Shown: positions 1 to 64,000 of the stretch, in pieces
Numbering within the stretch: the stretch's first letter is position 1
Layout of the letters: the number at the start of each line of letters is the position of its first letter
Assembly (NCBI GenBank): GCA_963715985.1
Contig: CAVQSP010000013.1
Span: 256,001 to 320,000 of the forward strand
Source of the DNA: an uncultured Thermoleophilia bacterium
Lineage (GTDB): Bacteria; Actinomycetota; Thermoleophilia; UBA2241
Direction: 5' to 3'
Length of the DNA stretch: 64,000 bases
Made by a program: the position numbers and the translations under genes
The notes under the pieces: model-generated
The model's input: only the letters and a program-made list of their open reading frames with translations
Told to the model about the DNA's origin: nothing
Database searches by the model: none

Positions 1-205
1 CTGGACGCCCAGGGTGTGCTCCGCGAGGGGCTCGACCTCGAACACACTGCGGTGGAGTACCTGGCCTTCGCCACCGGGCTTGGCGCGGCTGGACTATCTG
101 GACAACGAGATGTTCGAAAGGGTCGACCCCGAGAAGGTGGTCGACGGGTACCTGAGCCGGATCGGCGCACCCGCCGAGCTGGAGCGGCTGGGCATCCGGC
201 CGTGA
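1..205 (+). CDS. 3' end of a truncated gene, possibly a TetR-family C-terminal domain; apparent frameshift near 80
   Basis: Frame 16 gives LREGLDLEHTAVEYLAFATGL and frame 14 continues LDYLDNEMFERVDPEKVVDGYLSRIG to TGA at 203-205. Confidence 0.45.
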   Translation, partial: WTPRVCSARGSTSNTLRWSTWPSPPGLARLDYLDNEMFERVDPEKVVDGYLSRIGAPAELERLGIRP

Positions 206-337
206 CGGCGCGGCGCGGGGGCCGTCAGGCGAGCCGCGCCACCGCCTCCAGCTGCTCGGCCTCGACCGCGCCGTGCACGCAGCTGCATGCGGCGTGATCC
301 CTGACGATGCCGGCGTCGGCCACGAGGCGGTCGCAGG

Positions 338-1966
338 TCAAGAAGAGGGCTGCAGGGACGCCGGTGGACGCATAGCCGTACCGGTGAGGGGCGGGGCCGG
401 CGGACCCGCCGGCGCTTCGGCCGGCGGGCGCAGCCGCCTCGGCATCGCGCCGCCTCCGCTGCCGAAGCGATCGAGCATGGTCTCGAGCAGCGGCACGAAG
501 CGATGGACCTGTCCGTTGCGGATCACCCAGTCCCAGAGGGGCTCCAGCTTCTTCCAGCCGCCGGTGTAGGCAAGGTGGCGGGCGCGCTCGCGCAGATCTC
601 CGTGCGTGAAGGCCGCCGTGCAGATACTGGCCCAACGGTAGAAGTCGCGATAGGCGCCCCAGTAGCCGTCCTCGAGCTGGCCGGCCGTCATTCGGGCGGG
701 ACGGAAGACGGCATGGCGCGTGTCGTAGCGATCCCAGTCACGGCTCGTGATGCGGCCCTCGCCGGCCAGGCGTCGCTCCAGGGCGGTGCCGGGGTAGGGG
801 GTCATGATGTGGAAGGTGGCGGTCTCGATACCGCGGCTCACCGCCCAGTCCACGGTGCGCGCGAAGACCGAGAGGTCGTCGCCGTCCATCCCGAAGACGA
901 AGGCGGCGTTGACCATCACGCCCAGGTCGTGCAGACGGCGCACCGCGGCATCGTGGGATGGACCTCCGGAGCCGCCCAGGTTCTGCGTCTTGCCCGCGCT
1001 GCGCAGATTGGCCTCACTCAGCGTCTCGAAGCCGACGAAGAGGCTGCGCAGGCCGCTCTCGACCGCCTTCTCGAGGAGGCCGGGGCGGAGGACGGCCTGC
1101 ACGGTGCCGGCTGCCTGCCACACCCGGCCCATCCCCTTCAGGCCATCGAACAGCGCCTCGGCGAACGGCGGGCTGCCGAAGAGGTTGTCGTCGAGGAAGT
1201 ACAGATGGCGGCCGGGAAGGCGGTCCACCTCGGCGAGCGCGTCGTCGACGGCCTGGACGTAGAACGATCTGCCGCCGCGGAAGAACGCCTCCTTGTAGCA
1301 GAAGTCGCAGACGTGCGGGCAGCCGCGGCTCACCACCAGCGAGTTCGGCACGAGGTAGCGCTCGCGCTTGATGAGGTCGCGACGCGCCGGCGGCAGGCCG
1401 GCGAGGGTGCGCCGCGTCGACCGGTAGAGCGGCTGGGGCCGGCCGGCGCGAAAGTCGGCGAGAAACGCCGGCCAGGTGTCGTCCCCGGGGCCGCAGAACA
1501 CGCTGTCGGCGTGCCGGGCGGCCTCTGCCGGCAGACTGGTGGGATGCAGCCCGCCGAGACACACGTAGGCTCCTCTGGCCCGGTAGTGGTCGGCGTAGCG
1601 GTACGCCCGCCGCGCGGAGGTGATGTACGCCTCGATGACGACGAGGTCGGGTTCGTCGTCGAGGCGGAGCTCCTCAACGTGCTCGTCCTGCAGGTCGACC
1701 TCGTCGTCCGGGTCCAGGTGTCCGGCCAGCGTGGCGAGGCCGAGCGGCGGGAAGAGCGAGTACTTGATCGAGCGCCAGAACACGCTGTCGGCGGCCGTCT
1801 TGGCCGGGATGATCATCTTGACCCGAAGGGGGCGCCTCAGCGGAGTCCGGCGTGCCGGAGCCGGTCGCCGGTCGAGTCCGCCGCCGGACTCGCCGCTCCC
1901 ATGCGTCGCCACCGCGTGGCCGGACGGGCTCTCGGGCTTGCCGGCAGCGGGCACGGCCACCTCCAC
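338..1966 (-). CDS. B12-binding domain radical SAM protein (start may be further downstream, near LRVKMIIP)
   Basis: FPPLGLATLA B12-binding N-terminus; SRGCPHVCDFC CxxxCxxC motif; YFLDDN; TPYPGT. Confidence 0.9.
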   Translation of the reverse strand: MEVAVPAAGKPESPSGHAVATHGSGESGGGLDRRPAPARRTPLRRPLRVKMIIPAKTAADSVFWRSIKYSLFPPLGLATLAGHLDPDDEVDLQDEHVEELRLDDEPDLVVIEAYITSARRAYRYADHYRARGAYVCLGGLHPTSLPAEAARHADSVFCGPGDDTWPAFLADFRAGRPQPLYRSTRRTLAGLPPARRDLIKRERYLVPNSLVVSRGCPHVCDFCYKEAFFRGGRSFYVQAVDDALAEVDRLPGRHLYFLDDNLFGSPPFAEALFDGLKGMGRVWQAAGTVQAVLRPGLLEKAVESGLRSLFVGFETLSEANLRSAGKTQNLGGSGGPSHDAAVRRLHDLGVMVNAAFVFGMDGDDLSVFARTVDWAVSRGIETATFHIMTPYPGTALERRLAGEGRITSRDWDRYDTRHAVFRPARMTAGQLEDGYWGAYRDFYRWASICTAAFTHGDLRERARHLAYTGGWKKLEPLWDWVIRNGQVHRFVPLLETMLDRFGSGGGAMPRRLRPPAEAPAGPPAPPLTGTAMRPPASLQPSS

Positions 1967-2113
1967 ATCGGGCGCCGTCGGCGGTGTCGCAGCGCGTACC
2001 CGGCACGGTAGCGGAGGCCGGGGCGAGGCGACACCGTACCGCTGTACGGGAGTGCGTGCAGCCGCCCGCTCCCGGCCGATGCCGAGGCCCGTTGGCGGCC
2101 CTGCCGGCGTTCG

Positions 2114-2786
2114 TCAGCCGGCGGCCGGCAGCTGCGCGGCGAAGTGGTCCAGCTGGATGTCGAGCGCCGTGTCGAAGTCGCCGGGGCGGTCCCACAGGGC
2201 CAGCTGCAGACCCACGCGCAGCAGGTGGGGGTAGTCGGCCCAGTGCCCGGTGAGCTCGCCGACGATGGTCGCCGGCGGCACGTCCAGGCTGAGCATGCTG
2301 GCGTACCCGAGCCCGATGGTGTACGCACCGAGCGTGTGGAACAGGGAGGCGGCCTGGTCGGGCGTGAAGCCGGCCCCGAGCAGCACGCCCATCAGCTCCT
2401 CCATCCAGCGGCGCCCGCTGGGGGTGCGCAGCACGGCCGTGCTGATCAGCGGCAAGGCGCGCGGGTGGTCCTGCACGAGCTCGTACAGGCCGATGAACAG
2501 CTCCCGCGTGCGCTCCCGCCAGCCGGTCGCGCGCGACGGTGCTGCGCCCGCGCGCGCCGGTGCCCTGCGCGCCGTGGTCGCCCAGCGCCGCCTCCGCGAT
2601 GCACTCCGCCACGGCGTCGAGGATCGACTCCTTGTTGGGGACGTGGTGGTAGAGGCTCATCGGCTTCACGCCGACCGCCGCCGCCAGCCGCCGCATGTTG
2701 AGCGCGCCCAGGCCCTCGTCGTCGATGATCTCCAGCGCGGCCTCGATGATGCGCACGCGTGTAAGGGGTTCTCGAACGCCGGCCAC
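2114..2786 (-). CDS. TetR/AcrR-family regulator with TetR_C domain; frameshift near 2520-2560
   Basis: HTH IIEAALEIIDDEGLGALNMRRLAAAVGVKPMSLYHHVPNKESIL in one frame; C-domain HPRALPL...GDFDTALDIQLD in another; GGAGG RBS before GTG at 2786. Confidence 0.8.
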
Positions 2787-2803
2787 GGCGCCTCCAGTCG
2801 TCG

Positions 2804-2834
2804 ACCGTACAAAGTATGACATACAAAGTACGGT
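2804..2834. promoter_or_regulatory. Tandem palindromic operator upstream of the TetR gene
   Basis: ACCGTAC-AAA-GTATG-A-CATAC-AAA-GTACGGT: two TAC-N3-GTA units within a larger dyad, AT-rich, about 18 bp from the start codon. Confidence 0.6.
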
Positions 2835-2912
2835 AACGGCCGCCGCCCCCTGGGGCAAGACGTGGCGTGTGAGGGGAGTGGTCGACGAGGTCCCGGCGGT
2901 CCCGCTGCTCCG

Positions 2913-3140
2913 TCACCGTCCCAGGGCTTCGAAACGTGCGGCGGTCAGACCAGCCTGGCGGAGGATGCTGCGTAGCGTGCCGGCGGCGATCTCGGCATGA
3001 CGCGGGACGATCACAACGCGCTCCCCACTGGTCGTCGCGAGGATGAACTTGACGTGACTACCGCGAGTGCCGCGCTCAACGAAGCCGGCGGCGAGGAGTC
3101 TGCGCCGGACCTCCCGATACGGGAGGGCCCTAAGCGGCAT
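2913..3140 (-). CDS. hicA: HicA-family toxin (mRNA interferase)
   Basis: 75 aa; LLAAGF..RGSHVKF..VIVPRH.EIAAGTLRSILRQAGL signature. Confidence 0.9.
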   Translation of the reverse strand: MPLRALPYREVRRRLLAAGFVERGTRGSHVKFILATTSGERVVIVPRHAEIAAGTLRSILRQAGLTAARFEALGR

Positions 3141-3336
3141 CGATGTCGGCGCGGACCTTTCTCACGCGGGGCGGGGCTGTAGCTCGGGGTGCCTCGAAGA
3201 ACAGCTCAAGCGCTTCCCGGAGGTTGCGCAACGCCTCGTCCTCGGACGAGCCCTGACTGGCAACGTCCACATCAAGACACTGCGCGACGAACTGGTCGCC
3301 TTCCAAGGTGACAACGGCGCTGAATTCGCGAGTCAC
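3130..3336 (-). CDS. hicB: HicB-family antitoxin (short form)
   Basis: FVAQCLDVDVASQGSSEDEALRNLREALELFFE; overlaps the hicA start. Confidence 0.9.
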   Translation of the reverse strand: MTREFSAVVTLEGDQFVAQCLDVDVASQGSSEDEALRNLREALELFFEAPRATAPPRVRKVRADIDAA

Positions 3337-3442
3337 GTCGATCCTCCAAGCTCAGCCGATTCGATGATAGGCGGCCTTACGCGAGACAGCAAGGTGGACG
3401 ATCCGTCGGCGCTGGCGCGACCGAGCCAAGCCCGGCGAGCCC

Positions 3443-4273
3443 TCAGCCCAGTGGCGCCACCCAGCTGGCCGTGGCGCGCCCGGTCCAGCGGCCGTCGTCG
3501 TGCCGTGAGACGCTGACGGGGGCGCCGAAGCAGGCGGTGAGCGGGTCGTCGGCGAGCACGTCGGCGACGGGGCCGGCGGCGACCACCTGCCCCGCGCGCA
3601 GCAGCAGGGCGTGGGTCGTTGTGGCCGGCAGCTCCTCGAGGTGGTGCGTGACGGTGACGACGGCCGGGGCGGGCTGCTCGCCGGCGAGCAAAGCGAGCGC
3701 CGCGAGCAGCGCCTCCCGGCCGGGCAGGTCCAGACCGTCGGCCGGTTCGTCCAGCAGGAGCAGAGGTGGGCGGCGCACGAGGGCGCGAGCCAGCAGGACG
3801 CGCCGCCGCTCGCCTTGCGAGCAGGACGCGAACGTGTGCCCGGCGACGGCGGCGCAGCCGAACTGCCCCAGCAGCGCGACGGCGCGTTGGCGGTCCTCCG
3901 GCGCGAGTCGCTCCGGCAGCACCTGAATGGTCCCGGTGACGCCGGTGAGCGTGACCTCGAGCGCCGTGCGCCGCGGCGAGAACGCCTCCTCGGTCTTCAC
4001 GTCCACGTGGCCGATGCTCTCGCGCAGCGTGCGCAGGTCCACGTGGCCGACGGTCTGGCCGAGGATGCGCACGGCGCCACGGCTGGGGTGGCGTACGCCG
4101 GCGGCGATGTCCATCAGGGTCGACTTGCCGGCGCCGTTGGGGCCGAGTACCGCCCATTGCTGGCCCGGTCCGACCGACCAGGTCACCTCGCTGAGGATGG
4201 GCTGCCGAACGCGAGCGCGCTCGTCCCACTCCCAGACGGTGACACCGTCGAAGGCCAGAGCGGGGCGCGTCAC
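3443..4273 (-). CDS. ABC transporter ATP-binding protein (ModF-like)
   Basis: Walker A GPNGAGKS, signature CSQGE, Walker B LLLLDEP, VTHH. Confidence 0.9.
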   Translation of the reverse strand: MTRPALAFDGVTVWEWDERARVRQPILSEVTWSVGPGQQWAVLGPNGAGKSTLMDIAAGVRHPSRGAVRILGQTVGHVDLRTLRESIGHVDVKTEEAFSPRRTALEVTLTGVTGTIQVLPERLAPEDRQRAVALLGQFGCAAVAGHTFASCSQGERRRVLLARALVRRPPLLLLDEPADGLDLPGREALLAALALLAGEQPAPAVVTVTHHLEELPATTTHALLLRAGQVVAAGPVADVLADDPLTACFGAPVSVSRHDDGRWTGRATASWVAPLG

Positions 4274-4278
4274 GCCGG

Positions 4279-5346
4279 TCAGCCGAGCCGCGCGACGCGC
4301 TCGCCGCGGACGCTCAGCCGCGCTGCGGCGGAGGCCACGGCGAGTGCCTCAGGCTCTTCGGCGGTGAGGCCGACGCGGGCGCGCGCAGGTCCGCTGGCGC
4401 GCGCGCCCGTCTTCGCTCTCGGCCAGGCGCGCACGGCCGCCTCCACGGCCTCGTGGCCGCCTGTGGCGAAGGCCGTCGCGAGGCGCGCGGCGACCTCTGC
4501 GTCGGGGCTCGCGGCCGCGAACTCGGCCGCCGCGAGCGCATAGCCGTTGCCGTTGAAGCTCAGCGAGACGCCGCCCCACTCGCGCACGGCGGCCAGCGCC
4601 GGCGCGTCCGTGATCGAGTCGCCGACGTACATCACCGCGTCACCGCTCACGCCCTCAGCGGCCATGATCTCCTCGAGCGCGGCGAGCTTCATGCCGCCGC
4701 CCACGGGGCGGACGGCGGCCAGCATCTCGCCGCTCACGCGCCCCGCCATCTGCGTCCAGAACAGATCGTCCAGGCGCGCCACGGTGACGGCATCGCCGGC
4801 CGTGAGGTCGTTCGCGGTCCGCGCCTCGTCGGGGATCTCGATGAGGCTGCGCTCCATGATCCCGCCGGCCTCGTCGCGGAGCCACGCCTTCTCGTCTGCC
4901 GGCATGTGCCAGGCGTCCAGGCTCAGCTCGGTACAGCGGACCCGCTCGAAGGGGAACCCGCTGACGAGGCACAGCGCTCTGAGATACGGCGTGTAGGAGG
5001 TCGAGATGATGTAGGCCGGCAGCCGCGCGCCGATCTGCGCAAGTGCCTTGAGTGCCCCGGGCACCGTGAGCACGCCCTCGGCGCTGAAGAGTCCCACATC
5101 CTCGTCGGTGACCTCGAACGCCTTGAGAAATGGAGGCAGCAGGCGCAGCGTGTCGCCGGCGTTGTAGCCCGGCCTGCGGACCACGTCGGCGAGGAAGTCG
5201 TCGTAGCGGCTCAGGCGCGCGAAGAAGTCGGCCCCGTCGGGGAGGAAGCGCGCGGCGATCTCCTGGGCGTTGTCGTTGCGGGTGAGCGGGCCTTCGCAGT
5301 CGGTGACGTAGATACGGCGGGCCGGCGCGGCGCCCCCGTCGCTCAT
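4279..5346 (-). CDS. EhaR-like (COG4030) HAD-superfamily phosphatase
   Basis: HAD motif I variant TDCEGP, NDNA, SRYDD, YNAGDTL, ISTSY, motif IV YVGDSITD, SFNGNGYA. Confidence 0.75.
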   Translation of the reverse strand: MSDGGAAPARRIYVTDCEGPLTRNDNAQEIAARFLPDGADFFARLSRYDDFLADVVRRPGYNAGDTLRLLPPFLKAFEVTDEDVGLFSAEGVLTVPGALKALAQIGARLPAYIISTSYTPYLRALCLVSGFPFERVRCTELSLDAWHMPADEKAWLRDEAGGIMERSLIEIPDEARTANDLTAGDAVTVARLDDLFWTQMAGRVSGEMLAAVRPVGGGMKLAALEEIMAAEGVSGDAVMYVGDSITDAPALAAVREWGGVSLSFNGNGYALAAAEFAAASPDAEVAARLATAFATGGHEAVEAAVRAWPRAKTGARASGPARARVGLTAEEPEALAVASAAARLSVRGERVARLG

Positions 5347-6152
5347 CGCGCCGCGACCTCCTCGTCGACCGCCTCGGTGAGGTCGAGCGGCAGTCTGGCC
5401 GCCTCGGCGAACACGGCTCCGTTGGACGTGTTGAGGCGGCCCTCGGTGAACAGCCTGAGCGTCCGGTACAGCAGGGGGATCTCGCGCACCTCGCCGCGCC
5501 GGCGGATCTCCGCGAAGAGCGGCTCGTCCTCACCCTCGGCGGCGGCGATCTCGGCCACGCTCATCGAGGCGCGTTTGGCCCGGAACTGCTGCCACAGCGG
5601 AGCCCAGTCGTCGCCGCGCAACGGCAGCCGGAAGAAGGCGACCACCGGTCCGCGGTCCAGCTCGGCGGTGGCGAGGTGGATCATGGCTCCGGTCTCGACG
5701 GCCTCCTCCTCGAGCAGCTGCCAGATGACCTCCTGCCACGTGCCCGTGGGCCCGCCGGGGAGTGCCGGATGCAGGTTGAGGATGGCGTACCGGCGGCACA
5801 TGGCAGGGCTGGCGATGAGCATGTACCCGGCCATGACGAGCACGCCGAGGCGGTAGGGTACGAGCAGGTCCATCACGCCACGGTGATACTCCTCGCGCCA
5901 GGTCGCCCGGCTCACGCCCAGCTCCTGCGCGGCCCTCCAGCTGGCGGCGCTGGAGAGGGTGACCAGAGGGACGTCGAGCCGCTCGACGAGGTCCAGGAAG
6001 CGGTCGCTCTCGGGCGCCTCGCCGCGCTCGCGGTCGCTGAACACCGCGCCGATGTGCAGCGGAAGGCCGTCCAGCTGGGCACGTGCGAGCACGTCGGCGA
6101 GGAGGTTGACGGCCGCCTGGTCGCGTCCCGTGGAGAGCCAGCCGATCCTCAC
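5343..6152 (-). CDS. purN: Phosphoribosylglycinamide formyltransferase (long, atypical form)
   Basis: IGWLSTGRD, MAGYMLI, NLHPALP, GAMIHL...LDRGP; GTGA overlap with pfkB. Confidence 0.8.
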   Translation of the reverse strand: MRIGWLSTGRDQAAVNLLADVLARAQLDGLPLHIGAVFSDRERGEAPESDRFLDLVERLDVPLVTLSSAASWRAAQELGVSRATWREEYHRGVMDLLVPYRLGVLVMAGYMLIASPAMCRRYAILNLHPALPGGPTGTWQEVIWQLLEEEAVETGAMIHLATAELDRGPVVAFFRLPLRGDDWAPLWQQFRAKRASMSVAEIAAAEGEDEPLFAEIRRRGEVREIPLLYRTLRLFTEGRLNTSNGAVFAEAARLPLDLTEAVDEEVAAR

Positions 6153-7156
6153 GGCGCCCTCCAGGCCGCGCCGGTGAGGTCGGGCTCGCCACGCTCCTCC
6201 GCGAGCCGGGCGCGCCACTGGACGGCGTCCGGGTACGTGCTGCGCCCGAGGCCGGCGATGCCGCGGCTGGCCGCCCAGGCCGCCAGCCGGCCGGCGCCTT
6301 CGAGGCCGACGCCCTCCATCATGCCGGCCAGGAAGCCGGCCGCGAACAGGTCGCCGGCGCCTGTGACGTCGACCACTTCCACGGGCAACGGCGGTACGTA
6401 CGCGTCCACGCGGCGGCCGACAAGGCGCGCGCCGCGGCCGCCCATCTTGCACACCACGAGGCCGACGCCGGCGTTGAGGATGAAGTCGAGCGACTCGGGC
6501 AGCGAGAGCCCGCAGAGCATCTCGAGCTCCTTCTCGGTCGCGAACAGGTACGAGCAACGCCGCAGCAGGGGCAGAAAGCGTTTGACGCCCTTGCGCGCGT
6601 AGATCTCACCCGGGTCGAAGGCGATCTCGGTCTCGGCGGGCAGCCGCCCCAGCAGCGCAAGCTGGGCCGCCAGCGGCCCGTCGCCGACGAAGCTGGAGAA
6701 GTAGGCGAAGCGGGTGCGCGGCAGCCGCTTGGGGACGTCGGCGGCGGAGAGCTCGTCGTTGGCCCCCGGCCACACGAGGTTGCGGCGCTCGCCGTTCTCG
6801 TCCAGCAGTACGTACACGCGCCCGGTCTCGCCGCCGCGGGCGACGAAGCGGCCCTCAGCGGGCGCGAGCTCGTCGACCATGAAGCGGCCCTCGTCGTCCT
6901 CACCCACGCGCCCGAGCATGGCCGCGTGGTAGCCCAGGCGCCCGATGGCGTTGGCTGTGTTGGCCGCCTGGCCGCCGCCAGAGCGCGCAGGCGTGACGTG
7001 GGCCAGCGCCTCGTCCACGGCGCGGCGCACGCGGGCGTCCAGGAGCTGCTCAGTGCCCGGCGGCCCGAGCTCCTCCCAGAGCGGGAACGTGCGCGGCAGA
7101 CGGTAGATGAGATCGAGGTTCAGCGCGCCGCAGCCGATGAGATCGAGCGGCCTCAC
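6149..7156 (-). CDS. PfkB/ribokinase-family carbohydrate or nucleoside kinase
   Basis: SGGGQAANTA, GRVGEDDEG, VVDVTGAGDLFAAGF. Confidence 0.9.
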   Translation of the reverse strand: MRPLDLIGCGALNLDLIYRLPRTFPLWEELGPPGTEQLLDARVRRAVDEALAHVTPARSGGGQAANTANAIGRLGYHAAMLGRVGEDDEGRFMVDELAPAEGRFVARGGETGRVYVLLDENGERRNLVWPGANDELSAADVPKRLPRTRFAYFSSFVGDGPLAAQLALLGRLPAETEIAFDPGEIYARKGVKRFLPLLRRCSYLFATEKELEMLCGLSLPESLDFILNAGVGLVVCKMGGRGARLVGRRVDAYVPPLPVEVVDVTGAGDLFAAGFLAGMMEGVGLEGAGRLAAWAASRGIAGLGRSTYPDAVQWRARLAEERGEPDLTGAAWRAP

Positions 7157-8232
7157 AGCTTGAGCTCACCCCGGTAGCGCACGGCCGGTCCGTCGCCGCG
7201 CGGCGCGACACGTCCCACCACCTCGGCCTCGAGCTTCCCGCGCCTGATCACTTCGAGGTTCTTCTCCACGTGCTTCGGGTCCATCGACACGACCATGCCG
7301 AGCCCGCAGTTGAAGGTGTCCAGCATCTCCTCACGGCTCACTCCCAGGGAGTGCAGCCAGCTGAACACCGGTCCTGGCGGCCAGGTCTCCAGGTCGATCT
7401 CGGCGGCCAGACCGTCGGGCACGGCCCTGCCGACGTTGTCGGGAAACCCGCCGCCGGTGATGTGCGCGGCGGCGTGCACGCCCCCGGCGTGCCCCAGGTC
7501 GTGCAGCACAGGGCTGTAGATGGTGGTCGGCGTGAGGATGACGTCGCCGACTGTCGCGTTGGGACCGGCGTGCACACAGAAGGCGCCGCCCTCGCTGAGG
7601 AACTTGCTGTGCAGGTCGATGGCGTGCTCCTTGAGCAGGTGGCGCACGAGGCTGAAGCCGTTGGAGTGCAAGCCGCTGGAGCAGATGCCGACGAGCACGT
7701 CCCCGTCGGCCACGAGGTGGGGCCCCCACAGCTCGTCGCGCTCAGCCAGCCCGACCGCGAACCCAGCCATGTCGAAGTCGCCCGCGGGGAACTGACCAGG
7801 GTGCTCTGCCGTCTCGCCGCCGAGCAGCACGCACTGCGCCAGCAGGCAGCCCTCGTCCACGCCGGCCACGATCTCCGCGACCTCATCGGGCACGACCTTG
7901 CCGACCACCAGGTAGTCGAGGAAGAAGAGCGGCACCGCCCCGCAGGCGGAGACGTCGTTGACGCTCATCGCGACGAGGTCGATGCCTATGGTGCCGAGCC
8001 GGCCCATGGCGCGGGCGATCTCGATCTTGGTGCCGACGCCGTCGGTGCCGGCCACGAGCACCGGGTCTTTGAGCTTCGGCAGGCGCATCGCTCCGCCGAA
8101 GCCGCCCAGGCCGCCCAGCACGAGCGGGTGCTGCGTGCTCTTGAGGCGCTCCTTGAGGAGGTCCACGGCGCGGTTCCCGGCCTCCACGTCCACCCCGGCC
8201 GCCTTGTAGGTGAACCCCTGGTCGTCAGTCAT
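7153..8232 (-). CDS. purM: AIR synthetase
   Basis: YKAAGVD, TDGVGTK, GGETAEHPG, GLHSNGFSLVR, HITGGG, TFNCGLG. Confidence 0.97.
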   Translation of the reverse strand: MTDDQGFTYKAAGVDVEAGNRAVDLLKERLKSTQHPLVLGGLGGFGGAMRLPKLKDPVLVAGTDGVGTKIEIARAMGRLGTIGIDLVAMSVNDVSACGAVPLFFLDYLVVGKVVPDEVAEIVAGVDEGCLLAQCVLLGGETAEHPGQFPAGDFDMAGFAVGLAERDELWGPHLVADGDVLVGICSSGLHSNGFSLVRHLLKEHAIDLHSKFLSEGGAFCVHAGPNATVGDVILTPTTIYSPVLHDLGHAGGVHAAAHITGGGFPDNVGRAVPDGLAAEIDLETWPPGPVFSWLHSLGVSREEMLDTFNCGLGMVVSMDPKHVEKNLEVIRRGKLEAEVVGRVAPRGDGPAVRYRGELKL

Positions 8233-8381
8233 GCAGCTCCCCCGTCGCCGATGCCGCCCAGTCTACGTCGACGGTCGGGGACGGGCCAGTGGTCCGCCGC
8301 GGCCTGCGCTGCTTGAGGCAGGAGCGGGCGAGCCATACTGTGTGAGCAGGGCGGCGACTCTCCGGGACGTGGCGATCATCT

Positions 8382-9110
8382 ATGACAGGGCGTGCGACAG
8401 GCGACGAGCGGGACGCGAGCGGCCGGCTCCGCCTCCGGCCGCGGCGCCTGAACACCGCCGTGGCGGCGCTCTTCATGACCGGCTCACTGGGCTTCGCGCT
8501 GGGCTCGACCGGGGCCTACGCCGGGGCGGTGAGCACCACCGCAGACGCTGTGACGTTCTTTGTCTCCTCGGTCTTCTTCACGTCGGCGTCATTCCTTCAG
8601 CTGGTGCAGAGCCAGAGCCCGGCGATGGCACCCGCGGCCGGCAGCGATGTCGAGCCTGCACCCGTGCGCCTGCTCGCCTGGCTGCCTCGCGACAAGGCCT
8701 GGCTGGCTGCGGCCATCCAGTTCCCCGGGACGCTCTACTTCAACGGCACCACGTTCTGGGCCATCACGACGTCGATGTCGTCGAGCCAGTACGACGCGGT
8801 GGTATGGCGCCCAGACTTCTACGGCTCGATCCTCTTTCTGGTCTCCAGCGCCTTCGCGATCCTCGCCGCCGGACGACTCCTCTCATGGCGTCCCCGCGAT
8901 GCCGGGTGGCGCATCGCGTGGCTCAACATGATCGGGTCCATCGCCTTCATGGCATCGGCCGTCGCCGCCTACGTCGCGCCTGAAGCGACCGCGCCGGTCG
9001 ATGCCACCCTTGCCGACCGCGGGACGTTCGTGGGCGCCGTGTGCTTCTTCGCCGGCGCTCTGCTCATGATCCCGGCCTGGCGGCGCGCCCGGCGCCAGGT
9101 CGTGACCTGA
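8382..9110 (+). CDS. Multi-pass membrane protein (YrhK-like)
   Basis: About six hydrophobic segments; FFVSSVFFTSAS, VWRPDFYGSILF. Confidence 0.7.
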   Translation: MTGRATGDERDASGRLRLRPRRLNTAVAALFMTGSLGFALGSTGAYAGAVSTTADAVTFFVSSVFFTSASFLQLVQSQSPAMAPAAGSDVEPAPVRLLAWLPRDKAWLAAAIQFPGTLYFNGTTFWAITTSMSSSQYDAVVWRPDFYGSILFLVSSAFAILAAGRLLSWRPRDAGWRIAWLNMIGSIAFMASAVAAYVAPEATAPVDATLADRGTFVGAVCFFAGALLMIPAWRRARRQVVT

Positions 9111-9267
9111 GCGAAAGACGTGACGCGGGGCTGGGCGCGTGCGGGTGCCCAGGAAGCGTCCCCGGAGTCTTGTCCCCGCGTACTGGCAGAAGGTGCCACC
9201 CTAAGTGAGCAACGACCCGTCCCCGTCTCAGGGGGTCTTCAGGATCCGCCGTGCTCCGGCGGCAACC

Positions 9268-10666
9268 TCACACGCCCGTCTGCGCCTGCACTGTGCCGTC
9301 GGCGATGGCCGCCTTGAGGGTCTCCCAGTCCGCGACGGTCTGGTCGGCGTAGGCGATGGCGAAGGCCTCCATGGCGCGTTCGAACGAGGAGCCGGCTCCA
9401 AGGTAGGCGGCCAGCGCGACGGGGTCGCCGGAGCGGGCGTGCGCATTGGCAAGGCACCACGCGCAGGCGTCCACGTACCGGGTGAAGGCCTTGGCACCGA
9501 GCAGGCCGATCTCCGCCGAGGCCTTCATGTCTTTGAGCTGGCGCCAGTAATAGTGGCGGTCCTCGTCGGCCAGCGTGCTCCAGCCGAGGAAGACGTCGGT
9601 CTCCAGCTGCACCAGGCGCTGGCCCTGCACCACGCGTGCCCCACGGTGCCGGTAGACGCTGCGCCCGGCGTAGGGCTCGAGCACCGAGCGGTCGGCCTCC
9701 TTGAACTGCAGTACCAGCGGATCGCTCTCGTCGCGCCCGATCATCAGGGCGATGAAGCAGCGCGTGCCCACGCTGCCGACGCCCACGACCTTGCGCGCGA
9801 TGTCGACCATCTGGTAGCGGTCGAGCAGCAGGCGGCGCTCGGGGGCGAGGCTGGCGCGATAGGTGGAGAAGCCGGTCGTGATGACGTCGGTGATGTGGTC
9901 GACGTCGTGGTCGCCGACGAGGTCGCGGAGCGGGGTCACGAGAGGCGGCACGCTCCTGAAGCGCAGCTCCCCGTCCACCACTTCGGCGAGCCTGCCGACC
10001 ACCTGGCGGCTCGAGCGGGCGCGGATCTTGCTGAGCACTTTGTCGAGCCGCGCCTGGTTCTTCTTCTTGCCCCATGCCGCCGCCGACGTCCTCCACGTCG
10101 AGGTGCGCGTACCACACGTCCAGCGTGGTGTTCTCGGCGAACCCGAGCACGGAGACGCGGTAGGCGGCGGCGGCGTGGCGGGCGGCCGCCGCGACAGCTG
10201 CGTTGCCGGCGCCGTTGTCGCGGGCCGCCACTGTGGCGCTCGCCACGAAGCGTTTGACGTCCCACTCCCACGGGCCCGGCAGCGTCTCGTCGAAGTCGTT
10301 GACGTCGAACACCATGCGCCGCTCCGGGCTCGCGAACACGCCGAAGTTGGAGATGTGCGCGTCGCCCACGGCCTGCACGCGCAGGCCGCTGACCGACGAG
10401 TCCGCGAGGTCGGCGGCCATGACGGCGGCGGCGCCGCGGAGGAAGGCGAACGGCGACGCCGCCATCCGGCCGTAGCGGATCGGCACGAGGTCCTGCTGGC
10501 GCGTGACGTCCTGCGCCGCAAGGATCGCGATGGGATCGCGTCGCTCCTCAGGCGTGTGGACGGCGAGGGAGCTGCGCGGAGCCTTCTCGCGGGCGGCGCG
10601 CCCGTGTGCGGCGCGCTCCTCCACAGTCAGGTGTTTGCCGGTCGCGCGCGGCGTCTCAGCATCCAT
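9268..10666 (-). CDS. DUF2252 family protein; frameshift near 10075
   Basis: PIRYGRMAASPFAFLRGAA, GDAHISNFG, FDVNDFDE in frame 1; KVVGVGSVGTR, YWRQLKDMK, AHARSGD in frame 2. Confidence 0.85.
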
Positions 10667-10782
10667 CGCCTCTGGCCTCCCCTACGGGTGGCCGGCGGCG
10701 CAGCGAGGGCCGCGCCCGCCGGCTGTCTGGACGTGATGGTATCGCAAGATGTGGCGCGGGCGCGGCTCTGTAGGGGGCCCGG

Positions 10783-11427
10783 TCAGGTCGTGGGCGCCTG
10801 CCGCCGGCGCACGCGGTGCACGAGCCACACGATCACGCCCGGCGTCGCCGAGAGGGCGAAGGCGATGGCCAGGGCGACAGCGAGGTAGTCCTGCACCCAC
10901 GGTACGTTGCCGAACAGGTAGCCGGCGCCGAAGAACACCGTCACCCACAGCGCTGCGGCGATGGCCGCGTACAGCAGAAGGCGGTGGAACTCCATCCGCG
11001 CCACACCGGCCACGAACGGGGCGAGCGTCCTCACGATGGGCAGGAAGCGTGCGAAGACGATGGCCATACCGCCGTGCCGCTCGTAGAACTCGTGGGCCTG
11101 CTCGATGTGCTCCGGCTTGAGGTAGCGGCGCGGCTTGCTCAGCAGGTGCCGCCCGATCCAGCGGCCGATGAGGTAGTTGCACACGTCGCCGAGAAAGGCG
11201 GCCGTGAAGAGCAGCGGCGCGAGCACCGCGGCATGCAGGACGTCGGCGCCGGCCAGCGTGCCGCTGGCGAGCAGCAGCGACTCTCCGGGCAGGAACGGCG
11301 CGACCACCAGGCCGGTCTCACAGAAGATGGTCGCGAAGATGGCCGCGTACGCCCACGGGCCCAGCACGTCGATGAGCTGGGCCAGGTAGACGTCGAAGTC
11401 GAGGATGTAGGTGACGAGCTGGTGCAC
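10783..11427 (-). CDS. dedA: DedA/VTT-domain membrane protein
   Basis: FCETGLVVAPFLPGESLL, ARFLPIVRTLAPFVAG. Confidence 0.9.
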   Translation of the reverse strand: MHQLVTYILDFDVYLAQLIDVLGPWAYAAIFATIFCETGLVVAPFLPGESLLLASGTLAGADVLHAAVLAPLLFTAAFLGDVCNYLIGRWIGRHLLSKPRRYLKPEHIEQAHEFYERHGGMAIVFARFLPIVRTLAPFVAGVARMEFHRLLLYAAIAAALWVTVFFGAGYLFGNVPWVQDYLAVALAIAFALSATPGVIVWLVHRVRRRQAPTT

Positions 11428-11459
11428 CAGTCAGGGGACGCCCTGTCGGGCTGCTTGGT

Positions 11460-12645
11460 TCAGGCCGGCTCGGGTGAGGCGCCGGCGTCGGAGGCCGCCG
11501 CCTGCTCGTCGCGCCGGTGCAGGCGCCGTGCCTTGTACACCACGCGGTACCGGTCGTAGAGCACGATGATGAGCGTCAGCAGGTACGAGAAGAAGAGCGT
11601 CATGCCGAACGGCGCGCGGGCCGACCTGACGCCGAGCCAGCGGTCGAGAGCCTCGAGGGCCAGCACGATGACGAGGTTGACCACCAGCATCGTCACGAGC
11701 TCCCCGGCCAGCAGCCGCCAGCTGCGTCCGCGGGTCGCCATGAAGTGGCTCACGGCGGCGTTGATCACCGTGAAGATCGCCACGCCGACGGCGATGCGCA
11801 CCGGGTTCGCGTCGCCGCCGGTGATCATCGTGCCGAAGATGATGCAGACGATCGCCGTGAGCGCGACCTTCTCGCGGAGCGCCCAGCCGAAGATGCTGGT
11901 CTCGGCGCGGACCTTGCGATACGGCTCGGCGCCGTGCAGCTCCGGCGGCAGCGGGTCGGCGGCGATGTGCGCCTTGTGGTCGAACTTCGGCGCCTTGCGC
12001 GTGACGATCCAGTAGACGAGGGCGGCGAGGGCGGCGAAGAAGGCGATCGCCGCGACCAGCACCCACGGCCGGTTGGCGATGGCCGTCGCCCAGCTGTCTG
12101 TCGCGTCTCACGCCGAACAGCGTCTCCTTGATGAAGTCGGTCATGTCGAGCTGCGCGATGTGGATCCACCACTCCTGCGGCAGCTTGATGAAGATCCAGA
12201 TGCCGGCCGTGGCGAGGATCACCGTCCACTTGCCCATGCGGTTGGTGTTCCAGCCCAGGCGCACGAGCTCGACGAAGAGGAAGAAGTACTCGAAGGTGTT
12301 CGGGAAGATGAAGAGGATGGCGCGCACCTGCGTAAGCTCGAAGGCGATCACCCCGACCATCCGGTAGTAGTAGAGGAACTGGCTCATGCGGAACGCGGTC
12401 TGGTTGGTCCAGTTGCGCAGCGTGGAGAGGTAGGCGACCGACAGGTAGTAGACGTCGAGCGCCTTGTCGTAAGACTGATACCCGTCCAGCGGGATGCTGG
12501 GGAACTGCTGGAAGATGCTCTGGTCGACCGAGTCGAGGAGCAGGCACGCGAGGAGCGCCGGCACCGGGAAGTAGGGGATCAGCAGCGGCAGGGCGAGGCG
12601 GCCGCCGACGACGAGCACGACCACGGTCCATTCCACGGTCCCCAT
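11460..12645 (-). CDS. Multi-pass membrane protein; frameshift near 12110
   Basis: Hydrophobic ORF with YQSYDKALDVYYL and IKLPQEWWIH, continued by a second-frame hydrophobic ORF ending at 11460. Confidence 0.7.
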
Positions 12646-12914
12646 GTCAGGCTCTGGGCTGCGCTGCGCTCTTCATGTCCCCGACTCTACTTGCGGCCCA
12701 AGACCGCTCGCAAGAGGTGAGACGCTCAAGCTGAGGGTGATCCCGGTCTGCCGGTGACGGTCGCCCACCCGGCGGCTCGGCTGGGTGGTGCGGCCATCGC
12801 GCTCATCGGTATGATGGTGTCGTTGTTCGCCCCCGGCGGTCTCACGGCGCGCCGGCGGTGAGACGGCTACGGTCCGCCGCCCGGCAACGGGCATCCACAC
12901 GAACGGGAGATCGC

Positions 12915-13433
12915 ATGAGTGAACTGATGGTGCTGGGCTTCGAGAACGAGATGGAGGCCGACCGCTTCGGCCTCAAGCTCGCGGAGCTGCAGAAAGACAT
13001 GATCATCCAGCTCGAGGACGCCGCCGAAGTGGTGCGCGACCCCGACGGCAAGCCGCACGTCAAGCACGGCCACGGCCTGGTCGGCGCCGGCGCCATGGGC
13101 GGCGCCTTCTGGGGCATGCTCTTCGGCCTGCTCTTCTTCATGCCGTTCCTCGGCATGGCCATCGGCGCCGGCCTGGGCGCCCTCTTCGGCAAGGGCGCGA
13201 AGACCGGCATCGACCGCCAGGTGCTCGAGCAGATGGGCGACGCGGTGCCGCCGGGCAAGGCCGGCTGGTTCCTCGTCATCGGCCAGTTGACCGAGGACAA
13301 GTTCCTCGCCGCCATCGAGGGCACGCACGCCACGCTCGTGCGCTCCAACCTCTCGACGGAGCAGGAGGCGGAGCTCAAGCACGCCTTCGGCGCCAAGCAC
13401 CACAAGAAGGACGCGACGGCGGAGACCGCCTGA
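12915..13433 (+). CDS. DUF1269 domain membrane protein
   Basis: LEDAAEVVRDPDGK, GGAFWGMLFGLLFFMPFLG; RBS GGGAG. Confidence 0.85.
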   Translation: MSELMVLGFENEMEADRFGLKLAELQKDMIIQLEDAAEVVRDPDGKPHVKHGHGLVGAGAMGGAFWGMLFGLLFFMPFLGMAIGAGLGALFGKGAKTGIDRQVLEQMGDAVPPGKAGWFLVIGQLTEDKFLAAIEGTHATLVRSNLSTEQEAELKHAFGAKHHKKDATAETA

Positions 13434-13543
13434 CGTGTTCTGAGGGCGGGGCGGCCCGACAGGGCCGCCCCGCCCGCTGTCGTTTGGCAGCGAGTCCGCA
13501 CCGGTGCGGCGGGGAGCCGGCCGGCACGGATGGGGGAGTCGAC

Positions 13544-14197
13544 ATGGCTGAGTCGCAGAATGCGGCGAAGATCACGCACAAGAAGAACCGCCTCGAGGCG
13601 TTCAGCGACGGCGTCTTCGCCATCGCCATCACGCTCATGGTGCTCGAGATCGCCATCCCGGTGGAGAACGGTGAAGGCGAGAGGCTGCTGAGCGGGCTCC
13701 TTCACGAGTGGCCCGTCTATCTCACCTATTTCGTCTCGTTCATGACCATCGGCGCGGTGTGGATGGAGCACAGCGCGCTCGTGGACGCGCTCGACCACAT
13801 CGACGGCGTCTTCATGCGGCTCAATCTCGTCCTGCTCCTCTTCTGTGCCTTCCTGCCGTTCCCGACGCGCCTCATGAGTGAGTTCGCCGGCGACATTCCC
13901 GGAGAGCGTGTCGCGGTCGTGTTCTACGGTGCCGTACTGTTGATGATGACGCTCATGCTTCTGGTGATGGGGCGGCACGCCGAGAACGAGGGTCTGTTCG
14001 GCGACGATCTCGTTGATGAGCGCAAGGAGGAGGCCCGGGTCAAGTACCAGCTGCTGCCGGGCCTCATCGCCTACATCGCGGGCGGCGCCCTGGGGCTGCT
14101 GTCGCCGCGCATCGGCGTCATCATCTATCTCATCATCGCCATCTACCTGGCGATCCCGATCCGTGAAGTGACACGGCTGTACCGGAAGAAGGCCTGA
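13544..14197 (+). CDS. TMEM175-family (DUF1211) potassium channel
   Basis: RLEAFSDGVFAIAITLMVLEI signature; FLPFPT. Confidence 0.9.
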   Translation: MAESQNAAKITHKKNRLEAFSDGVFAIAITLMVLEIAIPVENGEGERLLSGLLHEWPVYLTYFVSFMTIGAVWMEHSALVDALDHIDGVFMRLNLVLLLFCAFLPFPTRLMSEFAGDIPGERVAVVFYGAVLLMMTLMLLVMGRHAENEGLFGDDLVDERKEEARVKYQLLPGLIAYIAGGALGLLSPRIGVIIYLIIAIYLAIPIREVTRLYRKKA

Positions 14198-14274
14198 GCT
14201 GGTCGCACATTGCATCGTTCTGACCGTTGGGTAACATGGCGCGGGCAAGCCGACCGTGCGACCAGGGGGATGTG

Positions 14275-15957
14275 ATGGCCAAAGAGGCGACGTCCGCATC
14301 AGGGGGAGCGGGCAAGGCCGCCGGCGCTGCGGCGGGCGGTGCGGGACTGATCCTCTTCACGCTGGCCACCGGCCAGTTCCTCATGACCCTCGACACGTCG
14401 GTCATGAACGTGTCCATCGCCACGGTGGCCAACGACCTCGGCACGACGGTCACCGGCGTGCAGACCGCGATCACCCTCTACACGCTGGTCATGGCCAGCC
14501 TGATGGTGCTGGGCGGCAAGATCGGGAGCATCATGGGCCGCAAGCGGGCCTTCTCCCTGGGCTGCATCATCTACGGGTGCGGCTCGATGACCACCGCGCT
14601 TTCGCCGAACCTTACGGTCCTCATCATCGGGTGGTCGTTTCTGGAGGGCATCGGCGCCGTGCTGATCATGCCGGCCATCGTCGGGCTGGTGGCCGGCAAC
14701 TTCCCGCTGGCGGCCAGGCCCAAGGCCTACGGCCTCATCGCCGCCGCCGGCGCCATCGCTGTCGCCGTCGGCCCCGTGATCGGCGGCTTCATGACCACCT
14801 ACTTCTCTTGGCGGTACGTGTTCGCCGGCGAGGTGATCATCGTCATCGCCATCCTGTTCCTGGCGCGCCGCGCCTCGGACGAGCCGGTCGCCGTGCGTCC
14901 GCACCTCGACATGTTCGGCGTCGTCTTGTCGTCGGCGGGCCTCGCCTTCCTCGTCCTCGGTGTGCTCAAATCGTCGACGTGGGGCTGGTTCCTGCCCAAG
15001 GAGGGCGCTCCGTCCCTGTTCGGCCTCTCGCTCACTATGTGGTTCATCATCGCCGGCCTCTTCCTGCTCTGGCTGTTCATGCGCTGGCAGCGGCGCCTTG
15101 AGAACGCCGGCAAGGAGCCGCTCATCTCTCCGGCCCTGTTCAAGCACAGGCAGCTCACCGGCGGCCTCATCACGTTCCTGTTCCAGTTCCTGATCCAGGC
15201 GGGCCTGTTCTTCATCGTGCCGCTGTTCCTCTCGGTGGTGCTCGGTCTGTCGCCCATGGCCACCGGCGTGCGCCTGCTCCCGCTCTCGCTGTCGCTGCTC
15301 GTGGCTGCCGTGGGCGTCCCGCGCCTCCTGCCGCACGCCAATCCGCGCCGCGTGGTGCGCATCGGCATGCTCTCCCTCGTCGCCGGCATCCTGGTGCTGA
15401 TCGGCAGCTTGGAGGTTGGGGCAGATTCCTCCATCGTCTTCATCCCCATGCTCATCATCGGCTTCGGCATCGGCGCGCTGGCGTCGCAGCTCGGCAACGT
15501 AACCGTCTCGTCGGTGCCTACGGAGAAGAGCGCGGAGGTCGGCGGGCTGCAGAACACCGCCAGCCAGCTGGGCGCCTCGTTCGGCACGGCGCTGGCCGGC
15601 TCGGTGCTCATCGCCGTCCTGACGACCTCGTTCCTGGCGGGCATCGAACAGAACCCCAACGTGCCGCAGCAGGCCAAGGAGCAGGCCAACGTCAATCTGG
15701 CCGCCGGCGCGCCGTTCATCTCGGACGCCGACCTCCAGGCGCGGATGAGCCAGGCCGGCTACACGCAGGACCAGATCGACATCGCGCTCGAGCAGAACCA
15801 GGCGTCGCAGATCGACGGCCTGCGCGCGGCGCTCTCGGTGCTGGGCATCATCGGCGTCATCGCCCTCTTCTTCACCGGGAGCATCCCCAAGCGGCAGCCG
15901 GGCTCGGAGCCGGAGTCTCAGCCGGGGTCTGAGCCGGCGCCCGCGGCCGCGGGCTGA
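14275..15957 (+). CDS. MFS transporter (14-TM DHA2-like)
   Basis: QFLMTLDTSVMNVSI, GGKIGSIMGRKR, SWRYVF, KEPLI. Confidence 0.9.
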   Translation: MAKEATSASGGAGKAAGAAAGGAGLILFTLATGQFLMTLDTSVMNVSIATVANDLGTTVTGVQTAITLYTLVMASLMVLGGKIGSIMGRKRAFSLGCIIYGCGSMTTALSPNLTVLIIGWSFLEGIGAVLIMPAIVGLVAGNFPLAARPKAYGLIAAAGAIAVAVGPVIGGFMTTYFSWRYVFAGEVIIVIAILFLARRASDEPVAVRPHLDMFGVVLSSAGLAFLVLGVLKSSTWGWFLPKEGAPSLFGLSLTMWFIIAGLFLLWLFMRWQRRLENAGKEPLISPALFKHRQLTGGLITFLFQFLIQAGLFFIVPLFLSVVLGLSPMATGVRLLPLSLSLLVAAVGVPRLLPHANPRRVVRIGMLSLVAGILVLIGSLEVGADSSIVFIPMLIIGFGIGALASQLGNVTVSSVPTEKSAEVGGLQNTASQLGASFGTALAGSVLIAVLTTSFLAGIEQNPNVPQQAKEQANVNLAAGAPFISDADLQARMSQAGYTQDQIDIALEQNQASQIDGLRAALSVLGIIGVIALFFTGSIPKRQPGSEPESQPGSEPAPAAAG

Positions 15958-15965
15958 ACAGGACG

Positions 15966-16011
15966 CGCACGACGAGTGCGGGGGCCGAACGGCCCCCGCA
16001 CTCGTCGTGCG
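15966..16011. terminator. Perfect 22-bp inverted repeat between convergent genes
   Basis: CGCACGACGAGTGCGGGGGCCG-AA-CGGCCCCCGCACTCGTCGTGCG. Confidence 0.75.
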
Positions 16012-16029
16012 GTCTGCGCACCAGCCGTT

Positions 16030-16890
16030 CTACTTGGCCACGTAGTGGGCGAGGGCTGCGCCGCCCGAGTCCCTCAGCCAGAGCTCATCGCCCTCGATGG
16101 TGTACGTGGCCGTCTTGGGAAGCGCCGCCAGGTACGCGGCTTCCTGCTGCATCAGATCCTCCGGCCCCGCCATCTGCGTCGTGACGATCTGCGCGTCTAT
16201 CGACATCGTGTCGCCCGCTGTCGAGTAGGTCGTGCTGTACTGATTGATGCTCGCATTGCCGGCCAGGCGACCGTCGGACCCGAACGTCGCCGTGATGGCG
16301 CTCGACGCAACGAGCGACTGCAGGGCACCCTTGCCGTTGTTGTAGGCGAGGGCGTCCCACTCGGTGCCCTCGAGCGCGGTGGGCTGGACGACCGCGTAGC
16401 GGACGAGCACGGTGCCCTGGTCGTCCGTGAGCGTCAGGGAGTCCGCGGTCACGGTGTACTTCTTGGCCTGCGTCAGCGCTGCGAAGTAGGCCTGCTCCTG
16501 CGCCATCGCCTCGTCCGAGCCGGCCATGAGCGTCGCCGCCGGCTGCGAGATCGTGATGAGGTCACCGGCCTGGGTCTCGTAGGTGGCGGTGTAGCGGTTC
16601 ACGCCGCCGGAACCGGAGAGCTGGCCCGCGGCGAAGGAGGCGGTGACCTCGGTGCCCTTGGCTGTGAGGACGCTGGTCACCCCCGCTATCTCGGTCGCCT
16701 TCCACACGCCGGCCTCGAGCGCCTTGCTGTTGTCCGCGCCGGCGCTGCCGGAGTCGGAAGAGCACCCGGAGACGGCGAGTGGAGCCAGCGCGACGAGGCC
16801 GACCGCGACGAGCGAGAGGGCGGAGCGGCGACGTAGCAGGGTCGCGGCAGACCGCACTGTGTGCCGATGGGCGTGGCGACGAACGTCCAT
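16030..16890 (-). CDS. Lipoprotein with two META (HslJ-like) domains
   Basis: Lipobox LAVSGC; repeated LSGSGGVNRY / LAGNASINQY and TLMA...MAQEQAY / TQMA...MQQEAAY; TAG stop. Confidence 0.85.
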   Translation of the reverse strand: MDVRRHAHRHTVRSAATLLRRRSALSLVAVGLVALAPLAVSGCSSDSGSAGADNSKALEAGVWKATEIAGVTSVLTAKGTEVTASFAAGQLSGSGGVNRYTATYETQAGDLITISQPAATLMAGSDEAMAQEQAYFAALTQAKKYTVTADSLTLTDDQGTVLVRYAVVQPTALEGTEWDALAYNNGKGALQSLVASSAITATFGSDGRLAGNASINQYSTTYSTAGDTMSIDAQIVTTQMAGPEDLMQQEAAYLAALPKTATYTIEGDELWLRDSGGAALAHYVAK

Positions 16891-17008
16891 TCCAGTCTCC
16901 TTCGATCTCGGCTCAGCATGAACAGGGCGAAGCAAGAAGGAGTCTATTACGGGTCCGGGTGGTCGGGCGGCCGCGGACCGCCCCCTCGGCGGTGTGGTCG
17001 GGCGCGGT

Positions 17009-18445
17009 TCAGGGCTCGCAGACCGAGGCCGCCGCGCCCTTCTCGAAGCGCATCTTGCACATCGAGTACTCCTCGGGGACGGCGATGGGGTAGTCCCCGT
17101 CGAAGCAGGCGCGGCAGAACTGGTCGCGAGGCAGGCCGGTGCTGGCCTGCAGGCCTTCGAGGGTGAGGTAGTGGAGGCTGGTCGCGCCCACGCGGGCGCG
17201 GATCTCCTCCACGCTCAGGTTGGCGGCGATGAGCTCCGCGCGCGTGGCCATGTCGATGCCGTAGAAGCAGGGGTACTGGATGGGCGGCGAGCTGATGCGC
17301 AGGTGCACTTCTTTGGCACCGGCGCTGTACAGCATGTCGACGAGCTTGCCCGTGGTGTTGCCGCGCACGATGGAGTCGTCCACCACGACGAGGCGCTTGC
17401 CGCTGATGACGGCGCTGAGCGGGTTGAGCTTCATGCGGATACCCACCTGGCGCAGCTGGTCGTCCGGCTGGATGAAGGTGCGGTGCACGTAGCGGTTCTT
17501 GATGAGGCCTTCGGCGTAGGGGATGCCGGAGGCGGCGGCGTAGCCGATCGCCGCCGGCATGCCCGTGTCCGGGACCGGGATGACGAGGTCGGCTTCGACC
17601 GGCGCCTCCCTGGCCAGATGCTTGCCCATCTCCTGGCGCACGACGTGTAGGGTCTGGCCGCCGATCAGGCTGTCCGGACGCGCGAAGTAGATGAACTCGA
17701 AGATGCACAAGGCCGGGCGCGAGCCCTCGAGCTCCACGCGCTCGCTGCGCAGGCCGTGCTCCTTGTCGGCGATGACGATCTCGCCGGGCTGGATCTCGCG
17801 CACGAACTTCGCGCCGATGATGTTGAGGCCGGCGGTCTCGCTGCTGATGACGGGGTGACCCTCGTAGCTGCCCAGGCACAACGGGCGCACGCCGTACGGG
17901 TCGCGGAAGCCGACCAGGGCGTCGCCGCTCATCACGGTGGCAGAGAAGGCGCCGCGGATCTTGGCCACGGCTGTGCGCACGGCGCTCAGCAGGTCGCTGT
18001 CCGCCTCGTGGGCGATGAGCGCCGTGATGACCTCGGTGTCGGTGGTGCCGGCGAACTTGACGCCCTCGGCCATGAGCTCCTCGCGCAATTGGCTCGTGTT
18101 GACGAGGTTGCCGTTGTGGCCCAGAGCGATGACGTCGCCGTTGCGGCTGCGCACCAGCGGCTGCGAGTTCTGCCAGTGGCTGGACCCGGTGGTGGAGTAA
18201 CGCACGTGGCCGATGGCGTGCTGGCCGCTGAGGCTCGTGAGCATCTGCTCGTTGAACACCTGGCTCACGAGCCCGAGGTCCTTGATGACCGTGATCTGGC
18301 CGTCATCGCTGACCGCGATCCCTGCGCTCTCCTGCCCGCGGTGCTGCAGGGCGTAGAGACCGAAGAAGGTCAGGCGTGCGACGTCATGCCCCGGCGCGTG
18401 GATGCCGAAGACGCCGCAACTGTCGTGGAGATGGTCGTTGTGCAC
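17009..18445 (-). CDS. purF: Amidophosphoribosyltransferase
   Basis: Propeptide followed by CGVFG, LQHRGQESAG, GHVRYST, VDDSIVRG, CFYGID. Confidence 0.97.
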   Translation of the reverse strand: MHNDHLHDSCGVFGIHAPGHDVARLTFFGLYALQHRGQESAGIAVSDDGQITVIKDLGLVSQVFNEQMLTSLSGQHAIGHVRYSTTGSSHWQNSQPLVRSRNGDVIALGHNGNLVNTSQLREELMAEGVKFAGTTDTEVITALIAHEADSDLLSAVRTAVAKIRGAFSATVMSGDALVGFRDPYGVRPLCLGSYEGHPVISSETAGLNIIGAKFVREIQPGEIVIADKEHGLRSERVELEGSRPALCIFEFIYFARPDSLIGGQTLHVVRQEMGKHLAREAPVEADLVIPVPDTGMPAAIGYAAASGIPYAEGLIKNRYVHRTFIQPDDQLRQVGIRMKLNPLSAVISGKRLVVVDDSIVRGNTTGKLVDMLYSAGAKEVHLRISSPPIQYPCFYGIDMATRAELIAANLSVEEIRARVGATSLHYLTLEGLQASTGLPRDQFCRACFDGDYPIAVPEEYSMCKMRFEKGAAASVCEP

Positions 18446-18465
18446 GGCGCTCGTTCGCTGGATGG

Positions 18466-20762
<2,297 letters not shown>

Positions 20763-20766
<4 letters not shown>

Positions 20767-21491
20767 GCCGTCACCTCCGCCGCGCGCAGGGAGTCGATCA
20801 TCGACTGGAAGAACCGCCTGCCGTCGGCGCCGCCGGCCAGGCCGGCCTCCACCGAGTTCTCCGGGTGGGGCATCATGCCGAACACGTTGCGCGTCTCGTT
20901 GCAGACGCCGGCGATGTCGTCGAGGGAGCCGTTGGGGTTGGCGCCCGGAGCGCGCTCGCCGGATGCGTCTGCATAGCGCACCACGATCTGGTCGTTCGCC
21001 TTCAGGCGCTCGAACGTCGCCGGGTCCACCGTGTAATTGCCCTCGTTGTGCTTGACCACGATGCGCAGCAGCTCGCCGGGGGCGCAGGCGCTCGTAAACG
21101 GCGTGGCCGTGGTCTCCACCCGCAGGTTCACGTACTTGCAGACGAACTTGAGCCCCGTGTTGCGGATGAGGCCGCCGGGCAGGAGGCCGGCCTCGATGAG
21201 GATCTGGAAGCCGTTGCAGATGCCCATCACCAGGCCGCCGTCCGCGGCGAAGTCGGCGATGGGCTGCATGATGGGGCTGAAGCGGGCGATGGCGCCGCAG
21301 CGCAGGTAGTCGCCGTAGCTGAACCCGCCGGGGATGACGATACCGTCCACACCCTTGAGGTCGGTGTCCTTGTGCCAGAGGTACTCGGCGCTGACGCCGG
21401 GGAAGGTCTCGAGGCCGTGGTGCGTGTCGCCGTCGGTGTTGATGCCCGGAAACACGACCACGCCGAGACGCACGGGGCTGGGGGAGCTCAT
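20763..21491 (-). CDS. purQ: FGAM synthase glutaminase subunit
   Basis: VVFPG, PGGFSYGDYLR, GICNGFQ, MPHPE. Confidence 0.95.
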
Positions 21492-21498
21492 GCCGGCC

Positions 21499-21750
21499 TC
21501 ACCCCTCGGCGATCTCGAAGGTGTAGTCCTCGATGATCGGGTTGGAGAGCAGCCTGCGGCACATGTCGTCGACCTCCGCGGTGGCCTGCTCGCGGGTGAG
21601 TCCGTCACGCGCTATGGTGAGGTCGATGATCTTGCCGACGCGCACCCCGCTCACGCCTTCGAAGCCGAGGTTGGGGAGCGACCGCTCCACGGCCGCGCCC
21701 TGGGGGTCGAGGATGCCCTGCTTGGGCGTGACGTAGACGCGGACGTTCAT
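21499..21750 (-). CDS. purS: FGAM synthase subunit PurS
   Basis: MNVRVYVTPKQGILDPQG...VRVGK...LLSNPIIEDY. Confidence 0.95.
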   Translation of the reverse strand: MNVRVYVTPKQGILDPQGAAVERSLPNLGFEGVSGVRVGKIIDLTIARDGLTREQATAEVDDMCRRLLSNPIIEDYTFEIAEG

Positions 21751-22015
21751 CAAGCTCACCTGCCCGGAGAGATGGTGCGGGGACGCCCCTGAGTCTATCG
21801 CACGGGCGTGCACCGCGGGACGCCTGTCGGCGCCCGTCCGGTCGGCCCGGAGGACGAGAAGGGCCGCCCCGGGCTGACCGTTGCCCGCGGTGCAGCAGGG
21901 CGCCGCTCGTAACGCCCACGGCATCTCGTGCGTGTACGAGGCTGTCGCACGTTTGCCCGAGGGCACAAACCGAGAAGAAAGCACCTGCACACACTCGACG
22001 AGCTCGGAGGAGACG

Positions 22016-23203
22016 ATGGCGCGAGTACAGATGTACTCGATGGAGTGGTGCCCGTACTGCGCCAAGGGCAAGGCCCTGCTTGGCGCCAAGGGCATCGAGT
22101 ACGACGAAGTGGACGTCACGAATGACGAGCAGGCGGCGCTCGAGATGATCGAGCGCACGGGCCAGCGTGGCGTGCCGCAGTTCTTCGTCGACGGGCAGTG
22201 GATGGGAGGCTACGACAACCTCACGTACCTGAACGCCACCGGGGCACTCGACCAGATGTTCGGCATCGAGTCCACGGTGGATCTCACGCGCGTCTGGGAC
22301 GTGGCCGTGGTGGGCGGCGGCCCGGCCGGCCTGACGGCCGCCCTCTACGCCGCCCGCAAGAACCTCTCCACCATCATCATCACGCTGGACCTGGGCGGCC
22401 AGGTCGGCATCACGCACCTCGTCACCAACTACCCCGGCATGCCCGTCGTCGAGGGCCCGGAGCTCGTGCGCCTCATGTTCGAGCAGGCGTACATGTATGG
22501 CCTCGAGCGCATGATCGGGGAGCGCGTGACCGGCATGCGCGTCGAGAGCGGGGCCAAGGTCCTCGAGCTGCAGTCGGGCAAGGAGGTCAAGGCGCGCTCG
22601 GTGATCGTGGCCAGCGGCGCCCAGAAGCGGCGCCTGGAGATCCCCGGCGAGAGCGAGTTCGCCGGCAAGGGCGTGGTGTACTGCTCCACCTGCGACGGAC
22701 CGTTCTATCGCCAGAAGACCATCGCCATCGTGGGCGGGGGCAACTCGGCGCTCGAGGCGGCCATCGAGATGAGCGGTATCGCCAAGAAGGTGTACGTGGT
22801 GAGCCGCGGCGTGTGGAGCGGCGACGAGATCCTCAAGGACAAGGCCGGGTCGGCCCCGGGCGTCAAGCCGCTGGTGGGCTACGAGCCGCTCGAGATCACC
22901 GGCAACGAGGTGGTCGAGAAGCTGCGGCTGAGGAACAAGAAGAACGGCAAGGAGCGGACGCTCAAGGTGGACGGCGTCTTCATCGAGGTCGGCCTGTCAC
23001 CGAACTCCGAGCTCGTGCTCGACCTCGCCCACACCAATCAGCGCGGCGAGGTCGTCGTGGACGCCAAGGGCGACACGGGGGTGCGCGGCGTGTTCGCGGC
23101 CGGCGACGTGACCGCCACCAAAGACAAGCAGATCGTCATCGCGGCCGGCGAGGGCGCCAAGGCCGCGCTGGCCGCGTTCGAGTACCTGATCACCCAGCGC
23201 TGA
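22016..23203 (+). CDS. trxB: Glutaredoxin-thioredoxin reductase fusion
   Basis: N-terminal Grx (CPYC, GVPQFF, GGYD) followed by TrxR (GGGPAG, YCSTCDG, GGGNSA, FAAGDVT). Confidence 0.88.
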   Translation: MARVQMYSMEWCPYCAKGKALLGAKGIEYDEVDVTNDEQAALEMIERTGQRGVPQFFVDGQWMGGYDNLTYLNATGALDQMFGIESTVDLTRVWDVAVVGGGPAGLTAALYAARKNLSTIIITLDLGGQVGITHLVTNYPGMPVVEGPELVRLMFEQAYMYGLERMIGERVTGMRVESGAKVLELQSGKEVKARSVIVASGAQKRRLEIPGESEFAGKGVVYCSTCDGPFYRQKTIAIVGGGNSALEAAIEMSGIAKKVYVVSRGVWSGDEILKDKAGSAPGVKPLVGYEPLEITGNEVVEKLRLRNKKNGKERTLKVDGVFIEVGLSPNSELVLDLAHTNQRGEVVVDAKGDTGVRGVFAAGDVTATKDKQIVIAAGEGAKAALAAFEYLITQR

Positions 23204-25001
23204 CGGCGGTGTGCCGCAGGATGAACTCCACGGTGCGCGCGTCGTAGTCCACGCGGTTCTCGAGGCCGCTGATCTCGTGGCCCTCGTCCTCGTAGATCAC
23301 GGCCTCGCATTCCACGCCCCGCGCGCGCAGCGTGGCCGCCACTCCGTCCAGCTGCTTGGGCGGGCAGCGCGGGTCCAGGCGCCCGCCGAGCATCAGCAGG
23401 GGTGTCCGGATCCGCTGCAGGTGGTTGATGGGTGAGTAGTACTCGAGCTTGGCCTTGTCCTTGACGACGTCGCCGGTGTTCTCGCGGTCCCACCAGCGCA
23501 GATCCTCGCGGATGTCCGGGTCCAGCTGGCTGTCGATGAAGTCGAAGAACGGCACCCCGGCGACGCCGGCCGCCCACAGGTCGGGGAACTGGGTGAGCAT
23601 GGCCAGGGTGAGGAAGCCTCCCCAGCTGCGCCCCGTCACGGCGATGCGCCGCGGGTCGCAGCCCACGGAGACGAGGTACTCGTGGGCGGCCGCCACGTCC
23701 AGCGCCTCGCCCTGACCCATGAGGAAGCGATTGGCGAGCTGCCAGCGGCGGCCATAGCCGTCGCTGCCTCGGTAGTTGGGGTGCACCACGGTGACGTCTG
23801 CCGCCACGAACGCCTGGCGGAGGACGTCCCACTCGTTGGAGTGGTGCCACGTGGGACCGCCGTGGACGATGACCACGCCGGCGCCGCTGGGCTCGTCCGG
23901 CTCCACGAGCAGACTGGGCACCTCGGCGAGGTGGTCCCAGCTCGTGTAGCGCACCGGACGGGCGCTCTTGAAGCTCGTCTCGGGCAGGTCCGCCGGCAGG
24001 GAGTCCGTGACGCGAGTCGCCGTGCCGGCCAGAGGGACGCGGTACAGCTCACCGGGGTGGGTCGGCCCGCTCAGCACGACGAGGATCGCTGTACCGTCCG
24101 CCGTGAAGGCCGGCTGGTAGTGGTTGCCGGGGCCGGCGCTCAGGTCCTTCACGGCGCCGGTCGCGAGGTCGAGATGCACCAGGCCCGTCTCCGCCTCGCG
24201 GTCCACGAGGAAGGCGAGCGCCCTCCCGTCGGGCGCCCAGACGGGGTGGTGCGCGTCGGCGTCGCCCTCCCAGGCCCACACCACGGCGCCGGTGTCGATC
24301 TCGTACACGCCGACGGCGGGGTGGTCGAAGGGCCCGCCGGAGAAGGCGAGGCGCCGTCCGTCGGGGGCCCACGCGGGGTGCCCGGCGAAGAACCCGTCGC
24401 CGCCGCCGACGACCGCCTCGCCGCCGGCCGCGTCCAGCACGTACACGGCGGTGTCCTGACCGCGCGTGCCGGCGGCCACGGCCAGCCGCGTGCCGTCGGG
24501 AGACCAGCGCGGCGAGCTCTCGGTGTACGGGTAGACGGCGAGGTGGACGATGCCTTCGCCGCCGGGCGCGGGCTCGGCCGGCATGACGGCCACGGAGTAG
24601 CCGTGCCCGTGCGACGCCGTCATGGCGATGCGCGTGCCGTCCGGCGAGAGGTCGAAGTCCGGCAGCGGTGCGAAGTCCGGCGTGTCCGGGAGCAGGTTCA
24701 CGAGCGCGCCGGTGGCCGGCTCGTAGCGGAAGAAGTCGAAGCACTCCGACCCGCGGTCATCCCTGGCGAAGTAGAGCCAGCGCCCGTCGGGCGAGAACAG
24801 CGGGCACCAGCAGGCGTCGTCAAGATCGCCGACGCGCCGGGGCTCGCCGCCCTCCAGCGTCGTCATGAAGACCTGCCAGTCGCCGTCGCGGTACCACTGC
24901 AGGGCGACGGTCTGGCCGTCCGGCGCGACCGCGAACGGACGGTAGTCGGTGCCCACCGTCGGTACGGCCGCGAGGCGCTCGATGAGGCTTCTGGTCATCA
25001 T
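23190..25001 (-). CDS. S9 prolyl oligopeptidase/acylaminoacyl peptidase
   Basis: Propeller repeats (WSPDG, WAPDG), VHGGP, GRSWGG nucleophile, DPRCP, DEGH. Confidence 0.9.
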   Translation of the reverse strand: MMTRSLIERLAAVPTVGTDYRPFAVAPDGQTVALQWYRDGDWQVFMTTLEGGEPRRVGDLDDACWCPLFSPDGRWLYFARDDRGSECFDFFRYEPATGALVNLLPDTPDFAPLPDFDLSPDGTRIAMTASHGHGYSVAVMPAEPAPGGEGIVHLAVYPYTESSPRWSPDGTRLAVAAGTRGQDTAVYVLDAAGGEAVVGGGDGFFAGHPAWAPDGRRLAFSGGPFDHPAVGVYEIDTGAVVWAWEGDADAHHPVWAPDGRALAFLVDREAETGLVHLDLATGAVKDLSAGPGNHYQPAFTADGTAILVVLSGPTHPGELYRVPLAGTATRVTDSLPADLPETSFKSARPVRYTSWDHLAEVPSLLVEPDEPSGAGVVIVHGGPTWHHSNEWDVLRQAFVAADVTVVHPNYRGSDGYGRRWQLANRFLMGQGEALDVAAAHEYLVSVGCDPRRIAVTGRSWGGFLTLAMLTQFPDLWAAGVAGVPFFDFIDSQLDPDIREDLRWWDRENTGDVVKDKAKLEYYSPINHLQRIRTPLLMLGGRLDPRCPPKQLDGVAATLRARGVECEAVIYEDEGHEISGLENRVDYDARTVEFILRHTAVSAG

Positions 25002-25196
25002 TCCTCCTGCACGTGGTCGCCGCCGCGGGAAGAGCGAAGGCGGGCCGCGCCTGCTGCAGGAGGCGCGGCCCGCTGGAACCCTATCGCGTCGTCCGGCCGC
25101 GCGCACACCCCAGGAACGTCACCCTGCCGCTGCTCGCAGCTCCACCCTGGGGCGCTTGCGCGGGGCGCGGGACCGTGCTCTCGGCTGCGCTGCGGC

Positions 25197-25212
25197 TCAT
25201 ACCGCGGTATGA
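25197..25212. promoter_or_regulatory. Perfect 16-bp palindrome, candidate repressor operator
   Basis: TCATACCGCGGTATGA in the intergenic region upstream of the S9 peptidase. Confidence 0.45.
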
Positions 25213-25378
25213 CGACACGGGCTCGCGGCGAGTCTACGATGCGAGTGCCACGACCCCCGGCGGACACCGGTCACCGACAGCCACGGGCGCTCAGGGCGAC
25301 GAGCTCACGACGCGTCCACCCTCGAGTGCGGAGGTCACGGTGATGAGGACCGGCGTCGGCCCGCGCGGTGCGGCAAGG

Positions 25379-25684
25379 TCAGCCGCGCGTCTCCGCGAAC
25401 GCCTTGAACTCCTTGAGGTCGCGCTCGAGGTGGGCGCCCACAGCGGACTCGGCGGCGGAGTCGCCGGTGTACTCGACGGCTACTGTGACCCGCGTGCGGC
25501 CGCCCTCGAGCCTGGCCATCGTCACGAGCCCGCCCTGCTCTACGTCCTCCGCGAGGGACCACTCCACGTCCTCGGCTTTGGTCTGGTAGTGCCCCACGAG
25601 ACTGCGGAACATGAACTCGGTCCAGTCCTTGTCCGCGTCGGTGATCTCGGCGTCCACGTCGATGGATCGTTCGATGGTCGGCAT
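25379..25684 (-). CDS. Small SRPBCC/cyclase-like protein
   Basis: MPTIERSIDVD...TRVTVAVEY...LERDLKEFKAFAE; GGAGG RBS. Confidence 0.7.
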   Translation of the reverse strand: MPTIERSIDVDAEITDADKDWTEFMFRSLVGHYQTKAEDVEWSLAEDVEQGGLVTMARLEGGRTRVTVAVEYTGDSAAESAVGAHLERDLKEFKAFAETRG

Positions 25685-25763
25685 CGTTCCTCCCCGGTGT
25701 GAAGTGGTCATCCGTGCCGTACTTCTCCACGCCACCGGCAACCCAAACGGACGGGAGGCGCGC

Positions 25764-26405
25764 CTGAGCCTCCCCGCACATGCCCCCACCCCCACCCTCC
25801 CCACGGGGGCCGGCGGCCCGCTGCGGCGGGCCGCCGGCCGGGCTTCTCCGCCTGCGGTGGGGCTCGTCGCCGAGCCGGACGCGCTCCTGCGTCTGCAGGT
25901 GTGCGAGGCCGTGCAGGCCCTGGGGCTGCGCGCCTGCGAGGCGCCGGCCGGGCGGACTCCGGTGGGCGATGCCGCCGCGCCCGTCGCCGAGTTCGTGAAC
26001 CTCGACAGTGCGTCGTGCCGCGCGGCCGCCGGGCCCGGCGCCGGCTTCGTGACCGGGCGCGATGCCGCCGGACCGCTGCGCGTGGGGTACGCGGCGCGGG
26101 CCCCGGCACTGCTGGCGGCGCACCGTCTGCATCGCTGCTGCGACGTGCTCCTCGAGTTGCGCGCAGACGCGGGGCGGCCGCGCTTCGCGCACCCCTCGCC
26201 GGGCTCCGCCGTGGAGCGCGCCGGGCTCACGGCGCGCGAGGCGGACGTCGTGCTGCTCCTCTGCGCAGGTCACACGACACCGGCCGTGGCCGCCTGTCTC
26301 TGCGTCTCCCCGGCCACGGCGCGAAGCCACTGCCGCAGCGTGCTGCGCAAGCTGGGCGTTCGCGACCGCAGGGAGCTGCGGGCGCTGCTTCTGGGCGGCG
26401 GCTGA
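25764..26405 (+). CDS. LuxR-type HTH regulator (start uncertain)
   Basis: C-terminal GLTAREADVVLLLCAG...VSPATARSHCRSVLRKLGVRDR. Confidence 0.7.
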   Translation: MSLPAHAPTPTLPTGAGGPLRRAAGRASPPAVGLVAEPDALLRLQVCEAVQALGLRACEAPAGRTPVGDAAAPVAEFVNLDSASCRAAAGPGAGFVTGRDAAGPLRVGYAARAPALLAAHRLHRCCDVLLELRADAGRPRFAHPSPGSAVERAGLTAREADVVLLLCAGHTTPAVAACLCVSPATARSHCRSVLRKLGVRDRRELRALLLGGG

Positions 26406-26582
26406 AGCACGGGCCCCGGGCGGCATGTGGTTTGCGCCCGGGCGGCGCGAAGTTTGCCGATGAATGCACCGTGGCCTCGGCTGGGGCGGTCCGTGATACT
26501 TGACGCCAGAGCCGGGGCCCGGGCTGTGCACGCTCTGCGGACAGCCCGGGCCCCGGCGTCCACGTCCGCCCAGGGGGAGCGC

Positions 26583-28061
26583 ATGAGCACGGAGACCTCG
26601 ACCACGGCGGGCGCCGGCCTCAAGCGGGCCCGCGTCCGTGTCGTCACCGTCTTCTTCATGATCTACATCCTCGTGTCCGGCGGCTCGTTCGGCATCGAGG
26701 ACATGGTGTCGTCATCAGGGCCCGGGCTCACGCTGCTGCTGCTCATCCTGCTGCCCGTGTTCTGGAGCCTGCCCATGGCCCTCATCGCCAGCGAGCTGGG
26801 CTCGGCGCTGCCCGGGGAGGGCGGCTTCTACGTGTGGGCGCGGCGCGCGCTCGGCGACTTCTGGGGCTTCCAGACGGCCTGGTGGTGGTCGCTGTCCATC
26901 TTCGTGGATTCATCCGTCTACGTGGTCCTCGGCGTGACGTACCTGCAGAACTGGCTCGGCTTCGGGCAACTGTGGTTCTACGTGATCTGCTGGGCCGTCA
27001 TCGCCGTCTTCACCGTGGTCAACATCGTCGGGGTCAAGGTGGTGGCGCTGGGATCGACGCTGTTCTCCATCCTGATCCTGGCGCCGTTCGTGGTGCTCAT
27101 CGTCGTCGGTCTGGCGAAGTGGCAGTTCGACCCGTTCACGCCGGTCACCGCCCCCGGCGTGCCGTTCTTCGGCACCGGCGGCGTGTTCGCCCTGGGCCTC
27201 GCCATCGGTGTGTGGATGTACTCGGGGTACGAGTCCATGTCCACGCTCTCGGGGGAGATCCGCGAACCCCAGCGGGTGATCCCTCGCGCGCTGATGCTGG
27301 CGGTGCCCTTCATCATCGTGATGTACGTGCTGCCGACCATGGCCAGCCTCGCCGCCTACGGCCACTGGGACACGTTCGCCACGGTCGCCGGCGACGGCTA
27401 CCTTTCGTTCGTCGAGATCGGCAAGAAGCTCGGCGGGTCGGCTCTCGGCGTCGCCCTGCTGGCCTCGGCTCTGCTCGGCAACCTGGCCCTGTACCTGGAC
27501 TACCTGGCCTCCGGCGCCCGTCCGCTGTTCGCGATCTCCGCGGACGGGCTGTTCCCGCGGTCGATCTCGCGGGTGAGCAAGCGGTTCGGCACGCCCGTGG
27601 CGGCGATCCTGCTGATGGCCGCGCTCAACGCCGTCCTGATCGTCGGTCCGTTCCAGAACCTCGTGGTGATCGACGTCATCCTCTTCATCTCGGCGTACGT
27701 GCTGATCTTCGTCTCGGCGGTCCGGCTGCGCGTCAAGGAGCCGGACCTCAAACGTCCGTTCCGCGTGCCGCTCGGCACCACCGGCATGACGCTCATGGTG
27801 ATCCCGCCCATCGCCATCGTGGCCTTCACGATCTACGTCAACGCCATCGACCGCAGCACCGAGATCTTCGGGCTCACCGGGTTCAGCGTGGGAGGCTTCA
27901 ACGTGGGCTGGTACGGGATCGCCGGCTTCGCGGCGCTGCTCTCGGGCCCGGTGCTGTACTACGTCTTCCGGGCCCTGTACGGTGGCCCGCGGAGCCCGTC
28001 GTCGGAGGCGGGCGACGAGGCCGTCGCCCTGGCGGAGGCCGAGGCGCGGGAGGCCGTCTGA
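26583..28061 (+). CDS. APC-family amino acid/polyamine permease
   Basis: GGSFGIED, ELGSALP, WMYSGYE, LRVKEPDLKRPFRVP; TGATG coupling to the next gene. Confidence 0.9.
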   Translation: MSTETSTTAGAGLKRARVRVVTVFFMIYILVSGGSFGIEDMVSSSGPGLTLLLLILLPVFWSLPMALIASELGSALPGEGGFYVWARRALGDFWGFQTAWWWSLSIFVDSSVYVVLGVTYLQNWLGFGQLWFYVICWAVIAVFTVVNIVGVKVVALGSTLFSILILAPFVVLIVVGLAKWQFDPFTPVTAPGVPFFGTGGVFALGLAIGVWMYSGYESMSTLSGEIREPQRVIPRALMLAVPFIIVMYVLPTMASLAAYGHWDTFATVAGDGYLSFVEIGKKLGGSALGVALLASALLGNLALYLDYLASGARPLFAISADGLFPRSISRVSKRFGTPVAAILLMAALNAVLIVGPFQNLVVIDVILFISAYVLIFVSAVRLRVKEPDLKRPFRVPLGTTGMTLMVIPPIAIVAFTIYVNAIDRSTEIFGLTGFSVGGFNVGWYGIAGFAALLSGPVLYYVFRALYGGPRSPSSEAGDEAVALAEAEAREAV

Positions 28062-29494
28062 TGGAGCTCAGCGTCCGTGTCCTCTCCGAGGACGAGAAGG
28101 CGCAGATCCACGAGCGCACGCTGCGGGTGCTGCACTCCACCGGCGTGCGCTGCGATACCGCCGAGGGGCGCCGCCTCCTGGCGGCGGCCGGCGCCCAGGT
28201 GGACGAGGCCACTCGCATGGTGCGCTTCCCGCCCGAGCTCGTGGAGAGCCTTCTCGCCCAAGCCACGCGCCGTTTCACCCTGCACGGGCGCCGTCCGGAC
28301 TGGAGCTTCTCCGTCAACGACGGCGCCTTCACGCTGCTCGCCGACGGCGGGGCCACGGCCGTGTTCGACACGCAGACCGGCGAGCGCCGCCCCACCACGC
28401 ATCACGACTGGCTCGCTGCCACGCGCGTCCTGGACGCGCTCGACGACGTGGGTCTGTACTGGTGCCCCATCGAGTACGACGCCGACTACGAGCGCGCCGG
28501 CGGTCTCGTGCGCTACTTCACCGACGTCTTCGCCACGTTCGGCAAGCACGTGCAGGATTCGTTCGGCACGCCCGCGCTGGCGCCGTGGCTCAAGGAAGTG
28601 CTGGACATCGTGTTCGGCGGGCGCGAGGCGGTGCGCGAGCGCCTGCCCTTCTCGTTCCTCATCACGCCGGCGTCGCCGCTCACCATCGAGCACGACTACA
28701 CGCAGTCGTGGCTGGAGCTCAGGGACTACGGCCTGCCCGTGGCCGTCATGCCCATGCCGCTGCAGGGCGCCACGGCGCCCGGCAGCCGCCTCGGCACGCT
28801 GCTCGCGGCCAACTGCGAGACGGTGGCCACGCTCTGCCTCGTGCAGGCGGCGGCGCCGGGCACGCCGGTGTTCTACGCGCCGGTGGTGGCCACCATGGAC
28901 CCGCGCACCGGCCTGTACGCGGCGGGCGCCATCGAGCACGCCGTGCTCTGCGTGGCCGCCACGGAGATGGCGCGCTACTACGGCCTGCCGGCCGAGTCGT
29001 CCGGCCTCTGCACGCAGACCTGGGAGCCGGGCATCCAGACGGCGTGGGAGAAGGCCGACAGCGGCCTGCTGGTCGCGCTCGCCGGACCCGACGTGCTCGT
29101 CGGCCCGGGTCTGCTCGGCGGCGCCACCGTGCTCTGCCTCGAGCAGATCGTGCTGGACGTGGAGGTCATGCGCCGGGCCCGTCAGGGGCGCACCGGCGTC
29201 CCCGTGCGCGACGATCTGTGGCTCGACGACGTCCTCGCGGAGGTGGGCCCCTGCGGCTCCTTCCTGGGGCAACGGTCCACGCGCACCGGCCTGCGCTCCG
29301 GCGAGTGGTGGCTGAGCGACTTCGGCGTACAGGGCAGCTGGGACGCGTGGAAGGCGGCGGGTGCGCCGGACGCGGTCGCCGCCGCCCACGAGCGTGTGCA
29401 AGGCCTGCTCGACACGCAGGTCTCCCTGCCCTTCACCGACGACCAGACCAGGGCGCTCGCCGCGCTGCAGCGCCGCGCCGACCTGGCCGGCTGA
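28061..29494 (+). CDS. MttB-superfamily methyltransferase without pyrrolysine (MtgB-like)
   Basis: LSEDEKAQIHERTLRVL, SPLT, GATAP, MDPRTG, ARYYGLP; the Pyl-equivalent region reads SSGLCTQT with no amber codon. Confidence 0.88.
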   Translation: MELSVRVLSEDEKAQIHERTLRVLHSTGVRCDTAEGRRLLAAAGAQVDEATRMVRFPPELVESLLAQATRRFTLHGRRPDWSFSVNDGAFTLLADGGATAVFDTQTGERRPTTHHDWLAATRVLDALDDVGLYWCPIEYDADYERAGGLVRYFTDVFATFGKHVQDSFGTPALAPWLKEVLDIVFGGREAVRERLPFSFLITPASPLTIEHDYTQSWLELRDYGLPVAVMPMPLQGATAPGSRLGTLLAANCETVATLCLVQAAAPGTPVFYAPVVATMDPRTGLYAAGAIEHAVLCVAATEMARYYGLPAESSGLCTQTWEPGIQTAWEKADSGLLVALAGPDVLVGPGLLGGATVLCLEQIVLDVEVMRRARQGRTGVPVRDDLWLDDVLAEVGPCGSFLGQRSTRTGLRSGEWWLSDFGVQGSWDAWKAAGAPDAVAAAHERVQGLLDTQVSLPFTDDQTRALAALQRRADLAG

Positions 29495-29791
29495 CGCGGC
29501 GCCACCGCATGGGCGGCGGCCCAGAACGCCCCGCTGCCGCTTGCCGGGCCCCGGCGGCCCGGTCACTCTGCGCCGGCCGCTTCTGCGCGTTCGGACGAGC
29601 GTCCGAAAGCCGCCGCATGGAACCACGCTAATCGTATCTGTTTGGACAATTCTCTACGAATACAGCAGCACGTTGTGCAATCTGACACCGTACTCGTGGC
29701 ACTCTGCCTCACACATCGGAGTATCGTTCCCGGGTCGTGATGAGGAACGCCGGCGGCTGTGGGGCCGCCCGGCCGCCGCTGAGGGGTGCCG

Positions 29792-31243
29792 ATGTCTGAG
29801 CTGATCGCCGACCTGAAGAGCGCGGGTCTCGAGCGCGTCGACATGAAGGTGTGGACCGCGGTGTTCGTGGTCTTCTCGTTCGTGTGTTCCGGCGGCTTCG
29901 GGATCGAGGACATGGTCTCGGGAGCGGGCCCCGGCTTCGCTCTCCTGCTGCTCCTCATCCTGCCGTTCGTGTGGGGCTTGCCGCAGGCGCTCGTGTGCTC
30001 CGAGCTCGGCTCCGCCCTGCCCGAGGACGGCGGCCTGTACCGCTGGTCGCGCCGCGCCAACGGCGAGTTCATGGGGTTCCAGACCGGCTGGTGGTGGCTG
30101 CTCTCCATCTTCGTGGACTCGGCCGTCTACATCGCCCTCACCGCCGACTACATGCAGAACTGGTTCGGCTTCAGCGACGCAGTGCGCTGGGGCATCGCCG
30201 TGGTGCTCATCGCGGTCTTCGCCTACATCAACATCCGCGGTCTGCAGCTGGCCGCCTGGGTGCTCGTGATCATGCAGATCCTCGTGTTCATCCCGTTCGC
30301 GGCGCTGGCCGTGATAGGTCTCGCCAACTGGCATCACGATCCGTTCAGCCCCATCCTGCTGTCCGGCAACTCGCTGATCGGCGGCGTGGGGGTCGCGCTC
30401 AGCGTGGGCATCTGGATGTACTCGGGCTTCGAGTCGCTCTCCACGATGGCCGGGGAGATCAAGCGCCCGCAGTACGTGATCCCGCGGGCGCTCATGATCA
30501 CGCTGCCCATCGTGCTCGGCTTCTACGTGCTCTCCACGATGGGCGGCCTCGCCAGCGTCGGGCAGTTCAGCCGCTGGGCCACCGAGGGCAGCACGGCTCT
30601 CGACTTCATGGGCGTGGGCCGGGAGGTGGGCGGCGAGGTGCTGCGCTACCTCTTCTTCGCCGCCATGCTGGCCGGCAACTTCGCCCTCTTCCTCGCCTTC
30701 CTGGCGGCGGGCGCGCGCCCGGCCTTCGTGCTCTCCCGCGACAAGCTGTTCCCCAGGTTCCTCGGCAGGACCAGCAAGAAGTTCGGCACGCCGTACGCGG
30801 CGATCATCCTCATGGCGGTCGTGGACGCCGTGCTCGTGCGCTGGGGCTTCGCGACGCTGATCGTGATCGACGTCTTCCTACTCATGCTGGCCCACATCAC
30901 GATCTACATCTCGGCCGTGCGGCTGCGCGTCAAGGAGCCCGACCTGCCGAGGCCCTTCCGGGTGCCGGTGGGGACGCTGGGCCTCACGCTGATCAGCGCC
31001 GTTCCCATCTGCGTGGCGGTGCTCGCCATGTCTCCGTTCGGCAACGGCTGGGACTACTTCATCGGCGGGTGCGTCGCGGCGCTCACCGGGCCGCCGGCGT
31101 ACTTGATCTTCCGCGGCATCTACGGCGGCAAGAAGGCGCTGGAGGCGGAGGAGCGAGCAGGCCGAGAGGTCGCCGGCGCGACTCCGCCGGCGACCTCCGC
31201 AGGTGGGCGGGCCGCCGGTGCCACCGAGCAGGCGGTGGGCTGA
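29792..31243 (+). CDS. APC-family amino acid/polyamine permease, paralog of 26583-28061
   Basis: GGFGIEDMVS, ELGSALPEDGG, WWWLLSIFVDS, LRVKEPDLPRPFRVP. Confidence 0.9.
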   Translation: MSELIADLKSAGLERVDMKVWTAVFVVFSFVCSGGFGIEDMVSGAGPGFALLLLLILPFVWGLPQALVCSELGSALPEDGGLYRWSRRANGEFMGFQTGWWWLLSIFVDSAVYIALTADYMQNWFGFSDAVRWGIAVVLIAVFAYINIRGLQLAAWVLVIMQILVFIPFAALAVIGLANWHHDPFSPILLSGNSLIGGVGVALSVGIWMYSGFESLSTMAGEIKRPQYVIPRALMITLPIVLGFYVLSTMGGLASVGQFSRWATEGSTALDFMGVGREVGGEVLRYLFFAAMLAGNFALFLAFLAAGARPAFVLSRDKLFPRFLGRTSKKFGTPYAAIILMAVVDAVLVRWGFATLIVIDVFLLMLAHITIYISAVRLRVKEPDLPRPFRVPVGTLGLTLISAVPICVAVLAMSPFGNGWDYFIGGCVAALTGPPAYLIFRGIYGGKKALEAEERAGREVAGATPPATSAGGRAAGATEQAVG

Positions 31244-31264
31244 GGAGGCTGCCGGAGTCGCCGG

Positions 31265-32563
31265 TCAGTCGCCGAGCGCGTCGAGGACGAGCCCGGTGAG
31301 CAGCTTGGGGTAGAAGTACGTGGACTTCTGCGGCATGACCTCGCCGCGGTCCGCGACGGCGCGCATCTGCCCGACCTCGGTGGCGTTGAGGAACGCGGCG
31401 GCGTCGAAGCCGCCGCCGGCGAGCGCGGCGAGCGCGTCCGCCACGTTCTTGACGTACTCGACCTGCTCCTCCTCCGCGCCCGGGTCCATGCCAAGCACGT
31501 CGCGGAGGACCAGGTCGTGAAGCACCGTGACCGAGAGCGCCGCGATCTCCGTCGACAGACCGGCGGCGAGGAGGTGCTGCGTCGCCGCCGGCTCGCGGGC
31601 GCGGATGGCGATGCAGACGTCCTCGCCCGCGAGGTACAGGCCGAAGACCCTGCCGGGGTCGGCCTGCTCAGGCAGCCGCTCCAGGAGGGTCCGCGCGGCC
31701 GCATGGCCGTGCACGGGCTCTCCCGCGAGGTCGAAGTACGGCCGCAGGCGCTCGAGCAGCTCGCCGAGCGGCGGCACGGCCAGGCCTTTGAGCAGGCGGT
31801 GCGTGGGGAAGACGGTGAGGCCGGGGTCCGACAGGCTGCAGAGGTACACCATGAGCATGTCGGCGCTGTGGTCGCCGGCGGCGCGCCGCTCGTCGCGGTA
31901 GGCCAGGGCGGTCTCGTAGCGGTGATGGCCGTCGGCGATGTAGACGGGGCGCTCGTGCAAGGCGGCGGATATGCGCTCGGCGACTTCGGCGCCCAGCGGC
32001 GTGATGCGGTGCAGGTTGCCGTCGCCGTCGTGCGCCTCGCGGGCGCCGGACGCGGCGGTGGCGCCGGCCGCCAGGGCCTCGCTCACGGCGTCGTCGTCGT
32101 CGGGCACCAGCAGGAAGATCTGGCTGAGGTCGGCGTGGGCCGCGCGGTACAGGCGCAGCCGGTCGACCTTGGGGCCGGCGTGCGTGCGCTCGTGTGGCCG
32201 TACGACGCCGTCCGCGAAGTCGGCGAGCCGCAGCCGTGCGATGAAGCCGCGCCGCATGCGCTCACGCCCGTCCGGGCCCACGTACGCCTGGTCGACGAGG
32301 TACATGCTCGGGGTCTCGTCGCGGCGCAGCACCCCGTCCGCCTGCCACTGCCGGAACAGGGCGGCGGAGCGGTGGTAGGCGGCTTCATCGGGCGTCTCGC
32401 CCGGCACCACCGGCATGTCCAGACGGACGACGTTGTACGGGCTGCGGGCGCGCAGCTCGGCGTTCTGGGCCGGCGAGATCACGTCGTACGGTGGCGCCAC
32501 CACGTCGTCGAGGATCACGGCGCGGTCGTAGCGGATGCCCCTGAAGGGAGTGACGTCAGCCAA
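31265..32563 (-). CDS. DUF1015 family protein
   Basis: PFRGIRY, APPYDVIS, PHERT, YIADGHHRYETAL, MPQKSTYFYPK. Confidence 0.92.
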   Translation of the reverse strand: MADVTPFRGIRYDRAVILDDVVAPPYDVISPAQNAELRARSPYNVVRLDMPVVPGETPDEAAYHRSAALFRQWQADGVLRRDETPSMYLVDQAYVGPDGRERMRRGFIARLRLADFADGVVRPHERTHAGPKVDRLRLYRAAHADLSQIFLLVPDDDDAVSEALAAGATAASGAREAHDGDGNLHRITPLGAEVAERISAALHERPVYIADGHHRYETALAYRDERRAAGDHSADMLMVYLCSLSDPGLTVFPTHRLLKGLAVPPLGELLERLRPYFDLAGEPVHGHAAARTLLERLPEQADPGRVFGLYLAGEDVCIAIRAREPAATQHLLAAGLSTEIAALSVTVLHDLVLRDVLGMDPGAEEEQVEYVKNVADALAALAGGGFDAAAFLNATEVGQMRAVADRGEVMPQKSTYFYPKLLTGLVLDALGD

Positions 32564-32581
32564 GGATGTGGACGGCTCCGG

Positions 32582-34114
32582 CTAGGGCTGGATGGTGACC
32601 GGCATGCCGACGACGATGCGGTCGAAGAGGTCGACGGCGTCCCAGTTGTGCATGCGCACGCAGCCGTGCGACGCGTAGGTGCCGATAGACGAATCCTCGC
32701 TGGGGGGCACGCCGTGCATACCAACGCCAGGGGCGCTCGTGCCCATCCAGCGCGTGCCGAGCGGGTTCTCGGTGCCCGGCGGGATGGGCTGCGCGTCCTT
32801 GGCCCAGTCGGAGTTGGGCGGCAGCCACGTGGGGTCTTTGATCTTGTCGACGACCGCGTACTCGCCCGTGGGGGTGGGGTACGCGGGCTGGCCCGTGGCC
32901 ACCGGGTAGGTCTTGATGAGCTTGCCGTCGCGGTAGAGGTACAGGCGCAGGTCGCCGATGTCCACGATGATGTGACCGCTGAGCGCGGTCAGCACGCTGC
33001 CGCCAACGAGCCCGTCCACAGTCATGCCGTACTTGGCCTGGAACGCCTTGACGGCCTTGACGGTCTTGTCGTTGTAGACGCCCGTGATGTCGGCCGTGTA
33101 CACGCCGGAGTCCCTGAGGTGCTTCTGCAGCTTCTTGACGTCCTTGCCGCGGGCGCCGGGCCACAGGTTCGCCGAGCCGAAGTGCTCCGTGCTGTCGACC
33201 ACGAACGTCTGCTTGCGCGTGACCACGTTGCCGCCCTTGTCCGAGGCGGTGACGACGACGGTGTGCTTGCCTTGGGCGAGGCCCTTGAGATCGATGGAGC
33301 CGTGCGAAGCGGGGCCCGTGAACTCCTGCTCCTCGCCGTCCACCACGAGCTTGACGTCCGGCGTGCCCAGCTGGTCCTGCGCGTTGATGCGGAACCTGAA
33401 GGAGGCGCGCTTCTCGACCTTGTCCAGGGTGGACGTCTTGAGCACTGGAGCCTCGGCGTCGACGTAGACGCTCATCTGGCGCGCCATGGAGTTGCCGGCC
33501 CGGTCTGTGGTCGTGATCGTGACGTCAGACGGGCCGTCGGGCAGCTTGGCGCTCACCGAGTAGTTGCCCGAGGCGTCGGCCTGCCCGCTCGCCTTGACGG
33601 TGGCGCTGCTGACCGTGACCTGTGAGTAGGGCTCGGTGGTGCCGCTGAACGTGGAGGGCGAGGTGTTGATGCGGCCCTGGGCGGTGGAGGCCTCCAGCTT
33701 GAGCGTGGGCACGCTCGTGTCCACGGTGAAGCGCCACTCCTTGTCCACGGCGCGGCGCAGCAGGTTGGAGCTGGAGGCGCTGAAGGTCACGGTGTGCTCG
33801 CCATCGGCCAGCCCGCGGGTCCGGAATGTGAGCGTGTCGCCGTCTTGCGACGTGCGGGCGGTGATGTCCTTGCCATCGAGGTCGACGCGCAGGTCCTTGA
33901 GGTGCGAGAGCCCATGGACGTCGAGGACGACCGTCATGGAAGGGTTCTTGACGTACGCACCGGGCCCGGGCGTCACGGCGGAGACGCGCGGGACGCCCAG
34001 TACCTGCCAGGCGGTGACGGCCGCCAACACACAAACCGCCGCGATGACGAGATAGGGCCAACGGCGGCGGCTGGGTCGAGGAGACCGGTAGACCGTGTAT
34101 GCAGAGTTGGGCAC
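32582..34114 (-). CDS. L,D-transpeptidase with Ig-like and peptidoglycan-binding domains
   Basis: N-terminal TM, Ig-like segments, VKAFQ...VDGLVG, YkuD motif HG...SHGCVRM; TAG stop. Confidence 0.92.
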   Translation of the reverse strand: MPNSAYTVYRSPRPSRRRWPYLVIAAVCVLAAVTAWQVLGVPRVSAVTPGPGAYVKNPSMTVVLDVHGLSHLKDLRVDLDGKDITARTSQDGDTLTFRTRGLADGEHTVTFSASSSNLLRRAVDKEWRFTVDTSVPTLKLEASTAQGRINTSPSTFSGTTEPYSQVTVSSATVKASGQADASGNYSVSAKLPDGPSDVTITTTDRAGNSMARQMSVYVDAEAPVLKTSTLDKVEKRASFRFRINAQDQLGTPDVKLVVDGEEQEFTGPASHGSIDLKGLAQGKHTVVVTASDKGGNVVTRKQTFVVDSTEHFGSANLWPGARGKDVKKLQKHLRDSGVYTADITGVYNDKTVKAVKAFQAKYGMTVDGLVGGSVLTALSGHIIVDIGDLRLYLYRDGKLIKTYPVATGQPAYPTPTGEYAVVDKIKDPTWLPPNSDWAKDAQPIPPGTENPLGTRWMGTSAPGVGMHGVPPSEDSSIGTYASHGCVRMHNWDAVDLFDRIVVGMPVTIQP

Positions 34115-34142
34115 GAGCCTCTTCTTGGACGGTTTCTATCCG

Positions 34143-34148
34143 ATTATA
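34143..34148 (-). promoter_or_regulatory. -10 box for the L,D-transpeptidase gene
   Basis: Perfect TATAAT on the minus strand about 29 bp upstream of the GTG start, in an AT-rich divergent spacer. Confidence 0.55.
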
Positions 34149-34274
34149 ACCCGATATCGACATTTTGAGCAGGGGTCTTGAGAAACCCAATGGGACATCC
34201 GTCCGCGGCGTCCGTCTGAGGCTCGCTCGGGCGCGGCCGGGAGGAAATCCCGGGGCCGCGCCAAATCCCGCCTT

Positions 34275-35041
<767 letters not shown>

Positions 35042-35045
<4 letters not shown>

Positions 35046-35470
35046 AGACCGTCGCCCTGATCCTTCGCGATCACCGCGAGGACCTCTGGCAGGGCTGGGC
35101 GGACGCCGCCCGCGATGTTGTCGGCGAGGACTACCGGGAGCTTATCGCGAGCCAGGTCGGCGAGCGCATGGTCCGCAGCCTCACCAACGATCTCGTGGAC
35201 TGCGCGGAGGCGGAGCCCTACGAACTGCCGGGGCTCGCGCGCCGGGCTGAAGAGCGCGTCTCCGGTGAGGCTGCGTCCCGCTTGGGCCTCGGTTTCGAGC
35301 TCCTCGACATGGTCTGCGCCCTGCAGCTGCTGCGCGGCGTGGTCCTCGACGTGCTCATGGACGCCCTGGCGACCGACGAGATGCCGTCGTTCGCCGACAC
35401 ACTCCAGCAGCTGAAGGCCGTGGACGAGCTGCTGGACGGTGTGATCCGCGCCGTGTACGCGGCCGCCTGA
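35042..35470 (+). CDS. RsbRD N-terminal-like helical protein
   Basis: GTG overlapping the larB stop; LRDHREDLWQGW...RLGLGFELLDMVCALQLLR. Confidence 0.55.
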
Positions 35471-35576
35471 GGCTGCGCCGGGCGCTCGCGGGGGGGTCCG
35501 CGCCCGTGCCACCACGGCTTGCGCCGTCTCTGAGCCGCGGCTTGCGCCGCTTCTGAGCCGCGGGTAGGGTGGCCGC

Positions 35577-36645
35577 ATGCTCCAGCTCGCCCTCATCTTC
35601 GGTGGCAGGTCGGCAGAACACGAGATCTCGGTGGCCTCTGCGCGCTTCGTCGCCGCCATGCTGGACCGCGAGGAGCTCGACGTCGTCCCCGTGGGCATCA
35701 CGCGTGATGGCCGCTGGGTCCGCCCACTGGACCTGCGAGGCGGCCCTTGCCGACGGGCTCGACAGGGCGGTCTGCGAGCCGGTCCATCTGGTCGCCGACC
35801 CGGCGCGTCCGGGCCTCAGCCTTGCGGACGGCACCTTCAGGCCGCTGGACTTCGCGTTTCCCATCATGCACGGCACGTTCGCCGAGGACGGCACCATCCA
35901 GGGCCTTCTCGAGATGGCCGGGCTGGCCTACGCCGGCTCCGGCGTCCTGGCCAGCTCTGTGGGCATGGACAAGGAGATCATGAAGGCGGTGTTCGCCGCC
36001 TGTGGGCTGCCGCAGGTGGACTACGTGGTACTGCGCGACGGCGACGCCCTGCGTGAGGACGCCGTGGCCACCGTCGAGGCGCGCCTGCAGTACCCGGTGT
36101 TCGTCAAGCCGGCCAACCTCGGCTCCAGCGTGGGCATGACGAAGGCTCATGACCGCGCCGAGCTCGGGCCGGCACTCGAGCTGGCCGCATCGTACGACCG
36201 CAAGGTCATCGTGGAGGCGTCGTCCGCCGGTCGTGAGGTCGAGTGCGCGGTGCTCGGCAACGAGGTCCCGCGCGCTTCCGTGGCAGGTGAGGTTGTGCCC
36301 GCCAACGAGTACTACGACTACGAGGCCAAGTACACCCAGGGGAAGATGGAGTTCCTCATCCCCGCACCCATCGGCGATGAGAAACAGGCCGAGGCGCAGG
36401 CTCTCGCGGCGGCTGCCTTCTCAGCCATCGACGCCAGCGGGTTCGCGCGCTGCGACTTCTTCCTCGAGCCCGACGGGCGCATCCTCGTCAACGAGATCAA
36501 CACCATCCCGGGCATGACGGCCATGAGCGGCTTTCCGCGGCTCTGGGCCGCCTCGGGCGTGGACGGCCACGCGCTCATCGCCGAGATCGTGCGGCTGGGG
36601 CTGGCGCGGCACGCCGCCCGCGGGCCGGTGCGTACCGACCACTGA
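35577..36645 (+). CDS. ddl: D-alanine--D-alanine ligase; frameshift near 35733
   Basis: FGGRSAEHEIS in frame 1; HGTFAEDGTIQG, KPANLGSSVG, YDYEAKY, NEINTIPG in frame 2. Confidence 0.9.
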
Positions 36646-36701
36646 GTCCCGCCACGGGGTCTGGGGCCGTCAGCTCACGCGGCTGGACAGCGTACCTGCC
36701 T

Positions 36702-36835
36702 CGCCCCGCTCGTTGACCCGCCTGCGGAGGTCAGTGAGCAGTGCGCCTCCGGCGCCCCGCTCGTTGACCCGCCTGCGGAGGTCAGTGAGCAGTGCGCCTC
36801 CGGCGCCCCGCTCGTTGACCCGCCTGCGGAGGTCA
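36702..36835. repeat. 51-bp tandem repeat, 2.6 identical copies, each with an internal hairpin
   Basis: Unit CGCCCCGCTCGTTGACCCGCCTGCGGAGGTCAGTGAGCAGTGCGCCTCCGG starting at 36702, 36753 and 36804. Confidence 0.92.
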
Positions 36836-37240
36836 ATCGCTGGTGCGGGTGGCGGACGGGGTCGTCATGTCGTTCACCCACTTCTTGAGGCCCAGGTAGC
36901 GCAGGTACTTGAACACGTAGGTGTCGGCGTGTCCCGTCGCGGTAACGCTGAAGACCGCGGACCCGTCCAGGGAAGTGGTGGAGGAGAAGTCGGTGAGCTT
37001 CTCGTTGCTCCGCAGCAGGGCCTGTTCCGCGGCCAGCTGGGCCGCCTTGAGGTCCGTGGTCTGCGCATATTCGACGGTGGCCGCCCTCGCCGCCCTCATC
37101 GCGTCGTCTCTGACGGACTGGTACGTCATGAAGATGGAGAAACCGTCGATCACGATGATGCCGATGACCACGATGACGATGATGAGCCAGAGGTTCTCGC
37201 GGATGAACCCGTCCTGCCCCCGCCAGCGTGAGCCTCTCAT
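36833..37240 (-). CDS. Tad/Flp-type pseudopilin-like protein
   Basis: Basic leader RGSRWRGQDG|F, hydrophobic helix, DAMRAARAA; AAGGAGG RBS. Confidence 0.6.
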   Translation of the reverse strand: MRGSRWRGQDGFIRENLWLIIVIVVIGIIVIDGFSIFMTYQSVRDDAMRAARAATVEYAQTTDLKAAQLAAEQALLRSNEKLTDFSSTTSLDGSAVFSVTATGHADTYVFKYLRYLGLKKWVNDMTTPSATRTSD

Positions 37241-37298
37241 GACCACGCCTCCTTCGCTTCGGCGACCGCCGCCCCGACCTTGGGAGCAGAACGCACGA

Positions 37299-38612
37299 CT
37301 AGTGTACCGCAGTCGCCGCGGTGAGGTGGATACAGAGCACCGCCATGTCGTCGGCGGGGGGGCGGGCGGCGAAGCCGTTCCCGGCCTCGATGAGGCGGTC
37401 GACGACGTCCGCGGCCGGCGCGTCGTGACAGTCACGGAGCACGGCGGCCATGTGGTCCTCGAAGAAGCCGCCGTCCGCGTCGCGCAGCTCCGCGATGCCG
37501 TCGGTGAAGAGCACCAGCACGTCGCCGTGGCTTAGCTCGAGGGCCTCGCTGGGGTACGGCGTCAAGGCCGCTCCGAACTCGACGCCGATGGCCGGCTCGG
37601 TGAGCAGCAGTGGCCGTTCCACGCCGGCGGCGCGCACGATGAAGGGCGTCGGGTGCCCGGCGCTCGCCAGCTGCAGGAGGCCGCGTGGCGTGTTGAGCGT
37701 GCCGAACAGGACGGTGACGTACCGATCCTGGTCCGCGCCGAAGTCGGGCTGTTCCAGGAGCGCGGTGCGTAGTTCCTGCAGCGCCTCGCCCGGATTGGTG
37801 GGCCAGGAGAGCTGGCCGCCCTGGACGGCGGCGCGTAGCACGAACTTGGTGACGAACGTGATGGCCATGGCGTCCACGCCCTTGCCGGAGACGTCACCGA
37901 TGGCGAACGCGAGGGTGCCCGGCGAGCGGCTGTAGAAGTCCAGGAAGTCGCCGCCGCTCAGCACGCCGGCGCTGGCCGAGCGGTAGGCGAAGGCCACGTC
38001 CACGCCGTCGAGGCGCGGCGGCGCGGACGGCAGCAGGCGCCGCTGCAGGCGGTCCGCGATGTCGGCTTGGGCGACGCGGTCCTCCACGAGGCGCCGCCGC
38101 TCGCCGGCGCTCTCGCGCAGGCGCAGGGCGGTGAGACGGCCGAGCGCCTGGAGCGCGTCGGCGTCGGCGGCCGTGAACGGCACGGCACGGCCGCCGACGG
38201 CCAGCACGCCGACGGCGGCCTCCCCCGGGCCGGCCAGCGGCAGCGCGAGGAAGCGCTCGCCGAGGAGCGCACCGAGGCGCTCGCCACCGTCCGCGCCCGG
38301 TGCGTCCGCAGAGAGCAGCTCGTGCGTGTCGCAGACTCCGCCCAGGCCACCGGCCTCGCGCGGCCAGCGCCGGCGCTCCGGGACCCACCCATTGCCGGCA
38401 TCGAAGACCGTGTCGCAGACGACGGCCTCCTCATCGCACAGCGCAGCGAGACCGCGCCGCGACGACGTGAGCCGGCAAGCGGCCTCCACTGCGGCGCGCA
38501 GGACTGCTTCGATGGAGCCGGCCGCAACGAGGGCGCCGAGGTCGTCGAGCAGGCGTACGAGCGCCGCCTCGCGGGCCGGTGCGTCCTCGGGCGAAGCGGG
38601 GGGGAGAAGCAC
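37299..38612 (-). CDS. GAF + SpoIIE/PP2C phosphatase (RsbU-like)
   Basis: LQRRLLP, SGGDFLD, IGDVSGKG, SAGHP, FTDGIAE, DDMAVL; TAG stop. Confidence 0.88.
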   Translation of the reverse strand: MLLPPASPEDAPAREAALVRLLDDLGALVAAGSIEAVLRAAVEAACRLTSSRRGLAALCDEEAVVCDTVFDAGNGWVPERRRWPREAGGLGGVCDTHELLSADAPGADGGERLGALLGERFLALPLAGPGEAAVGVLAVGGRAVPFTAADADALQALGRLTALRLRESAGERRRLVEDRVAQADIADRLQRRLLPSAPPRLDGVDVAFAYRSASAGVLSGGDFLDFYSRSPGTLAFAIGDVSGKGVDAMAITFVTKFVLRAAVQGGQLSWPTNPGEALQELRTALLEQPDFGADQDRYVTVLFGTLNTPRGLLQLASAGHPTPFIVRAAGVERPLLLTEPAIGVEFGAALTPYPSEALELSHGDVLVLFTDGIAELRDADGGFFEDHMAAVLRDCHDAPAADVVDRLIEAGNGFAARPPADDMAVLCIHLTAATAVH

Positions 38613-38620
38613 GCGCGGCC

Positions 38621-39163
38621 CTATCGGCGGCGCGACGCGGCGTACCACGTCACGAGCGCCTGGGCGCCCAGGGCCGTCAGGGCGACGATGAGCGTGACGT
38701 CCAGCGGCAGGCCGACCACGCCGACCACGAAGACGAAGGCCACGGCCCACAGCAGGGCGCCGGGCAGGACGCGCGCCACGAACCGGCGCCTGAATCCGAG
38801 CCACGCCAGGCGCCGGCGCATGCCGGTGCCGCGGGTGTTGTCGTCGAGGTAGCTGGAGCCTCTGGCGTGGAGCAGGGCTGTGAGCTCGCTGCCGTCCGAG
38901 GAGTAGAGCCGGCATTTGAGCGGCAGACCCTCGTTCCTGCGCAGCACCGCGTCCTCGGCCCTGGCGAAGTACTCCACGAGCGAGAAGAAGCGGTCGTCCT
39001 CGGAGAGCCTGCGACTCTCCAGACGCACTTCGAGGTACAGGCGGTTGGCGGCGGAATCGTACTTGATCTCCGAGCGCCATCCGCGCTTGTCGAAGAACGT
39101 GCCGAGGAACCGGTCGAGGTCCGCCGGGATCTTCTCCACGTCTTGTCTCTGCGTCATGGCCAC
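38621..39163 (-). CDS. Hypothetical protein with two C-terminal TM helices
   Basis: 180-aa ORF with coding-like codon bias; TAG stop. Confidence 0.6.
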   Translation of the reverse strand: MAMTQRQDVEKIPADLDRFLGTFFDKRGWRSEIKYDSAANRLYLEVRLESRRLSEDDRFFSLVEYFARAEDAVLRRNEGLPLKCRLYSSDGSELTALLHARGSSYLDDNTRGTGMRRRLAWLGFRRRFVARVLPGALLWAVAFVFVVGVVGLPLDVTLIVALTALGAQALVTWYAASRRR

Positions 39164-39289
39164 GTCCTGATTCTACCCATCGACACAGGCATCGGCAGCC
39201 GCCGTCCGGGGGTGAAGCGCCGATACGGTAGAATGCCCTAGCCAACGGGGCGGCCGTGCCGTCCACGCAAGCGGATCACAGGAGCTCCC

Positions 39290-40555
39290 GTGAAGATCGC
39301 AGTCATCGGCCTGGGCTACGTCGGCCTGCCGCTCGCCATGGTGTTCGCCGAGGCCGGGGTCGAGGTCGTGGGCATCGAGGCCGTCGCTGAGCGCTGCGCC
39401 GAGATCAACGCCGGGCGCAGCTACATCCAGGACGTGCCCGGCGAGGCGCTCGCGGCCATGGTGTACAAGGGCCTCATCCGCGCCACCACCGACTACGCCG
39501 CCACCGAGGACTGCGACGCCGACATCATCTGCCTGCCGACGCCGCTGAACGCCAATCGCGAGCCTGACCTCACGCTGGTCACCGACGCCACCGCGAGACT
39601 GGCCGGGCACCTGCGGCGCGGCCAGCTCGTGACCCTCGAGAGCACGACATATCCCGGCACCACGCGCGATGTGCTGGCGCCGATCCTCGAAGCCGGCTCC
39701 GGGCTCACGGCCGGCGTCGACTTCCACCTCGCCTTCTCGCCCGAGCGCGTCGACCCCGGGCGCACCGACTACACCACCAAGAGCACGCCCAAGGTCGTCG
39801 GCGGGCTCACGCCCGCCTGCATGGCGCGGGCGCTCGAGGTCTACGGCCCCGCGCTCGACAACGTCGTACCGGTGAGCACCCCCGAGGTCGCGGAGATGAG
39901 CAAGCTGCTCGAGAACATCTTCCGCAGCGTCAACATCGCGCTGATGAACGAGCTGGCCATGCTCTGCGACCGCATGAACATCGACGTGTGGGAAGTCATC
40001 GACGCGGCCGCCACCAAGCCGTTCGGCTTCATGAAGTTCCAGCCCGGCCCCGGGCTCGGCGGCCATTGCATCCCCATCGACCCGTTCTATCTCAGCTGGA
40101 AGGCGCGCGAGTTCGACTTCTGGACCGAGTTCATCGAACTGGCCGGCAAGGTCAACGAGAACATGCCGTACTTCTGCGTCGAGAAGCTCCATCGCGCGCT
40201 GAACACGCGGCAGAAGAGCCTGAACGGCGCCCGGCTGCTGCTGCTCGGGGTCGCCTACAAGGCCGACATCGACGACCTCCGCGAGTCGCCGGCGCTCAAG
40301 GTCATCCGCCTGCTTCGCGCCCACGGCGCCGACGTGGACTACCACGATCCGTACTGCGCCGAGCTGCCCGAGTTCGACCTGAAGTCGGTCGATCTCGAGG
40401 GGTATCGGCGCCTCGCCGGCTACGACGCCGTGGTCATCGTAACGGCGCACTCGGCGCTCGACTATCGCACCATCGTGCAGGAGGCCGACCTGGTGGTCGA
40501 CTTCCGCAACGCCACGGCCGGCATCCCCAGCGCCGGCAATATCTGGAAACTCTGA
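39290..40555 (+). CDS. UDP-GlcNAc 6-dehydrogenase family (WbpA-like)
   Basis: GLGYVGLP, ESTTYPGTT, SPERVDPG, GPGLGGHCIP, DLRESP. Confidence 0.92.
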   Translation: MKIAVIGLGYVGLPLAMVFAEAGVEVVGIEAVAERCAEINAGRSYIQDVPGEALAAMVYKGLIRATTDYAATEDCDADIICLPTPLNANREPDLTLVTDATARLAGHLRRGQLVTLESTTYPGTTRDVLAPILEAGSGLTAGVDFHLAFSPERVDPGRTDYTTKSTPKVVGGLTPACMARALEVYGPALDNVVPVSTPEVAEMSKLLENIFRSVNIALMNELAMLCDRMNIDVWEVIDAAATKPFGFMKFQPGPGLGGHCIPIDPFYLSWKAREFDFWTEFIELAGKVNENMPYFCVEKLHRALNTRQKSLNGARLLLLGVAYKADIDDLRESPALKVIRLLRAHGADVDYHDPYCAELPEFDLKSVDLEGYRRLAGYDAVVIVTAHSALDYRTIVQEADLVVDFRNATAGIPSAGNIWKL

Positions 40556-40570
40556 GAGGGAGAAACACCC

Positions 40571-41602
40571 GTGACTGCTGACAAGGTCCGCGTCGGCGTG
40601 GTCGGGCTCGGCTATTGGGGCCCCAACCTCGCGCGCAACTTCGACCGCCTGCCCGGCGCCGAGCTGGCGTACTGCTGCGACCTGGACGAGGCCAATCTCG
40701 CCAGGGCGCGCAGCTCGTACCCCGACGCCGTGGTCACCGACGACCTCGAGCGGCTGCTCGGCGACGAGACTCTGGCCGCGGTGGTCGTCGCCACCTCCGT
40801 GCCCACCCACTACGCGCTGGGCAAGCGCGTGCTGGACGCCGGCAAGCACGCGTTCATCGAGAAGCCGATCGCACTCAAGGCGGCCGACGCCCAGGACCTG
40901 CTCGACCGGGCGGAGGCCAACGACGTCAAGCTCATGGTGGGCCACCTCCTCGAGTACCACCCGGCGGTGGCCAAGATGAAGGAGCTCATCGACTCGGGCG
41001 AGCTCGGCAAGGTCTTCTACGCCTACGCCAACCGCCTCAACCTGGGCAAGGTGCGCACGGACGAGAACGCGCTCTGGAGCCTGGGCCCGCACGACGTCTC
41101 CGTGCTCAACTACCTCACCGGCGACGAGCCCGAAGAGGTCAGCGCCCGCGGCGAGTGCTACCTGCAGGACGACGTGGAGGACGTGGTGTTCGGCTACATC
41201 CGCTACAAGAGCGGCATGGTCGGGCACCTGCACGTGAGCTGGCTGGACCCGCACAAGAGCCGCAAGATCACGGTGGTGGGCGAGAAGAAGATGGTGGTGT
41301 TCGACGACATGGAGTCGGAGCGCAAGCTCACCATCTACGACAAGGGCGCCACCACCACGCGCACCAAGTTCGACACCTACGGGGAGTTCGTCACCCTGCA
41401 CTTCGGCGACATCCACATCCCCAAGATCGGCAACGACGAGCCCCTGCGTCTGGAGTGCCAGCACTTCGTGGACTGCATCGTCAAGGACGAGCAGCCGCGC
41501 AGCGACGGCCGTGACGCGCTCAACGTGGTCAAGGTGCTCGACGCCATGGAAGTGAGCCTGCGTGAGGGCGGCCGTCCGGTGAAGACGGCCGAGCTGTCGT
41601 GA
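40571..41602 (+). CDS. Gfo/Idh/MocA oxidoreductase (WbpB-like 3-dehydrogenase)
   Basis: GLGYWGPN, EKP, MVGH, SWLDPHK. Confidence 0.88.
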   Translation: MTADKVRVGVVGLGYWGPNLARNFDRLPGAELAYCCDLDEANLARARSSYPDAVVTDDLERLLGDETLAAVVVATSVPTHYALGKRVLDAGKHAFIEKPIALKAADAQDLLDRAEANDVKLMVGHLLEYHPAVAKMKELIDSGELGKVFYAYANRLNLGKVRTDENALWSLGPHDVSVLNYLTGDEPEEVSARGECYLQDDVEDVVFGYIRYKSGMVGHLHVSWLDPHKSRKITVVGEKKMVVFDDMESERKLTIYDKGATTTRTKFDTYGEFVTLHFGDIHIPKIGNDEPLRLECQHFVDCIVKDEQPRSDGRDALNVVKVLDAMEVSLREGGRPVKTAELS

Positions 41603-42312
41603 CGCTGTCCCCGTCGGAGCTGGGCCACGATCTGCTGCTCGGCGACAACGTCAGCGTGGGCCGCGACGTGGTGTTCGGCGCCCACGTCGTGGTGTACGAG
41701 GACACCGTGATCGGCGACGGCTGCTTCATCCAGGACGGCGCCGTGCTCGGCAAGGTGCCGAGCCTCTCGCCGACCAGCACGGCCAAGCGCGGCGAGCTGC
41801 CGCCGCTGGTGCTCGGCGCCGGCTGTGTGATCAGCACCGGCGCCGTGGTCTACCGCGGCACCACGCTCGGCGCCGGCTGCATCCTCGGCGACTACGCGGG
41901 TGTGCGCGAGCGCTGCACGCTGGGCGACAAGGTGGTCGTGGGGCGCGGCAGCGTGGTCGAGAACGACACGGTGATCGGCGACTTCACCAAGATCCAGACC
42001 AACGTGTACATCACCGCGTACATGACCATCGAGGACCGCTGCTTCATCGCCCCGTGCGTGCAGACCACCAACGACAACTTCATGGGGCGCACCGAGAAGC
42101 GCCACAAGCTCATCAAGGGCGCCACCGTCCGCCGCGGCGCCCGCATCGGCGGCGGCGTGGTGCTGTGCCCGGCCATCGAGATCGGCGAGGAAGCGTTCAT
42201 CGCCGCCGGCGCCGTGGTGACCAGGGATGCGCCGGCCCGTAAGGTCCTCATGGGCGTGCCGGCGCGCGTGGTGCGCGACGTCTACGAGGACGAGCTGCTC
42301 GAGAACCAGTAG
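41599..42312 (+). CDS. Hexapeptide-repeat N-acetyltransferase (WbpD-like)
   Basis: Left-handed beta-helix repeats, TNDNF, AGAVVTRD, GVPAR; TAG stop. Confidence 0.88.
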   Translation: MTLSPSELGHDLLLGDNVSVGRDVVFGAHVVVYEDTVIGDGCFIQDGAVLGKVPSLSPTSTAKRGELPPLVLGAGCVISTGAVVYRGTTLGAGCILGDYAGVRERCTLGDKVVVGRGSVVENDTVIGDFTKIQTNVYITAYMTIEDRCFIAPCVQTTNDNFMGRTEKRHKLIKGATVRRGARIGGGVVLCPAIEIGEEAFIAAGAVVTRDAPARKVLMGVPARVVRDVYEDELLENQ

Positions 42313-42371
42313 GCGGCGCCCGGCCGCGGCGCCCGTCGCGCGGCCCCTCGCGTCACACCTCGGCCCCGCTC

Positions 42372-43688
42372 TCAGCGTTCGGCCAGCGTGGAGAGGTACG
42401 TGCTCAGGCGCGGGCCACCCTTGGGCAGCCCCAGCTTGCGGCGGATGCCGGCGCGGTGGAACGAGACGGCCGAGCGCGACACGTGCAGCGCCTCGGCGAT
42501 CTCGGCGCTCGTCTTGCCGAGGCGCACCAGGTTGGCCACCTCGCGCTCGCGGCGCGTGAGCGGCTCGGCACCGTCTCCGGGGTAGCGCAGGTGCTGCCCG
42601 AAGGGGCCTACGATCTCGCGCAAGTTCACGCGCATCGCCTCGAGCTCGAGGCGCTCCGGGCGGTGGCGCAGGGTCTTGCTGAGGCGCTCGATCGTGGGCT
42701 CCAGGAGCTGTTCCACGTTGTTCACGATGCGCTGCTCAAGCTCGCGGTTGTCTTGCTCACGCTGCTCCAACAGCACGCGCAGGGCGGTGTTGCGCTCGTC
42801 GAGGATCGTCGCCTGCCGGCGCAGGGCGCGCTCGGAGCGGGCCAGCTCGTCCTGCATGGCCTTCTGCTGCGTGATGTCGGTGCCCAGGAGGAAGTGCCCT
42901 CGCTGCCCCTCGATGTGGCAAGGGATGACGGTAAGGAGGAGACTCTTCTTCTCGCCGCGCACGTCGCACTCCACCTCCAGCTCGACGGTGTCGTCGGCGT
43001 CGGCGCGGCCTCCGGCGACGAGGGCCGTCACCGCGGCGGGGAAGTCGTCCTGCACCGCCGCCTCCAGCATCTCCTCCCGCGAGCGGCGGAAGAACGACAG
43101 TGCCTGCTGGTCGGCGTCCACGTACGCACCGCGTGCGTCCACCTGCATGGCCGGGCTGGGCAGGCGGAAGAGCACGCTGCGGAGCTCCTCCACTTCGCGG
43201 GCCATGTCGCCGGCTCGCACCTCGTGAGTGACGTCGCGCATGGCGCCGATCATGCTGGCCGGTCTGCCGCCGCGCCCCCTGAGCAGCACGCCCTGGTCGC
43301 TGAACACCAGCCAGTACCCGTCGGCGTGCTGCAGCCGGTACTCGGCGCGGAACGGCTCGTCGTTCTCGATGCTGCGCGCGAGGGCCTCCATCGTCCCCTC
43401 GCGGTCGTCGAGATGGATGCGGCCGAGCCAGCCCTCGATGCTACGCGGAAAGTCGCCGGGCAGCAGCCCCAGCTCCGTGTCGATCTGCTCCGACATGGAG
43501 ACGGCGCCGGACTCGATGTCCCAGTCATACAACACCTCGGAGGTCACGCGCAGAAAGGCCTGCAGGCGCGGGTCCCGACCTGTGATCGGCTGCTTTGGCC
43601 TGTCGGCAGCACTCTCGTCCCGGCCTGCATCGGGGTCGCGGCCGGGGAGGACCCGGCGCAGCGCGGGTGGGATTCTGATACTAGGCAT
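42372..43688 (-). CDS. PAS-PAS-LuxR transcriptional regulator
   Basis: PAS/PAC (EYRLQHADG, GAMRDVT, TDITQQK), coiled coil ERNTALRVLL, HTH LTRREREVA...FHRAGIRRKLGL. Confidence 0.9.
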   Translation of the reverse strand: MPSIRIPPALRRVLPGRDPDAGRDESAADRPKQPITGRDPRLQAFLRVTSEVLYDWDIESGAVSMSEQIDTELGLLPGDFPRSIEGWLGRIHLDDREGTMEALARSIENDEPFRAEYRLQHADGYWLVFSDQGVLLRGRGGRPASMIGAMRDVTHEVRAGDMAREVEELRSVLFRLPSPAMQVDARGAYVDADQQALSFFRRSREEMLEAAVQDDFPAAVTALVAGGRADADDTVELEVECDVRGEKKSLLLTVIPCHIEGQRGHFLLGTDITQQKAMQDELARSERALRRQATILDERNTALRVLLEQREQDNRELEQRIVNNVEQLLEPTIERLSKTLRHRPERLELEAMRVNLREIVGPFGQHLRYPGDGAEPLTRREREVANLVRLGKTSAEIAEALHVSRSAVSFHRAGIRRKLGLPKGGPRLSTYLSTLAER

Positions 43689-43849
43689 GACCTATCATTG
43701 ACCTCGCAGTCTACTGGTCTTGCATAGGCGGATTCTCGCGGTAGATTCCAAGCAAGTCAACGCAGCGACGTGGCTCCTTCCCGGGCACTTGGCCCGACAC
43801 CGGCACGACAACGGCAGCAACCGTAGATCGGCACGATGGGAGGCAGGCA

Positions 43850-44197
43850 ATGGAGCTACACCACGTACCCGCGGCGGAGATCGCGACGGAGCCCCTGGAT
43901 GTGGGCCCGGACAGCAAGCTGCACCTCGTGGACGTCATCGACCGGACGCAGGGAGCGCCGTTCTGCGCCGGGGTCTGCGAGGTCTTCCCCGGCGCCCCCG
44001 TGGACTTCGACTACGACGACGATGCCGCTGTGTGCCTCATGCTGGAGGGCGACATCGTCCTCAGCGAGAACGGCGAGAAGCAGGCCTTCAAGCCCGGGGA
44101 CATGGTCTACATCCCGCAGAAGAAGGGCCTGGTCGTGTACTGGAGCACCGACACCTACGGCCGCTTCTTCTACGTCACGTATCCGCACTGGCGATGA
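43850..44197 (+). CDS. Cupin protein (EutQ-like)
   Basis: LEG...PGDMVYIP...FFYVTYPHW; GGAGG RBS. Confidence 0.8.
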   Translation: MELHHVPAAEIATEPLDVGPDSKLHLVDVIDRTQGAPFCAGVCEVFPGAPVDFDYDDDAAVCLMLEGDIVLSENGEKQAFKPGDMVYIPQKKGLVVYWSTDTYGRFFYVTYPHWR

Positions 44198-44224
44198 GGC
44201 GAGCGTCCGTCGTCCAACACACAC

Positions 44225-45913
44225 ATGGGGGTAGCCGTGGCAACGGAACCTGAGCACCACCGCCACATGTTCCACGACGAAGCCGACGCGCAGCACAAGC
44301 GCGACACGGAGCAGCTCGCCAAGTTCGGCTACAAGCAGGACCTGCGGCGCTCCCTCGGCTTCTTCTCCACCTTCGCTATCGCGTTCAGCTTCATCTCGGC
44401 GACCAACGGCTTCTACGCGCTCTTCTACTACGGCCTCGACATCGGCGGCCCCGCCGGCCTCATCTGGCAGTGGCCGATCATCGTCTTCGGCCAGTTCATG
44501 GTCGCGCTGGTGTTCGCTGAGGCGGCCTCGCACTATCCGCTGGCCGGCGGCATCTACCAGTGGGGCAAGCGCTTCATGGGCGGCGACTACGGCTGGTGGG
44601 TCGCCTGGGTCTTCGCCACAGCGCTCGTCGTAACGGTCGCGGCCGTCGCCTTCGGTGTGGCGCCGATCGTCTGCGCGCTCATGGGCTGGGATGCGAGCAA
44701 CACGACGACGCTGCTCTGGATCGCGGTCTGCTTCGCCGTGGGGCCGATGATCTTGAACGTCCTCAGCGTCAAGGTCACGGCCTTCTTCAACAACATCGGG
44801 ACCGTCACCGAGATCATCGGGCTCGTGGTGATCTCTATCGCGCTGTACGCCGCCGTCATCTTCGGCAAGGGCGATCACCAGAGCCTGAGCGTGCTGTTCG
44901 ACACGACGCCGGGCGCCGGAGCAGGCGCTCTCTTCGGCTACGGCAGCATCTTCCTTGCCTCGATGCTCACCGGCGCCTGGGTGTTGTACGGCTTCGATAC
45001 CGCCGGGGGACTCGCGGAAGAGACGATCAACCCGACCCGTGAGGTACCTCGCGCCATGCTGTTCGCGATCGGCATCACCGCGGTCATCAGCGCCTTCTGG
45101 CTGCTGGCGATGGTCCTCGCCATCCCGGGCGTCGCCGAGACGCAGGCGCAGGGGACGGGGGCGATCGCGTACATCTTCGACGCGCACTTCCCGACCTGGG
45201 TCACGGACACCTTCCTGGTCACCGTGTGCATCGCCATCTTCGTCTGCTGCCTGGCTATCCAGGCGGCGACGTCGCGGCTGCTGTTCGCCTTCGGCCGCGA
45301 CAAGATGATCCCCGCGTCCAAGTTCTTCGGCTACGTGCATCCGAGCACCAAGACCCCGCTGGCGTCGGCGATCTTCGTCGCCGTGGCGGCGATCGTCGTG
45401 CTGCTGTACGTGAACCTCGGCGGCAGCGACCCGTTCATCGCCATCGCGCGCGTCACCGCCTGGGCCACGGCCGGCACCTACATCGCCTACCAGATGGTGG
45501 TCTTCGGCGGGCTCATCGCGCGAGGCCGGGGCTGGCCAAAGGACAGGGCCTACTTCAACCTGGGCAAGTGGGGCTGGCCGGTCAACATCCTCGCCCTCGT
45601 CTACGGCGTCTTCATGATCATCAACCTGGTGTGGCCGCGGACGCCTGACGCCGCGTGGTACGACAACTACCTCGTCGTCGTCTCCCTGGTCGTCGTGGTC
45701 ATCGTCGGCGCCATCATCTATGTGATCCAGAAGGCCCGCGGTGTCGACCTCAGCGCGACCATCCACGAGATCGACGAGTCTCCGGCGGCAGCCGTGGCCG
45801 CCGAGGCCATGACTGCCGGCGAGGCGGGGAGGATGTTGGACACCGACGTCGGAACAGAGATGCAGCAGATGTCCGCCGACGACGATCCTGCGAAGGGAGG
45901 GACCACTCCGTAG
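44225..45913 (+). CDS. Amino acid/amine permease (GabP/ACT-like APC)
   Basis: FGYKQDLRRSL, FAIAFSFIS, YPLAGGIYQW, YGFD...AEET; TAG stop. Confidence 0.92.
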   Translation: MGVAVATEPEHHRHMFHDEADAQHKRDTEQLAKFGYKQDLRRSLGFFSTFAIAFSFISATNGFYALFYYGLDIGGPAGLIWQWPIIVFGQFMVALVFAEAASHYPLAGGIYQWGKRFMGGDYGWWVAWVFATALVVTVAAVAFGVAPIVCALMGWDASNTTTLLWIAVCFAVGPMILNVLSVKVTAFFNNIGTVTEIIGLVVISIALYAAVIFGKGDHQSLSVLFDTTPGAGAGALFGYGSIFLASMLTGAWVLYGFDTAGGLAEETINPTREVPRAMLFAIGITAVISAFWLLAMVLAIPGVAETQAQGTGAIAYIFDAHFPTWVTDTFLVTVCIAIFVCCLAIQAATSRLLFAFGRDKMIPASKFFGYVHPSTKTPLASAIFVAVAAIVVLLYVNLGGSDPFIAIARVTAWATAGTYIAYQMVVFGGLIARGRGWPKDRAYFNLGKWGWPVNILALVYGVFMIINLVWPRTPDAAWYDNYLVVVSLVVVVIVGAIIYVIQKARGVDLSATIHEIDESPAAAVAAEAMTAGEAGRMLDTDVGTEMQQMSADDDPAKGGTTP

Positions 45914-46145
45914 CGACCGCGTGAGCGGGCCGGGGTGAGGGGCCGTCGGGCCGCCTCACCGGCGTTCCGGCCCACGACGAACGCCGCGAGCGAAGCGGCG
46001 GGATGGAGGTGCGGAGGGCGGCGGCCGAGAGGCCGCCGCTCCCGCGTCTGCAGCCCGCCGCGGCTCGCGCTCCCGCCTCGCCGCCTCGCTGTTTGCCTCC
46101 GGGAACACTTGCCTCAGAGATGAGCGAGCGTGGATCGGTGAAGCC

Positions 46146-46986
46146 ATGGACGAGCAGACACAGGGTCACGACGAGTCAACGGGCACGGGTGCGGACGTGC
46201 GTGCCGATGAACCCGGCGCGTCCGGCGGTGAGCCCGGCGCGATCGGGGCTATGGACGGCGCACCGAGCGAGGAGCCGGGCACGGTCGCCTTGGACCAGGC
46301 CGCGGCCGGCGAGGAGCAGAGCACGGCGCCGATGTCGATGCGCTACTCGCGCCGCCGCCTGCTGATCCTGGGCGGCGCCTTCGCGGCCGGCGTCGTGGCC
46401 GTCATCGCAGGCCTCAAAGCCTTCGGCGGCACAGCCGCCACCAAGGTGGGCAGCGCGATCAGCGACCAGTTCGGGCCGTTTCCCGTGCGCAGCGTGGAAG
46501 ACGTCCCCGACGTGCCGGCCGATCAGTGGCAGGTCAAGGTGGACGGCCTCGTGGATCAGCCGTTCACGCTCGATCGCGCCAGCGTGGGACACTCTGGAGC
46601 GGATGCAGGAGACGGTGGACTTCCACTGCGTGGAGGGCTGGACCGTCGCCAACGTGCGCTGGGGAGGGGTGCCGCCGTCGGCGCTTCTCGACAAAGCCGG
46701 CATCAAGCCGGAGGGCACCCATGTGGTGGTCCACGCCGAGTCGGGCAAGTACTTCAGCAGCCTGCCCATCGACCTCATGAGAGACCCCAAGACGATGCTT
46801 GCCGACCAGCTCAACGGGGAGCCCTTGCCGCCCGACCACGGTGGTCCGCTGCGGCTCGTCGTGCCGGTCCAGCTGGGCTACAAGAACGTGAAGTGGGTGT
46901 CGCGGCTCGAGGTGACCGATAAGGTGCGCGCCGGCTACTGGGAACACTACGGCTACCCCGAGGACGCGCCCGTAGTGAGCGGGTGA
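46146..46986 (+). CDS. Molybdopterin-dependent oxidoreductase (MsrP/YuiH-like); frameshift near 46590
   Basis: SRRRLL Tat-like signal; DFHCVEGW, HGGPLRLVVP, GYKNVKW, GYWE. Confidence 0.8.
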
Positions 46987-47032
46987 CTCCGGTGCCGTGT
47001 GGCGCCGCTTGTGGCCGGCGCCTCCTCTCTGC

Positions 47033-47284
47033 CTACACCACGCCCGTCGCCTTGAGGTAGATCACCAGGCCGAGGACTGCGAGCAGGATCACGAGCGTGA
47101 TGATGCGCTGCGTGCTCCAGCGGGCGCGAGGTGGCCGCGGCGCCTTCCAGCTCGGTCCGTCGCCTTTCTCATGGAGCTGGTCCGCGGAGAGGTACAGGTG
47201 GTCGCCGCCGCCCATGGGCGGCTGCCCGAGTGTGCCCCTGTTGGGGTGAGAGTCCTTCTCGTCCGGCGGTGGGGTGCCGGTCAT
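47033..47284 (-). CDS. Small membrane protein
   Basis: 83 aa with a C-terminal TM; GAGGAG RBS; TAG stop. Confidence 0.6.
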   Translation of the reverse strand: MTGTPPPDEKDSHPNRGTLGQPPMGGGDHLYLSADQLHEKGDGPSWKAPRPPRARWSTQRIITLVILLAVLGLVIYLKATGVV

Positions 47285-47307
47285 CGTGTCTCCTCGGGTC
47301 GTGGCGC

Positions 47308-48589
47308 TCAGACGCGCTCGTCGAACCAGAGCACCGGTGGGAACGGTCGCAGGCAGTGCGGGTGCCAGTTGGCCTGGCAGTAGCAGCCCACGCCGAGCAT
47401 GGCCACGATGTCGCCCTCCTCGAGGGGCGGCAGCGCGTAGTCCTCAGCGAAGAGGTCGGGACCCTCGTTGATGTGGCTGGAGAGGGTGTAGCGGGCCGTG
47501 CGCGGAGCATCAGCCGCACGGCACAGCACGGTCTCGATGGCCTCGCGGTAGACGAACCACAGGTGTACGAGGTTCCAGCCGCAGGTGAGGCCGGCGAAGA
47601 CAGCGCTGCCGTCGCCGGCCAGGCTGCGGTCCTCGACCGTGACCACCTCGGCGAGCGCCACGGCCGCGTTCTTGACGAGCGACTCGCCGGGCTCGCAGGC
47701 GATCGTCACGCCCAGCGGGCCGAACTGCTCGGCGAGGATGCCTGCATACGCGTCCAGGTCGAGCGGCCGCTGTCCCTGCTGCATCACGGCGGCGAGGCCA
47801 CCGCCGGCATTGACCTCGCGGATGGGGCAGCCGGCGTCCATGGCGCGCCGCGCCATGGACGGCCACCGCCGCGGCCGCCTCGCGAAACGCCGGCAGATCG
47901 TCGTCGAGCAGGTGGTGGCTCACGTGGAAGTGGATGGTGTCCACCGTCAGGTCGTGTTCGCGCGCGACGGCGAGGGCCTCGTCCAGCCGCTCCGGGTAGA
48001 TGCCGAACTTGGTCGGCTTGTCGCCGCTGTAGTAGCTGATGCCGCCGTCGGGGTGGACGGCGCTTCGGCGGGGGTTCACGCGCAGCCCGATCGTGCCGCC
48101 GCGGTCCCGCCGCCCGTATCGGCGGATCTGGCTGATGAGGTCCAGGTTGATGTGCACGCCGTGAGCGAGGATGACGTCGAGGTCCTGGTCGCTCACGTTG
48201 GTGCCGGTGTAGCTGATCTCGGAGGCCGGCCAGCCCTGCTCCAGGCCGTACTGCACCTCGCCGGGGGAGCAGACGTCGAGGCCGACGAACTCCGGGGTGC
48301 CGGGCATGCCGATGCCGTGGACGCGCGCCAGCGCGCGGGGCTCGCGCTGCGCCTTGACGGCCCAGCGCACCTTCCAGGGCAGTCCGGTGCGTGCCATCGC
48401 GCCCTGCAGGGCGCGTACGTTCTCCTCCATGTGCGTGAGGTCGTACACGAACAGCGGCGTGCCCTGCTCGCGCGCCAGCTGTTCCGCGTCACGCCCGGCG
48501 ATCAGAAGTCGCCCATCCCTGACGTCGAGGCCCGGCCGCCGCCACCAGTCACACGGCTGGACTGTGACGGTCTGCGGGTCGTCGGACAT
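47308..48589 (-). CDS. PLP-dependent Orn/DAP/Arg decarboxylase family (LysA-like); frameshift near 47860
   Basis: [12 protein letters not shown] (PLP lysine), SPGE, GLRVNP, TKFGI, HFH in frame 1; NAGGG, EPG, NEGPD in frame 2. Confidence 0.8.
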
Positions 48590-48798
48590 GGGGTGACTCC
48601 TTTCTCGCGACGCCGGCGCGCTCTGCCGGCCGCGCACGAGTCTCTCGCGTGGCGGGTCGCGGGCAACCGGCGGCCGCGACCGGGATACGGCCGCGCGGGT
48701 TTCATGGTGCCTCGAGGCGGGGCAGAATCGCGGGCGACGGCGCCGCCTTGCGGCGCGACACGCTCCACACTGCGAGCCCACGAACGGGGAGGCCCGGC

Positions 48799-48960
48799 AT
48801 GAAATACGTCTGCAGCGTCTGCGACTACGTGTACGACCCGGAGGTCGGCGATCCCGACAACGGCATCGAGCCGGGCACGGCCTTCGAGGACCTGCCGGAC
48901 GACTGGGTGTGCCCCGACTGCGGCGTCGAGAAGGAAGAGTTCGAGCCCTACGAGGATTGA
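48799..48960 (+). CDS. Rubredoxin
   Basis: [14 protein letters not shown]...[21 protein letters not shown]. Confidence 0.97.
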
Positions 48961-48991
48961 CGCGGCCTCGCGGATCGCATCGGCTCGCGTT

Positions 48992-49028
48992 ACGGGGGCG
49001 GGGCGCCGGTACGGCGCCCCGCCCCCGT
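48992..49028. terminator. Perfect 17-bp hairpin between convergent genes
   Basis: ACGGGGGCGGGGCGCCG-GTA-CGGCGCCCCGCCCCCGT. Confidence 0.7.
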
Positions 49029-49045
49029 GGCGTTCAGGGGGCGAC

Positions 49046-50354
49046 TCAAGGCGAGGGGCTCGCGGCCGGCGTGGACGACATCGCACCCGGCGCTGCGCCG
49101 AGGGGCTTGAGGCCCTCGGCGAAGGAGAGGAGCTCCTGGCGCGTGAGCCCGCCGGTGACGCGCACCAGGTAGCTCGCGTCGCCCACCACGAGCGTCGGTC
49201 CGGAGCGCTCGTACCACGTTGCCGCGGACTGTCCGGCGAACTCGCCGTAGTTCAGCGGCGTGCGCTCGAACGAGAGCTTGCCCGACCCGGCCGTCGTGAG
49301 AGCCTTCTGGAGACGCGCCGCGGCATCGCCGGCGGACGCCGGCCCCAGCTGCTCCACCGTGAACCACGTGAGGCCGCGCAGGTAGAGCTCCGCCAGCAGG
49401 CGTTGCCCGCCCTGTGGCGCCGCGAGTGCGTCCGCCGCGCGACCCGCCGCCGAGCCAGGCGTCCGGCAGCTCGGGTGCGGCGGCCGTGGCGACGGCTGCG
49501 AGAGTGTACCCGTCCGGCGCAAGGTCGGATGAGAGCGGCGCGAAGCCGGCGGCTGTGCCCGCCGCGGCCGGAGAGACCTCGTAGGTGTACGTGCGGTCGG
49601 TCCGGCGGGCGACCGTCGCGCCGTTCGGCGGGGCGACCGTGAAGCTCTGGCCCTCGGGCGGAGGCGAGTCCCACGCCACCTCCGCCGTGAACGTGGCGCG
49701 CGGGTCGGCATACCAGGTGACGATGCCGCTGAGCTGGTCGACCACCAGCTCGACGGGCTCGCCGTCCAAGGTCATTGCCGCGCGCCACACCTTGCGCTCG
49801 CCCTCCTTGAGCGGCTTGATGCCGATGTTGCGGTCGCCGTCCTCGACGGCGGCGCGCACCACGGCGGCGAGGCCCTGGTAGTCGAGCGGGCTGCGGGTGG
49901 CGAGGCGCCAGGCTGGTGGCCAGACACCCTCCACGGCAATGAAGTGCTTGCCCGGCCCCGCGGCCCCAGAGGCCGATGCGGACTCCGTGCGCGTGCCCGC
50001 ATCGTAGGCGGCAACGACGACCGCCGTCATGCCGCCTGCGGAGGCCGGCCCGCGGAAGCTGCCGCCGGCGTCGCCGCCGGCTACGGCGCTGAAGGTGCCG
50101 CTGCCGCTCGGGGCCGCGATGTCCTGTCCGGACCCGCTCGTCTGCTGCGCCTTCCAGGTGTAGGTGCCGCGCAGCGCCTGCAGCTGCGGCGTCGGCACCG
50201 GCGGCGGCGTGCGGAGGAGGAAGACGTAGGCCAGCACGAAGATGATGCTGAACGCCAGGATGGTGGCGGAGAGGCCGGAGGGCCGCCGATACGCGCGCGC
50301 CGCGCGGATGCGCTGGCTGGCGCGGCGCGGCGGCTCGTTCACGGGCGACGCCAC
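49046..50354 (-). CDS. Membrane-anchored LolA/RseB-like protein; frameshift near 49430
   Basis: N-terminal TM; VVDQLSGIV, LAPDGYTLAAV; C-terminal VTGGLTRQELLSFAEGL. Confidence 0.55.
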
Positions 50355-50367
50355 AGCGTGCGGCGCC

Positions 50368-50502
50368 TCACTGCCCGCTCTTCGGGCCGCCGAGGAAGAA
50401 GAGCGGCAGGAAGAGGAACGTGAACCCGAATTTGCGCGACACGAACAGCGTGAGCAGCGCGATCACCAGGGAGAGCGCGAGCAGGGTCATGGTGCGGTTC
50501 AT
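50368..50502 (-). CDS. Small hydrophobic protein (44 aa)
   Basis: MNRTMTLLALSLVIALLTLFVSRKFGFTFLFLPLFFLGG. Confidence 0.55.
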   Translation of the reverse strand: MNRTMTLLALSLVIALLTLFVSRKFGFTFLFLPLFFLGGPKSGQ

Positions 50503-50671
50503 GCCGCAAGGGTGACGGGCGCGGCGGCGCGGCGCAAGCCGCCGCACCGCGCCGCCGCGCCTCGGCCTCACGCCCGCACCGCGCTCCGGGACCGGCGTCC
50601 GGTGGCGTCGCGCCCGCCCGGTGTGATTACCTTGGCCCACTCCGTGGACTTCGCCCAGAGGGAGGCAGGGC

Positions 50672-52141
50672 GTGAAACGCAATCTGTTCGCCGGCCAGCG
50701 CCGCAGCGGCGGTATCGGCCTTTCAATGTTCACCGACGACGAGATCCACATGATCCACCGTGGCACGCTCGTCGTCCTCGAGCGCACCGGCATCTGGGTC
50801 GAGCTCGACGAGGCGCTGGACATCTTCAGCGACGGCGGCTGCAAGGTCGACCGCGAGACGCACATCGTCAAGATCCCCCCGCACGTGGTGGAGGACGCCG
50901 TCGCCAGCGCCCCCGAGTCCATCGCGCTGTGTGGCCGCGACCCGAGGAACGACATCCTCATCGAGGCGGGGCGCGTGGGCTTCAGCAACTTCGGCGAGGG
51001 CATCAAGGTCATCGACCCCACCAGCGGCGAGCTGCGCGACTCCACGAAGAAGGACCTCGGCGACATCGCCCGGCTGGTCGACGCCCTGCCGGACATCGAC
51101 GTCTTCGAGATGGCCGTGGTCTCCGGCGACAAGCCCCCGGAGACGTTCTCGCTGCACAACCACGAGGCGGCCATCGTCAATCAGACGAAGCCCATCTCCG
51201 GCGGGGCGCAGGACGGCCGCGCCGTGCACACTACGGTGGAGATGCTGGCCGCCGTGCAGGGCAGCGAGGACGCCGTGCGCGAGCGGCCGATGATGATCAT
51301 GGGCACCTGCCCCGTGAGCCCGCTCAAGCTGGTCAAGGACTTCTGCGAGATCATCATCGAGGCGGCGCGCGTGGGCCTGCCCTCCTGCGTGCTCAGTATG
51401 GCCATGGCCGGCGGCTCGTCGCCGGTCACGCTGGCCGGCACGCTGGTGACGCACAACGCCGAGGTGCTCGCCGGCATCGTGCTCGGCCAGCTCACCGAGC
51501 GCGGCAGCAAGGTGCTCTACGGCTCGTCCACCACGGCTATGGACCTGCGGCTGGTCACTGCCTCCGTCGGCTCGCCGGAGTGCGCCATGATCAGCGCCGG
51601 TGCGGCCCAGCTCGCCCGACAGTACCGCCTTCCGAGTTACATCGCGGGGATGTAGGGCGACGGCAAGACCAGTGACGTGCAGACCGGTCACGAGAAGACC
51701 CTCACGGCTCTGATGGCGGCGTTGGCAGGGACCAACCTCATCTACGGGTCGGGAATGATCGAGTCGGGCGTCACCTTCGATTTCGCGCAACTGGTCATCG
51801 ACGACGAGATCGCGCGCATGGTCAAGCAGGTGGTCGGCGGCGTGCGCGTGGACGACGAGTCGCTGGCGGTGGACGACATCGCGAGCGTGGGCTCGTTCGG
51901 CGACTTCCTCAGTCTGGACGCGACGATGGCGCACATGCGCGAGCAGTCGCAGCCGCGGCTCATGGACCGGCGCGTGCGCGAGGAGTGGGAGGAGGGCGGC
52001 AGCCTGGGCATGTACGACAAGGCCCTGGCCAAGGCCCGCGACCTGCTCGAGAACCACCACCCGGAGCCGCTGCCCGACGACGTGCGGCAGCGGGTCCGCG
52101 ACATCGTGGAGCGCGAGGACAGGGCGGCCGGCAGGGCCTGA
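50672..52141 (+). CDS. mttB: Trimethylamine--corrinoid methyltransferase with pyrrolysine (in-frame TAG at 51653-51655, codon 328; 489 aa)
   Basis: ORFs 50672-51655 and 51677-52141 are in the same frame; LPSYIAGM*GDGKTSDVQTGHEKTLT matches the MttB Pyl motif; CPVSPL, SPVTLAG, YGSSTT, IYGSGMIE. Confidence 0.93.
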
Positions 52142-52215
52142 CGGGCGTCCCCGGTCCGGACGCGACGCGGGCGGGGCGGCTCTCCCGGCCGCCGCCCGCG
52201 GCGCGTTCCGCCTCC

Positions 52216-53296
52216 TCATTCCCTCTCGTCGATCCAGCCGGTGACGACGAATCTGTCGCCGGGCACGATGTCCCTGCCGCTCCATGAAGATCCATGAAGG
52301 CGTGGCAGGTGAGGCCGGCGTACGCGCCCGACCCCTTCGCCACGGCGTACTGGAAGTGCTCGAGCGCGGCCCGTGCCACGCACACCGTCGAACGCGGCGC
52401 ACTCCCACGCGCCGTCTGCGTTCGTCATGGGTCCAGGAGCCGCCGTAGTCGATACTGCCGTCGGGCGCGGGGGGCCGCCCTCCTCGACGACCTCTGCTTC
52501 CAGGTGGCCGTTCACGCGCGGGTCCGACTGGTCGAGGTTCCAAGCCCATGAGTAGGTCGTCGTACCCCGCGCGGCTGTCGGTCGTGATGCCGACGACGGG
52601 CGTCCAGACCCGGGGGCGTCGTCCCCGGCCCGGGGGCCGGCGGCACCGGGCTCCCGTCGGTAGTCTCGATCCACCCGGCACCACTCGATCTGGATGTCGG
52701 GCGTGAAGCCCTGGCCGGCCTCCACGAACCAGCCGGTTCATCGCGGCCTTGAGGCCGGCGTAGCCGCCGGTCCCCTGTCACCGCGAGACGCACGTGGTGC
52801 TCGTCGCCGCCGGCGGCGATGCCCCCCGTCCATCTGCCGACCCAGGTGCCGCCCTCGTTGGTGATCCGGCACGGTGCCCCAGAGCGTCGCGCTCATGTCG
52901 GTCTGCCGCTGGTCCATGTTGACGATGACGTCGTACCGCCCGCTCAGGCGCGGGTCGGAGCTCTCCTGCCGGAACACCCACTCGGCGCGGCGCGTCTGCA
53001 TCGTGTCCCGTCGACCATCTTCTCGCTCTGGTAGGGTCCGTGATAGTCGACCAGGGCTTGCGTGAAGACGAACGGCAGCATGCCGCGGAACTCGCTAACC
53101 GCTACCGGGACCTGCGCTGCGGCCGGTACCTGTAACGCGGGCGCAGATTCGACCGCCGTCGGCCCTGGCGCCGCCGTCGATGCCGCCTGCGAGTTCGCCC
53201 CGTCGCAGGCCGCCACACCGGCCGCACCCGCGACCGTGAGCAGCAGGCACAGTGCAGAGCACGCACGCTCGACCAGAGACTCTCGTGTGACATCAT
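52216..53296 (-). CDS. Putative lipoprotein with two internal repeats; several frameshifts (error or pseudogene)
   Basis: Lipobox-like GVAAC; repeats SDPRLSG..TNEGGTW and SDPRVNG..MTNADGAW..GSGAYAGL spread across frames. Confidence 0.5.
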
Positions 53297-53336
53297 CCGT
53301 CCTCCCTCTGTCGGTGGGGATGCTCTCTCGCCCACG

Positions 53337-53369
53337 CAGACAGACCGGGCAAGGGCCGTTGTTTCTTCG
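53337..53369 (-). promoter_or_regulatory. Putative ECF sigma promoter, copy 1
   Basis: CGAAGAAAC-aacGGCCCTTgccc-GGTCTgTCTG upstream of the lipoprotein gene; near-identical to 55604-55635. Confidence 0.6.
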
Positions 53370-53429
53370 CGTGCCAGTCGTTGGAGCCCCGAGAGGACGC
53401 GGGGAGGACGTGGGGTCCGGCGCTCGCGG

Positions 53430-54886
53430 CGTGAGGTGCTTCCGGCGACGCTGTCGCCCGAGTAGGTCCTGCAACGAGTCCGCGATCCGCGAGAAGCTCC
53501 TGCGCCGAGGCGCCGCCGGCGATCGTCAGCAGGACACCGTCCTTGACCGCCCAGAGGTGCGGCGTGGAGGACGTGGTGGCCACGACGATGCTCGCCGTGG
53601 CGCCGGCGAAGGCGCCCGATGTGATGGGGCGCTCGGTGCGCACCAAGGCGGTCCAGGCGGGATTGTAGGAGTCAACCGGGTCTTCGGTCGCCGCGTAGTA
53701 CGGGTCGGCGAGGGTGCGGGTGGAGACGGTGAGGGCGTCGAACCCGTGCGTGTACTGCAGCTCGAAGATATGGCGCGGCCCTGGACGAGGTGGTTGGTGG
53801 TCAGCGCCCGTGGGCGCGACGGCGAGCGTGCGGCCAGGCGAAAGCCGGCCGGGGCACGAAGCCGGGCACGAGCGGCGTCATCGCCGGTGAAGCCCGCCCG
53901 CCTCCTCGAGAGGAGATGCGCCGGAAGCCCGCGTCGCTTGCGCCGGAGCGTCTCGCCCCGCCGGCGCCCCACCGTGAAGGCGCCGGCTGGCAGCGGCTCG
54001 TTGTAACGGACGTCCAGGTAGTGCAGGTCGGCGATGAGCACCCCTGCAGTCGATCTCATGGAAGCGGACGGGGAGCCACGTCCGTTTGTCGATCGGTCAC
54101 CTCGTACACCGGCCAGTCCACGGAGGTGGCCGGAGCTGGCGAGCTCGGCGACCTGTCCCCTTTCGTGCAGGTCACGGTCCAGGCCGGCCGGCCGTCCATC
54201 ATCGGCGTCGTCGAGGGTGAAGGCGCCGGACGCCTGCATCGCGCGCCCGGAGGTCCCGAGGTCGACAGCCGGTCAGCGGGTCGGCGACCGCGTCCGGCGG
54301 TCCGAGCGGGACGTTCCGCGTCACGGTGAGCCCGCGTCCCGGACGATAGTGCCGGAGGACGCCGGCTCGAGGCGTCGTAGGCCACGGACGTCGGTCGCCG
54401 TAGCCGTCGCCGGGGCGATAGCCGTCGCGCGGCGGGTCCGCCCGAGCTGCGTCAGGCGGTAGCTGCCGTCGGCGCTCTGCAGCATGCGGTACCGGAAGTA
54501 GTCGTAGTGGAAGCCGACCAGAGATGCGGTTCCAGTCGAGGCGCCTTGAGCGTGACGTCCGCCTGCCAGGTGCGGCCGGACGAGGAGGCGGCGGGCGTCC
54601 GCCTGACGACGTCGGCGGCGTCGACCGTCTGGGGCCCGACGGGTCTGCGGCAGGCCGAAGAGGACGGCCGCCGCGGCGGCGGCGGCGAGCGCGGCCGCGA
54701 CAACCGCGATGCGCAGGGGCGGCGCGGTCAGGGCGGCGCGCAGGCGGCCGAGGAACGTCCGGCGCGCGATCACGTCGGCGCCGCCGCGGCGATCGCGGCG
54801 CGGATCGCTCCCAGTAGTCCGGCGCGTGCTCCGGTCCGCGAGGACTCGAGCTGCTGGCCGAGCTCCCTGTCGCGGATCTCCTCCAT
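53430..54886 (-). CDS. Putative anti-sigma factor (TM + LolA/RseB-like domain); many frameshifts; end approximate
   Basis: TGATG coupling to the ECF sigma; MEEIRDRELGQQL, TM VVAAALAAAAAAAVLFG, NEPLPAGAFT, LTIAGGASAQELL. Confidence 0.55.
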
Positions 54887-55581
54887 CACTCCCCCTCGAC
54901 GTAGAGAGATGGCCTCAGGTGGCGGCGCAGAGACGCGCGAGCCGCGGACAGGCGCGAGGCCAGGGTCCCCGTGGGCACGCCGAGGATGTCGGCGGTCGTC
55001 GCGTAGTCGAAGCCCTCGCGGTCGACGAGCAGGACGGCCAGGCGCTGCTCGGGCGGCAGGGCCGCGAGCGCCTCCGCGAGCGCCTCGTGGACGGCGACCG
55101 TCTCGGCCGGGTCCAGATCGCAGTCGGCGGGCTCGGGCATCTGCTCAGGCGACAGCGGGACAAGCCGGCCGGATCTCGCGACGGCATCGCAGCAGGCGCG
55201 ATAGGTGATGCGGCACAGCCAGGTGCCCAGCGACGCCTCACCGCGAAAGCCGGCGAGCGAGCGGTACACCTTGAGTGCGACGTCCTGCATGACGTCGTCC
55301 ATCAGCTGGCGGTCGCCGAGAACGTGATAGGCGACGATGCGGAGACGGCGGTCGTAGTGGCGCATGACGTCGATGAACGCCGCGTCGTCGCCGGCCGCGG
55401 CCGCGGCGAGGACGCCCTGATCGATCTCCTCAGTCCTCTGCGCCCAGGCAGACACGCCCGCCCCTCCCTCCGGACGCTCGACCCGCTCAGGCGTGAGCGT
55501 ACCCCTACCGGACAGGCGCCGGCCCGTTGCGGCCCACATGACACGGGGCTGCGCGTCGGCTACGGCTGTCACTGTGAGCAT
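54886..55581 (-). CDS. ECF RNA polymerase sigma factor (alternative GTG start at 55455)
   Basis: GDDAAF, DDVMQD, FRGEASLGTWLCRI, LPPEQR...EGFDY...LGVPTGTLASRL. Confidence 0.9.
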   Translation of the reverse strand: MLTVTAVADAQPRVMWAATGRRLSGRGTLTPERVERPEGGAGVSAWAQRTEEIDQGVLAAAAAGDDAAFIDVMRHYDRRLRIVAYHVLGDRQLMDDVMQDVALKVYRSLAGFRGEASLGTWLCRITYRACCDAVARSGRLVPLSPEQMPEPADCDLDPAETVAVHEALAEALAALPPEQRLAVLLVDREGFDYATTADILGVPTGTLASRLSAARASLRRHLRPSLYVEGE

Positions 55582-55603
55582 GAAGCCGCTCCCTCCTCTC
55601 GGT

Positions 55604-55635
55604 CAGATAGACCGCAGAAGGGCCCGGTTTCTTCG
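55604..55635 (-). promoter_or_regulatory. Putative ECF sigma promoter, copy 2 (autoregulatory)
   Basis: CGAAGAAAC-cgGGCCCTTctgc-GGTCTaTCTG just upstream of the sigma gene RBS. Confidence 0.6.
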
Positions 55636-55708
55636 GTGGGAGGGAGGGATCCCCGGTGGGTGCCGGTGGACGGCGTCTCGCGGGACCGTGCTCAGGCGCG
55701 ATTCGGTT

Positions 55709-56392
55709 TCAGCGCGCTGGGGAGGGCAGCACCCAGTCCTTGGCGGCGGCCAGATGCACGCGCAGCGTGTACTTCGCGCCGCCGTCGGTGACGCCGTAGG
55801 CGAAGTCGCCGTCGGCCGTGCCCTGAGCCATGGCGGCGTGCGTCCACGGGTTCTGCGGCCAGACGGGCACGCCGGGCTGCAGCCCCACGGCTCCACCCGC
55901 CGCCACGTCGGCCTCCGCGGGCGGCGTGCCGCCGTGCGCGGCCGCCCAAAGGTCCACGTACTGCCCGACGAGGGCGAGGCCGGCCTTGGCGGAAGCGTCG
56001 CGCTCATCCTTGAGCCACGCCGGAACGCCGCCGCTCACCTTGTACGAGCCTTTGGAGAGGTGGCCGACCAGGGTGTAGCCGCTCAGGTCGGCCTTCACGC
56101 GGTAGGTGTACGTGCCCTTGGACGTCCCCGGCGCCATCGTGCCGCCTGTCCACGGGTTGCCCGGCCACACCGGCGCCTCCAAGGCGCCGCCCTTCTTGAC
56201 GTCCGCCACAGCCGGGTACACGAACCCGTCCTTCTCGGCCTGTGTGTTGATGTAGCCCTGCAGCAGCAGGATGTTCATCTGCACCTGCTTGTCCACGAAG
56301 TTCTCGGCGGCGCTCGCGGCGCCCGGCAGCGCGGCGAGGGCGAGCACGGCGAGGGCGACGAGCAGGATGGGGGTGAGGACGCGTCTGGACAT
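55709..56392 (-). CDS. Secreted protein with two tandem pilin/GspG-like WPxNPWT domains
   Basis: Sec signal ending ASA|A; WPGNPWTGGTM..G.YTY and WPQNPWTHAAM..GDFAY. Confidence 0.75.
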   Translation of the reverse strand: MSRRVLTPILLVALAVLALAALPGAASAAENFVDKQVQMNILLLQGYINTQAEKDGFVYPAVADVKKGGALEAPVWPGNPWTGGTMAPGTSKGTYTYRVKADLSGYTLVGHLSKGSYKVSGGVPAWLKDERDASAKAGLALVGQYVDLWAAAHGGTPPAEADVAAGGAVGLQPGVPVWPQNPWTHAAMAQGTADGDFAYGVTDGGAKYTLRVHLAAAKDWVLPSPAR

Positions 56393-56514
56393 GAGAGCTC
56401 CCAGGTCGGTTTGTGCTGTGTGGTGCAAGTGTGGGGGCGGCGAGCGCGGCCGGTCAACCGGGCGCCGCGCCTGCTAGGATGAGGCCGGAGCTGCCGCGAC
56501 GAGAGGGGACGACG

Positions 56515-57900
56515 ATGGAGACCAGGGTGCCCACCCGCATGGGCGACGGGTTCATGGTCGAGATGACGCGCAGCGAGCTGCGCGCCGACATCGAAGCGGC
56601 CACGCAGGAGGCGGCGCGCAAGGCAAAGACGCCGCCGCTCGCCGCCGCCGAGCAGGAGCACCTGCTGGACATCTACGCCTCGCGGGCCGCCTTCACCGCC
56701 GTGGACATCGGCGACCAGGTGGTGCTGAGCTGCGACGGCGGCGGCAGCAAGATGACCGGCACCGACATCCAGGACCTGCTGGAGAGCGAGCAGCGGCTGG
56801 GCCAGGACATCCTCGAGCTCTGGCACATCGAGTACAGCTACAAGGCCATCAAGACGATCCTGCCGTTCCAGCAGCAGGTGATGCAGAACGCCCAGCTGAT
56901 GCTGACGGCGCCCATCCAGTACGGGGCGCAGCCCAATCTCGCCTTCTACAGCCGGCCGGACGGCCCGTGCCCCAACTGGTTCGAACTGCTGCCGCGCGGC
57001 GACATCGCCGGGTCACGCGCGGCCGTGGAAGAAGCCATGGAATACGCGACGCAGGACTTCGTGTACGTCGCCGACGGCATGCTCGAGGCCGGCGCCGACG
57101 GCGTGGACTTCGACACCACCGGCGGCGCCGGCGACGCCGATCTCTTCAGCACGCTGCGTGCCGTGCGCCACGTGCGCGAGCGGTACCCGGAGGCCGGCAT
57201 CGAATTGGGCATGGCCGGCGAGTTCGTCATCGGCGTGCACGGCGAGCTCACCTGGGAGGGCACCCGGCTCGCCGGCATGTGGCCGCGGCAGCAGCTCGAG
57301 GTGGCGCAGGACGCCGGCGTCACCATCTTCGGGCCGGCGGTCAACATCCGCAGCGGGCGCTCGTGCTGCTGGAACACGGCCTACTCGCTCACGGTCATCA
57401 AGCCGTGCATGGAGGTGGCTCGCATCCCCGTCCACGTCAACGTGGGGGAGGGCGTGTGCGGCGTCCCCGTCAACGGGTATCCGGGGGAGGACGCCGTCTC
57501 GCGGGCGGCCAAGGCACACGTCGACATCCTGCGCTGCGACGGCTTGTAGGTGGGGTCGGGTGACTCCAGAGGCATGGACGTCACTCACGCGCTCGCCGCG
57601 GGCATGGGCGGCATGCGCACGGCCGGAGACCTGGTCGCGCGCCTGCAGATGTCACGCGGGATGCGGCTCGAGGAGGCGAAGCGGACCGTGGCCGGCAAGC
57701 TCGGCTGCACGGTCCGCGACCTCAGCGACAGCTACGCCATGGAGCAGCTGCGCGGCGAGCTGGGCCTGGGGCGGATCCTCGACCACTCCAATCTGCACCC
57801 CGGCAAGCCGAACGCGATGAGCGCCAAGTTCCGCATCGCCGAGCTGCTCGGCCTGCGGATCAACTCGGTGGAGCGCTTTCGGGAGCTGGCGGGGCTGTAG
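56515..57900 (+). CDS. mtbB: Dimethylamine--corrinoid methyltransferase with pyrrolysine (in-frame TAG at 57547-57549, codon 345; 461 aa)
   Basis: TRMGDG, YSYKAIK, YGAQPNL, DFDTTGGAGDAD, GMAGEFVIG, RIPVHVN; CDGL*VGSGD...GMGGMRTAGDLVAR matches the MtbB Pyl motif; ORF 57550-57900 is in frame. Confidence 0.93.
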
Positions 57901-58396
57901 CGCTCGCCGCCGCGGCGAGCGCCGAGCGCCGCATGATCGCGCCCACGGCCACGGCGGCGACGCCGATGGGCACGAGCAGGATGCCGGTGAGGAGCGTCAC
58001 GTAGAGGCCGATGCCGGGCCGGTACATCTTGACCATGGAGTCCGCGGCGGAGATCGCCTCCGCGGCGAAGACGACGCCGGCCACGACCACCCCGGCGGCG
58101 AGCGCCATGGTGACGCGCCGCGGTCCAAGGATCAGGAGCAGGGCGGCGATCGCCATCGCTCCCAGCGCCGCCCCGAGCACCGGCGGCCCCCACTGGGTCT
58201 GCAGCACGCCCACCACGCCGGCGGGCTTGGAGAGGCTGAAGTTGACGTACTGGGCCGTGTACTCGTTGGCCCAGGGCAGGAAGACGGCCACGAGGCCCGC
58301 CGCCCCGCCCGCCATGATGAGCACGGCGTAGCCGATCCAGTCGCCTCTCGCGAAGCGGTGTCTGCGGAAGCGGGGTGTGCGCATCGTCCTTGTCAT
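57860..58396 (-). CDS. Four-TM membrane protein overlapping the mtbB 3' end
   Basis: VFLPW, GIGLYVTLLTG; hydrophobic helices. Confidence 0.65.
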   Translation of the reverse strand: MTRTMRTPRFRRHRFARGDWIGYAVLIMAGGAAGLVAVFLPWANEYTAQYVNFSLSKPAGVVGVLQTQWGPPVLGAALGAMAIAALLLILGPRRVTMALAAGVVVAGVVFAAEAISAADSMVKMYRPGIGLYVTLLTGILLVPIGVAAVAVGAIMRRSALAAAASATAPPAPESAPPS

Positions 58397-58532
58397 CGGC
58401 AGGTTCCTGTTCCGGCTGATACCGCGGCCGGCGGCGAGCCGAAACGCGGGGAGGGCATGGGCCGGGCGACGGATCGCTGCAGGCCCGGCCCGGACCGGCC
58501 GATAGTGGGGGAGACTACCACGGAGGACGACG

Positions 58533-58910
58533 ATGAGACGTTTGACGACAGGCCTGCTCGCGGCGCTGGTTGTGCTGGCCGCGGCGGCGGCGCTGGGCGC
58601 CTGCGGCAGCAAGGACATCCAGACTCCCACGGGCACCATCGACATCGCCAAGGACCAGGCGGCCAAGAGTGAGATCATGCTGGTGAAGACGGGTATCGCC
58701 GCCCATGTGGCGATGAACGGGGCGGCGCCGCCCAACGCCTCGCAGGAGGTGCTCGGGTCCTTCGTCAACCCGTGGCCCAAGAACCCGTGGACGCAGGCCC
58801 CCATGAAGCAGGGCAAGACGGAGGGCGACATCGTCTACGCGCCGGGAGCAGGCACGGCATACACGCTCGGCGTCGTGCTCTCGGACGGCAGCGTGTACAA
58901 CGCGCCGTGA
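58533..58910 (+). CDS. Lipoprotein with one pilin/GspG-like WPxNPWT domain
   Basis: Lipobox LGAC; AKDQAAKSEI...WPKNPWTQAPM..GDIVY; GGAGG RBS. Confidence 0.75.
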   Translation: MRRLTTGLLAALVVLAAAAALGACGSKDIQTPTGTIDIAKDQAAKSEIMLVKTGIAAHVAMNGAAPPNASQEVLGSFVNPWPKNPWTQAPMKQGKTEGDIVYAPGAGTAYTLGVVLSDGSVYNAP

Positions 58911-58957
58911 CCGGCATCGGCCTTCAAGGCCGCCGCCGGTGGTGCCGATAGGGGCAC

Positions 58958-60184
58958 GTGATGCAGCACACCGCGAGACAGTCGCAGCGTGCGCGCGGTT
59001 CCGCGCGTGACATGAGAGGCACGGCTCTGGAGCGCCTGTGGCCGGCCCTTGCCCGTTCGCCGGCCACGGGGCCGGAGCAGCGGCGCGTGCGGCTCCTGAC
59101 GGCGATGCTCGCCGCGCTGCTCGCCCTCGCGTCCATCGCCCTCCTGGTGGTGGTCATCGTCGACCCGGCGGGCAGTGCCCGACGCGGCGAGTACGCCCTG
59201 CTCATCGCCGCGGTCCTGCTGCTCCTCGGCGTCGCCCTCGCCCTCAATCGCGCGGGCCGGTACCGCCTCGCAGCGTCCCTCACCGTCCTCTGCGCGGTGG
59301 TCGCGCCCTGGGTGTCGGCGTTGCTCGACGCGCGCGTCCTCGAGGGAGACTTCGTCCCACTCACCTATGTCGTCGTCCCGGTGCTGCTCAGCGGCATCCT
59401 GCTCTCGGCGCTGGTGACCGTCCTTGTGTCGGCGGCGCAGCTGACCGCCCTGGTCCTCTGCCCCTTGTGGGTCTCCACCACGGGCACGGTCAATTGGCCC
59501 AGCCTGTGCACGATGGTGCTCTTCGTGTGCGCGCTCAGCGTCATCGCCAACCTGATGAACAAGAGGGACCTGGACCAGATCATGCGCCAGAACCGCCGGC
59601 TCGCGGAGGACGAGGCGCTATTGCGCGAGCAGTCGGTGCGCGACCACGTCTCCGGGCTGTTCAACCGGCGGTACCTGGAGGAGACCCTGGAGCGTGAGCT
59701 TCGCCGGGCCGAGCGCGACGGGACCACGGTGGCGATGGTCATGCTCGACCTGGATCGCTTCAAGGAGCTCAACGACGCGTTCGGGCACGCCGCCGGCGAC
59801 GAGGTGCTGCGCAGGGTGGGCGAGGCGCTCAAGGCGAGCCTGCGCTACGCGGACATCGCCTGTCGCTACGGGGGGGATGAGTTCACGCTGATCCTGCCCA
59901 AGGCGCCGCGCGAGGCGGTGCTGCGGCGCGCCGAAGACCTCAGGCGGCAGATCGGGGCACTCTGCGTCACCTTCGTCGGCAGGCCATTGCCCTCGCTCAC
60001 AGTCTCCGTCGGCGTCGCGGTGTTTCCCGAGGACGGCGCGTCTGCCGCGGCGCTGCTCGCCGCCAGCGACGTCGCCCTCTACCAGGCCAAACACGCCGGC
60101 AAGGACCGTGTGGGGCTGGCCGGGGCGAGCGCAGCCCGGGTGACGCCGGCTCTTGAGCCGGATGTCGGAGTCCTGTCGCGGTGA
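58958..60184 (+). CDS. Membrane diguanylate cyclase
   Basis: About six TMs; FNRRYL, DLDRFKELNDAFGH, I-site RYAD, GGDEF. Confidence 0.92.
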   Translation: MMQHTARQSQRARGSARDMRGTALERLWPALARSPATGPEQRRVRLLTAMLAALLALASIALLVVVIVDPAGSARRGEYALLIAAVLLLLGVALALNRAGRYRLAASLTVLCAVVAPWVSALLDARVLEGDFVPLTYVVVPVLLSGILLSALVTVLVSAAQLTALVLCPLWVSTTGTVNWPSLCTMVLFVCALSVIANLMNKRDLDQIMRQNRRLAEDEALLREQSVRDHVSGLFNRRYLEETLERELRRAERDGTTVAMVMLDLDRFKELNDAFGHAAGDEVLRRVGEALKASLRYADIACRYGGDEFTLILPKAPREAVLRRAEDLRRQIGALCVTFVGRPLPSLTVSVGVAVFPEDGASAAALLAASDVALYQAKHAGKDRVGLAGASAARVTPALEPDVGVLSR

Positions 60185-60223
60185 CGGTCGGCGGCCCGGC
60201 CGAGCGCCACCCGCACCCCGTCC

Positions 60224-61600
60224 TCAGGCGCCGATCAGCTTCTTGACGAGGGTGGCTCGCTTGCTGGGTCGCCCCGTGCGCACCTCCGCGTCGTCGGCGC
60301 TGCCCATCGCCTTGAGAGCCGCGTTGACCGCGAGCCAGCGCAGCGGTTCGGGCTCCCAGGGCTTGGAGCGATGGTTCACCCACGGCAGCTCAGTGAGCTC
60401 GGTGGAGTGTGCGAGGATCAGGTCGCACAGGGTGCGGCCGGCGAGGTTGGTGGTGGCCACGCCGTCGCCGATGTAGGCCCCCGCCCATGCCATGCCGGTG
60501 GCGCGGTCGAGGCCCACCGAGGAGTACCAGTCGCGAGGCGCCGCGATGGCGCCGCCCCAGTGGTGCGTGACCTCGGCGTCGCCGATGGCCGGGAACAGCT
60601 CGCCGAGCAGGGCGCGGAGGTGGTCCCGCACCAAGGGGTCGCGTTCGTAGTCCTCGCTGAGCCTGGACCCGAAGTGGTACGGGGCGCCGCGGCCGCCGAT
60701 GGCGATGCGCCCGTCCGCGGTGTGCATGGCGTAGAAGATGAGGAAGCGGAAGTCGCCGAACACCTCGCGGCCGCTCCAGCCGACCTCCCCCCAGAAGGTG
60801 TCCGGCAGGGGCTCCGTGCCGATCATCAGCGAGTAGATCGGTATCACTGTGCGCTCGAAGCCCGGGAGCTCGGGCGTGAACGCCTCGGTGGCGCGCACCA
60901 CGACCTCGGCGTGCACCTCCCCGAAGGGCGTGACCGCGCGGTGCGGCTCGAGAAGGGTGACCGGGGTGCGCTCGTAGATGGGCACCCCAAGGCGCTCAAC
61001 GGCGCCGGCGAGCCCGCGCGCCAGGCGCGCCGGGTCGACGGCGGCGCCGTGCGGCGTGTACCCCGCGCCCAGACACCCGGCGACCCTGATGCGCTCGCGC
61101 ATCTCCGCCGCGCCGAGCTGGCGGTAGTCCGCCTCGCCGAAGCCCCAGGAGCGCTCCCACTCGACGGCCTCGCGGAGGCGGAGGAGCTGCACCGGCGTCA
61201 GGGCGAGGTCGAGCTGACCGCCCATGCAGAAGCGCGCGTCGATGCTCTCTTCGTCCACGACGCGCGCGATCTCCCTCACGGTGGCGTGGAGCGCGCGCTG
61301 CTGGTCGATCACCTTCTGGCGCCCGTGACGTGCCGCCGCCTCCTCACGCGACCCCGGGAACGTGGTGTGGCACCAGCCCCCATTGCGGCCTGAAGCTCCG
61401 AACCCGGCGATCTCGCGCTCGAGCACGGCGATGCGCAGGTGCGGGTCGGCCTTGCGGAGGTAGTAGGCGGTCCAGAGTCCGGTGAACCCGGCGCCGACGA
61501 CGGCGACGTCCACGTCCAGAGGGCCGGGCAGGGAAGGGCGGGGCGTGAGCTCGCCGGGGACGCCGTCGAGCCACAGGCTGCGTGCGCGGTAGTCGGTCAT
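60224..61600 (-). CDS. FAD-dependent amine oxidoreductase (PuuB/DadA family)
   Basis: SLWL, VGAGFTGLWTAYYL, GASGRNGG, WGG, YIGDGV. Confidence 0.88.
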   Translation of the reverse strand: MTDYRARSLWLDGVPGELTPRPSLPGPLDVDVAVVGAGFTGLWTAYYLRKADPHLRIAVLEREIAGFGASGRNGGWCHTTFPGSREEAAARHGRQKVIDQQRALHATVREIARVVDEESIDARFCMGGQLDLALTPVQLLRLREAVEWERSWGFGEADYRQLGAAEMRERIRVAGCLGAGYTPHGAAVDPARLARGLAGAVERLGVPIYERTPVTLLEPHRAVTPFGEVHAEVVVRATEAFTPELPGFERTVIPIYSLMIGTEPLPDTFWGEVGWSGREVFGDFRFLIFYAMHTADGRIAIGGRGAPYHFGSRLSEDYERDPLVRDHLRALLGELFPAIGDAEVTHHWGGAIAAPRDWYSSVGLDRATGMAWAGAYIGDGVATTNLAGRTLCDLILAHSTELTELPWVNHRSKPWEPEPLRWLAVNAALKAMGSADDAEVRTGRPSKRATLVKKLIGA

Positions 61601-61694
61601 CGTGGGCTCCTTGGGGGGTCGGCGGCATCCTACCAGAGCCTGCCGGTGGCACGTTTGAGCGCTGGAACAACTCCCCCGAAAGCAGGTGATCGCC

Positions 61695-62292
61695 ATGAAC
61701 ACGACACGGTTCGAAGAGGCCTACCGCGGCACGCCCCCGTGGGACATCGGACGGCACCAGCCGGTGTTCGAGGCGCTCGCCGAGGCCGGCGACATCGTCG
61801 CGCCGGTGCTGGACGCAGGGTGCGGCACCGGCGAGAACGCGCTCTATCTGGCCGCTCGCGGCCTGGAAGTGGTGGGCGTCGACGCCGTCGAGACGGCCGT
61901 GGCGGCCGCGCGGGCCAAAGCGGCCGCGCGCGGCCTGACGGCCGGAGTTCCTCGTCCACGACGCTCTCAGCTTGGGCGATCTTGGCCAACGTTACGCCAC
62001 GGTCATCGACTCGGGCCTGTTCCACACCCTCGAGGACGACGAGCGCGAGCGCTACGTGGACGCGCTGGCCGCCGTCATCAAGCCGGGCGGCCGCTACTTC
62101 GTGCTGTGCTTCAGCGAGCTCGAGACCGGCAGCGGCGGTCCGCGGCGCGTCACGCAGGCGGAGCTGCGCGAGTGCTTCGACAGGCCGCCCTTCCGCGTGC
62201 TCTCCATCGAGGCCGCCGCGTTCGCCTCCAACGCTGGGGGCGGCGGCCGCAAGGCGTGGCTGGCGCGGGTGGAGCGTCTGCCGGGCGTCTGA
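61695..62292 (+). CDS. Class I SAM-dependent methyltransferase; frameshift near 61950
   Basis: PPWDIG, LDAGCGTG in frame 1; DSGLFH, KPGG...LCFS in frame 2. Confidence 0.8.
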
Positions 62293-62331
62293 GGGCCGGC
62301 CGGCTGCGTCCGCGACCGCCGCTGGAGCCGC

Positions 62332-63291
62332 TCAGGGCACCAGCACCAGCCTGCCGAGCGCCGGCCGCTCCATGATGTGGCGGTGCGCGCGGGCCGCCTC
62401 GGCCAAGGGCATTTCGCGGCCCACGACAGGCCGCAGGGTGCCGTCGCGCAGGCCGGCGGCGATGGCCGCGTGCGCCTCCGCGGTCTCCTCCGCGTCGGCG
62501 AGCGAGGCCATCACCCCGAGTGCGGCTCCTTCGACGTTCATCAGGTCCCGGGGGTTGACCTCCACGGTGCCGCGGTTGCCGACGATCATCACGCGCCCGT
62601 TCTGCGCCAGCGCCGTGAAGTCGTCGCCGAGGTTCACGTTGGCGAGCAGCTCGACGATCATGTCGAAGCCGTGCCCCCCGCTGCGGTCGAAGCCTTGCTC
62701 CAGGTGCGCGGGGTCGTGGTGGTCCAGGGTCGCCACGTCGCCTTGCGCGGCGACCAGCTCTCGCCCGGCCTCGCTGCCCGCCGTGCCGAACACCTGCATG
62801 CCGGCGGCCAGCGCGAACTGCACGGTGGCGAGACCCACGGCTCCGCTGGCGCCGTGTACGAGCACCTTCTCACCGCGCTGCGCGTGGCCGCGCTGGAACA
62901 GGGTGCGGTACGCGGTCGCGTACGGCACGCCCAGCGCCGCTCCCTGGGCGAACGTGAGCGTGTCCGGAAGCGCGTGCACGTCCTCGGCGCGGCAGAGCGC
63001 GAACTCCGCGTAGGTACCGCTGAGCGAGTCGGTCACGAACACGCGGGAGCCGGCTGCGACGCTGACGCCGGCGCCGGCCGAGGCCACCACACCGGCGCCG
63101 TCCACCCCGGGCGTATAAGGCAGCGCCGGCAGCGCGCGGTAGTTGCCGGCGCGCACGTACGTCTCGTACGGGTTCACGCCTGCGGCCTGCACGCGCACCA
63201 GCACCTCGCCCTCCACCGGCGCGGGCGCGGGCAGCTCCTCGAGGCTGAGCACTTCAGGGTCGCCGAACTCGTGCACGCGGATGGCTCGCAT
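62332..63291 (-). CDS. NADPH:quinone reductase (zeta-crystallin/MDR family)
   Basis: MRAIRVHEFGDPEVL, AGVNP, YTPG.DGAG, VHGASGAVG. Confidence 0.92.
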   Translation of the reverse strand: MRAIRVHEFGDPEVLSLEELPAPAPVEGEVLVRVQAAGVNPYETYVRAGNYRALPALPYTPGVDGAGVVASAGAGVSVAAGSRVFVTDSLSGTYAEFALCRAEDVHALPDTLTFAQGAALGVPYATAYRTLFQRGHAQRGEKVLVHGASGAVGLATVQFALAAGMQVFGTAGSEAGRELVAAQGDVATLDHHDPAHLEQGFDRSGGHGFDMIVELLANVNLGDDFTALAQNGRVMIVGNRGTVEVNPRDLMNVEGAALGVMASLADAEETAEAHAAIAAGLRDGTLRPVVGREMPLAEAARAHRHIMERPALGRLVLVP

Positions 63292-63430
63292 GGTCTTCCT
63301 CCGGTGAGGCTTCGGGACCACGCCATGGTACCGGGCGCCGCGGTGCCGGTCGAGGGTGTACGCACGAGGGCGGCGGGGGCGCTCCCGCGCCCCCGCCGCC
63401 CTCAGTCTCCAGCGGCCGGCACGGCTCGGC

Positions 63431-64000
63431 TCAGGGCACCGTGTAAGTGAGTCCGTCGGCGATGTAGCCGGTGAGCTGGTACCCGGCGCCGCCGTTGAGC
63501 TGCTGGTACGTGTAGTCGCCGGGCGACGTGCCGGGCTTCATCGGCTGCCCGGTATACGGGTTGGTCGGCCAGGGGTCGACGTAGGAGGCGATGCCGCCGG
63601 TCTGCGTGACGTCGCCGGGCTCCGGATAGAGGTTGTTGTTGTTGGTGGCCCACGTGATCACACCCACCTGGAGCTTCTGGATACCTGCTACGACCTGCTG
63701 GTCAGCGGCGGTCTGCGACGGGCTGGGGCTGACCGTGGGCGACGAGGAGGGCGAAGCCGTCGGCGAGGAGGACGGCGACGGCGACGCGGTCGGAGTGACC
63801 GGCACCAGCGCCGGCACGCGCTCGAGCGGCACGATGATCGTGGTCCCGTTGGACCCGGTCACGCTCATGGACAGGAGGTCGGCGGTGGAGCCGGGCGTCA
63901 GCCGGACGGCGTACGGGCCGGGGAGCCCCGCGACCGCTTCTTCAGTCTGGAGGTCGAAGGTCAGCTCCTTGCCCTCCTCGGCGGCGGTCGCCGAGCCGAG
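63431..64000 (-). CDS. 3' part of a protein with an S/T/P linker and a C-terminal pilin/GspG-like WPxNPYT domain (starts beyond the window)
   Basis: PTASPSPSSSPT linker; ADQQVVAGIQKLQ...LYP...WPTNPYTGQPM..GDYTY. Confidence 0.75.
   Translation of the reverse strand, partial: LGSATAAEEGKELTFDLQTEEAVAGLPGPYAVRLTPGSTADLLSMSVTGSNGTTIIVPLERVPALVPVTPTASPSPSSSPTASPSSSPTVSPSPSQTAADQQVVAGIQKLQVGVITWATNNNNLYPEPGDVTQTGGIASYVDPWPTNPYTGQPMKPGTSPGDYTYQQLNGGAGYQLTGYIADGLTYTVP

Follow-up and report, generated by a model that had tools for sequence, protein, structure and literature searches.

Is the in-frame UAG that divides a trimethylamine methyltransferase gene (mttB) of an uncultured Thermoleophilia (Actinomycetota) bacterium translated as pyrrolysine (Pyl), or does it mark a broken gene? 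The gene lies in a stretch of 64,000 nucleotides (hereafter the window), carried by a 676 kb contig (C13) of a genome with 70% GC. An initial annotation of the window, made from its letters, had taken the UAG for a Pyl codon. We have followed up this proposal by comparing the gene with its relatives, by searching the source genome for the Pyl machinery and for other uses of UAG, and by examining the RNA downstream of the codon. As detailed below, the locus is very probably one mttB gene, with Pyl inserted at codon 328 (UAG), in a Thermoleophilia host that makes Pyl itself.

The mttB gene and its in-frame UAG

The sequence reads exactly as the initial annotation had described it, i.e. one TAG stands between two ORFs in the same frame, which together encode a full-length MttB of 489 amino acids when the UAG is counted as Pyl (Table 1). 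The frame opens with a GTG, which lies 6 nt downstream of a GGGAGG that may function in ribosome binding, stays open for 327 codons before the TAG, and resumes after it until the TGA at 52139-52141, giving the read-through context PSYIAGM-O-GDGKTSDVQTGHEK. The joined product matches the Pfam MTTB profile (PF06253) over residues 18-484 (profile positions 32-497 of 500; 314 bits, E 1.4e-93), and since it thereby forms a single full-length domain, the joining of the two ORFs is not due to chance. The match to the Methanosarcina MttB (PDB 7xcl and 7xcm, 'Trimethylamine methyltransferase') extends over residues 2-485 with 397 bits, and in this alignment the TAG falls opposite the X that denotes Pyl in 7xcl, as the initial annotation had anticipated for a Pyl-MttB reference, and opposite K in the variant 7xcm. 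The product is thus predicted to be a trimethylamine:corrinoid methyltransferase.

Table 1. Features of the window (positions counted from its first letter)
Feature	Position	Strand	Basis or remark
mttB, Pyl-type trimethylamine:corrinoid methyltransferase (predicted)	50672..52141	+	Pfam MTTB and PDB 7xcm/7xcl matches
Shine-Dalgarno-like GGGAGG	50660..50665	+	direct reading of the sequence
In-frame UAG, mttB codon 328 (very probably Pyl)	51653..51655	+	opposite X of 7xcl
Rfam RF02510 PYLIS_3 match	51653..51752	+	sequence level only; 60.8 bits vs gathering score 38
Hairpin GUUGG-CAGGGA-CCAAC	51721..51736	+	conserved; stem 51721-51725 with 51732-51736
mtbB, Pyl-type dimethylamine methyltransferase	56413..57900	+	Pfam Dimeth_Pyl 504.9 bits, residues 40-491
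In-frame UAG (Pyl codon) of mtbB	57547..57549	+	same column in 11/11 TAG-bearing MtbB matches of the genome
Non-Pyl MttB-superfamily paralog	28040..29479	+	Pfam MTTB 216 bits; no in-frame stop
APC-family amino-acid permease, just 5' of the non-Pyl MttB	26427..28061	+	Pfam AA_permease_2 162 bits
APC-family permease, 3' of the non-Pyl MttB	29786..31243	+	Pfam AA_permease_2 164 bits
APC-family permease, 4.8 kb 5' of mttB	44225..45913	+	Pfam AA_permease_2 162.6 bits
PAS-LuxR (GerE) transcription regulator	42372..43688	-	Pfam PAS_3, PAS_4, GerE

Pyrrolysine machinery on the same contig

The genes that the initial annotation had named for a search, i.e. pylT with a CUA anticodon, pylSn, pylSc and pylBCD, were all found on contig C13, ~244 kb downstream of mttB, with pylB frameshifted in the deposited assembly. 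Because mttB, the pyl cluster and prfA share this contig, binning error is not an issue. PylSc (TIGR02367, 316 bits vs a cut-off of 178), PylSn (TIGR03912, 124.6 vs 51), PylC (TIGR03909, 318 vs 248) and PylD (TIGR03911, 199.5 vs 150) all score above their cut-offs. The tRNA-Pyl was located by ARAGORN at C13:555126-555198, and folds into the atypical cloverleaf, in which a single base separates the acceptor stem from the D stem, the D loop measures 5 nt and the variable region 2 nt; a search of the pyl cluster with Rfam returned no RNA-family match at E <= 0.01, and the assignment of this tRNA rests on ARAGORN and on the fold. The usual order of the bacterial cluster is pylT-Sc-B-C-D-Sn; here it is pylB-pylC-pylD-pylT, followed 1.1 kb on by pylSn, then by a gene for a corrinoid protein, and then by pylSc on the opposite strand.

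PylB is matched in two frames, with 305 and 126 bits, each below the 348-bit cut-off, owing to a single inserted A at C13:552671 relative to three intact genes of the same genus. Taken literally, this break would mean that the strain carries a Pyl-type mttB but cannot make Pyl, and that it either produces only a truncated MttB or obtains Pyl from its neighbours. We consider this improbable. The pylB gene is intact in three of five same-genus genomes, and the breaks of the two split copies do not coincide (profile positions 214/216 and 194), a pattern that noise in the assemblies would produce. Furthermore, the extra A is missing in X1 (depth 11.2/11.2) and X3 (7.4/7.4), the only sequencing runs with metagenome contigs that bridge the site, and loose ends in X3 and X4 carry the same in-frame variant; these frame-restoring contigs come from other samples and from strains 97-99% identical, which are not demonstrably the same population. 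Finally, some 17 intact Pyl genes would not persist in a strain without Pyl.

UAG as both stop and probable pyrrolysine codon

Given a full set of Pyl genes, UAG might have been reassigned to Pyl throughout the genome, like the archaeal code in which all TAG codons mean Pyl (cited in PMC13695967), but this is highly improbable here. Release factor 1 (RF1) is present with 480 bits, above its cut-off, and TAG closes 314 of the 1744 long ORFs with a coding signature (~18%), including secY, rpsB, dapB, hisA and tatA; UAG is therefore in dual use. The genome has 57 pairs of ORFs that are joined by a TAG and show a coding signature. The known mttB, mtbB and mtmB genes account for 17 of them, and of the other 40 pairs, 20 were examined for new Pyl proteins; in 19 of these no Pfam domain spans the TAG. 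Pairs of this latter kind are separate genes, e.g. secY/adk, rpsB/tsf and dapB/dapA. The single pair with a domain across the TAG, AcnX, was rejected as a new Pyl protein: nine relatives have GAG or GAC at the site and none of 17 relative matches has a stop, which makes the TAG a private change or an error.

Conservation of the UAG

In a first set of 43 related loci, TAG occupies the identical codon of mttB in 38; of the remaining five, four are non-Pyl homologs at 32-36% identity and one (L108) is garbled at this point. In a later set, drawn from several phyla, all 62 Pyl-type mttB loci have it. Within the source genome, TAG stands at the Pyl column of the respective family in 10 of the 11 TAG-bearing MttB matches, in every TAG-bearing MtbB match (Table 1) and in both TAG-bearing MtmB matches, and the coding signature of mttB (GC3 0.95) runs unbroken across its TAG. 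A reading of the TAG as nonsense mutation or sequencing error, with mttB as a pseudogene or two fragments, might be argued from the many indel-type breaks of the assembly, from the pylB break, the split copies of MttB and MtbB and the private TAG in AcnX, and from a decarboxylase 5' of mttB that is split over two frames, but the TAG is a substitution-type feature that sits exactly on the Pyl column, and its conservation contradicts this reading, the chance of which we take to be negligible. The position of the TAG, its conservation, and the pyl genes and tRNA-Pyl(CUA) on the same contig together support the earlier proposal that this organism uses the 22nd amino acid.

Neighbouring genes and genome repertoire

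The source genome contains at least 17 apparently intact TAG-containing genes of this kind (at least seven mttB, eight mtbB and two mtmB), one of which, an mtbB, lies within the window. Judged by the N-termini of its paralogs, this mtbB probably starts at the ATG at 56515 rather than at the ORF start at 56413; a match to Rfam PYLIS_2 (57547-57646) begins at its UAG. Many non-Pyl paralogs of the MttB superfamily are also found in the window and in the genome, and the one listed in Table 1 (row C13:284073) has Cys at the Pyl column. An adjoining gene for a corrinoid protein (MttC) is usual, though not obligatory, for Pyl-type MttB. No ORF for such a B12-binding protein was found beside mttB or mtbB in the window; about 20 corrinoid genes lie elsewhere in the genome, and some of the other methyltransferase copies have one adjoining. 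The 44-60 kb compositional profile of the window revealed no island. The source genome is a draft, 88.8% complete with 7.29% contamination, and is clearly indel-prone. Twenty-four sequencing runs matched positions 50600-58000 of the window, none of them listed as RNA, and the best share of query words was 0.47.

A conserved hairpin downstream of the mttB UAG

Although the region starting at the mttB UAG scores above the gathering threshold of PYLIS_3 at the sequence level (Table 1), several of the pairs in the model are non-canonical in this gene. The 100 nt at the UAG have a minimum free energy of -28.6, while shuffled versions average -33.8 (z +1.43), i.e. the native sequence folds no better than they do, and the Rfam PYLIS structure, a small hairpin excepted, was supported neither by folding nor by RNAalifold on 19 sequences. 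We presume that the Rfam mttB model (RF02510) was built mainly from archaeal sequences.

The hairpin that stands apart from this result has a stem of 5 bp and occupies nucleotides 69-84, where the U of UAG is nucleotide 1. It overlaps the mttB codons Ala-Leu(TTG)-Ala(GCA)-Gly-Thr-Asn, and among bacterial Pyl-type mttB genes its site shows the lowest synonymous variability of the whole gene. In the covariation analysis 95.9% of cells were paired, three of the five pairs had changed on both sides, and the hairpin was confined to Pyl-type paralogs. It is not visible in the Rfam mttB consensus. A scan of mtbB for synonymous constraint, based on eight paralogs that are all of high GC, was uninformative, with minima far from the UAG.

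The hairpin may be new. One possibility, which we put forward tentatively and with more doubt than belief, is that (G/A)UUGG-N6-CCAA(C/U) has a function at the RNA level peculiar to the Pyl-type mttB of bacteria, as a counterpart of the long-sought PYLIS that would mark the UAG apart from stops. Such an element might affect how efficiently the UAG is recoded, or it might control the mRNA. It lies too far from the UAG to be readily taken for a simple stimulator of ribosome pausing, and its mode of action would therefore be new.

Distribution in the lineage

The initial annotation had judged the genome to be of high GC and probably actinobacterial, and the closest mttB orthologs bear this out: at 77-88% identity, all of them come from metagenome-assembled genomes (MAGs) labelled Thermoleophilia, Actinomycetota or Actinomycetes. 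PylSc is above its cut-off in 23 of 24 relatives of the same genus and in 81 of 401 sampled genomes of the class, and within the family it was found in 72 of the 80 genomes sampled; in public genomes the Pyl trait is family-wide.

The nearest relatives outside the Actinomycetota are the Pyl-type MttB of Thermodesulfobacteriota (Desulfobacterales and others), at 53-60% identity. They share the TAG codon and the downstream hairpin with the present gene. In the phylogeny they group together (SH-aLRT 95), apart from the all-Actinomycetota clade that contains the window's MttB (support 100). The underlying phylogeny is a quick tree with SH-aLRT support and midpoint rooting, in which the long branches (L102, L105, L108 and some G000 paralogs) cannot be relied on; given its uncertain root, neither a donor nor a direction of transfer is assigned to mttB.

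Comparison with known systems

The present MttB resembles that of Methanosarcina in belonging to the same family over its full length, in having UAG/Pyl in the same column, and in keeping the motif LPSY(I/V)AG-x-O-(G/S)D(G/A)K around it. It differs in its bacterial host of high GC and in the lack of an adjoining corrinoid-protein gene; the methyl group here would presumably end on tetrahydrofolate rather than on coenzyme M. With the Pyl systems of Desulfitobacterium hafniense and the Olavius delta1 symbiont it shares the splitting of PylS into PylSn and PylSc and the many copies of mtbB and mttB, whereas the phylum and the order of the pyl genes are different and the intact repertoire is larger here. 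UAG is also described as a frequent stop in D. hafniense (PMC1976440), as it is in the present genome. The non-Pyl MttB superfamily (e.g. glycine betaine methyltransferase, PDB 9yce and 2qne) belongs to the same fold family (231 bits), but its members have no UAG and carry ordinary residues at the Pyl column, and they are reported to use quaternary amines, not trimethylamine (PMC10805028).

Within the phylum, excerpts of two papers mention Pyl: at Stordalen Mire, mttB and mtbB genes that encode Pyl are expressed in Actinobacteriota MAGs (PMC10805028), and a pyrrolysyl-tRNA synthetase is noted in 'two Actinobacteria' (PMC9630628). These are the same gene types in the same phylum as ours, while the excerpts describe no pyl cluster, tRNA-Pyl, repertoire size, lineage-wide distribution or cis element. 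The earlier suggestion that Pyl would be unusual in an actinobacterium is accordingly upheld as to the host and tempered as to the word 'unusual', in view of these two mentions and the family-wide trait. Genes of this kind are familiar, but little has been described of Pyl use in this lineage.

Proposed mechanism

The chemistry of Pyl, trimethylamine as the substrate of MttB and tetrahydrofolate as the later acceptor of the methyl group are established for this family and would apply here as well. In the host, the products of pylB, pylC and pylD would build Pyl from lysine, and the split synthetase, PylSn with PylSc, would charge tRNA-Pyl(CUA) with it. At the UAG of mttB, the charged tRNA would compete with RF1. 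The resulting full-length MttB would remove one methyl group of trimethylamine and hand it to a corrinoid protein whose gene lies at another place in the genome, and MtbB and MtmB, likewise Pyl enzymes, would perform the same transfer from dimethylamine and monomethylamine, respectively. With the three enzymes together, the cell should be able to strip all three methyl groups.

Significance

Standard annotation splits or drops mttB and about 20 other genes of this genome, a loss that hides a whole uncultured family of Actinomycetota, associated with wetlands and soils, that is apparently equipped for the demethylation of tri-, di- and monomethylamine. The lineage offers a natural test case for specific Pyl insertion in a bacterium that has RF1 and in which UAG is still a common stop, and the conserved hairpin provides a concrete, mutable object for the question of how such insertion is made selective. 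The hairpin occurs in a lineage that combines RF1 and many TAG stops with ~17 Pyl genes. In their habitats, Actinomycetota of this kind would compete with methylotrophic methanogens for the precursors of methane.

The mttB gene and its in-frame UAG codon

The mttB gene begins with a GTG codon at 50672, preceded by GGGAGG at 50660-50665 as read directly from the sequence, and runs for 327 codons up to a TAG at 51653-51655, after which the same frame continues to a TGA at 52139-52141. This agrees with the initial annotation, which had joined two same-frame ORFs across one TAG into a pyrrolysine (Pyl)-encoded trimethylamine methyltransferase. The read-through product has 489 residues, with the context PSYIAGM-O-GDGKTSDVQTGHEK, and makes up a single, full-length MTTB domain (PF06253 in Pfam; 314 bits; residues 18-484, profile positions 32-497 of 500). 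Among solved structures, it scores highest against the trimethylamine methyltransferase of Methanosarcina (397 bits for 7xcm and 395 for 7xcl, over residues 2-485), and the TAG codon falls opposite X of 7xcl and K of 7xcm, i.e. at the pyrrolysine site, where the initial annotation had placed it. In contrast, non-Pyl glycine betaine methyltransferase 9yce and 2qne reached 231 bits, far below these two entries.

A scan of species-representative genomes with the window MttB yielded 79 loci. In a first subset of 43, the aligned codon was TAG in 38; four of the others were non-Pyl homologs with 32-36% identity, and the fifth, L108, was garbled at the site, its translated context being unlike the family and its composition flagged. 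TAG was found in all members of a larger subset of 62, from which nine partial, multi-segment or frameshifted loci (L068, L091, L092, L094, L101, L103, L107, L108 and L112) and eight non-Pyl loci (L111 and L113-L119) were left out. Within the window's own genome, 11 of the 89 MTTB matches contain one TAG, located at the Pyl column in 10, and the Pyl column likewise holds TAG in all 11 TAG-bearing Dimeth_Pyl matches and both MtmB matches. A nonsense mutation or a base-call error at the mttB TAG cannot account for this pattern across loci and paralogs.

Pyl biosynthesis and decoding genes

The draft genome comprises 4.35 Mb in 22 contigs (70% GC, 88.8% complete, 7.29% contamination), and the window occupies C13:256001-320000 in it. 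The initial annotation had supposed that the organism uses the 22nd amino acid; pylT, pylSn, pylSc and pylBCD (pylB in two frames) were all located on the window's own contig, about 244 kb downstream of mttB (see table). In the cloverleaf of the tRNA, only one base separates the acceptor stem from the D stem; the D stem has 4 bp and closes a 5-nt loop, the anticodon loop reads CUCUAAA, the variable region is 2 nt long, and the gene encodes the GCCA end. These features are hallmarks of tRNA-Pyl. As Rfam gave no match at E <= 0.01 across the 18-kb pyl-cluster stretch, the tRNA-Pyl call is based on ARAGORN and the fold. In the contigs of four wetland-metagenome runs (X1-X4) compared with the pyl-cluster stretch of this contig (L011), the summed depth over the tRNA (L011 9088-9208) was 29-136, against about 7-17 in the flanks, in all four runs, with variant letters at 9139, 9151 and 9154, as if many related strains shared one tRNA. 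A B12-binding radical SAM protein is encoded between pylSn and the corrinoid gene of the cluster (L011 11242-12675, minus strand), and another at the window start (338-1966, minus strand).

Locations of Pyl-related and neighbouring features (C13, the 676-kb contig of the window; plain positions, window coordinates; L numbers, loci of the same genome)
Feature	Location	Details
mttB	50672-52141	
Hairpin GUUGG-CAGGGA-CCAAC	51721-51736	69-84 nt after the Pyl UAG
mtbB (dimethylamine methyltransferase)	56413-57900	Dimeth_Pyl 505 bits; TAG 57547-57549; Rfam PYLIS_2 match
LuxR-type regulator	25611-26405	upstream of non-Pyl MttB/permease stretch
Non-Pyl MttB	28040-29479	flanked by two APC permeases (whole stretch 26427-31243)
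pylB	C13:551817-553008	
pylC	C13:553005-554252	318 bits (cut-off 248)
pylD	C13:554249-555055	199.5 bits (cut-off 150)
tRNA-Pyl	C13:555126-555198	anticodon CUA
pylSn	C13:556301-556558	124.6 bits (cut-off 51)
Corrinoid protein gene	C13:558286-559041	
pylSc	C13:559325-560185	opposite strand; 316 bits (cut-off 178)
tatA-tatC	L132	housekeeping pair
secY-adk	L138	housekeeping pair
dapB-dapA	L140	housekeeping pair
rpsB-tsf	L141	housekeeping pair
hisA-hisF	L143	housekeeping pair

The pylB break and the quality of the assembly

The model for pylB hits this gene in two separate frames, with 305 and 126 bits. Compared with three intact same-genus genes (427-454 bits), its sole coding-region indel is one inserted A at L011 6671 (C13:552671). 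Two other same-genus assemblies, both of few contigs, also have a split pylB, but at differing profile positions, 214/216 and 194. When the Logan contigs of the four metagenome runs, which originate from other samples and are 95-99% identical to the assembly, were compared with L011:5700-9300, one letter was omitted at place 6670 in X1 (11.2 of 11.2 depth) and X3 (7.4 of 7.4); no contig bridged the site in X2 and X4, and loose contig ends in X3 and X4 gave the same in-frame variant. Since metagenome contigs omit the extra base, the likeliest source of the insertion is an error in the assembly or a private lesion, and pylB is probably intact in the population.

The assembly is indel-prone, and similar frame breaks are numerous elsewhere. 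The gene for a PLP-dependent decarboxylase that lies upstream of mttB is broken into two frames (47510-48781 and 47308-47856), a molybdopterin oxidoreductase domain starts mid-profile at 46603 (within 46146-48781), and many MttB and MtbB copies are adjacent fragments in different frames. Near-identical duplicates also occur on different contigs, i.e. rpsB-tsf (C14:804723-806786 and C20:57057-59117) and a 657+441-aa ORF pair (C2:4651-7950 and C15:167339-170638); these stretches may be strain variants or redundant contigs, and may explain part of the contamination estimate.

UAG as a stop and as a Pyl codon

The contig of the window encodes RF1 (TIGR00019, 480 bits, cut-off 423). A crude gene call, restricted to ORFs of 200 aa or more with GC3 >= 0.88 and GC1 > GC2 + 0.08, yielded 1744 ORFs ending in TAG (314), TGA (1381) or TAA (49), and about 17 of the TAG-ended ones are upstream halves of Pyl genes. 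Of the 57 same-frame ORF pairs that are joined by a TAG and carry a coding signature, 17 are mttB, mtbB and mtmB genes; among 20 taken from the other 40, no Pfam domain spans the TAG in 19, these 19 being neighbouring genes, including the housekeeping pairs of the table. Because RF1 is present, TAG stops are frequent and these 19 TAG-joined pairs are separate genes, UAG is both a normal stop and a Pyl codon in this genome. Such dual use is likewise reported for D. hafniense (PMC1976440), in contrast to an archaeal code in which every TAG is Pyl (mentioned in PMC13695967). Where a housekeeping gene ends in TAG and the next gene lies in frame, Pyl read-through would yield fusion proteins, an indication that Pyl decoding has to be restricted or regulated.

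In an aconitase X (AcnX) gene on another contig (C3:97349-98563, minus strand; L134), codon 256 is an in-frame TAG, and one Pfam domain extends across it. Its relatives have GAG or GAC at this site, none has a stop, and the next eight residues align poorly; the TAG is thus either a change private to this genome or an error in the local assembly, not a conserved Pyl site.

Taxonomic distribution

In keeping with the actinobacterial origin supposed by the initial annotation, the 13 loci with 77-88% identity to the window MttB all come from MAGs whose titles name Thermoleophilia, Actinomycetota or Actinomycetes; in the tier below, at 53-60% identity, more such MAGs occur together with Thermodesulfobacteriota. 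A quick maximum-likelihood tree of 61 rows (SH-aLRT support, midpoint root; long branches unreliable) places the window MttB within a 12-row all-Actinomycetota clade (support 100) and groups all 19 Thermodesulfobacteriota rows in a single clade (support 95); no transfer direction is readable from this midpoint-rooted tree. Seven paralogs of the genome fall in separate clades (six label changes). Most of these clades also contain orthologs from other MAGs of Thermoleophilia, which makes the duplications old.

Of 24 same-genus relatives, 23 have a PylSc match above the cut-off, as do 81 of the 401 genomes sampled from the class; the 401 include an unpublished one (G350) with no such match. The window's own family, 80 genomes counting that of the window, accounts for 72 of the 81, and two more members have partial PylSc matches at contig edges; the remaining nine belong to a second family (61 genomes), and none to other families.

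Conserved hairpin 3' of the mttB UAG

Rfam PYLIS_3 matches at the mttB UAG with 60.8 bits. Some pairs of the model's consensus are non-canonical in this sequence, and shuffled versions of the 100 nt fold better than the real one (z +1.43), so the match is treated as sequence similarity only. An alignment of 19 orthologs contains a near-invariant stretch, GCGTTGGCAGGnnCCAAC, which pairs into a 5-bp stem around a loop of 6 nt, a long way from the decoding site. Synonymous sites in this hairpin hardly vary among the Pyl-mttB genes of Thermoleophilia and Thermodesulfobacteriota, and the hairpin is not found in non-Pyl paralogs. In this GC-rich genome, eight of nine Pyl-type paralogs use the rare Leu codon TTG in it; the ninth has CTG and, in the other arm, AGC for AAC, keeping the pair. 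Leu occupies the position in 11 of 27 non-Pyl paralogs, with TTG in none.

Among 63 sequences (34 distinct), which are related and from which the structure itself was derived, 95.9% of hairpin cells are paired (reached by 0/500 shuffles; slid controls <= 53.5%), three of five pairs show both-side changes (7/500 shuffles), and the covariation score is 0.173 against 0.094 (0/500). The outermost pair consists of two synonymous third positions (G-C 24, A-U 5, G-U 1, unpaired 4). The codon-entropy minimum of the whole gene lies on the hairpin (0.64 bits, mean 1.41; 61 sequences, 305 informative codons), and the six lowest windows all overlap it. The parts of earlier PYLIS/mttB work seen (PMC3639795, PMC1976440) report no common structure for mttB and do not describe this hairpin.

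Methylamine gene repertoire and its meaning

The genome holds at least seven mttB, eight mtbB and two mtmB Pyl genes that are apparently intact in a single frame, several fragmented copies, and at least 27 near-full-length non-Pyl MttB paralogs. No corrinoid gene was found beside the window's mttB or mtbB; tblastn picked up corrinoid-protein-like sequence at 23 genomic places, with coverage of 150 aa or more at 20 of them, and at no place within the window. In a cluster on contig C14, mtmB (two copies), mtbB and mttB are each followed by their own B12-binding corrinoid protein, along with an APC permease, and on C4 mttB is followed by mtbB and an MFS transporter. In the 20-kb methylamine island on C14 (L164, C14:679001-699000), mtmB-mtmC occurs twice in nearly identical form, mtbB is split and accompanied by mtbC, and mttB and mttC lie on the other strand; the island further encodes the APC permease, a universal stress protein and a GAF histidine kinase. 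The window also encodes a third APC permease and LuxR-type regulators, and its 26427-31243 stretch looks like a putative quaternary-amine uptake and demethylation module.

The genome thus combines an mttB of the Pyl type, whose UAG is conserved, with a full set of pyl genes (pylB split in the assembly) and tRNA-Pyl on the same contig, and with corrinoid partners elsewhere. By analogy with the known family, Pyl would activate the methylamine, and the methyl group would pass to Co(I) of a corrinoid protein and then to a C1 carrier. In the publications consulted, PylRS genes in 'two Actinobacteria' (PMC9630628) and the expression of Pyl-encoding mttB and mtbB by some Actinobacteriota MAGs (PMC10805028) have been reported, so the gene type is not new and the window mttB is a further case; nothing else relevant appeared for Actinobacteriota or Actinomycetota, and nothing on topic for pyrrolysine or mttB in Thermoleophilia. 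Relative to the literature consulted, the additions are the family-wide distribution of Pyl, the size of the repertoire and the hairpin.

Follow-up and report, generated by a model that had tools for sequence, protein, structure and literature searches.

We predict that positions 56515-57900 on the plus strand of the window, a stretch of 64,000 nucleotides (C13:256001-320000) from the metagenome-assembled genome (MAG) of an uncultured Thermoleophilia bacterium, are one intact gene for an MtbB-family methylamine:corrinoid methyltransferase ('MT1') with pyrrolysine, and we hold this reading with high confidence. The frame runs from an ATG at 56515 to a TAG at 57898-57900, comprises 461 sense or pyrrolysine codons before the terminal TAG, and contains exactly one internal stop. 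This in-frame UAG (57547-57549, codon 345) occupies the pyrrolysine column of the family (PF09505, TIGR02368) and is a predicted pyrrolysine codon. Its context is LRCDGL-TAG-VGSGDSRGMDVTHALAAGMGGMRTAGDLVAR, or, over a longer stretch, LRCDGL-TAG-VGSGDSRGMDVTH...GMGGMRTAGDLVAR. The 116 codons that follow (57550-57897) can become part of the protein only by read-through of the UAG.

The ATG at 56515 is a start common to the aligned orthologues. A putative Shine-Dalgarno-like AGGGGA, found by reading the sequence, is located 5 nt upstream of it (56504-56509). The first-pass annotation of this DNA gave the same gene boundaries, internal TAG, number of downstream codons, and peptide strings. It did not remark that the gene's own terminator is likewise a TAG, beyond which the next in-frame stop is a TGA at 57934-57936, 11 codons on. 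The G+C content of the window is about 70% throughout.

Family assignment and predicted fold

The read-through protein matches the Pfam family PF09505 (Dimeth_Pyl) with 505.3 bits (cutoff 25), its residues 6-457 aligning to positions 4-462 of the 463-position profile. The parts on either side of the TAG match the profile separately, at positions 4-353 and 355-462, and therefore the TAG corresponds to one missing profile column. The part after the TAG alone scores 126.6 bits. The score on the TIGR02368 equivalog model, 375.9 bits against a cutoff of 369.1, is a narrow pass by about 7 bits. Membership in the MtbB family, claimed in the first-pass annotation, is thus borne out by a full-length PF09505 match and a TIGR02368 score above the cutoff. 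So is the placement of the amber codon at the catalytic pyrrolysine column, as the codon shares its alignment column with the TAG of every paralogue and fills the gap between profile positions 353 and 355.

The AlphaFold2 model of the protein, calculated from a 36-row alignment, has a pLDDT of 90.8 and a pTM of 0.92. The model shows a TIM barrel whose last strand contains residue 345. In a structure comparison of the model, the closest solved structures are barrels of methyltransferases linked to cobalamin: the homocysteine domain of MetH (Z 18.3, rmsd 3.4, 247 residues aligned) and the Methanosarcina mazei methyltransferase 4ay7 (Z 18.1). Generic TIM barrels score somewhat lower, with Z of 13-15. 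Foldseek, run on the same model, returned only weak generic TIM barrels, the best of them BHMT, with TM scores of 0.35-0.41. A sequence search of the PDB identified no MtbB structure, the best hit being an irrelevant one with an E value of 0.14.

Decoding of the amber codon

We collected 53 related loci from species-representative genomes, almost all of them MAGs of uncultured Thermoleophilia (Actinomycetota). Five of the loci stop short of the column of codon 345 at contig ends. All 48 that span the site have TAG there; they represent 47 independent assemblies of orthologues and one paralogue. TAG also stands in this column in every other full-length paralogue of the same genome. Among the 120 matches listed from a collection of 5.8 billion proteins, nearly all homologues are 336-346 amino acids long, because gene callers stopped at the TAG of codon 345. 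The 344-residue database entries end at the position that aligns with the TAG.

Codons on both sides of the TAG evolve as protein-coding sequence. Over 378 pairs from 28 gap-free sequences, the median dN/dS is 0.148 for codons 346-461 and 0.186 for codons 1-344, at equal synonymous divergence (pS of 0.31 and 0.30, respectively). The 28 sequences contain no extra stops or frameshifts. Judged from these substitution rates, the 116 downstream codons are under purifying selection as strong as that on the 344 upstream codons. The segment after the TAG is thus conserved with the C-terminus of MtbB, both in its profile match and in its dN/dS.

The first-pass annotation would have been refuted by a genome lacking pyrrolysine machinery; the genes are present on the same contig as the window, about 240 kb away. 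They include pylC (316.8 bits), pylD (198.6 bits), pylSn (123.5 bits), and pylSc (317.1 bits), all scoring above their cutoffs, and a tRNA-Pyl gene with the anticodon CUA (cta) directly after pylD. The pylB match is partial, covering only profile positions 5-252 of 347 with 304.8 bits, below the cutoff of 348.2, and the gene may be frameshifted in the assembly. The layout of the pyrrolysine genes on the contig is of the bacterial split-synthetase type (pylSn/pylSc).

TAG is not depleted as a terminator in this genome, as it ends 249 of 1294 reading frames (19%) in a crude set of long coding-like ORFs. This frequency, together with the 344-residue product annotated by public gene callers, would fit a TAG that is a true stop, either in a pseudogene or at the end of a 344-residue protein followed by an untranslated remnant. 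We regard such a stop as very improbable, since the 116 downstream codons match the family profile, have a low dN/dS, and are clean in all 28 sequences, all 48 loci that span the codon retain the TAG, and the pyrrolysine machinery is encoded on the same contig.

An artefact is a second way to explain the codon. The MAG (4.35 Mb in 22 contigs, 88.8% complete) has an estimated contamination of 7.3%, and indels are visible in other genes, which would allow a sequencing or assembly error or a contig derived from another, pyrrolysine-using organism. Yet the same codon recurs in the 47 independent orthologue assemblies, in the one paralogue, and in the full-length paralogues of the genome, in agreement with the first-pass annotation, which had considered a sequencing error unlikely. 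Contamination is contradicted by a G+C content of 69-71% on all 22 contigs and by the location of both the window and the pyl genes on one contig. The probability of an artefact is therefore close to negligible. We conclude that the TAG at codon 345 is almost certainly read as pyrrolysine, as predicted from the sequence comparisons.

Three RNA libraries from three studies contain contigs that align to the gene at 88% identity or more and cover 21-24 of its 30 bins. The TAG is spanned by one of these contigs (X23 record 32), which extends 89 nt to one side of it and 116 nt to the other. The bins that lack cover are not taken as evidence. As RNA libraries may contain DNA and the contigs give no expression level, the contigs provide a weak hint of transcription of the gene.

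TAG is still an ordinary stop in the genome, and its decoding is therefore ambiguous rather than reassigned. Of 45 related loci, 28 end in TAG and 14 in TGA, and 3 have a sense codon in place of the terminator. Beyond the terminal TAG, the next stop follows 8-189 codons on, and the related loci share no conserved extension. Since the window gene has TAG both at codon 345 and as its terminator, a single mRNA carries one UAG to be read and, 351 nt later, another UAG to terminate. The outcome at each UAG is most likely decided by competition between tRNA-Pyl and the release factor. Such competition is described for other users of pyrrolysine (PMC13663744; bioRxiv 10.1101/2025.06.11.659114).

A context signal that could distinguish the two codons was sought after the internal UAG, and no convincing one emerged. 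The Rfam model RF02509 (PYLIS_2, mtbB) matches with 57.4 bits, beginning exactly on the TAG, with six non-standard pairs in its first stem. Similarly, the match to RF02510 begins exactly on the TAG of the mttB gene located upstream in the window. A local hairpin of nine pairs (57559-57585, plus strand) starts 12 nt past the UAG and is kept in the orthologue group only. The single-sequence fold after the UAG has a z-score of -2.8 over 120 nt. In the alignment fold of 28 orthologues, this hairpin, a shifted one of 9 bp, shows no compensatory changes. In the 10 other paralogues, no common hairpin follows the UAG, and z-scores range from -1.66 to +1.47. Synonymous-site constraint after the UAG is not an outlier, as the 9-codon windows that begin at codons 346-350 occupy ranks 86-132 of 217. 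Given the lack of covariation and of a hairpin common to the paralogues, we make no claim of a PYLIS insertion element, and the RF02509 score is attributable to conservation of the coding sequence. Four wobble positions in the hairpin stem are invariant; they were picked out after the fact.

Neighbourhood and paralogues of the gene

The gene is flanked upstream by a Pyl-type mttB (50672-52141, plus strand), which has a GTG start and an in-frame TAG at 51653-51655 and scores 692.4 bits on TIGR02369, against a cutoff of 525. The first-pass annotation was correct in treating the mtbB gene as the second of two amber-containing methyltransferases. In 26 of the 53 loci, a copy of this mttB with 77-88% identity precedes mtbB. 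Downstream, a convergent gene for a small membrane protein without a family match (57860-58831, minus strand) overlaps the 3' end of mtbB with its own 3' end. It has a tblastn match in 38 of the 53 loci, mostly directly downstream of mtbB. A DAO-family FAD amine/amino-acid oxidoreductase (60224-61702, minus strand; PF01266, 184 bits; TIGR03329-like, 217.7 bits, below the cutoff) is found in 39 of the 53. Because the genomes are close relatives, this synteny alone is no proof of a functional link.

Canonical mtbB adjoins mtbC, the gene for its cognate corrinoid protein. Such a neighbour, usual in the family though not a strict part of its definition, is absent here. No corrinoid-protein gene was identified in the window, either among the ORFs of its 64 kb by family search or by tblastn, and tblastn detected none within about 6 kb of mtbB in the 53 related loci.

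The 15 PF09505 matches in the genome represent about 11 MtbB loci. Eight matches are full-length with one TAG each, and three further loci are split by frameshifts. On TIGR02368, the copies on contigs C4 (C4:33570) and C14 (C14:100418) score 525 and 498 bits, the C7 copy 457 bits, and four C11 copies 407-429 bits. The window copy, with 376 bits, is the lowest of the eight intact paralogues.

The relationships of the copies were determined from a tree of 54 rows and the 344 columns before the pyrrolysine site, calculated in a quick IQ-TREE run, SH-aLRT being the only measure of support. It was rooted on the outgroup P0129, a non-Pyl homologue of MtbB from the 50% representative library, which resembles the window protein in its full-length match (34% identity; TIGR02368, 379 bits) but has tryptophan at the pyrrolysine column and no stop. 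The window protein belongs to a clade of 13 rows with 100% support, nested in a radiation of 45 rows that also has 100% support and a stem branch of 0.55. Further members are the C7 copy and the four C11 copies, so that, with the window copy, six intact copies belong to the radiation. The C4 and C14:100418 copies group with P0124 outside the radiation, and P0128, the highest-scoring row on TIGR02368, and other representatives branch further out. According to BLAST, the frameshifted copy at C14:693414, part of a classical methylamine cluster, goes with the C4 copy, and the broken copies on C9 and C10 go with the radiation. With the canonical type set by TIGR02368 score, the genome thus contains three canonical-like copies (C4, C14:100418, and C14:693414) and eight radiation copies.

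The canonical-like copies share the family, the pyrrolysine column, and the organism with the window copy, but differ from it in their TIGR02368 scores (498-525 against 376 bits) and are 44-45% identical to the window protein. Pairwise identities of the intact radiation copies are 54-69% among themselves, 44-51% with the canonical-like copies, and 39-42% with P0128; the window protein and this top-scoring representative are about 40% identical. Every subclade has orthologues of its own in the databases, from which we conclude that the paralogues are old and have been maintained. The divergence of the protein remarked on in the first-pass annotation is evident in its TIGR02368 score, the lowest of the intact paralogues, and in its position in a lineage-specific clade of the tree.

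MtbB occurs in 63 of 301 sampled genomes of the class, a count that includes the genome of the window. It is present in 53 of 55 genomes of the window's family and in 9 of 55 of one other family, and was absent from the 10 other families sampled. Every listed MtbB match has exactly one TAG, and first-look candidates number up to 19 per genome. Apparent MtbB-MttB fusions in two relatives (G226 and G186) were dismissed as ordinary C4-type genes with stops.

Thirteen positions are fixed in the orthologue group of the window gene to residues never seen in 13 other Pyl-type rows. The substitutions include P351S, which changes GDP to GDS directly after pyrrolysine, R290Y, M319V, N279R, and G143A. 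All 22 aligned orthologues have the motif O-VGSGDSRGMDVTH unchanged. Active sites of TIM barrels sit after the strand ends, and 6 of the 13 fixed positions lie at most 12 residues past predicted barrel-strand ends in the model, by a rough post hoc count.

The paralogues also differ in their neighbours, as determined from coordinates. None of the eight radiation copies, two of which are at contig ends, has a corrinoid gene within 10 kb, whereas two of the three canonical-like copies have one within 5 kb. An MTTB-family match is located within 5 kb of 10 of the 11 MtbB loci in the genome.

Against the reading of 56515-57900 as an intact Pyl-type MtbB gene, we counted the missing corrinoid neighbour, the narrow TIGR02368 pass, the 13 fixed substitutions, and the partial pylB. 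We also counted the undepleted TAG stops, the possible DNA in the RNA libraries, and the quality of the MAG.

Proposed chemistry and substrates

Candidates for the partners that the first-pass annotation proposed to search for are present in the genome: mtmB, corrinoid proteins, a RamA-type activase, pterin-binding methyltransferases, and an acetyl-CoA synthase subunit. It contains 89 MTTB-family matches, of which 11 have one TAG, two Pyl-type mtmB genes, and six further MtmB matches, read as five non-Pyl MtmB homologues. There are 21 matches to the B12-binding_2 corrinoid domain, two RamA-type activases, seven URO-D-family matches, and four pterin-binding methyltransferase matches. The acetyl-CoA synthase subunit gene is split by a frameshift. 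The classical cluster at C14:688-700 kb comprises mtmB(Pyl)-mtmC-mtbB-mtbC on one strand and then mttC-mttB(Pyl) on the other. Because of this cluster and the C1 genes, a chain of demethylation from trimethylamine (TMA) through dimethylamine (DMA) to monomethylamine (MMA), feeding anaerobic C1 metabolism as suggested in the first-pass annotation, appears plausible and complete at the gene level.

We propose that tRNA-Pyl(CUA) would decode codon 345, in strand 8 of the TIM barrel, as pyrrolysine. The substrate would add through its amine nitrogen to the pyrroline imine of Pyl345, and a charged, cationic adduct would form. The methyl group of the adduct would then pass to the Co(I) of a corrinoid protein encoded elsewhere, acting in trans, and a second methyltransferase (MT2) would carry it on to a folate-type C1 carrier. 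A RamA-type activase would repair oxidised cobalt. These steps follow the mechanism put forward for the methylamine methyltransferases that have been studied (PMC9842639). According to this mechanism, the retention of pyrrolysine points to a substrate with a free lone pair rather than to a quaternary amine.

The chances are about even, judged from sequence comparisons, that the substrate is dimethylamine or another small secondary or tertiary N-methyl amine. Dimethylamine is the most economical choice, since the neighbouring MttB resembles a true TMA enzyme and would release it. Another N-methyl amine is about equally likely because the paralogues are old and numerous and their motifs are altered. 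The suggestion in the first-pass annotation that the protein may act on another secondary amine is thus a reasonable one.

The same chemistry and recoding could serve a new substrate, a secondary or tertiary N-methyl amine other than free DMA, with the gene product catalyzing the second step of an MttB and MtbB module; this departs from the best explanation in the substrate only. The genome has about 11 MtbB loci, and the C14 cluster, which includes one of the canonical-like copies, is already predicted to be able to handle DMA. The radiation comprises six intact copies with full support, considerable mutual divergence, and separate orthologues for each subclade, and MtbB is present in nearly all sampled genomes of the family (53 of 55). 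Six of the 13 clade-fixed substitutions are positioned just past barrel-strand ends, and an MttB-family gene is located near 10 of the 11 MtbB loci, with a corrinoid gene near none of the eight radiation copies. However, judged by its score the partner MttB is a textbook enzyme for TMA, the product of which is DMA. Methanosarcina has several MtbB isozymes for one substrate, and the paralogues may differ by corrinoid partner or regulation instead. The enrichment at strand ends is a rough post hoc count. Weighing both sides, we consider a new substrate a serious candidate whose probability falls somewhat below one half. The reading of the gene as a Pyl-type MtbB methyltransferase is common to both substrates.

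We speculate, more tentatively still, that MtbB is not a one-substrate family. In this Thermoleophilia family, at least six Pyl-retaining subclades of long standing would travel with MttB paralogues rather than with corrinoid proteins, and each pair would form a two-step module for a different tertiary and then secondary amine, the methyl groups passing to a shared pool of corrinoid proteins. The amines may include dimethylated amino alcohols, amino acids, and polyamines. If the many-substrate reading is true, the MttB and MtbB pair of the window and its DAO-type neighbour may be one such module. We know of no MtbB-family pyrrolysine substrate beyond mono-, di-, and trimethylamine, and our searches of open-access papers and preprints gave none; the divergent MtbB paralogues are candidates for such substrates.

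Pyl-type mtbB is textbook knowledge for Methanosarcina, and several anaerobic bacteria are known to have it. The window gene resembles MtbB1-3/MtbC of Methanosarcina barkeri in its full-length family match, the single UAG in the same column, the conserved C-terminal segment, and the proposed transfer from a pyrrolysine imine adduct to Co(I) (PMC9842639). It differs from the M. barkeri system in the lack of an adjacent mtbC, the bacterial split PylS of its genome, and the GDS instead of GDP after pyrrolysine. The methyl acceptor is presumably a folate or the Wood-Ljungdahl pathway, not coenzyme M.

Pyl-type mtbB in Actinobacteriota is already in print. Actinobacteriota MAGs from the thawing peatland of Stordalen Mire express Pyl-encoding mttB and mtbB (Ellenbogen et al. 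2023, PMC10805028). These genes share with the window gene the phylum, the gene families, the amber truncation, and the wetland or soil habitat. The available text of that paper treats them as tri- and dimethylamine-specific and does not mention a paralogue radiation, the pairing with MttB, or the absence of corrinoid neighbours. Apart from that paper, our searches of open-access papers and preprints gave nothing specific on pyrrolysine or pylS in Thermoleophilia or Actinobacteriota, on RBG-16-64-13, or on MtbB paralogs; PMC11264602 leaves the trait unmentioned, and PMC13695967 is not specific. The split between canonical-like copies and a Pyl-retaining radiation, the pairing with MttB without a corrinoid gene, and the frequent TAG terminator are absent from the accessible text of these open-access papers and preprints.

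Taken alone, the gene is another case of an amber-to-pyrrolysine codon at which annotation pipelines cut a protein in two. It belongs to an unusually large expansion of its family. A common actinobacterial family of wetlands and soils carries many pyrrolysine-dependent methyltransferase paralogues and would thus be a competitor of methylotrophic methanogens for methylamines. Among the metagenome runs, the best match may be the source sample, and near-identical DNA is present mainly in those from wetland and soil.

Terminator and synonymous-site conservation of mtbB

The terminator of the pyrrolysine gene mtbB (57898-57900, + strand) is TAG, the same codon as that predicted to encode pyrrolysine within the gene; a TAG terminator is shared by 28 of 45 related loci (L014-L063), which are kin and hence non-independent. 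Genome-wide, TAG accounts for approximately 19% of the stops of crude open reading frames. The stretch from the mtbB terminator to the next stop in the related loci is 8-189 codons long and is not conserved. The strongest synonymous-site conservation of the gene, determined from 28 orthologues, is located at codons 97-107 (56803-56835), where the mean codon entropy is 0.056, compared with 0.545 averaged over the gene. Such conservation may stem from RNA structure or from some other, overlapping constraint.

Non-pyrrolysine and possibly fused members of the MtbB family

Protein P0129 of the representative library is homologous to MtbB over its full length, has a tryptophan at the pyrrolysine column and contains no stop, and is therefore a non-pyrrolysine member of the MtbB family. 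Outside the window, on contig C11 of the source genome (37984-40900; positions 3985-6954 of the extracted region L068), an MtbB paralogue is in frame with a non-pyrrolysine MttB-family protein, with no stop codon between them. The peptide spanning the junction reads ...RFKAHAGL-VL-MSPSQ..., and the nucleotides are CTCATGAGC, from which an overlapping ATGA stop/start is recoverable by a one-nucleotide indel. The open frame is either a genuine MtbB-MttB fusion or an indel of the assembly. Two candidate MtbB-MttB fusions in relatives, considered as parallels to the C11 case, were found not to be fusions.

Corrinoid methyltransferases and their neighbors

The 4.35-Mb genome contains an extreme expansion of corrinoid methyltransferases, with 89 MTTB matches, 11 of which have one TAG, approximately five non-pyrrolysine MtmB homologues, and 21 corrinoid-domain matches. 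A third MttB-family gene of the window (28073-29476, + strand, 216 bits; contig C13, 284073-285476) has no in-frame stop and is flanked by amino-acid permease genes. Two mutually related, TIGR03329-like FAD oxidoreductases of the DAO family, each near an MtbB and MttB pair, are encoded on the - strand at 60224-61702 (218 bits) and on contig C10 at 4834-6369 (379 bits), both scoring below the cutoff.

The pyl gene cluster and tRNA-Sec

A B12-binding_2 (corrinoid protein) domain match on contig C13 (558325-558540, + strand), outside the window, sits within the pyl gene cluster, with pylSn on one side and pylSc on the other. The pylB match, also outside the window (positions 3812-4762 of the extracted region L067), is confined to positions 5-252 of the 347-position profile; at 304.8, its score falls short of the curated cutoff of 348.2. 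The partial match probably reflects a frameshift of the assembly; if the defect were real, pyrrolysine synthesis would be compromised. Contig C13 also carries, outside the window, a tRNA-Sec(UCA) gene (139538-139635), and the organism therefore probably also reads UGA as selenocysteine.
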